A DNA stretch of 27,027 bases from a virus (lineage: Duplodnaviria > Caudoviricetes): positions 1 through 27,027 of IMG/VR virus record IMGVR_UViG_3300020045_010365. One strand, 5' to 3'. Within the stretch, counting starts at the first letter, position 1, and each line of letters begins with the position of its first letter. Below are positions 1 to 27,027 of the stretch, piece by piece. The translations under genes were made by a program, and so were the position numbers. The notes beneath the pieces are model-generated. The model worked only from the letters and a program-made list of their open reading frames with translations, searched no databases and had not been told where the DNA came from.

Positions 1-241
1 AAGAAGTAAAGAGGATATATTGGATAGTTGTCGGCCATCAGGAACACATATTGACTATACTCAAATTTACAAAGCAATGGAAGAATACGCTTCCCAATTC
101 AAATCTAAGCCAGATGCCGTAGAGTGGGGCGAAGTAGAGAACGAAATTATTAGTCTGCTTTATAATCGTAAGGGGGTACCCGCAATAATAGAACTTCTCA
201 AATCAAAATACCAACTCTTCAAAGCCCAACCGGGGAAATGA
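1..241 (+). CDS. Hypothetical phage protein, probably 5'-truncated by the window edge
   Basis: Frame of ORF 20..241 is open back to position 2; KAMEEYASQF segment resembles small phage early proteins. Confidence 0.55.
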   Translation, partial: RSKEDILDSCRPSGTHIDYTQIYKAMEEYASQFKSKPDAVEWGEVENEIISLLYNRKGVPAIIELLKSKYQLFKAQPGK

Positions 242-263
242 ATAACGTTTAAAAAATAATGAT

Positions 264-494
264 ATGATAAAAGAAGTAAAAATGTACACCGTAGTTTGCG
301 ATAATTGCGGAGTTGATGTAAACGCTGGTTGCGAGTATTCATGTTGGGGTGACCCATCAAATGCTACTGATATTGCCGCTGATTCTGATTGGCATTTTAC
401 AGAAGATAAACACTACTGTACGGAATGTGTATCATTTGATGATGATGATAATTTGATTCTTAAAGCAACCCCCTCCCGATCACACAATAAATAG
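264..494 (+). CDS. Small putative zinc-binding protein
   Basis: CDNC and HYCTEC Cys pairs; A-rich upstream region. Confidence 0.7.
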   Translation: MIKEVKMYTVVCDNCGVDVNAGCEYSCWGDPSNATDIAADSDWHFTEDKHYCTECVSFDDDDNLILKATPSRSHNK

Positions 495-500
495 TAAACC

Positions 501-920
501 ATGAATAGAGAACAATTAGAGGCGTTAGCCATAGAAAAATATCCTGATGAAACCGGAACATTTTTAGAAATGCCAAACCAGTCAAAAGTTATTTTGCAAC
601 GCAGAGCCTTCATCGCTGGCTACTCCTTAAATGAGGGGGCGGGAACGTGGGTGAGGGCTAGTGAACGATTGCCAGAGATATTTCCAATTAGTACTTGCAT
701 CAGATATATTAATGACCCCTTTAGGTATGTTGGAGGATTTTATGAAGTCGAAGACGGAAAGACGCTGTGCCATGTAGCTAATCATAATGGTTCAAAACAT
801 TTAACTCAAGATCAATTTCAACATATCGAATGGCTTGACGAATCGCAATCATCCCCTACCAACCCACTTACCGGAACAACAGGAACAGAGAGTTGTGGTG
901 TGGTGAATAGTGGTGATTAG
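501..920 (+). CDS. Hypothetical protein with DUF551-like motif
   Basis: WVRASERLPE motif common in small phage proteins; starts 6 nt after the previous stop. Confidence 0.65.
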   Translation: MNREQLEALAIEKYPDETGTFLEMPNQSKVILQRRAFIAGYSLNEGAGTWVRASERLPEIFPISTCIRYINDPFRYVGGFYEVEDGKTLCHVANHNGSKHLTQDQFQHIEWLDESQSSPTNPLTGTTGTESCGVVNSGD

Positions 921-922
921 GA

Positions 923-953
923 TTTGGTAGTTTGGTAAAGTTTATTATCTTTG
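923..953 (+). promoter_or_regulatory. Bacteroidota primary-sigma promoter for the leader/tRNA array
   Basis: TTTG (923-926), 19 nt spacer, TATCTTTG (946-953): exact match to the -33/-7 consensus; ATG follows 4 nt later. Confidence 0.8.
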
Positions 954-957
954 GTGT

Positions 958-1041
958 ATGAAATTAAGAGCTCTACATCCGCAGCAACGCCAACCCAAAA
1001 TCGGGTTGCTTTGTCGTATGCGTGATATAGAGATTGGATAA
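958..1041 (+). CDS. Attenuator leader peptide MKLRALHPQQRQPKIGLLCRMRDIEIG (27 aa, probably leaderless)
   Basis: Not in the ORF track; codons 6-13 are CTA CAT CCG CAG CAA CGC CAA CCC; lies between promoter and terminator. Confidence 0.75.
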   Translation: MKLRALHPQQRQPKIGLLCRMRDIEIG

Positions 1042-1070
1042 ATATATTTCGAGCGTACTAAAGCAGCCCT
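971..1070 (+). promoter_or_regulatory. Attenuator alternative RNA structures (1:2 protector, 2:3 antiterminator)
   Basis: 1:2 = caaccc 991-996/gggttg 1003-1008 and ctcta 971-975/tagag 1028-1032; 2:3 = gggttgcttt 1003-1012/aaagcagccc 1060-1069 plus gtatgc 1016-1021/gcgtac 1053-1058. Confidence 0.75.
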
Positions 1071-1096
1071 TACAGAAATGTAGGGCTTTTTTATTT
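1065..1096 (+). terminator. Intrinsic terminator (3:4) immediately before the first tRNA
   Basis: agccct-taca GAAA tgta-gggct hairpin followed by a T-rich tract. Confidence 0.85.
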
Positions 1097-1169
1097 CGGG
1101 TAGTGACTATGGTTTAAGCACCCGTGCCTTGGAAGCATGGATTAGCAGGTTCGATACCTGTCTACCCGA
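1097..1169 (+). tRNA. tRNA-Pro(TGG), weak D-arm, A37
   Basis: Acceptor cgggtag/ctacccg, A73; anticodon arm cgtgc-CT TGG AA-gcatg; T-arm gcagg TTCGATA cctgt. Confidence 0.8.
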
Positions 1170-1170
1170 C

Positions 1171-1296
1171 AAAGAGTTGGTGAGGCTATCACGGAGTTTA
1201 GTGTAACGGTAGCACGTTATCAGTGGTGATAGTAGATGGGTTCGACTCCCGATCTCCGACAAACGAGGCGTCACTTCACGCCTACACCAACTCTTT
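1171..1296 (+). ncRNA. tRNA-like element (1192-1259) enclosed in a long terminal stem
   Basis: D-arm gtgt/gcac and T-loop TTCGACT are present, but the anticodon loop is 6 nt (ttatc AGTGGT gatag); aaagagttggtg-aggc (1171-1186) pairs with gcct-a-caccaactcttt (1280-1296). Confidence 0.55.
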
Positions 1297-1300
1297 TTAT

Positions 1301-1372
1301 TGCCATCTAACATAGCGGCTAATGTGCGGGGCTTTGAACTCCGATAGAAAGGTTCGATTCCTTTGGTGGCAA
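1301..1372 (+). tRNA. tRNA-Gln(TTG), A37
   Basis: Acceptor tgccatc/ggtggca; anticodon arm cgggg-CT TTG AA-ctccg; T-arm aaagg TTCGATT ccttt. Confidence 0.9.
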
Positions 1373-1377
1373 CAAAT

Positions 1378-1449
1378 GGTGTTTGAAGCATTAAGGTGAT
1401 GCGGTGGCCTGTGAAGCCATAGAAGTCGGTTCGATACCGTCCTTACACC
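1378..1449 (+). tRNA. tRNA-His(GTG), A37
   Basis: G-1/C73 identity pair; anticodon arm gtggc-CT GTG AA-gccat; T-loop TTCGATA; some U-U mismatches in the stems. Confidence 0.85.
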
Positions 1450-1453
1450 CAAC

Positions 1454-1535
1454 GCCGATATGATGGAACTGGCAGACATACTGGTCCTAGAAACCAGCGA
1501 GGCAACTCATACAGGTTCGACCCCTGTTATCGGCA
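1454..1535 (+). tRNA. tRNA-Leu(TAG), C33 and A37
   Basis: Acceptor gccgata/tatcggc, A73; long variable arm; anticodon arm ctggt-CC TAG AA-accag. Confidence 0.88.
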
Positions 1536-1538
1536 CAC

Positions 1539-1610
1539 TCCCTTTTAGTTCAAAGGATAGAATAGGAAGCTACGAACTTTCAGATACTGGTTCGATTCCG
1601 GTAAAGGGAA
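1539..1610 (+). tRNA. tRNA-Arg(ACG), A37
   Basis: Acceptor tcccttt/aaaggga; anticodon arm ggaag-CT ACG AA-ctttc; T-arm actgg TTCGATT ccggt. Confidence 0.88.
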
Positions 1611-1638
1611 CTAATAACTATTTTCGTAATTTCGATAA

Positions 1639-2028
1639 ATGAAGCCAATTCTAATATTCCTATTGGTAATCATTTTGGTGATGTGTTCCAAAGAAAGAAG
1701 CTGCGAATCTTGCAGAGAACTTCCAACCCCCGACACCATACGAACTACTCCCAATCCCTTAGTAATAAATGTAGATATATCCCTTGCTGATGAATCTAAA
1801 ATAAGAAAGATTTATCAAGAGGTTAAAACGAAAAAATGGCCCGGACATTATTGGATGTACGATTCAATAGAATTAACAGGAAGCCATCTTTACAATAGAA
1901 TGTACGATATGAAAAACTACCTTCCCCTTAATGACTATAAAATAGGTGATACCTTCTACTTCCGAACTCAAATAAGATGGAGATTTGAAGCCCCCGAATG
2001 GCTGAACGAAGATACCATTGTGTATTAA
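1639..2028 (+). CDS. Putative lipoprotein or exported protein
   Basis: MKPILIFLLVIILVMC signal-like N-terminus; -7-like TAATTTCG at 1627-1634, 4 nt before the ATG. Confidence 0.7.
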   Translation: MKPILIFLLVIILVMCSKERSCESCRELPTPDTIRTTPNPLVINVDISLADESKIRKIYQEVKTKKWPGHYWMYDSIELTGSHLYNRMYDMKNYLPLNDYKIGDTFYFRTQIRWRFEAPEWLNEDTIVY

Positions 2029-2060
2029 AAAAGCCGGAGGCAACCATTTAAACCTCCGGC
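2027..2060 (-). terminator. Intrinsic terminator ending the leftward arm
   Basis: gccggagg (2033-2040)/cctccggc (2053-2060) stem with A6 at 2027-2032 (U-tract on the minus strand), at a convergent gene junction. Confidence 0.75.
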
Positions 2061-2093
2061 GTGATAGAGAACGAACCATTAACCCTTACAAAG

Positions 2094-2363
2094 TTACTTA
2101 GATTTCTTTTTAGTTGTATCTGCTGCAAATTGTGGTTGAAGTTGAGCCGCTAATTCATTGGTGAACTTTTGTAGGGAATCACATAATGGCAATATCTCAT
2201 TAGCGGGTAAGTTGGATTTTTTCAACTGCTGCATAGCTACTGTAACCCATACATAGCGATTGCTCCAATCTTGTTGAGACAATTCAACCTTGTACTTCTT
2301 TTCTTCTGTAAAGGCAGTTAAAATAATAATAGCTAACGATACTAAGATGAGAGACTTTTTCAT
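2094..2363 (-). CDS. Hypothetical exported protein
   Basis: MKKSLILVSLAIIILTAF signal-like N-terminus. Confidence 0.7.
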   Translation of the reverse strand: MKKSLILVSLAIIILTAFTEEKKYKVELSQQDWSNRYVWVTVAMQQLKKSNLPANEILPLCDSLQKFTNELAAQLQPQFAADTTKKKSK

Positions 2364-2369
2364 TTTTGT

Positions 2370-2705
2370 TTATTGTTTTTTAATTGTTTGAGCAGTGTCA
2401 CAAATAAATGTACTTGGTTTATTGCTTCTAAATAGGTTATACTCCAATGAATCTGCAAATCTATATAGTCCCACAATTTCTATATCGTCATTTGTTACAA
2501 GCGGGTCGCAACTATAAGATTTGGTTATAAATGCTTTCATACTGTCGTATGGCTGAATATCTCCCCAATGAATATAATTCCCCGTATAAATATTTGGGTT
2601 GTTATAGTCATAAATGCGATAAGATATAAAGTAAATGTTTTCTTTCGGTTCATCTTTACACCCCACCAATCCAACAACTAATATAAGAGAGAGTAGTAGT
2701 TTCAT
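2370..2705 (-). CDS. Putative lipoprotein
   Basis: MKLLLSLILVVGLVGC lipobox. Confidence 0.75.
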   Translation of the reverse strand: MKLLLSLILVVGLVGCKDEPKENIYFISYRIYDYNNPNIYTGNYIHWGDIQPYDSMKAFITKSYSCDPLVTNDDIEIVGLYRFADSLEYNLFRSNKPSTFICDTAQTIKKQ

Positions 2706-2716
2706 AAAAAATGTTT

Positions 2717-2830
2717 TTAAATGTGATTAATAAATCCCCAGAATATATAGGCTACGAACGAAATAATAAGAACAGCCGCCACTACTATCAATATGCCTGT
2801 TACTATCTTGTCTTTCTGTCTAGGGTTCAT
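2717..2830 (-). CDS. Small single-TM membrane protein (37 aa)
   Basis: MNPRQKDKIVTGILIVVAAVLIISFVAYIFWGFINHI; ATGA overlap with the upstream stop; below the ORF-track cutoff. Confidence 0.65.
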   Translation of the reverse strand: MNPRQKDKIVTGILIVVAAVLIISFVAYIFWGFINHI

Positions 2831-3081
2831 GGGGCAAGGATTGGGTTTTCAAAATTATGTTTTTTATACTTATACTTGATATTTGTGCCATCTTCATTTA
2901 TTCTTGTGGTGTCAGTTTTTGGATTTATCTGGAAAACCATTTTCTCCCATTTCGGCTTATATACTTTCTTCCAAAATTCAATTACCCTCAGTCTTTCAGA
3001 AACACTTATATAGTGCCTTATTTCAACAATCTCTTCCCTAAATAAAATCGTAATCGTCCCTTCTTTCAAAGTACTTTTCAT
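2827..3081 (-). CDS. Hypothetical protein
   Basis: ATGA-coupled to neighbours in a tightly packed operon. Confidence 0.65.
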   Translation of the reverse strand: MKSTLKEGTITILFREEIVEIRHYISVSERLRVIEFWKKVYKPKWEKMVFQINPKTDTTRINEDGTNIKYKYKKHNFENPILAP

Positions 3082-3263
3082 TTAGCAATACTTTTATCCA
3101 ATGATGTCAAAGCCTCATCAATTACTTTATCCACTTCTTTTTTTGTTCTTACCCCTTTACCAAATACCTCATAACCTCCTATAAGCTGCTTTATAATAAC
3201 TCCACGGTAAACACCCTGTCCAACCGCATCAAATAGTATTTTTGTTAGTTCTTGGCTCATCAC
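3078..3263 (-). CDS. Hypothetical protein
   Basis: Coupled to the downstream ORF. Confidence 0.6.
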   Translation of the reverse strand: MMSQELTKILFDAVGQGVYRGVIIKQLIGGYEVFGKGVRTKKEVDKVIDEALTSLDKSIAK

Positions 3264-3300
3264 TGAAAAAATTGAAGTTGTTGAATAGTATTGACTGATT

Positions 3301-3864
3301 TCATGGGGTAGAAAAATTTTGTTGTGCTATATTTTGTTGGATAAACATATCAAATGGGTCAAGCCTATAAATATTTACTTTTCTTTTTGATGTTTGGTTC
3401 CAAGTATTTGTATGGCTAATACCTTTCCTATCCGCAACTTTTACCCATCCCATACATTGCCAAAACAGGTTACTAGGCAGGTCATCCGCACATCCACAAG
3501 ACCACCTAAAAGTCCCAACTGTTTTACCGTACTCAACAACAGTATCTAATAATAGCCTTCCTCTGTCCATCATTCTTGCGTCCGTCTGCAAACATATTTG
3601 GGCAATCTTCCCCATTTTACCAATGATTTGCCGAACCCCAAAAGAAGCCAAGCAGAAACCTACCAAGTCGCCATTACAAACTATTACCCAAATCTTATCA
3701 TTACACACATCCGACCATCTTTTGCCAGTTTTTACCCCTGTTATAGCCGACTCATACGCCATTTTTGGTATAAATCCAATAGATTGACTTTCTTTTTTTG
3801 ATAAATCAATTATGTAAGAAATGTCCAATAACTCCGCAAATCTAACAACGCCTAATTCGCTCAT
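3301..3864 (-). CDS. GNAT-family acetyltransferase
   Basis: QICLQTDARMMDRGRLLL (acetyl-CoA motif A-like) and SNLFWQCMGW (motif B-like); start moved to MSELGVVRFAE at 3864 to avoid overlap. Confidence 0.75.
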   Translation of the reverse strand: MSELGVVRFAELLDISYIIDLSKKESQSIGFIPKMAYESAITGVKTGKRWSDVCNDKIWVIVCNGDLVGFCLASFGVRQIIGKMGKIAQICLQTDARMMDRGRLLLDTVVEYGKTVGTFRWSCGCADDLPSNLFWQCMGWVKVADRKGISHTNTWNQTSKRKVNIYRLDPFDMFIQQNIAQQNFSTP

Positions 3865-3889
3865 AAAAAACTTAATTGTTGAATAGTAT

Positions 3890-4225
3890 TTAATGCTTGC
3901 TTGATTTTTCAGAAATTGAACCCACCAGTCCTTTTTCATTAATTAGGTTATACAAATTACGAACATAGGGTGATGGGCTGATACAAGTATATTGGGTATA
4001 GTGTTTGTGTTTGTCGTCTATTTTTGAAACGTAGGGTATGGAAGTTCGGGATATTTTTAACTTCGGGTGGGCTTCCTCAATCTCTAATAATCTTGTCTGA
4101 AATTTATAAAACGTATGGTCATATTGAGTAAGTATTTTAGCCATTGATACCCCTCCATAAAATGAATCATAAAGGATAAAAAGTGCCTTAGACCAACTAT
4201 TTTTGGGTTTGTTCAAGCTGCTCAT
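3890..4225 (-). CDS. Hypothetical protein, possibly winged-helix
   Basis: 111-aa ORF in operon; helix-helix-hairpin-like pattern judged by eye only. Confidence 0.6.
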   Translation of the reverse strand: MSSLNKPKNSWSKALFILYDSFYGGVSMAKILTQYDHTFYKFQTRLLEIEEAHPKLKISRTSIPYVSKIDDKHKHYTQYTCISPSPYVRNLYNLINEKGLVGSISEKSSKH

Positions 4226-4433
4226 GGTTTTTATGTTTAAGGTTAGTAATACAATCAGGTCTTACTTGAGTTATTGTTTTATCTCCCTGCCTAAAATATC
4301 CATAAGCCATTTCTCTTCTCCATGCTTCCCACGGTGGGTGATTAACAACCGCCATAAGAGTACACCAATACTTCATTTTCCTATGCAGTCCACATTTAGA
4401 GCAAACATTATCTTTATTCCATTTATGATTCAT
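4197..4433 (-). CDS. Hypothetical protein with HKW...CSKCG motif
   Basis: Likely start MNHKW at 4433. Confidence 0.6.
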   Translation of the reverse strand: MNHKWNKDNVCSKCGLHRKMKYWCTLMAVVNHPPWEAWRREMAYGYFRQGDKTITQVRPDCITNLKHKNHEQLEQTQK

Positions 4434-4740
4434 GGCCAATAGTTTCTTCAGCTTCTGGATTAAATTCAACCATTGGCTTGTCTTTTGGGTATGAGTCCGC
4501 AAAATCTTCTCTACCTTCCTCATAAACCATAGCTACCGTTCCTATAAGACTTCTAAGGTCGTTCATTATTTCATCAAGATCGCTGGCATTAATCACAATA
4601 GTGCCTTTTTCAACCCACCCAAATTCCTCAATCCAATCCCTGCTATCCGTATTTTTTAATATATGTGTATTAAGTCTATTAGCTAACTTATCATAAGCGT
4701 AACAGGCTTGCTTTCTTAAATTATTGAAGTTAACGTTCAT
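4423..4740 (-). CDS. Hypothetical protein
   Basis: 105-aa ORF with an A-rich translation initiation region. Confidence 0.7.
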   Translation of the reverse strand: MNVNFNNLRKQACYAYDKLANRLNTHILKNTDSRDWIEEFGWVEKGTIVINASDLDEIMNDLRSLIGTVAMVYEEGREDFADSYPKDKPMVEFNPEAEETIGHES

Positions 4741-4812
4741 GGTTTTTATTTTAATTGGTTATCAGTTATTTATAATACTTTTCAGGGTGAAACAGTGCCA
4801 TGTGAAACGTTT

Positions 4813-6225
4813 TTAAAAAGGATTTTCCTCTTTTGTATCGGTTTCATAATGAGAAGTAGTTACAGGTACAAATCCAGTTATACCCTGACGTTCTGTGAAT
4901 TTCATTTTTGGTGGGTCAAAGTCAAGTGGGATGATGAAATTACTCTTTCCATTACGCCACTTTCTGACAACCAAATCAGCCTGAAATTCTGTGCTTTTAC
5001 CCTCGGCATCTGTTTCAAATCCTGCCATGTGATCTCTATGCAAGAACATAACCACATCGGCATCTTGTTCTATTGCTCCTGATTCACGAAGGTCTGAAAG
5101 TTGCGGGTAGCGTTCTTGTCCTTTCCGCTTGGTTACTTCCCGGTTAAGCTGGCATAAAAGTATAACCGGGATACCCATTTCTTTTGCCATAATCTTGCAC
5201 CCACGGCTCATTTCAGCTATTTCATTTTCCCTATTCCTACTGTAACTTCCACCTATCGCCGAAACTAATTGCAGGTAATCAATCATTAGGCAATCCAACC
5301 CATGAAGTGATTTTAATTTTTCTGCTTTAGCTCTTATTTCAGGGATATTGACTTTTGTTTTATCGGACACGTAAATGGGTAATGTTGAAGTTGAACGACC
5401 TATTTTTTCATAAAGCCTATCCCTTTCAGCCACATCAATGTAAAGGCCACGGAATACTACATTGAAATTAGTATTGGCATCATAGGCCACCAACCTTGCA
5501 GCTATTTCATTGTTAGACATTTCCAGTGACACAATCCCGATAGTTGAACCACGTTTAGCCATTTCAATAGCAATGCCTCCCATAAGCGCAGATTTGCCCA
5601 TAGATGGCCTTGCGCCGATTACAACCAATTGTCCTGCCTGAAAGCCTCCATTCTCCTTATCAAGAGTTTTAAGCCCTGTGGCTTTACCTACGCCTCCTGA
5701 TGTCTGCATTTCATCCTGATGGCGGTAAAGGTCAACCATCATTTGTGTCATATCAACCCAATCGTGTTCAGCCGCTTTGTTTTGAAGTGAGTGTAATTTT
5801 TCCTGAATTGACCGTATTTGCTGGCTTACATTTCCATCTAACTTGCCTGTGCCGCCATGAGTAAGATTTATGATCTCCCGTTCCATCCACATAATTTTGA
5901 CAACGTTTATGTGATATTCCAGATGAAAAGAACTAACTACATCATTTGTCAATCGTAGGATAAAATAATCGGCATTATACCCTTCAATCATGGTTTGCCC
6001 TTTAATCCTGATAATTTGGTCAATAACGGTAAAGGAATCTATCATCATTCCGTTTTGGTACATTCCACGAAGCGTATCAAAAACAAGTTGGTGTCCGGTA
6101 TGGTAAAAACATTCAGTTTCCAATAGGCCATAAACCCTACCAAAAGCACCTCTTTCGATAAGGCAAATACCTAAGATTGCTCTTTCAAAATTTGTTGAGT
6201 AGTGAACGTCTTTTTGAAATTCCAT
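4813..6225 (-). CDS. dnaB: Replicative DNA helicase (DnaB family)
   Basis: Walker A GARPSMGKS, SLEMS, IDYLQL, QLNR, LSDLRESGAIEQDAD, KWRNG. Confidence 0.97.
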   Translation of the reverse strand: MEFQKDVHYSTNFERAILGICLIERGAFGRVYGLLETECFYHTGHQLVFDTLRGMYQNGMMIDSFTVIDQIIRIKGQTMIEGYNADYFILRLTNDVVSSFHLEYHINVVKIMWMEREIINLTHGGTGKLDGNVSQQIRSIQEKLHSLQNKAAEHDWVDMTQMMVDLYRHQDEMQTSGGVGKATGLKTLDKENGGFQAGQLVVIGARPSMGKSALMGGIAIEMAKRGSTIGIVSLEMSNNEIAARLVAYDANTNFNVVFRGLYIDVAERDRLYEKIGRSTSTLPIYVSDKTKVNIPEIRAKAEKLKSLHGLDCLMIDYLQLVSAIGGSYSRNRENEIAEMSRGCKIMAKEMGIPVILLCQLNREVTKRKGQERYPQLSDLRESGAIEQDADVVMFLHRDHMAGFETDAEGKSTEFQADLVVRKWRNGKSNFIIPLDFDPPKMKFTERQGITGFVPVTTSHYETDTKEENPF

Positions 6226-7061
6226 TATGGTTGATTTAGATATTTTAACGTTGGGGCTGTTTGGTGAGACTCAATTTCTTTTTTAGCAGGTGCTTTGTTT
6301 TTATGAACCATACCCTGAACTATTCTTTGAAACTCTCTATTGAAATCTGAAATTGATCTTGTGGCATACCACTTATCCGAAGTTGAAAATTCTACAATCT
6401 TTCCCCATGCAGCTAAAGTTTCGTCCATATTCCCGTTAGTAACTGATTCTTTCATCCATCCCTTTTGTTTTGCAATTTTGTAAGCTATGGATAGACAGGC
6501 CGGGAAATCTTCTACTTCGTTTATTGGGTAAAAAGGATATGACGATTTGAAAACAACAACCATTTCTGGAACAAGACCAACTTTCCTAAAATCAAGATTA
6601 AGTTCTTCTTTATGTATTTCCTTATCCTTATCCTGTTCCTTATCCTTAGGGGTATCGTTGACCCCATCTTGACCTCTCTTAGTCCTCTCTTTGACCTCAC
6701 TTAGACCTCTAACTTCTAATATGTTGATATTGTACTTTTTATATAAATTTGCTATACTTTGGTGAACTTTGTTGTTATGGTTGAACACATGGCCATATTG
6801 AAAGACAAAAAAATCCTCAATAAGCCAAAGTGAAGTAGTTATCGTCCTTATCCGTAGTTTTCCTTTGTTGATTAATTCCAAATATTTATTAGTGTCAATT
6901 TTTACGGAAAGTAGTTTACAGAACGAACCAACATTTACTTTGAAAAGACCGGCATGGTCGCAAGTAGAAAGCATATAATACCAAAAAAGTTTGTATTCAT
7001 TAGGCATATCTAAGAACCAATCCTCTTCCCAAATTTCCGTTGCTGAAAATCTCTTAGCCAT
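6225..7061 (-). CDS. Putative replication initiator / replisome organiser
   Basis: N-terminal W..DWF...KLFWYYMLSTCDHAG domain, charged KDKEQDKDK linker, TAATG-coupled to dnaB. Confidence 0.65.
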   Translation of the reverse strand: MAKRFSATEIWEEDWFLDMPNEYKLFWYYMLSTCDHAGLFKVNVGSFCKLLSVKIDTNKYLELINKGKLRIRTITTSLWLIEDFFVFQYGHVFNHNNKVHQSIANLYKKYNINILEVRGLSEVKERTKRGQDGVNDTPKDKEQDKDKEIHKEELNLDFRKVGLVPEMVVVFKSSYPFYPINEVEDFPACLSIAYKIAKQKGWMKESVTNGNMDETLAAWGKIVEFSTSDKWYATRSISDFNREFQRIVQGMVHKNKAPAKKEIESHQTAPTLKYLNQP

Positions 7062-7086
7062 GTAGTATCAGATTAACAAAGGGGTA

Positions 7087-7120
7087 ATAAAAAAGCCCAT
7101 CCGGGATAAACCGAACAGGC
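7087..7120 (-). terminator. Terminator-like hairpin just upstream of the initiator gene
   Basis: Minus strand gcctgttcgg tttatc ccggatgggc ttttttatt. Confidence 0.65.
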
Positions 7121-7288
7121 CATTAGTTGCTAAACTAAATGAATAATAACCGTATGAAGAAGGCTGAAAACGCCTGAAAGACAAAGATAATAATTTGCAG
7201 ACATAGCGATGTATTAATTATTTAATTTAGCGGAACAAAGGTTAAAACATTTTTTCAAAAAAACAATAGGTACAGGTATATTTATTTT

Positions 7289-7600
7289 TCAGGGGTGTGT
7301 TTCAGCTATACATTGTTTTAAAATTTGGATTCTTTTAGTCCACCCTTTTCTATCTGTTGCAAACCAATAGCCCCCTCTTATCGTTCTTTTTGAGTATAAT
7401 TCAGGGAAACATGATCTTACATTTTTTAACCCAAATTCCGGCATTGTGCAATTTTCGTAGTAAATGTAAATGCCAAAAGTTCTGTCAACCAAATAGCAGA
7501 TTCCGTTGTTATGCCAATACTCATCATGCTTTATCCAATCTTTCGCCTCCTGCAATAAAATACAATAAGCAACAAACCTTTGGTCTTTTGTTAGTTTCAT
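7289..7600 (-). CDS. Hypothetical protein
   Basis: 103-aa ORF in operon. Confidence 0.7.
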   Translation of the reverse strand: MKLTKDQRFVAYCILLQEAKDWIKHDEYWHNNGICYLVDRTFGIYIYYENCTMPEFGLKNVRSCFPELYSKRTIRGGYWFATDRKGWTKRIQILKQCIAETHP

Positions 7601-7606
7601 GGTTTT

Positions 7607-7963
7607 TTATTTTAAAAGTTCTGGATGCTCGTATATGTTTCCGATTACTTCAATGTATAGGCGGTTAATAGTATAATTTTCACCGTCAATGGTGTTTTCT
7701 AAGCCAAACATTCCTTCATTGAAATCAACAACGCCAAAAATTTCTTTATCGTTACTTTTACCATGCCAAACACCTTTAACTATATCTCCTTCATAGATTT
7801 CATTTCCTGCTTTGTCTTTTAGTCCGGTTGCTTGCATTATAATTGTATTTGGTAATGGAGTTAAAGTCCCGTGTACCAATTCCCATCCATCTTCCGTAGA
7901 TGGATAAAACATTTTTTTACTTGCTACTGCCCATGCTCTGAAAGTTAAAATTCTATTTGCCAT
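7607..7963 (-). CDS. YopX-family protein
   Basis: FRAW...MQATGLKDKAGNEIYEGDIV...EVIGNIYEHPELL signature. Confidence 0.92.
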   Translation of the reverse strand: MANRILTFRAWAVASKKMFYPSTEDGWELVHGTLTPLPNTIIMQATGLKDKAGNEIYEGDIVKGVWHGKSNDKEIFGVVDFNEGMFGLENTIDGENYTINRLYIEVIGNIYEHPELLK

Positions 7964-7982
7964 ATACTAGGGGGTTAAGGGG

Positions 7983-8207
7983 TTAAAAAAACATAAAAAG
8001 TTTTTCCATTTGTTGACCTTTTTTTCGGTAGTGCTTTGCTAAAACTGACAATGAATCTGCCTTTTTATTGTCGCCAGATAGCCGGGAAGTAATGGCATCC
8101 AAAGTCAGGTCAGTAGCTTCGGCATAATACCCAGACGAAAGGCTTATAACAGTAAGGAAGTAAACCCAAACCAAAAACAAAGTAACAATGATAATATTTC
8201 GTTTCAT
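7983..8207 (-). CDS. Hypothetical membrane or exported protein
   Basis: Hydrophobic N-terminus. Confidence 0.6.
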   Translation of the reverse strand: MKRNIIIVTLFLVWVYFLTVISLSSGYYAEATDLTLDAITSRLSGDNKKADSLSVLAKHYRKKGQQMEKLFMFF

Positions 8208-8562
8208 GGTGTATTATTCTAAAGAGGTTAAGGGGTGTTATTTATCTTCAGTTTTTTTACCACAGAAAGGGCAATATGCAGGGAATATACTTATCTTATA
8301 TGTCACTTCTCTGCCATTAGTCCCGTTAACTTTTATCGGGGTATATTTCACCTCAAAAGGCATAACCAGTTTCCAGCCCCCATCTTTCCCGAATGATAAA
8401 ACACGGTTGACATACCCCGAATCATCTTCATTCCATTCTGCAACTTTCTTTCCCTCTTTAATCATATTATCTTTTACAAAGGCGAATATTTTCTTTTGAG
8501 ATTCATCTAAACATTTACACATGATTTTAATTTTAATGGTGTATTATTCTAAAGAGGTTAAG
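8206..8562. repeat. 27-bp perfect direct repeat (8206-8232 and 8536-8562)
   Basis: atggtgtattattctaaagaggttaag occurs twice, flanking ORF 8238..8522. Confidence 0.9.
8238..8522 (-). CDS. Small Zn-binding hypothetical protein
   Basis: MCKC...YCPFCG. Confidence 0.75.
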   Translation of the reverse strand: MCKCLDESQKKIFAFVKDNMIKEGKKVAEWNEDDSGYVNRVLSFGKDGGWKLVMPFEVKYTPIKVNGTNGREVTYKISIFPAYCPFCGKKTEDK

Positions 8563-9118
8563 AGTTTTTAAGCTGGGATTTCATACGGGTGACTTTTGGA
8601 CTGTACTCTGCAATGATTTGCCGGATTTCATCTCTCGTTGGCTTATGAACCAGTACTGCATCAGCTTTTAAAATATCTGGCAATCCTTTGCACTCTTGGT
8701 CTAATCTTTTGGTATATTCAGCCATGTTTCCGTAATCCATTTCGTTGCAAGATTGACATTGTGGGCGGCAGTTTCTTTCATCCCATCTAAGGTACAAGTG
8801 CGCTCTTTTTACGTAGTGGCCGTTCTGCATAAGTGTAAAATGCTTAGTCGTTTGACAAGTATAGCACTTTACTTTCCCTTCTTTGTCGGCATATTTTAAA
8901 CGAATGAACTGACTAAAGACTGCATCTGCATCAGCTATTAAATCTCCCAAATCTTCCTCTTGAATAACTTTTTCGCTTGCCTGCTCCATTCTTTTTTGGG
9001 TATCTTCTATTCGGGCGCAATCCACGCATCTTCCCTTGCTGAATATGTAAGTGTACTTCCCACATGATTTACAGGTTTTTTGTTTTTTTGCAATAGTACT
9101 ATTGTAGCCGAAGTTCAT
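8558..9118 (-). CDS. ninG: NinG/Rap-like HNH recombination endonuclease
   Basis: DAVFSQFIRL...CYTC...GHY...RWDERNCRPQCQSCN; start at 9118 by ATGA overlap. Confidence 0.85.
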   Translation of the reverse strand: MNFGYNSTIAKKQKTCKSCGKYTYIFSKGRCVDCARIEDTQKRMEQASEKVIQEEDLGDLIADADAVFSQFIRLKYADKEGKVKCYTCQTTKHFTLMQNGHYVKRAHLYLRWDERNCRPQCQSCNEMDYGNMAEYTKRLDQECKGLPDILKADAVLVHKPTRDEIRQIIAEYSPKVTRMKSQLKNS

Positions 9119-9288
9119 AACCAAAACATTTCTAAAATATCTCCCATTGAATCATAAACAAGCCATTCCTCATCAAAGCAATCACTTTCTTTTACAAAAC
9201 CATCGTAATAATCTGCCATCTTTTTAGCCCAAAAAAAACGGTCAGTTTTACCAACATAGTAGCCATCAAAATCATAAACGTAAAACAT
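9115..9288 (-). CDS. Small acidic/aromatic hypothetical protein (57 aa)
   Basis: MFYVYDFDGYYVGKTDRFFWAKKMADYYDGFVKESDCFDEEWLVYDSMGDILEMFWL fills the gap; ATGA-coupled to ninG. Confidence 0.6.
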   Translation of the reverse strand: MFYVYDFDGYYVGKTDRFFWAKKMADYYDGFVKESDCFDEEWLVYDSMGDILEMFWL

Positions 9289-9299
9289 ACATTATAGCT

Positions 9300-9518
9300 T
9301 TATCTTGGTATTCCAATTTGACGAAGATTTCCATGTTCAATAAATTCAACTACTAACAATCCGGTATTCCCTATGAAACGAATTGTTATGACTTCTATTT
9401 TAATAGGGTGTTTTGGATCAGTTCTGCATAATAAAAAAGATAGTTCCTTTATCTGTTTTTCAGAAAAGGTGTATATCATTACTCCTATATTGTTTTTAAT
9501 AATTTTATTCTTTTTCAT
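9300..9518 (-). CDS. Hypothetical protein
   Basis: ATGA-coupled to the upstream ORF. Confidence 0.55.
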   Translation of the reverse strand: MKKNKIIKNNIGVMIYTFSEKQIKELSFLLCRTDPKHPIKIEVITIRFIGNTGLLVVEFIEHGNLRQIGIPR

Positions 9519-10288
9519 AACTTTATCTTGGTTTTTTCTTCAACGAGTTTTTCTAATTTTTCTACATCCATGATAGCCCACGATTTACTTTCAGTTGGCC
9601 ACCCAACACTACTACCAGTTTGTTGCACATAGTTGGTAATACAGGATGCTAATTCTTTCATGGATAAATTCATGGGACGGTTCTGCTTAACGTATTCAAT
9701 GGCTTTATCACGGGTGGAGAAGGTGGTTGATGAATAGCCTAATGGGTAGTTGCCGCCTTCGGTAGTTGCATATTCTGTTATTTTGAAATCATCCCATACT
9801 TTGAAATATATTTCATTTTCATAAATATCCTTTCCATCGGAAGTTGTAAACAGCTTGGTGCGCTCTGGGGGAAGTTTGGATAGATTTTTTAGAAGTGTTA
9901 ATGATTCACGTTCTTTAAAATTAACCATCATTTTCCCTGAATGAATTTCAAATATATCTATTGTGCCGCAGTTGGTTTTCTCCCCTACACTAAAAGTAAC
10001 ATTGTCGCTCTTTCTTAGTACTGACCAAATTTTACACCCCAACTTGTCACAAAATTCATCGTCATCATGTATGCCATTATTACGATCATATCTATTCACT
10101 ATCTCCCATTCTACTGAACCTGAATGAGAGGATGGAAAGTGTTCTGGAAGATAAATAATGGAGCCCCCTTTTGCATAAGGAACACGACACCACCTACAAA
10201 CAGCTTTACCCTCCCAAATGATTATTCCTCCATTTGTGCAGTTGCAATCTTTCAAATATGTTTGGTGTAAATTTTTATCTTGTTTCAT
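9515..10288 (-). CDS. Hypothetical protein
   Basis: 257-aa ORF, N-terminal Cys cluster, LFTTSDGKDIYE motif. Confidence 0.75.
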   Translation of the reverse strand: MKQDKNLHQTYLKDCNCTNGGIIIWEGKAVCRWCRVPYAKGGSIIYLPEHFPSSHSGSVEWEIVNRYDRNNGIHDDDEFCDKLGCKIWSVLRKSDNVTFSVGEKTNCGTIDIFEIHSGKMMVNFKERESLTLLKNLSKLPPERTKLFTTSDGKDIYENEIYFKVWDDFKITEYATTEGGNYPLGYSSTTFSTRDKAIEYVKQNRPMNLSMKELASCITNYVQQTGSSVGWPTESKSWAIMDVEKLEKLVEEKTKIKL

Positions 10289-10304
10289 GGTGTGGGGGTG
10301 TGGG

Positions 10305-10460
10305 TTATGAGTTGATTTTATTGCTTATATATGTCAGGTAGTTAAACAAGGACAAAAAGCAAAAGAAAACAATAAAAGAAATTTTTTCGGGAGTAGTTAT
10401 TAAAGCATAACAAGAGAGTGCTAAAAACCCGATTGATAAGATAAGGGGGAATAGTTTCAT
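10305..10460 (-). CDS. Small two-TM membrane protein (51 aa)
   Basis: MKLFPLILSIGFLALSCYALITTPEKISFIVFFCFLSLFNYLTYISNKINS; first ORF after the leftward promoter. Confidence 0.55.
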   Translation of the reverse strand: MKLFPLILSIGFLALSCYALITTPEKISFIVFFCFLSLFNYLTYISNKINS

Positions 10461-10481
10461 TTTTATTTTGTTTGGTTGGAG

Positions 10482-10514
10482 CAAATGTAATATACAAAAT
10501 GTATAACTTCCAAA
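10482..10514 (-). promoter_or_regulatory. Leftward Bacteroidota-type promoter for the replication arm
   Basis: Minus strand TTTG (10511-10514), 21 nt spacer, TACATTTG (10482-10489). Confidence 0.7.
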
Positions 10515-10567
10515 TAAATCTACAAAAATATTTTTATTGTATTGAACTGTATATTACCTTAGCGGCC

Positions 10568-10744
10568 ATGAAGGATAAGAAAGCAAAGCAAAATCTTCAA
10601 ATATTAATACACGGAATGGAGGAGGAAGTGTATAAAATTGTGGTGCAATTAGCCACGGATGAAAAGAGGTCGGTAGGGAAGCAAGCCGAATATATGATTG
10701 CAAAATTCATCGAATTTTCACGTGAAAAAAACATAAAACATTAA
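10568..10744 (+). CDS. Ribbon-helix-helix (Arc/FitA-like) DNA-binding protein
   Basis: QILIHGMEEEVYKIVVQLATDEKRSVGKQAEYMI pattern; -7-like TACCTTAG at 10555-10562; at the divergence point. Confidence 0.7.
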   Translation: MKDKKAKQNLQILIHGMEEEVYKIVVQLATDEKRSVGKQAEYMIAKFIEFSREKNIKH

Positions 10745-10749
10745 TAATC

Positions 10750-10953
10750 ATGTCAAAGCTAGCTAACGAAACTCCCGTAAAAAAATCAAAATCAGTTAAA
10801 GTCGCAGAAGCCTTTGAAGCCCTAAGTCTTGAAGATAAAGGTGAAACTCTTGAACTAATGACTGAATTATATAGAGTGGATTTACAACGAAAAGCAGACG
10901 AGTTAATGAACGAAGTTTCTGAATTGAAAAGCAAACAAGAAAAACTAAAGTAA
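10750..10953 (+). CDS. Small coiled-coil hypothetical protein
   Basis: Charged helical 67-aa ORF. Confidence 0.65.
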   Translation: MSKLANETPVKKSKSVKVAEAFEALSLEDKGETLELMTELYRVDLQRKADELMNEVSELKSKQEKLK

Positions 10954-10954
10954 A

Positions 10955-11290
10955 ATGAACAAAGTAGAGCCGTTAGAAGATCGCATTTTAGTTCGCCAAC
11001 TAAAGAAAAAAGAAGTTGAGAAAACAGATGGAGGGATAATCATACCCGATAGCGCAAAACGTGAGGTTGCCGAAGGAATTGTTGTAGCGGCAGGACAAGG
11101 CCGATATGCTGGCGATTCCGGTGTCTTTATACCATGTATGTTGGCTAAGGGGGACAAAATATTGTGCGGGGCAGAGAATGGCAAGATACGGGGGATGCCC
11201 GTTGACATTGAAGCTGAAGAAGGCAAGGAAGAATTAATTCTGATGAGGGAAGGAGACGTACTAATCCTAATTTCAAAAAAATCAGACTAA
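10955..11290 (+). CDS. groES: GroES/Cpn10 co-chaperonin
   Basis: PLEDRILV, KTDGGIIIPDSAK mobile loop, GIVVAAGQG, ILMREGDVL. Confidence 0.93.
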   Translation: MNKVEPLEDRILVRQLKKKEVEKTDGGIIIPDSAKREVAEGIVVAAGQGRYAGDSGVFIPCMLAKGDKILCGAENGKIRGMPVDIEAEEGKEELILMREGDVLILISKKSD

Positions 11291-11329
11291 TAGCGAAAAA
11301 TTTTATAATTTCGTACAAAGCCTAAACTT

Positions 11330-12172
11330 TTGACTTATCAACCTATTACGCAGGTACTTCTAAAAATTGAGGTAGCCCTTCAGGATACGCTTATAACTGA
11401 TTCAGGGTTAAAATTTTATCTAGACCCATCTTACGCCAAAGAGCAAAATGTAGCAGTATCAGCTACTATCGTGGCACTCCCAATAAACCCACTTCCAAAG
11501 CACAATAAAATAGTAAGTCGGCTAAAAGTTGGAGACAAGGTAGCCATAAGCTACGATGTGGTAGCCGACTTTAAATTCGCAGGCGATGGCAATAGATTCA
11601 TGCAAGCCACCGAAGACAATCCACATATAAAAGAGTTTTACAACGGAAAGGGCGAAACTGTCAGAGTATATGCTATGGCTAAACGTGCAGGATTCGCAGG
11701 TGTAATTTGGATAGGCGTTCATCTTGACAAAAGACGGGAGTTGATTGATGGTGTTCAAGGCGACGAATCCACGCTTGAAAGGTGGCTATGTCAATTTCCA
11801 TTCGGGAAAACAGACGTATATCAGTTCAATAACTTCTTTGAATATGACGGGAATGATTATTGGAAATGTGATCCTGACCAAATTTTTGCAGTAAAACGAA
11901 AGGGTCACTTAGTAGCAGTAGGAGATAGGATTATAACTAAACCAATTGACGAAGAAGTACCAGACCAATTTTTAATTAATGATAATGGCCTTGCAGAAAA
12001 GATAACCATGAGGCATAAAGATCGTGGAAGGGTTATATCGGGAGGAAAAGAAAAAGGAATTAAGAAGGAAGATATAGTGAGTTTTGAACCGCAGTTTATT
12101 GAAAAATACGACTTCTTTGGTCAGCAATATTTTCTAATCAAAGAGAACTTTGTTTTAGGTAAATGGAATTAA
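11330..12172 (+). CDS. Extended GroES-like protein, cassette A
   Basis: TDSGLKFYLD...ATIVALP...LKVGDKV and a second GroES-like C-terminal unit; TTG start; -7-like TAATTTCG at 11306-11313. Confidence 0.6.
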   Translation: MTYQPITQVLLKIEVALQDTLITDSGLKFYLDPSYAKEQNVAVSATIVALPINPLPKHNKIVSRLKVGDKVAISYDVVADFKFAGDGNRFMQATEDNPHIKEFYNGKGETVRVYAMAKRAGFAGVIWIGVHLDKRRELIDGVQGDESTLERWLCQFPFGKTDVYQFNNFFEYDGNDYWKCDPDQIFAVKRKGHLVAVGDRIITKPIDEEVPDQFLINDNGLAEKITMRHKDRGRVISGGKEKGIKKEDIVSFEPQFIEKYDFFGQQYFLIKENFVLGKWN

Positions 12173-12176
12173 AAAT

Positions 12177-12821
12177 ATGCCCAGAAACATCAATGACATC
12201 TATAATCTGACTAGGTATATTGTACGTAAGCAAAGGGGCGTATTCCTGACTATACCACAGTTCAATGACAATATGGATGCCGGACAGCTTGATGCTTTTC
12301 AAGAATGGTTTGCACCGTGGGGTGATTCTCAAATACTACATGACTCACTTCGCCCTTTCAGAGTTTACCATCAATTTACAAGCAATGCAGCAGGGTTCGT
12401 TACCTTCCCAGATAATTATGAACATCTTTTAGGAGCAGCATTTACCGTAACCGGAAGTACAATAAATGAAATAACATTTGTTAATGACAACGAATGGGTA
12501 TTTGCTATCAATAGCCAACAAAGACCAGTATCATTAAGCAAGCCAATAGCATTAGATACTAATGTTGGATTCAGCCTATACCCACAATCATTACAAATTG
12601 GATTCTTTAATTATTTAAGAAGACCTGCAACGCCATTGCTTTCTGTTACAACAGTTGGAAGGGCGCAAACGTATGACCCATTAACATCAGTTCAACTAGA
12701 ATGGAAAGATTCTTATGTCAATAATTTAATTGCAAAGGCTTTAAAATATGCAGGCGTTAATATGGATGAACAGGGAGTGTTAGCATTTGCGGAAGCATAC
12801 GATCAACAAACTAAACCGTAA
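12177..12821 (+). CDS. Putative tail ring/adaptor protein A1
   Basis: YLRRP motif, size and position before the muzzle gene resemble crAss-like ring proteins; paralog of 24369..25052. Confidence 0.6.
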   Translation: MPRNINDIYNLTRYIVRKQRGVFLTIPQFNDNMDAGQLDAFQEWFAPWGDSQILHDSLRPFRVYHQFTSNAAGFVTFPDNYEHLLGAAFTVTGSTINEITFVNDNEWVFAINSQQRPVSLSKPIALDTNVGFSLYPQSLQIGFFNYLRRPATPLLSVTTVGRAQTYDPLTSVQLEWKDSYVNNLIAKALKYAGVNMDEQGVLAFAEAYDQQTKP

Positions 12822-13357
12822 TGGAAAATTGGAAAGACATAATCGGGTATGAAGGACTATACATGGTTAGCGATTTAGGGAATATTAAAACCCTAAAAAG
12901 AGAGTATTTTACCGGAGAATACTATTCTAAAAGAGTTATACATGAACATTTACTTGTTCCAGCATTAGATCAGAAGGGATATTTAAGAATTGGGCTATCA
13001 AAAAACTCAAAGAATACAACACATAAAGTACATCGGATAGTTGCGATTGCCTTTATTGAAAATAAAAGTAACAAGCCACAAGTAAATCATAAAAATGGTA
13101 TTAAGTCCGACAATAGGGCTTTAAATTTAGAATGGGCAGATAATTCGGACAATCAAATACACGCATTTAAACATGGGCTTAATGTGGCAAGAAAAGGAGA
13201 AAATCATTCGATGTCTAAACTATGCGAGGCCGATGTATTGAAAATAAGGGGTATGTATATATCGGGAAATACACAAACAGAAATATCTAAAATTTACAAT
13301 GTAACACAGGCTAACATATCTGAAATAGTAACAAAAAAATCGTGGAGCCATATATAA
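12821..13357 (+). CDS. NUMOD4-HNH homing endonuclease with C-terminal HTH
   Basis: ENWKDIIGYEGLYMVSDLGNIK (NUMOD4); VHRIVAIAFI...VNHKNGIKSDNRALNLEW (HNH). Confidence 0.92.
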   Translation: MENWKDIIGYEGLYMVSDLGNIKTLKREYFTGEYYSKRVIHEHLLVPALDQKGYLRIGLSKNSKNTTHKVHRIVAIAFIENKSNKPQVNHKNGIKSDNRALNLEWADNSDNQIHAFKHGLNVARKGENHSMSKLCEADVLKIRGMYISGNTQTEISKIYNVTQANISEIVTKKSWSHI

Positions 13358-13358
13358 T

Positions 13359-14033
13359 ATGTCAACTAAAAAGCAAATATCAGAATCAATATTATTTAAA
13401 TTAGCAGGTGGCTATCCTACTAAGTCGTTTCCTATCCACGAAGAAGATATATGGTCATCATTAGAGCAAAAGATAAACGCAAAGTTTGCAATGAAGCAGT
13501 TTAGCGTTAACCTGCCAAGTGGTGAAACGATTCCCGATAACCTTGCATTAGCTACTTACGAAGATATAGTTGTTACTTCAGTTTATTCCGGCAAGTCAAA
13601 AGCAACGCTTCCCGTAATGCCAATATCGCTACCCAAAAATGCAGGCATTAACGAAATAAGACCCGTTTTAAATCAAGTACCAACAGGGGATAAAATACAT
13701 GGCGACCCGATGGTTCAGATTATAGCAGGGCAAGATTTTCTATTAAAAGCAGATACTTTACTAAATGATTTGTTGGGGCAATTCGGCTATACACCAAAGG
13801 GACGAACGATTTATTTCAATAAGGATTTAACGACATTAAACATTACAAAGGTAGATATGTGGTTAGTGGTTTTGGATATGTCACAATATGGAGTAAATGA
13901 TTTGTTGCCAATACCAGCAGATTATGAAGCAGAATTGGAGGATGAGTTGATACAGGAATTTGCGCCAGTAGTTGCAAAAACAGGTATAGTAAGCAATTTT
14001 ACAAATCCATCACAAGCACCAATTAAACAATGA
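13359..14033 (+). CDS. Putative tail ring protein A2
   Basis: Paralog of 23674..24366; position in the tail operon. Confidence 0.6.
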   Translation: MSTKKQISESILFKLAGGYPTKSFPIHEEDIWSSLEQKINAKFAMKQFSVNLPSGETIPDNLALATYEDIVVTSVYSGKSKATLPVMPISLPKNAGINEIRPVLNQVPTGDKIHGDPMVQIIAGQDFLLKADTLLNDLLGQFGYTPKGRTIYFNKDLTTLNITKVDMWLVVLDMSQYGVNDLLPIPADYEAELEDELIQEFAPVVAKTGIVSNFTNPSQAPIKQ

Positions 14034-14806
14034 CAACAATTTCATTAGATCAGATTGTAAAAAATATTATACTTAAAAGAGGGTATAGTTTCCCTCATTG
14101 GTATTTGAATTTCCTTGTGCCTGCTAAAGATTGTTTACGTCAGCTTTCAATGGACTTGCCTATTAGTCCTGTTCAATATAAAGTACTTCCCCTAAATACA
14201 AACCATGCTATTGCTATCCCGGATGATTATGTAGATTGGGTAGGAGTATACGCAAGGCGTGGGCAATACTTAGTACCATTAACGGAAGATGATAGTTTGA
14301 GTTTAGTTCCCAATTTCGATAGTGAATTTGTTATTCAGCCATTCAGTCAAGGAATAGCCACTGATACATCAGCAGAAGCAACAGCATATACAGGAGCATT
14401 AGGAAGTTATGGACTTATGGTGAACTGGAATGAATTTGGAGAAAACTTAGGAAGGCAATTCGGAGGCGTTGGCAGTTTTAGCGACACATTCAGGGAAAAT
14501 AAAAGGCGAAATGAAATTAAGATAAATGACAACTTATGTATTAGCCATTTCGTTTTGGAGTATATAGGTAATGGACTTGACGTTGATTCGGCTTCAAAAA
14601 TAAACGCATATTGCCAAGACGCTATTGAAGCCTACTGTATGTGGCAGTTTAAAGAGAACAACAGAACATATTCAGCAGGCGAAGCACAAGTAGCAAAGAG
14701 AGATTATGAACAGCAGGTAACGATGTTACGTGCAAGGATTTCCGATATAACAGTAGATAAACTCAAAAGGATTGTTCAGCGTAATGCAATCGGGGTAAAG
14801 TATTAA
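14030..14806 (+). CDS. Putative tail ring protein A3
   Basis: IPDDYVDW and LEYIGNG motifs; directly precedes the muzzle gene; paralog of 22910..23674. Confidence 0.65.
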   Translation: MTTISLDQIVKNIILKRGYSFPHWYLNFLVPAKDCLRQLSMDLPISPVQYKVLPLNTNHAIAIPDDYVDWVGVYARRGQYLVPLTEDDSLSLVPNFDSEFVIQPFSQGIATDTSAEATAYTGALGSYGLMVNWNEFGENLGRQFGGVGSFSDTFRENKRRNEIKINDNLCISHFVLEYIGNGLDVDSASKINAYCQDAIEAYCMWQFKENNRTYSAGEAQVAKRDYEQQVTMLRARISDITVDKLKRIVQRNAIGVKY

Positions 14807-14809
14807 TAT

Positions 14810-17800
14810 ATGCCAATAGAAAAGCGTTCATTTTTTGAGGGAATGGATGGCGACACAAGCCAAAGGCTACTTTCAGATAAAGTAGCTTTGAACATTATGA
14901 ACGCACGTATGGCGATTAGTGAGTATGGTAGAATGGGAAGATTGGAAAATACTCCCGGAATGTTATACGTTCCACAATCTGTTATACCTCCTTATGGCGG
15001 CGATCAAACAATAGGAACAGCAACCGATTTGAATAATGGAAGATTGCTGTGGTTTAATTATAACGATCTTTCAAACAATGGTATTTATTGCTATGACCCA
15101 AATGTAGGGACAACAGGAACAGTATATGCGGTTGTTTATGACAGCCAAGTTGTAGGGGGATTGGGATTCAGCAGAGATAGCTTAATACATTCTGCAAGAG
15201 TTGAAAACGGGTATTTGTATTGGGCTGACTCAACTAATAATGAACCAAGAAGAATAAATATAAATTCTGGCATAGAAGCTAATCATCCCGGAACATTTAC
15301 AGATACATACGCCTATACATTTCCAATGAGGCAAAACGTATTATATTGGATAAGGAGACAGCCGGGATTACCACCAAGTGCAGTTAAAATAGATGATTCG
15401 GGGGTAGTAAATAATCTTATTAAAGATGAAGGTTTTTGGTTTGCATACAGATATATTTATCGTGGGTATGAAATTTCTACATTATCTGCATGGTCGGAAT
15501 TACTAAACTATAATTCAATAGACGAAACATACAATTCAATAACGATTGAAATACCGTTACTAGAATATATTGACCAAGATGTATTGCAGGTTGATGTAGT
15601 AGTTAAATACGCCAATGGGGGCAAAGCATTTGTAATAAAATCATGGAATAAAAATATAGCTATTGATGCAGCCGATATAGCTAACCATAATGCAGGTTCA
15701 AATAATCTTGACTTTAACTATGCCAATGATTTTATAGGCATTGCACTAGATGATGCTTATTCAGTAAAGCCATACGATAGTGTACCAATATATGCCCAAA
15801 CAATAGAGATGGCAAGGAATAGGTCATTGATGGGGAATTTTGTAATAGGGTATGATACGCCAACCGAAACCTCATTATTGGTAGAGGCCAATATACAAAC
15901 AGATTCAGCGACACCAACAGGAAGATGGGTGTCTATTACTTATAACTTTGGCGCAAACGTTCACTACTTCTTAGATGTTCAGGGGCTTGCTTCTGATAAT
16001 GGATATTACGATTATACTCCGCAGCCGCCAGCATTTCCAGCTACGGTTGCATTTGGGTCAATGACATTTGTAGCAAGTGGGCCTTCAAATTTCGCCCTTT
16101 ATGTTGTAGCCAATTATCCCGATTGGACAGGAGGTATTGTTGATACTGGGAATGTTTCTGACATAACAGGTTCGCCACCCGTAGCGGGTTTATCAGGATC
16201 AGAAGCATTAAAAAGCGGGGGTTCATATTGGGCTTCCATTAGTTTTTTAGACCATGCAGGAAGAAAGTGTGGTATATTAACCAAGCCAGAACTAAAAGTA
16301 GATATTGCTGAAAGAGAATATGCCCAAGTAGATTACACTACAGGTATTAATTGGACGTTAAATAATTTAAGTGCTGTTAATGAAATACCTGAATGGGCGG
16401 CAGCATACTCAATTGATATTACTAAGTGTTTAACAACAAGGTATTTTTTACAATCAAAGGTTAGAAATATTACATACGTTACAAAAGTAGTGGCTGATGG
16501 AACGTATGTATTCAATACTAACACATACGCAGCTACGTTAAACGGAGTTGGTATTGATATAACTCTTTTGAACTCATATGGCATGGGCTATGTATTTTCA
16601 GAAGGAGATTTTGTAAAAGTTTACATAAGTACTAGCATTTATACTTTAAGCGTAGTTGCACAAGATGGTAATTGGATTGTTTGTGAACTTCAGGATTTGG
16701 GAGCATTAGGTAATACTGGAACTCCAAAAACAGATGTATTGTTTGAAGTTTTTACCCCTTACAGGCCGTCATCTTCCGAAGCTCATTATGAAGTTGGACA
16801 AATCTATCCAATAGATAATCCCGGAACATTAAGCAGAGAATATTCTACATTGGCAGGAACGATAGGTGGTGATATAACTCTTTTAACAAGAAACGATGGG
16901 AGCGCCGATTATCTTACTGAAAATATGTCTCCAAATGATAAATTCTATCAAGTATGGAACACAGATTCAGGGAGGCCTAATTTCGTTGATGATATTGGGC
17001 AGCAAACAAAAACAAACTATATAGCTTATAGTGATGTATATATTCAGGGGTCTAAAGTAAATGGTCTATCAACTTACGAAGCATTAAATCAATCAGACAC
17101 GCCATCAGAATGTGGCGATTTAACAAAACTACAAACGGCGAATAAGGTTGGGGATGAACAAGGGGGCATATTATTAGCCATTCATCAGCATGAAGTAGTA
17201 TCTATTTACTTGGGGGAAGTTCAGTTGGTTGGGGCATCGGCAAACGCTTTTGTCGCTCAATCTGCCGGATTCATAGGAACTAAAAATATTTTAAAAGGTT
17301 CATTCGGAACAACAAGACCAGAAAGCGTATTTGAATATTTGGGATTAGTGTTTGGCATTGACTTGAAGCAGGGCGTTTTCTGGCAATATTCAGCAGGGGG
17401 CTTAGAGCCAGTAAGCCGGTACAATCAATCAAGGTTCTTTAAGAGGTATTGCATGGATTATTTAGCAGCATCTTCCGGTAATTTGGATAACATAAACGGG
17501 TTTCACCACATACGGGCAAACATTAATCCTTTTACAAAAGAAGTGTTGGTAACATTGCCTGCACTTATCTATGAAAATTATGCCGATGTATTACCAAGCT
17601 ACGGTGGTATAGTCCCAGATTATGCCACTTCAATAATCAATAGATTCGACATATTCGACCAGCTTCAAAAAACAATGTCATTCCAATATGAAGAAAACAA
17701 ATGGGGTAATAACTATGAATGGATTGCAGAATGGTCAGAGTACTTGCAGAACCAAGCCTATGCCTTTAAAGACGGGTTTTTATATATCCTTGACAGAGAT

Positions 17801-18226
17801 ACCGAAAACTGGAATAATGCCTTCGGAGTTAATTACCCTGTTCGTATTTGTATAACAGGTAATCTTAACCCATCGGCATTAAAAGTATTGAATAATATAT
17901 CCCTTGAAAGCAATGCTATCCCTGACTATACAGTAGCTTATACTGATTACCCAAATATTCAAATAACTGACTTGGCGGGAACCGACCCTGAATGGGTAAA
18001 CGAAGAGGGATTAATGTATGCCGACTTTTTAAAGGATAGATTAAGCCCTAATTCTATCGGAACGCCGGATGAAAAACTGTTTATCGGAGACGACCTGACA
18101 GATATAGTATTGAAGATAATGGTTGAGTTTCAAGCGTATGATAATTTATTTTATTGTAATTTTATAGATATTGGGTACAGTATAAGTAGAGGACAAAAGC
18201 AAATACTCAATCCTATTAACACCTAA
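14810..18226 (+). CDS. Putative tail muzzle/stabilisation (nozzle) protein A, 1138 aa
   Basis: GMDGD...NARM...GRLEN N-terminus, LYWAD..NEPRRINI, FAYRYIY...S.LS.WS and LKVLNNISLES motifs, as in crAss-like muzzle proteins. Confidence 0.75.
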   Translation: MPIEKRSFFEGMDGDTSQRLLSDKVALNIMNARMAISEYGRMGRLENTPGMLYVPQSVIPPYGGDQTIGTATDLNNGRLLWFNYNDLSNNGIYCYDPNVGTTGTVYAVVYDSQVVGGLGFSRDSLIHSARVENGYLYWADSTNNEPRRININSGIEANHPGTFTDTYAYTFPMRQNVLYWIRRQPGLPPSAVKIDDSGVVNNLIKDEGFWFAYRYIYRGYEISTLSAWSELLNYNSIDETYNSITIEIPLLEYIDQDVLQVDVVVKYANGGKAFVIKSWNKNIAIDAADIANHNAGSNNLDFNYANDFIGIALDDAYSVKPYDSVPIYAQTIEMARNRSLMGNFVIGYDTPTETSLLVEANIQTDSATPTGRWVSITYNFGANVHYFLDVQGLASDNGYYDYTPQPPAFPATVAFGSMTFVASGPSNFALYVVANYPDWTGGIVDTGNVSDITGSPPVAGLSGSEALKSGGSYWASISFLDHAGRKCGILTKPELKVDIAEREYAQVDYTTGINWTLNNLSAVNEIPEWAAAYSIDITKCLTTRYFLQSKVRNITYVTKVVADGTYVFNTNTYAATLNGVGIDITLLNSYGMGYVFSEGDFVKVYISTSIYTLSVVAQDGNWIVCELQDLGALGNTGTPKTDVLFEVFTPYRPSSSEAHYEVGQIYPIDNPGTLSREYSTLAGTIGGDITLLTRNDGSADYLTENMSPNDKFYQVWNTDSGRPNFVDDIGQQTKTNYIAYSDVYIQGSKVNGLSTYEALNQSDTPSECGDLTKLQTANKVGDEQGGILLAIHQHEVVSIYLGEVQLVGASANAFVAQSAGFIGTKNILKGSFGTTRPESVFEYLGLVFGIDLKQGVFWQYSAGGLEPVSRYNQSRFFKRYCMDYLAASSGNLDNINGFHHIRANINPFTKEVLVTLPALIYENYADVLPSYGGIVPDYATSIINRFDIFDQLQKTMSFQYEENKWGNNYEWIAEWSEYLQNQAYAFKDGFLYILDRDTENWNNAFGVNYPVRICITGNLNPSALKVLNNISLESNAIPDYTVAYTDYPNIQITDLAGTDPEWVNEEGLMYADFLKDRLSPNSIGTPDEKLFIGDDLTDIVLKIMVEFQAYDNLFYCNFIDIGYSISRGQKQILNPINT

Positions 18227-18237
18227 ACTTTATAAAA

Positions 18238-18825
18238 ATGCCTTTACCGTTAATGGCTATCGGAGCAGGAATTGGAGCATTAGGCTCTATTGGTAAATTT
18301 ATTTTTGGCAATAAACAGCGAAGAGAAGGAAAGAAAATTAAGCCAATATTCAATCAATACCAAACAAATCCATACGCAAAACAACAGTTAGGTATTGCCC
18401 AAAATATGTTCAATGGGCGAATGGCTGGCGCACCCCAATTAGAAAGAAATATAATGGCCAGTGGAGCAAATTTCAATGCTAACGTAGGACGTAATGCAAC
18501 CGATGGTTCACAAGCATTGGCACTTGCAGCAGCAGGTCAAGGCCAAACAAACCAAGATTTAGGAAACCTTCAAGTACAAGAGCAGCAAAATAAATATGGG
18601 ATGCTGCAAAATCTTAATCAAGCCTACGGTGGTTTAATTAATGAAGGGGATAAAGAGTATCAAAGTATGCTGCAAAAATTCCAAATGGATACACAGCAGA
18701 AAAATGCTTTAATGGGTGGCGGCGCACAGAATATGTTTGGTGGTATAAGTGATTTAGCATCACTTGGTATTATGGGTGGACAAATGTTTGGCGGTCAAAA
18801 GAAACAACAAGGCGTTCCAGCTTAA
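18238..18825 (+). CDS. Gly/Gln/Ala-rich putative ejection (cargo) protein
   Basis: MPLPLMAIGAGIGALGSIG N-terminus, Q/N-rich helical body, follows the muzzle gene. Confidence 0.7.
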   Translation: MPLPLMAIGAGIGALGSIGKFIFGNKQRREGKKIKPIFNQYQTNPYAKQQLGIAQNMFNGRMAGAPQLERNIMASGANFNANVGRNATDGSQALALAAAGQGQTNQDLGNLQVQEQQNKYGMLQNLNQAYGGLINEGDKEYQSMLQKFQMDTQQKNALMGGGAQNMFGGISDLASLGIMGGQMFGGQKKQQGVPA

Positions 18826-18835
18826 ACTAAAAACA

Positions 18836-20356
18836 ATGGCAGAAGCAGGGTATAATGAAAGTTCGGTAGTTCTACCATCCATGTTTGGCGACCCCGGTTC
18901 GGCAATGGAGAATGCTTTGAATAGAAAGCAGCAGGACAAACGGTTTGATTATCAAATACGGAAGGAAAATGAAATGGATGAGTGGCGCAAATTGAATCTT
19001 ATTCAAGACCTTACTAATTTAGACAAACACCAAACAGGAAGTGATGTAGCTAATGCCATAGGTAATAAACAAGCATCTTCCATACTTCAAAAATATACAG
19101 CAGCAGCAAAGAAAATGTCGCCAAGTGAATTGTTGGCTAACGTTCAAAAAGATATGCAAGGAACGATTACGGGAATGGAGGCGATGAAAAATGAATTGGC
19201 GATTTCTGATGAACAACTTAAAGTATTAAAAACTCAATTCCCTGAGTTAGATATTTCTTCATTGGCAAAAGACCATAGAGCAGATATTTTAAATAGGAGA
19301 ATAAAAGACGATGAAGGGTTTGTTAATCCTTTAGAAGTAGGGCAGTCGCAAGTTGATTTTAGCAATCCTGAATTTTTAAGCCGGTATGCAACGGGGAATA
19401 AAAACTTATCGGAAAATATCATCAACCCAAAAGGACTAGAAGACACAACGGTACTAACAGGAAGTCCCGATTCAAATACAAAGTGGGCATCAAAAGTCCC
19501 TTTTTGGAAAAAACCAAACTTTGAACAAGAGGCAATGAAGCAGGGCTTTTTAGGCAAAGACTTTATACCTAACTTAGAACTAAAGAGTACGACTATCCCT
19601 GCCGATGCGTTACCATCATCAAACGGGAAACCATTTGAAGTAATTGATAGAGAAGTGTTGGATAGATTTACACAAGATGGAAAAATGAATTTGGAGTTGA
19701 TTGCAGCAACAAGAGATAAATTTCCTTCCTATGATAACTTCAACCAAACAGAAAAAGAGTATGCAAAAAGAAACGTTCTGCATGACCAAATAAAAGCATT
19801 AGACCAAAGCAACTTCCATCCGGTAGAAAATAGACGGCCAGCAAGAACGACAGTGAATGTAAGTGGTAGTGGTGGTGCAAACCCAGATGCATTGATAAAT
19901 AAAGTTTATGAAAGGATTAATAGTAAAATAGATTATGATTTAGGAAGAGGATTTAATGCAACAAGGTATAACGCATTAGAAAATGATGGGCAAGAGGTTG
20001 TTAAAAAGGCTGTCGAAAATGCAGGGTATGAAGTAGGGGAAGGTGGCGAGAACGTATTTATAAGAAAAGATAGTGCGGGAAATATAAGGGTATATCGCAC
20101 TTCTGAAGGTGGAAAGTTACTGGCTAACCCAGAAAATGAAATAGCCACACTTTCATATACTGGAACTAATTTACCAAAACAAGCAAACGTAAGAGGTAAA
20201 GTTGAAACTGTTGAAAAAGGAGAAACGGGCAAAGCGATAACAAAGCCACCGCAGCCTGCTGATGATGGATATACAAGAGATGAATTGAAAAAAGCAGGGT
20301 GGACAGATGACCAAATAAACAAAGCACAAAAAGCAGGGAAGATAAAAGTTAAATAA
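18836..20356 (+). CDS. Putative ejection (cargo) protein
   Basis: Likely start MAEAGY at 18836; helical and hydrophilic; position in the module. Confidence 0.65.
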   Translation: MAEAGYNESSVVLPSMFGDPGSAMENALNRKQQDKRFDYQIRKENEMDEWRKLNLIQDLTNLDKHQTGSDVANAIGNKQASSILQKYTAAAKKMSPSELLANVQKDMQGTITGMEAMKNELAISDEQLKVLKTQFPELDISSLAKDHRADILNRRIKDDEGFVNPLEVGQSQVDFSNPEFLSRYATGNKNLSENIINPKGLEDTTVLTGSPDSNTKWASKVPFWKKPNFEQEAMKQGFLGKDFIPNLELKSTTIPADALPSSNGKPFEVIDREVLDRFTQDGKMNLELIAATRDKFPSYDNFNQTEKEYAKRNVLHDQIKALDQSNFHPVENRRPARTTVNVSGSGGANPDALINKVYERINSKIDYDLGRGFNATRYNALENDGQEVVKKAVENAGYEVGEGGENVFIRKDSAGNIRVYRTSEGGKLLANPENEIATLSYTGTNLPKQANVRGKVETVEKGETGKAITKPPQPADDGYTRDELKKAGWTDDQINKAQKAGKIKVK

Positions 20357-22241
20357 TGGGGAAGTCTATAAGACAAATACCGTCTTGCGCTACAATAGAA
20401 AGTGTGTAAACGGTTGCGTCACCATCAATATATACTTTTACCAAATCTCCTTCAGTAAAAACATACCCCATCCCATAGCTATTTAATAATGTAATATCAA
20501 TAGCAACTCCATTCAAAGTAGCTGCATAGGCACTTGTATTAAAAACGTAAGTCCCGTCAGCGACAACCTTTGTAGCGTATGTTATATTCTTAACTCTGGA
20601 CTCTAAAAAATATCTTGTTCTTAAGCATTTTGTAATAACGATAGAATATGTAGTTGCGTAATCTGGTATTTCGTTTATTGCATTACTGTTTATAAGAACC
20701 CAATTCAGCCCTGTAATAAAAGTTATTTGTGTAAATTCTCTATCTGGTGTTTTATATATTTGGAAATCCGATGTAAGTACACCGCATTTTCTATCCCCAA
20801 AATCTCCAAATTTTATTCCTATCTGATAGGAAGCATCAGTTTTAAATGAAGTAGCTCCCGTCAATGACACTGGACTTATACCTGTTATTTCAGAAGTATT
20901 GCCAGTATCAACAATACCTCCTGTCCAATCGGGATAATTAGCCACTACATAAATAGCAAAATCGGCTGGGCCTCCTGCTACTTTTGTTAAATCACCGATA
21001 GCGACAGATATCGGGAATGGCGGCGGTTGAGATATTAATGTAGTATCATAAAATCCGTTATCCGTTCCAACATCCTGAATATCTAAAAAATAATGCACAT
21101 TAAGCCCAAAATTATAAGTAATACTAACCCATGTACCTATAACAGTAGCCCCTTCAGAATTAGTTACAAAAGCAGCTTCTAAAGAAGTAAATACTGGTGT
21201 ATCATATCCAATAACATTGTTCGCTAAATAAAGCCTATTCCTTGCTACGTCTAATGTTTCACTTATAATCGGTATACTTTCAAATGGTTTTACTACATAA
21301 GCCCCGTCTAAGGCTTCTCCAATTTTATCATTTAAAAAGCTATACGACAATAATGTTACTCCGTCATTGTGGGCTTGAATTTCCGCTGCATCGGTAGGGT
21401 TATTTTTATCCCAAAAATTAGCAACAAAAAACTGAAGGGTCTCACCATATCGAACTACTAAGTCAACTCTTTGCACATCTTGATCTATCTTTTCTTCTAA
21501 TTGAAAAACAACATCTATTCTATTATAATTATCAGAGGATATATTATAATTTGCTAACTCGCTATAAGTGGATAGTACAGAAGTCTCACCATCCTTATAA
21601 TAATATCTTGCACAAAATTGAAAGGCTCCGTCTTTTATAAAATTATTAGTTAATGCTGGAACTGTTTGCCATACTTTAGATATTTGCAAAGGCAGCAATG
21701 GAGGTCTTTTTAATAGTGAAATTACTTCCTCATTTAAAGGATCAGTATAGGCTTCGGTATCTGGAAATGTACCCGGATGGTTTAAGTTTATTCCTGCATC
21801 AATATTTACTTTCCTTTGCCTATTTAAGTTATCCGTCCAGTATAAAAGCCCGTCTACTACTCTTGCGCTATGGATAGGGTAGTATTTATCAAAGTTTAAT
21901 CCACCAACTACTTGTGCGGAATAAAGAACAATGTATGTAGTTTGATTGGCAATATCCCAACACTCTATTCTATCCCAAGGCCCATGAACGTTCTTTTTGA
22001 AATATAAAATTCTATCATTTTCCGCATCTTCAACAGCCCCTAATTCAATAAAAGTAATAGAAGGTTCAGGAGTTGATAAAAGTAAGGTACTTCCAATGCT
22101 TTCAACTGTTCCTGTTACTCCTGCATCTGTGCTGCCAGTTCTGCAATTTTCTTTATTTATAAAATCGTTTATTTCAACTGCAAAGGGGGCATCGTCAAAG
22201 TTGCCCTTACCATCAGAAAAATATTTTCTTTCCATTTCCAT
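20349..22241 (-). pseudogene. Muzzle paralog B, C-terminally truncated (630 aa)
   Basis: Colinear with roughly the first 620 aa of 14810..18226 up to VAQDG, then 9 unrelated residues and a stop. Confidence 0.75.
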
Positions 22242-22909
22242 TACAAATACTTATAGCTTGTTTTGTTTGGCAGATACCCTCTTAAACAACCAACAAAATG
22301 ATTTATATTATACCCGGCGAATCTTGCCGCTGCCGCTCCTGAAGGAAATATTTCTCCTGTTTTTTCGTTTATAACTTTTTTAGCACTTGGCGGTATCTTT
22401 CCTTTCTTAGCAAGAGATTGTTTTCGTCTGGTTTCATCGCTTGCTTTTTTACCGGTTCTATGACTCTTTTCTCCCTTCGTTGCTAACGATATGTTTCTTT
22501 TATGCTCTTCACTAATTGGCTTCCCCTTTTTAGCCAAAGATTGTTTCATTCTTGTTTCATAAGAATGCGTAACTCCTTTTCCACAATGATAGCCGCCCGT
22601 ACTTAAATTAACCAACATCCCATTTGCATGAATCCCTCTCATGCCAAAAAGTTTTATTAAATGAGCTTCTAAATAAGTAGCCTCATGTTCAAATAAGTGA
22701 GACTTATATACCTCTACTATTGGCTTCCCATATTTATTCACATACGCCTTCCATCTTGGAGACCTGCTCCCCATGTGTCGTGACCTTTTTTCGTCTCCAA
22801 TCCCTACATAGAAAATCTGTTCAGTATTTGGGTTTCTGTGTATATAAACAACATAATCGTTTTTATCTCCACGCATTTTAGTTGTAAAATATTTATGCTT
22901 TTGTTCCAT
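22241..22909 (-). CDS. GIY-YIG-type homing endonuclease with NUMOD3/NUMOD1-like repeats
   Basis: YVVYIH...IFYVGIG...R, LE..LI, LVNLSTGG; repeats HSYETRMKQSLAKKGK and SDETRRKQSLAKKGK; TGEIFPSGAAAAR. Confidence 0.88.
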   Translation of the reverse strand: MEQKHKYFTTKMRGDKNDYVVYIHRNPNTEQIFYVGIGDEKRSRHMGSRSPRWKAYVNKYGKPIVEVYKSHLFEHEATYLEAHLIKLFGMRGIHANGMLVNLSTGGYHCGKGVTHSYETRMKQSLAKKGKPISEEHKRNISLATKGEKSHRTGKKASDETRRKQSLAKKGKIPPSAKKVINEKTGEIFPSGAAAARFAGYNINHFVGCLRGYLPNKTSYKYL

Positions 22910-23674
22910 CTATGACTTCATTGCGGCTGTATAACTGTTCCTAATTATGTTTAGCACATCAGTACGAGTGAGATCATTTAAGTTGGCTCGAAGATGCCTC
23001 CTTGCATTGTAATAAGAAGCCCCTTCAGGGGACATATCAATACCTGCATTTGGGCTACTCATCCAATCAATATATCTCTGTACACAATTAAATGCTTGCA
23101 TATCTACTTGGCTTGCATTGTCTATACTTTGGCCGTCTGAAATATACAGTAGCACTACATTTGAGCCTTCAAAAATAAAATCCTGCGTTAATTGAATTTG
23201 CCGTCTTTCTTTGAATAACTGATAGCCTGATTGAGTTCCACCACCCTGACCAAAGAATCTTCCTGTTGGTTCTCCAAAATCATTTACATTCCAAAAATAT
23301 CCCCATCCTCCGGGGAATCCCCAAACAGTTTGTTCGCCCCTATCTTCATCTACCAATTCATTGTATGGCTCAAATGCTCCTGTTGTTGGATTGTTTATTC
23401 TAATTGGCGTTAACCAATCTTGTTTTGGTAGTCTATGAAGTTGGTCTCCCGATGGGATACATACAGCCAAATCGTCCATGAAATCCCCCGGCGTATCAAA
23501 AGCACCATAGCTATTAACTGGCCTGTTTACAGCGTTTATAATTCTTAAAGTGTCTTTAGCTAAATTTCTGATACAGGCGGCAGCATGAAATAAATATTCA
23601 GCGTACCACTGCATAGGCATCCCTTTTTCTAAAAGGCTGCGGCGAACAATCATATCAATCGTTGCAAACGTCAT
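22910..23674 (-). CDS. Putative tail ring protein B3
   Basis: NDFGEPTGRFFG and YISDGQSIDNAS align with NEFGENLGRQFG and YIGNGLDVDSAS of A3. Confidence 0.65.
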   Translation of the reverse strand: MTFATIDMIVRRSLLEKGMPMQWYAEYLFHAAACIRNLAKDTLRIINAVNRPVNSYGAFDTPGDFMDDLAVCIPSGDQLHRLPKQDWLTPIRINNPTTGAFEPYNELVDEDRGEQTVWGFPGGWGYFWNVNDFGEPTGRFFGQGGGTQSGYQLFKERRQIQLTQDFIFEGSNVVLLYISDGQSIDNASQVDMQAFNCVQRYIDWMSSPNAGIDMSPEGASYYNARRHLRANLNDLTRTDVLNIIRNSYTAAMKS

Positions 23675-24366
23675 TAATTTTGTTGTTGTTGTTTAATCGG
23701 AACGTTCTTTTGCGCCTTGACAGTACTATCAACCAACTTGTCTGCAAGTGGCTCCTCGCTATACATTTTGAATATTTCTTGTTTTATCTGCCACTCAATT
23801 TCAGGAGTGATTGGTAAAATATCATAGTCGTCATAAAGCGATACATCCATAATAGCAAGTCGCATGGCTACTGTTATTTCGGGGAACTGCAATTTTATAT
23901 CTTTTGTAAAGACAACTTCGTTCCCGAATACCTCATACCCAACCTGACCTAATAAATCGTTAATCATTAATTGAGACTTAATTAACCCAGCTTGCCCCAT
24001 TTGCAATGGGATGTACTCGTTGTCCAAATCGTACCGTCTATCAATGTTTCGGTATTTTGGGTATATAGCAAAAACTCCCATGTTACGTGGAAGTTTTAAT
24101 GGTTTAACAGGGAGTGTACATTTGCTTTTCCCGTTGTATGAAGTAACTGCAATATCTTCATACAGCCCTAATACTGAACCGTTTGGTATCATTTCCCGCA
24201 TTGGGATATTGACTTGCAGGTACTCCGTTTTTAGCAACCCATTCGCCACCTGCCCGATTGAAATTTTCATTTCGTTCAGGCTTATATCGGTTGCTACGGG
24301 TGGATCGCCGCCACTCAATAGCTTCAAACATTCTTCAGCAAGTCGGTATATAGTGACAACTGCCAT
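23674..24366 (-). CDS. Putative tail ring protein B2
   Basis: YEDIAVTS..GKSKCTLPVKPLKLPRN and NDLLGQVGY align with A2. Confidence 0.6.
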   Translation of the reverse strand: MAVVTIYRLAEECLKLLSGGDPPVATDISLNEMKISIGQVANGLLKTEYLQVNIPMREMIPNGSVLGLYEDIAVTSYNGKSKCTLPVKPLKLPRNMGVFAIYPKYRNIDRRYDLDNEYIPLQMGQAGLIKSQLMINDLLGQVGYEVFGNEVVFTKDIKLQFPEITVAMRLAIMDVSLYDDYDILPITPEIEWQIKQEIFKMYSEEPLADKLVDSTVKAQKNVPIKQQQQN

Positions 24367-24368
24367 AA

Positions 24369-25052
24369 TTATTCTCTTATATTACCTTGAAAGTTTTGGC
24401 CGCCTTTTGTTTTGCTCCACTGCATAATATCTTGCTCACTTATATTTATTCCAATAGACTGTAAAGCAAGTATATATACCATGTTTTGATCCTTTTCCAA
24501 CCATTCTAATTCTGTTGAATTATCGGCGTCATATACTATAACCCTTGCGCTGATCGTTGTATATGCAAAGTGTGGCGCAACCGGCCTGCGAAGGAACGTT
24601 ACCACCCCTGTATTTGCTTCGGTTGGCCAAAGACGAATGAATCCGGGGGCAGCCATTTCCCCAATAGGGCTTGTTAGCGTTACTGGATCAAGTTGGGAGT
24701 TTAGCCTTTCTGACCGCTCATCCTCGTTTACCATTGCTACGGCAGCGTACCTTATACCTCTACCGCTTATGGTGTAAGTAATCCTAACGTCCAATAAATC
24801 AAGGTAGTTGAGATTTGATGGGACTGAAATATACCCTGAAACGGTATCGCTTGGGCTAAATTCATAGGTAGCCCTAAATGGAGAGAGTGAATCTTTTATC
24901 CTTTGAGAAGTAGCGTAGCGTGGCTGAAGGTTGGAGTAAAGCGTCATTTGACCCCTGTCAACAATGAGGTCAAGTTCTTGCATCGTATAAAACGATCCCA
25001 TTTCTTTATTGATCCAGAAATTTAGGAATTGGTAACCTTCGGCTAAAGTCAA
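24369..25052 (-). CDS. Putative tail ring protein B1
   Basis: SQ...DSL.PFR, LRRP and LEW shared with A1; TTG start; minus-strand -7 element TAATTTTG at 25069-25076. Confidence 0.6.
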   Translation of the reverse strand: MTLAEGYQFLNFWINKEMGSFYTMQELDLIVDRGQMTLYSNLQPRYATSQRIKDSLSPFRATYEFSPSDTVSGYISVPSNLNYLDLLDVRITYTISGRGIRYAAVAMVNEDERSERLNSQLDPVTLTSPIGEMAAPGFIRLWPTEANTGVVTFLRRPVAPHFAYTTISARVIVYDADNSTELEWLEKDQNMVYILALQSIGINISEQDIMQWSKTKGGQNFQGNIRE

Positions 25053-25085
25053 AGTTATTGAAGTTTACCAAAATTATACTTTTTT

Positions 25086-25733
25086 TCAATTTAACAAAGC
25101 AATTTCTTGATAAGTAGGGATTTCTTTGCCTAAAATGTCCTTTTCTTTGACAATTCCGAAAGGTTTTCCGCCGATTTGATATAACTGAATCTTGTTTGGG
25201 GCGAAGTAAACCCTGTCCATTGGCTTTAAACTGTGATTATTTTTGCTAATGTTTGATATTACCGCCGTAGAAGCGGCATTGGATTTTTTAGTTTTGGCAT
25301 CCAAAATAATGATTTTGGGAGCTTCCATTTGCTCCACCATGACGTACCCGTTTTGCATACGGATTTCCCCGCCTCTTATGACAGCGAAAAGATAAGTGAT
25401 ATTGACTGAAAAAAACTCCTCCCCTTTGTAGGTTATTAAGTTTTTGAAAATCGGGTCACGGTTATGGCTTCTTTGAATCCTTGAAGATATTACTTGGTAG
25501 CTAAAAATAGCCGTATCTCCTTCATAAATGTCATGGGTGGAAAATCCTTTGTAGTCTTTTGTGTCACTTATGGCGATTGGGACACTTACTACCTCACCAA
25601 TGATATTAACATAATCCGATGGGTCTATTGTTGAACCATTTTGAATAGCTGACACTTTTAACAAGTCAGTCATATTAGCTATGTACTTTGTTTTTACTTT
25701 TATTAAAACTTGATTAGTTGGTGATTGTAGCAT
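25086..25733 (-). CDS. Extended GroES-like protein, cassette B
   Basis: PTNQVLIKV, GEVVSVP, EGDTAIFSYQV and VKEKDILG align with 11330..12172. Confidence 0.55.
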   Translation of the reverse strand: MLQSPTNQVLIKVKTKYIANMTDLLKVSAIQNGSTIDPSDYVNIIGEVVSVPIAISDTKDYKGFSTHDIYEGDTAIFSYQVISSRIQRSHNRDPIFKNLITYKGEEFFSVNITYLFAVIRGGEIRMQNGYVMVEQMEAPKIIILDAKTKKSNAASTAVISNISKNNHSLKPMDRVYFAPNKIQLYQIGGKPFGIVKEKDILGKEIPTYQEIALLN

Positions 25734-26046
25734 CGCTTACTATTTTAAATTTGTTGTATCTTTTTTTATCCATTAATACTCTTTCCGAATGAAACCATAC
25801 TGCCATGTTATCAAAAATCAATTGTATGTTAACTATTTCATTGGGGAAGGATGGTATAAAATTTCCGTTTATAGTTCCACTAAAAACTATCCAAAGATTA
25901 TACCCCGGTAGTGGCGACTGACATATAGCACCTTCTACTGGAAAAGAAGAAAGCCTCCCTACGTAATGGGGAAAGTTTCTTTGCAGAATATAGTATTGCA
26001 AAACACCTTCATTATCTTTTTCACGGTATGTTATAAACTGGTTCAT
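25714..26046 (-). CDS. Hypothetical protein
   Basis: ATGA-coupled 110-aa ORF. Confidence 0.7.
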   Translation of the reverse strand: MNQFITYREKDNEGVLQYYILQRNFPHYVGRLSSFPVEGAICQSPLPGYNLWIVFSGTINGNFIPSFPNEIVNIQLIFDNMAVWFHSERVLMDKKRYNKFKIVSDATITN

Positions 26047-26585
26047 GTGTATATGTCCTCTGGCTTCAATAGTGCATTATAATTTACAACTGCCATGTTA
26101 TTTGCGCTAAATCCCGCCCTCTGTAATGCTGCAAATGGGTAGCAAAACTTCCATGTTCCTTTCAAATCATTAGCTGCTGTATCTATGTGTGCTGTGTCAG
26201 GTATTGAGAGAAAGTCATCATAAAACTTTGCGCTAACGCAATACAGGTGAAACCCACACATTATATTGTTTGATACAGGCACTACATAAGTTGCTGCTAC
26301 ATAAATATCGTAATCTTCTGGCTTGGGTTTGTTTCTTAGAAAATGCTGCCACCCGTCTGCTGCCGGGAAATAACAGTCATCTTCTCCCAAACAAACTTCC
26401 GGCAACCCCTTTTCTTTGGCATCCCGCACAATCATCTTATGAGATGCGTTTATGCTTTGTGGCACATCGTTCATTATCACGCATGGCCAAATTTCGTAAT
26501 CAGTAATATTTTGCGCTGCCAATTCATCCATCAATGGCTGAAACTTTTCAATCCGTCTTGAATCTAAAATCAAATTCAATTTCAT
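26043..26585 (-). CDS. Glycosyltransferase, GT25-like
   Basis: RR near the N-terminus and SH...V..A......V...EDD, the typical GT25 pattern. Confidence 0.7.
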   Translation of the reverse strand: MKLNLILDSRRIEKFQPLMDELAAQNITDYEIWPCVIMNDVPQSINASHKMIVRDAKEKGLPEVCLGEDDCYFPAADGWQHFLRNKPKPEDYDIYVAATYVVPVSNNIMCGFHLYCVSAKFYDDFLSIPDTAHIDTAANDLKGTWKFCYPFAALQRAGFSANNMAVVNYNALLKPEDIYT

Positions 26586-27027
26586 TCAACCCATTTTGTT
26601 ACGTCAATAAAATTGCTTACTGCTGTTGTATGTGGCTTACCTTCTGGCTGATAGTCCAACCGATACTTAAAAGTAGAAAGAACTTTTCCCATGCCATATA
26701 CATATTCTGCACCGGGTTCTGTATCGTGCGCAATAATAACTTTCGATTCGCTTTGCCACTCCTTTATCAAATGTTTTCTTATTTCTCCGGGTGCGCAGTC
26801 AACAAATAGTATACCCAATTCAAATAGGTCAAATTCGTAACCCCATCTATTTTTTATGCCGATATACCCGTCTCGTACAATATTCCACCCATAAATAGGT
26901 GCAATTCCTTTTTCCGGCGTGTCTTCTATTGACATAAACTTTTTACCCAAACGATAACACTCTTCATCAAGTAGCCTTGTTGAGCCATTCCCACTTCCCA
27001 TCTCAATAACATCACCACTATTATTTT
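26582..27027 (-). CDS. Class I SAM-dependent methyltransferase-like protein (5'-partial)
   Basis: VIEMGSGNGST motif I, LFVD and IIAHDT; frame open to the window edge. Confidence 0.65.
   Translation of the reverse strand, partial: NNSGDVIEMGSGNGSTRLLDEECYRLGKKFMSIEDTPEKGIAPIYGWNIVRDGYIGIKNRWGYEFDLFELGILFVDCAPGEIRKHLIKEWQSESKVIIAHDTEPGAEYVYGMGKVLSTFKYRLDYQPEGKPHTTAVSNFIDVTKWVE

Follow-up and report, generated by a model that had tools for sequence, protein, structure and literature searches.

Why should tRNA genes in a viral genome lie behind a promoter, a short ORF and a transcription terminator? The question is raised by a linear virus record of 27,027 nt (estimated completeness ~35%), the whole of which was analysed and is called the window below. 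An initial annotation had described in it a promoter, a 27-codon leader ORF, a terminator and genes for tRNAs Pro, Gln, His, Leu and Arg, and had proposed a phage attenuator that senses the decoding of C-starting (CNN) codons. Each element was found at its assigned position and all five tRNAs are present, tRNA-Pro being recovered with a descriptor and by its fold and the others by ARAGORN and Rfam (Table 1). The comparisons reported below indicate that the cassette is a real, conserved regulatory module, and it very probably works by ribosome-coupled attenuation.

Genomic setting of the cassette

The window encodes virion proteins, DnaB, NinG and a GroES-like protein; the ORF at 1639–2028 had no match in a protein family search. 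The host is inferred to belong to the Bacteroidota from the promoter type and from homologous cassettes in three Bacteroidota genomes (G001, G002 and G003), comparisons of DnaB and one virion protein having yielded no informative host. Relatives of the window cassette are present in other metagenomes (runs X1–X6) and absent from GenBank phages, where the matches were single tRNAs only. Since the neighbouring genes differ between loci, the cassette looks mobile. The G002 copy belongs to a prophage-like contig, whereas the surroundings of those in G001 and G003 are not of phage type. Of the proposed "phage attenuator", the attenuator is upheld by the comparative tests, whereas the restriction to phages is not, since the cassette also occurs in bacterial contigs without phage genes.

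Table 1. Features of the cassette in the window
Feature	Position	Strand	Description
Sigma-ABfr-type Bacteroidota promoter	923–953	+	-33 TTTG at 923–926, 19-nt spacer, -7 box TATCTTTG at 946–953
27-codon leader ORF	958–1041	+	MKLRALHPQQRQPKIGLLCRMRDIEIG; predicted leaderless
Sensor run	973–996	+	Eight CNN codons (L H P Q Q R Q P), leader codons 6–13
Predicted 1:2 hairpin (anti-antiterminator)	971–1032	+	-24.1 kcal/mol, z -5.6
Predicted antiterminator (2:3)	1003–1069	+	1003–1013 with 1059–1069 (11 bp), extended by 1016–1021 with 1053–1058
Intrinsic terminator	1060–1096	+	GC stem, GAAA loop, U-run; -12.3 kcal/mol, z -3.3
tRNA-Pro(UGG)	1097–1169	+	Loop CTTGGAA, A37; own descriptor search, fold, metagenome copies
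tRNA-like RNA in long terminal stem	1171–1295	+	-47.2 kcal/mol, z -4.0; unpermuted order
tRNA-Gln(UUG)	1301–1373	+	Loop CTTTGAA, A37; ARAGORN and Rfam
tRNA-His(GUG)	1379–1450	+	Loop CTGTGAA, A37; ARAGORN and Rfam
tRNA-Leu(UAG)	1454–1536	+	Loop CCTAGAA (C33), A37; ARAGORN and Rfam
tRNA-Arg(ACG)	1539–1611	+	Loop CTACGAA, A37; ARAGORN and Rfam

The leader ORF and its sensor codons

The -7 box lies 4 nt from the ATG at 958. In Flavobacterium johnsoniae, the start site is located 4–5 nt past the -7 box of the promoter consensus, according to the accessible part of PMC6847099. From this spacing, transcription is predicted to start at or next to the A of the ATG, so that the leader mRNA would be leaderless and begin at its own AUG. 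Among the matches listed, 43 of the 71 leaders examined have the box, which is exactly 4 nt from the ATG in 35 of these 43.

The eight consecutive C-starting codons claimed for the leader (in order CTA CAT CCG CAG CAA CGC CAA CCC) were confirmed, and their amino acids are the same five as those of the downstream tRNAs (5/5 in the window). No other run of eight C-starting triplets occurs in the six frames of the 27 kb, and runs of seven occur twice. The chance of such a run had been put at ~1.5e-5 per position for 25% C-starting codons; with the fraction of ~0.15 found in the long stop-to-stop frames of the window, it was recomputed as ~5e-6 per 27-codon ORF. In one relative (run X4; one contig, depth 3), a CTT insertion inside the CNN run, accompanied by a CTA-to-CTT change, keeps the reading frame.

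Alternative helices of the leader

Three alternative helices (1:2, 2:3 and 3:4) had been claimed, and folding found all of them to be far stabler than shuffled sequences: for the 1:2 hairpin, the 2:3 fold (1003–1075; -26.9 kcal/mol, z -4.8) and the terminator, none of 200 shuffles was as stable. The terminator end coincides with the first base of tRNA-Pro. Two runs, which come from different studies, contain relatives in which 1072 A>T and 1081 T>A have changed as a pair within the terminator stem; in one run, the loop is GAGA instead of GAAA. An alignment of six relatives contains compensatory versions of the antiterminator helix.

The 2:3 duplex of the window (-17.7 kcal/mol) is stronger than its pairing with any of 50 foreign terminators. 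Among the matches listed, the own antiterminator reaches -13.6 kcal/mol as against -8.9 kcal/mol for foreign pairings, ranking in the top 10% in 33 of 51 clusters; for the metagenome clusters, likewise among the matches listed, the values are -13.9 and -9.4, with 19 of 40 in the top 10%. Counted from the first base of the final sensor codon, the antiterminator strand begins at a median distance of 13 nt (IQR 11–17.5) downstream across 71 leaders among the matches listed, and the 3' edge of a ribosome lies about that distance (~13 nt) from its codon. The 1:2 pairing, strong in the window, is not general, the own pairing being in the top 10% in just 14 of 51 cassettes among the matches listed.

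The switch was modelled with a 12-nt ribosome footprint, the A-site codon being varied along the leader. In the modelled nascent RNA, the antiterminator has a probability of 1.0 with A-site codons 2–12. When it competes with the complete terminator, the modelled antiterminator has a probability of 0.87–0.90 at codons 10–12, and from codon 13 onward the terminator prevails (0.98–0.99). At full equilibrium, the antiterminator would win only with the ribosome at codons 10–12 and partly at codon 9; with the ribosome at codons 6–8, the model needs the antiterminator to form before the 3' arm of the terminator exists. Both the locus-specific 2:3 helix and the modelled switch, which changes state where the CNN run ends, agree with the attenuator reading. 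By computed folds and covariation, antiterminator and terminator are mutually exclusive and lie one ribosome footprint from the control codons.

Recurrence of the cassette

Viral contigs, genomes and metagenomes were searched with patterns consisting of a U-run followed by tRNA-Pro(A37), which are blind to the leader; leaders were then picked by position and start context only and regarded as CNN-rich when at least 5 of 8 codons were CNN. Among the viral and genome matches listed, 79 of 84 unique loci, those with a well supported first tRNA-Pro, were kept, and 48 of these 79 have a CNN-rich leader, compared with 18 of 207 chance matches (p 5e-19). For the metagenomes, 77 Pro-first loci (of 109 matches) were compared with controls consisting of viral loci with another tRNA after the terminator (93 non-Pro-first loci of 106), loci with <170 nt upstream being left out; among the matches listed, 50/77 are CNN-rich as against 3/93 controls (p 1e-19). 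Homologous arrays hence bear out the expectation that they should have CNN-rich leaders. With a Gln-His pattern, 43 viral loci were found, 7 of which have a CNN-rich leader directly before a Pro-first array.

By the rule applied, 31 of the 79 loci among the matches listed have no CNN-rich leader. Exceptions include the L278 family without such a leader, L284 with its leader fused to the upstream gene, L273 without an ATG, and L030, which has an 11-CNN leader and lacks a clear terminator. The few arrays without a working leader (L273, L278 and L284) would fit a reading in which the ORF is untranslated, the terminator serves the genes that precede it and leakage past it yields the tRNAs. This we regard as extremely improbable, for it is at odds with the fixed spacing between promoter and AUG, the frame-keeping indels, the codon bias, the locus-specific antiterminators and the covariation of leader and array described below.

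A derivation of the sensor from the region preceding host trmD genes was rejected, since none of the 30 trmD loci fetched (from 61 genomes) has a CNN leader with a terminator. Upstream of 50 chromosomal rtcB loci, neither a CNN leader nor a tRNA was found; five of them have another leader-terminator.

Matching between leader and array

Whether leader codons covary with array anticodons, a check suggested by the initial annotation, was examined in the 51 clusters that offer a candidate leader together with two or more tRNAs. The arrays were taken as the union of three tRNA callers, in which a few wrong calls remain and are expected to add noise rather than signal. Among the matches listed, the leader of the same cluster contains 200 of the 226 amino acids represented in the arrays, compared with 159.3 +/- 4.6 after shuffling, and for non-CNN amino acids the values are 34/49 and 16.9. 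In 40 new metagenome clusters, again among the matches listed, they are 156/183 and 122.5, and 50/66 and 24.1 for non-CNN amino acids. None of 20,000 shuffles reached any of these four values, although the clusters share ancestry and the permutation p overstates their independence. The covariation is thus borne out in both sets. Among the matches listed, Glu is found in the leaders of 11 of the 13 arrays that include tRNA-Glu and of 6 of the 31 that lack it; for Tyr, the counts are 5 of 5 arrays that include tRNA-Tyr and 4 of 38 that lack it. Because Glu, Tyr, Ser and others join leader and array together, the general rule indicated by these sequences is leader-to-array matching.

Arg in the sensors (among the matches listed) is encoded by 26 CGN and 4 AGR codons, compared with 631 and 509 in flanking frames (p 3e-4), and CGG, which tRNA-Arg(ACG) should be unable to decode, is not used. 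The bias for Leu is weak (40 CTN and 24 TTR, p 0.03), and the use of TTA is not significantly related to the presence of tRNA-Leu(UAA) (p 0.10), both among the matches listed. The choice of CGN without CGG, together with the leader-array matching, points to the tRNAs rather than the peptide as what is sensed. These data bear on a classical multivalent attenuator responding to amino-acid starvation, or an arrest by the nascent peptide. The architecture is that of the his, leu and ilv leaders, and uncharged tRNA would also stall a ribosome on the run; however, a shortage of amino acids is not relieved by extra tRNA, the five amino acids have no common pathway, Arg in the run is CGN and not AGR, and conservation of the peptide is limited to its composition. 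Starvation or arrest is therefore very improbable in our view.

Position 37 of the tRNAs

All five anticodon loops have A37-A38, a feature absent from the initial annotation. The tRNA-Pro is so degenerate that ARAGORN missed it, and it scored merely 21 bits in Rfam (as tRNA-Sec); it has a cloverleaf-like fold (z -2.4), and near-identical copies exist in contigs of other metagenomes (runs X1–X6). For two Bacteroidota genomes (G001 and G003), the tRNAs were fetched nearly complete; G37 is found there in the housekeeping tRNAs for Pro, Gln, His, Leu(UAG, GAG) and Arg(ACG), and in G001 also in Arg(CCG). Counting as denominators the genomes with a real match, a G37 copy was found for Gln in 51/51, Leu(UAG) in 58/59, Pro(UGG) in 32/32 and Arg(ACG) in 34/46 Bacteroidota genomes (61 searched; one chance match each set aside for Leu and Pro), and for His in 14/15 (151 searched). 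Judged from these sequences, the codon row that is sensed corresponds to the Bacteroidota tRNAs with G37, of which the phage carries copies with A37 instead. The array has one tRNA per host G37 class, Arg CGG excepted, and each carries A37. The ProRS of the hosts is of the archaeal/eukaryotic type. In the cassettes among the matches listed, position 37 of the tRNAs after the first Pro is A in 88 and G in 7 for Gln, A in 67, T in 4 and G in 9 for His, A in 46 and G in 1 for Leu(UAG), and A in 48 and G in 6 for Arg(ACG); the first Pro was chosen for A37 by the search pattern itself. The added tRNAs Glu, Tyr, Ser and Leu-UAA have A37 in the host as well, and G37 is therefore not the explanation for everything sensed.

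The operon found in G002 contains genes for a WYL regulator, Ro60, two Y-RNA-like RNAs, A37 tRNAs for Pro, Arg and Leu, and RtcB. Among the housekeeping tRNAs of this genome, His and Gln already have A37, while Pro, Arg(ACG) and Leu(GAG) have G37; Leu(UAG) was not found among its tRNAs. The tRNA set of the operon matches the G37 set of its host, without His and Gln.

Loops with A37-A38 are also common in large phage arrays, and A37 could simply be the usual loop of phage tRNAs, with the leader serving as a general supply control that senses tRNA shortage arising from phage demand or slow translation. Leaders of large arrays (L708, L712 and L705) do name many amino acids, and host rtcB operons have a similar leader-terminator geometry without CNN bias. 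Such control is nevertheless improbable: C-starting codons make up just ~15% of the codons in the long frames of the phage, which implies no high demand; the five tRNAs that recur coincide with the host G37 class, and the G002 set omits His and Gln where the host has A37; and the His loops escape G37 by T37 as well.

A tRNA-like RNA between Pro and Gln

The array contains a sixth RNA, a tRNA-like RNA without a normal anticodon loop, which is also absent from the initial annotation. Its tRNA-like part (1192–1261) has a Pro-type acceptor start, a D arm like that of host Gln and a 6-nt "anticodon" loop. The fold fits a tRNA-like domain with a long terminal stem, and the 6-nt loop resembles that of Yrn1. 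A paired change inside the element (1220 T>C with 1229 A>G) was found in run X5, and in relatives the slot holds a different sequence. In several phage cassettes, the second slot is occupied by a tRNA-like RNA that lacks an anticodon loop and has the permuted order of YrlA; these permuted elements match YrlA weakly, below the cut-off (E 0.09–0.24). No Rfam Y RNA match (RF01053, RF02553) was obtained for the element of the window, and no Ro60 (TROVE) was found among the 41 proteins of the window, a record ~35% complete, or in 5 cassette phages. By its modelled fold, we infer that the element may be a Y-RNA-like decoy.

Proposed mechanism and trigger

The predicted and modelled features suggest the following course of events. 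RNA polymerase would begin at the leader AUG with a ribosome behind it. When the CNN codons are read fast, the modelled ribosome moves past codon 13 and covers 1003–1013, and the terminator would close before tRNA-Pro. When they are read slowly, the ribosome would stay at codons 6–12, 1003–1013 would pair with 1059–1069 and the array would be transcribed. As read from its sequence, the array would then provide A37 counterparts of all host G37 classes other than Arg CGG. A37 would abolish the G36-G37 motif in 4/5 loops and the need for methylation by TrmD in 5/5, so that these copies would escape the insult, decoding would be restored and the switch would turn itself off. From the sequences compared, we consider it probable that the attenuator makes A37 tRNAs when the G37 tRNAs of the host fail, with cleavage by a host nuclease as the most likely cause.

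If the attenuator is taken as given, an anticodon nuclease is the trigger that we favour by a modest degree of belief, loss of m1G37, the main rival, is a less likely one, and something else would be rather surprising. For cleavage speaks the gene for RtcB, which is the immediate neighbour of the cassette in L274, L186 and G003; the neighbour in the L175 family is presumably RtcB, as recognised by its C-terminal sequence; with this case included, RtcB adjoins the cassette in only 4 of 51 clusters among the matches listed. In the accessible part of PMC7790460, RNA repair operons of Salmonella are described as answering cut tRNAs, with YrlA proposed as a nuclease decoy. VapC-mt11 cuts tRNAs Arg, Pro, Leu and Gln after G36-G37 in vitro, which shows that such loops can be singled out by a nuclease; on the other side, a G37-to-A change only moved its cut in tRNA-Pro by one base in vitro (PMC6459853, as far as its text is accessible), and the phage tRNA-Pro(UGG) still has GG at positions 35–36.

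The same attenuator could instead be set off by loss of m1G37, through inhibition of TrmD or shortage of SAM or Mg2+, the A37 set then being a methylation-independent bypass; this reading we judge to be doubtful. The core tRNA set is the TrmD substrate class of the hosts. The Gln-His scan, although blind to Pro, gave Pro as the first tRNA in 7/7 loci with a leader, and Pro is last in the run in 29 of 71 leaders among the matches listed; A37 ends the need of tRNA-Pro for methylation, yet its GG stays. Loss of m1G37 is a known tripper of codon attenuators, derepressing the leuL attenuator via CUA codons, and ilvL responds too (PMC8384417, accessible part). Pro was the most m1G37-sensitive tRNA in E. 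coli and the limiting class without TrmD, according to the accessible part of 10.1101/2022.05.14.491930. Against this, the RtcB, Ro60 and Y-RNA-like neighbours suggest broken RNA, the added Glu, Tyr and Ser are not TrmD substrates, and the literature search gave no report of anti-phage targeting of TrmD. Mature host tRNAs, moreover, carry the methylation already at infection. No SAM lyase, PIN toxin or TrmD Pfam family was found among the 41 window proteins or in the 140 of 189 ORFs scanned from four cassette phages (the G154 ORFs lying outside the scan and most ORFs being without a family); the result for SAM lyase and TrmD also speaks against m1G37 loss. On the same grounds, a self-inflicted trigger of these three kinds was weakly rejected.

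We tentatively propose, with slightly less than even confidence, a conflict between Bacteroidota and their phages over G37 (m1G37) tRNAs: a so far undescribed host defence would disable all CNN-reading tRNAs together, and phages and genomic islands would reply with a portable module. The leader peptide of this module would serve as a barcode of the attacked tRNAs, and its output would be a G37-free set with a tRNA-mimic decoy.

If the mechanism holds, phage tRNAs would have a regulated, on-demand role, which bears on the long-standing question of why phages carry tRNAs, and an activity in Bacteroidota aimed at G36-G37 or m1G37 tRNAs would be predicted, for which the 140-nt switch would be a ready reporter. 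Since leader and array change together, the leaders may show which tRNAs are attacked in uncultured hosts and, if the conflict reading holds, provide a catalogue of tRNA-targeting defences. Natural A37 tRNAs might also offer a way around TrmD, which is regarded as essential and is of interest as a target for antibiotics (10.1101/2022.05.14.491930, accessible part).

Comparison with known systems

A literature search, from whose scope subscription papers largely fell out, gave no report of attenuator-controlled phage tRNA arrays or of a G37-to-A37 set. Escape from PARIS and from retron Ec78 by phage tRNAs has reportedly been seen in work on those defences. The nuclease-evading phage tRNAs of PMC10264068 likewise have changed anticodon loops, with rescue of translation proposed or shown; in the accessible text, a promoter or sensor goes unmentioned, whereas the set described here covers a whole class, changed at a single position, with a sensor of matching codons as its gate. 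VapC-mt11 (PMC6459853, accessible part) resembles the proposed activity in that the tRNAs it cuts in vitro (Arg, Pro, Leu and Gln) and its GG site match the replaced class, but it is a mycobacterial toxin with only two targets in vivo.

The cyanobacterial trn L-array (PMC8421152) is, in the accessible text, a silent backup tRNA operon that is induced by impaired translation and co-regulated with rtcB. It comprises 26 tRNAs as against a selected class, and its control is assigned to direct repeats in the promoter, attenuation being unmentioned in that text. Unlike the long L-array, the cassette has five tRNAs behind a leader and a terminator. The rsr-yrlBA-rtcBA operon with RtcR (PMC7790460; YrlA, PMC4201824) answers cut tRNAs, and its Y RNA has been proposed as a decoy, as described in the accessible parts of these papers; the likeness extends to G002, where the A37 tRNAs lie within such an operon. 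There, sensing is by a protein that binds tRNA halves (PMC7790460, accessible part), whereas the predicted sensor here is a ribosome on the leader.

Among amino-acid operons, hisL, trpL and thrL are further leader-peptide attenuators. No T-box riboswitch was matched in Rfam within 850–2100 at E <= 10, and the Rfam leader families gave no match at the same threshold. The closest likeness is to leader-peptide attenuators such as leuL and ilvL (PMC8384417, accessible part), with which the window shares a short ORF with control codons, the 1:2, 2:3 and 3:4 helices and an intrinsic terminator. It differs from the amino-acid attenuators in that its output is tRNA genes and not enzymes, its codons are set by a tRNA class (G37) and not by a pathway, its leader is predicted to be leaderless, and the 1:2 helix is not conserved. 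Because it gates tRNA genes, the cassette is outside the class of amino-acid biosynthesis attenuators; by its sequence features, all of those examined except a conserved 1:2 hairpin fit a multivalent leader-peptide attenuator.

Organization of the cassette and its relatives

The window array carries an RNA element between its tRNA-Pro and tRNA-Gln genes, and the same slot is occupied in relatives by tRNA mimics that are permuted and have no anticodon (L272, L273, L194, L242 and L225) or by other structured RNAs that share a motif (L019, L165, L234 and L286; L284 and L308; L203 and L291). The lipoprotein-like ORF that follows the array may be co-transcribed with it upon read-through.

Features of the window and of related loci
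Feature	Location	Remarks
Slot-2 RNA	window 1171-1295	long stem enclosing tRNA-like RNA with 6-nt loop
Lipoprotein-like ORF	window 1639-2028	directly 3' of tRNA array; no known family
Hairpin	window 2033-2060	after that ORF, between converging genes
GroES-like genes	window 10955-12172, 25086-25733	three genes
Virion genes	window 12177-18226, 20349-25052	two near-parallel sets, opposite strands
L500 cassette	G003:C5, 12260-14714	small island adjoining tRNA-Arg(CCU)
L635 operon	G002:C248:55-5943	chromosomal; WYL, Ro60, two Y-RNA-like RNAs, A37 tRNA-Pro/Arg/Leu, RtcB
Acb2/Tad1-like and Tad3 proteins	G158 (L892), 7733-8212 and 12410-13063	anti-defence proteins of a cassette phage

The island cassette of the Bacteroidota genome G003 is preceded by HNH and methyltransferase-HIT genes and followed by tRNA-Phe and RtcB. 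In the chromosomal operon of G002 no leader was seen; its tRNA set mirrors the host's G37 class.

Some cassette tRNAs have T37 where the host counterpart has A37 (3/30 for Glu and 4/8 for Asp), which hints at a second pressure acting on position 37.

Leader variants

Conserved leaders of about 27 codons with a terminator also occur in the host rtcB regions L600 and L603 to L606, where the geometry is cassette-like (start 124-135 nt 5' of the U-run) and CNN bias is absent. Matched leaders accompany non-CNN arrays (L708, L712, L717, L705, L647, L687, L784, L800, L817 and L819), some of them for Trp, Cys or Phe and others spanning a broad range of 10 tRNAs.

In the GC-rich phages L175, L190 and L236, an Arg/Pro/Gln-rich leader of 10 codons overlaps the terminator approach and is followed by A37 Pro and Gln tRNAs. 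These phages also carry an RtcB-like gene, recognised in the L175 family by its C-terminal sequence. This arrangement is a compact form of the cassette and may lie beyond the Bacteroidota.
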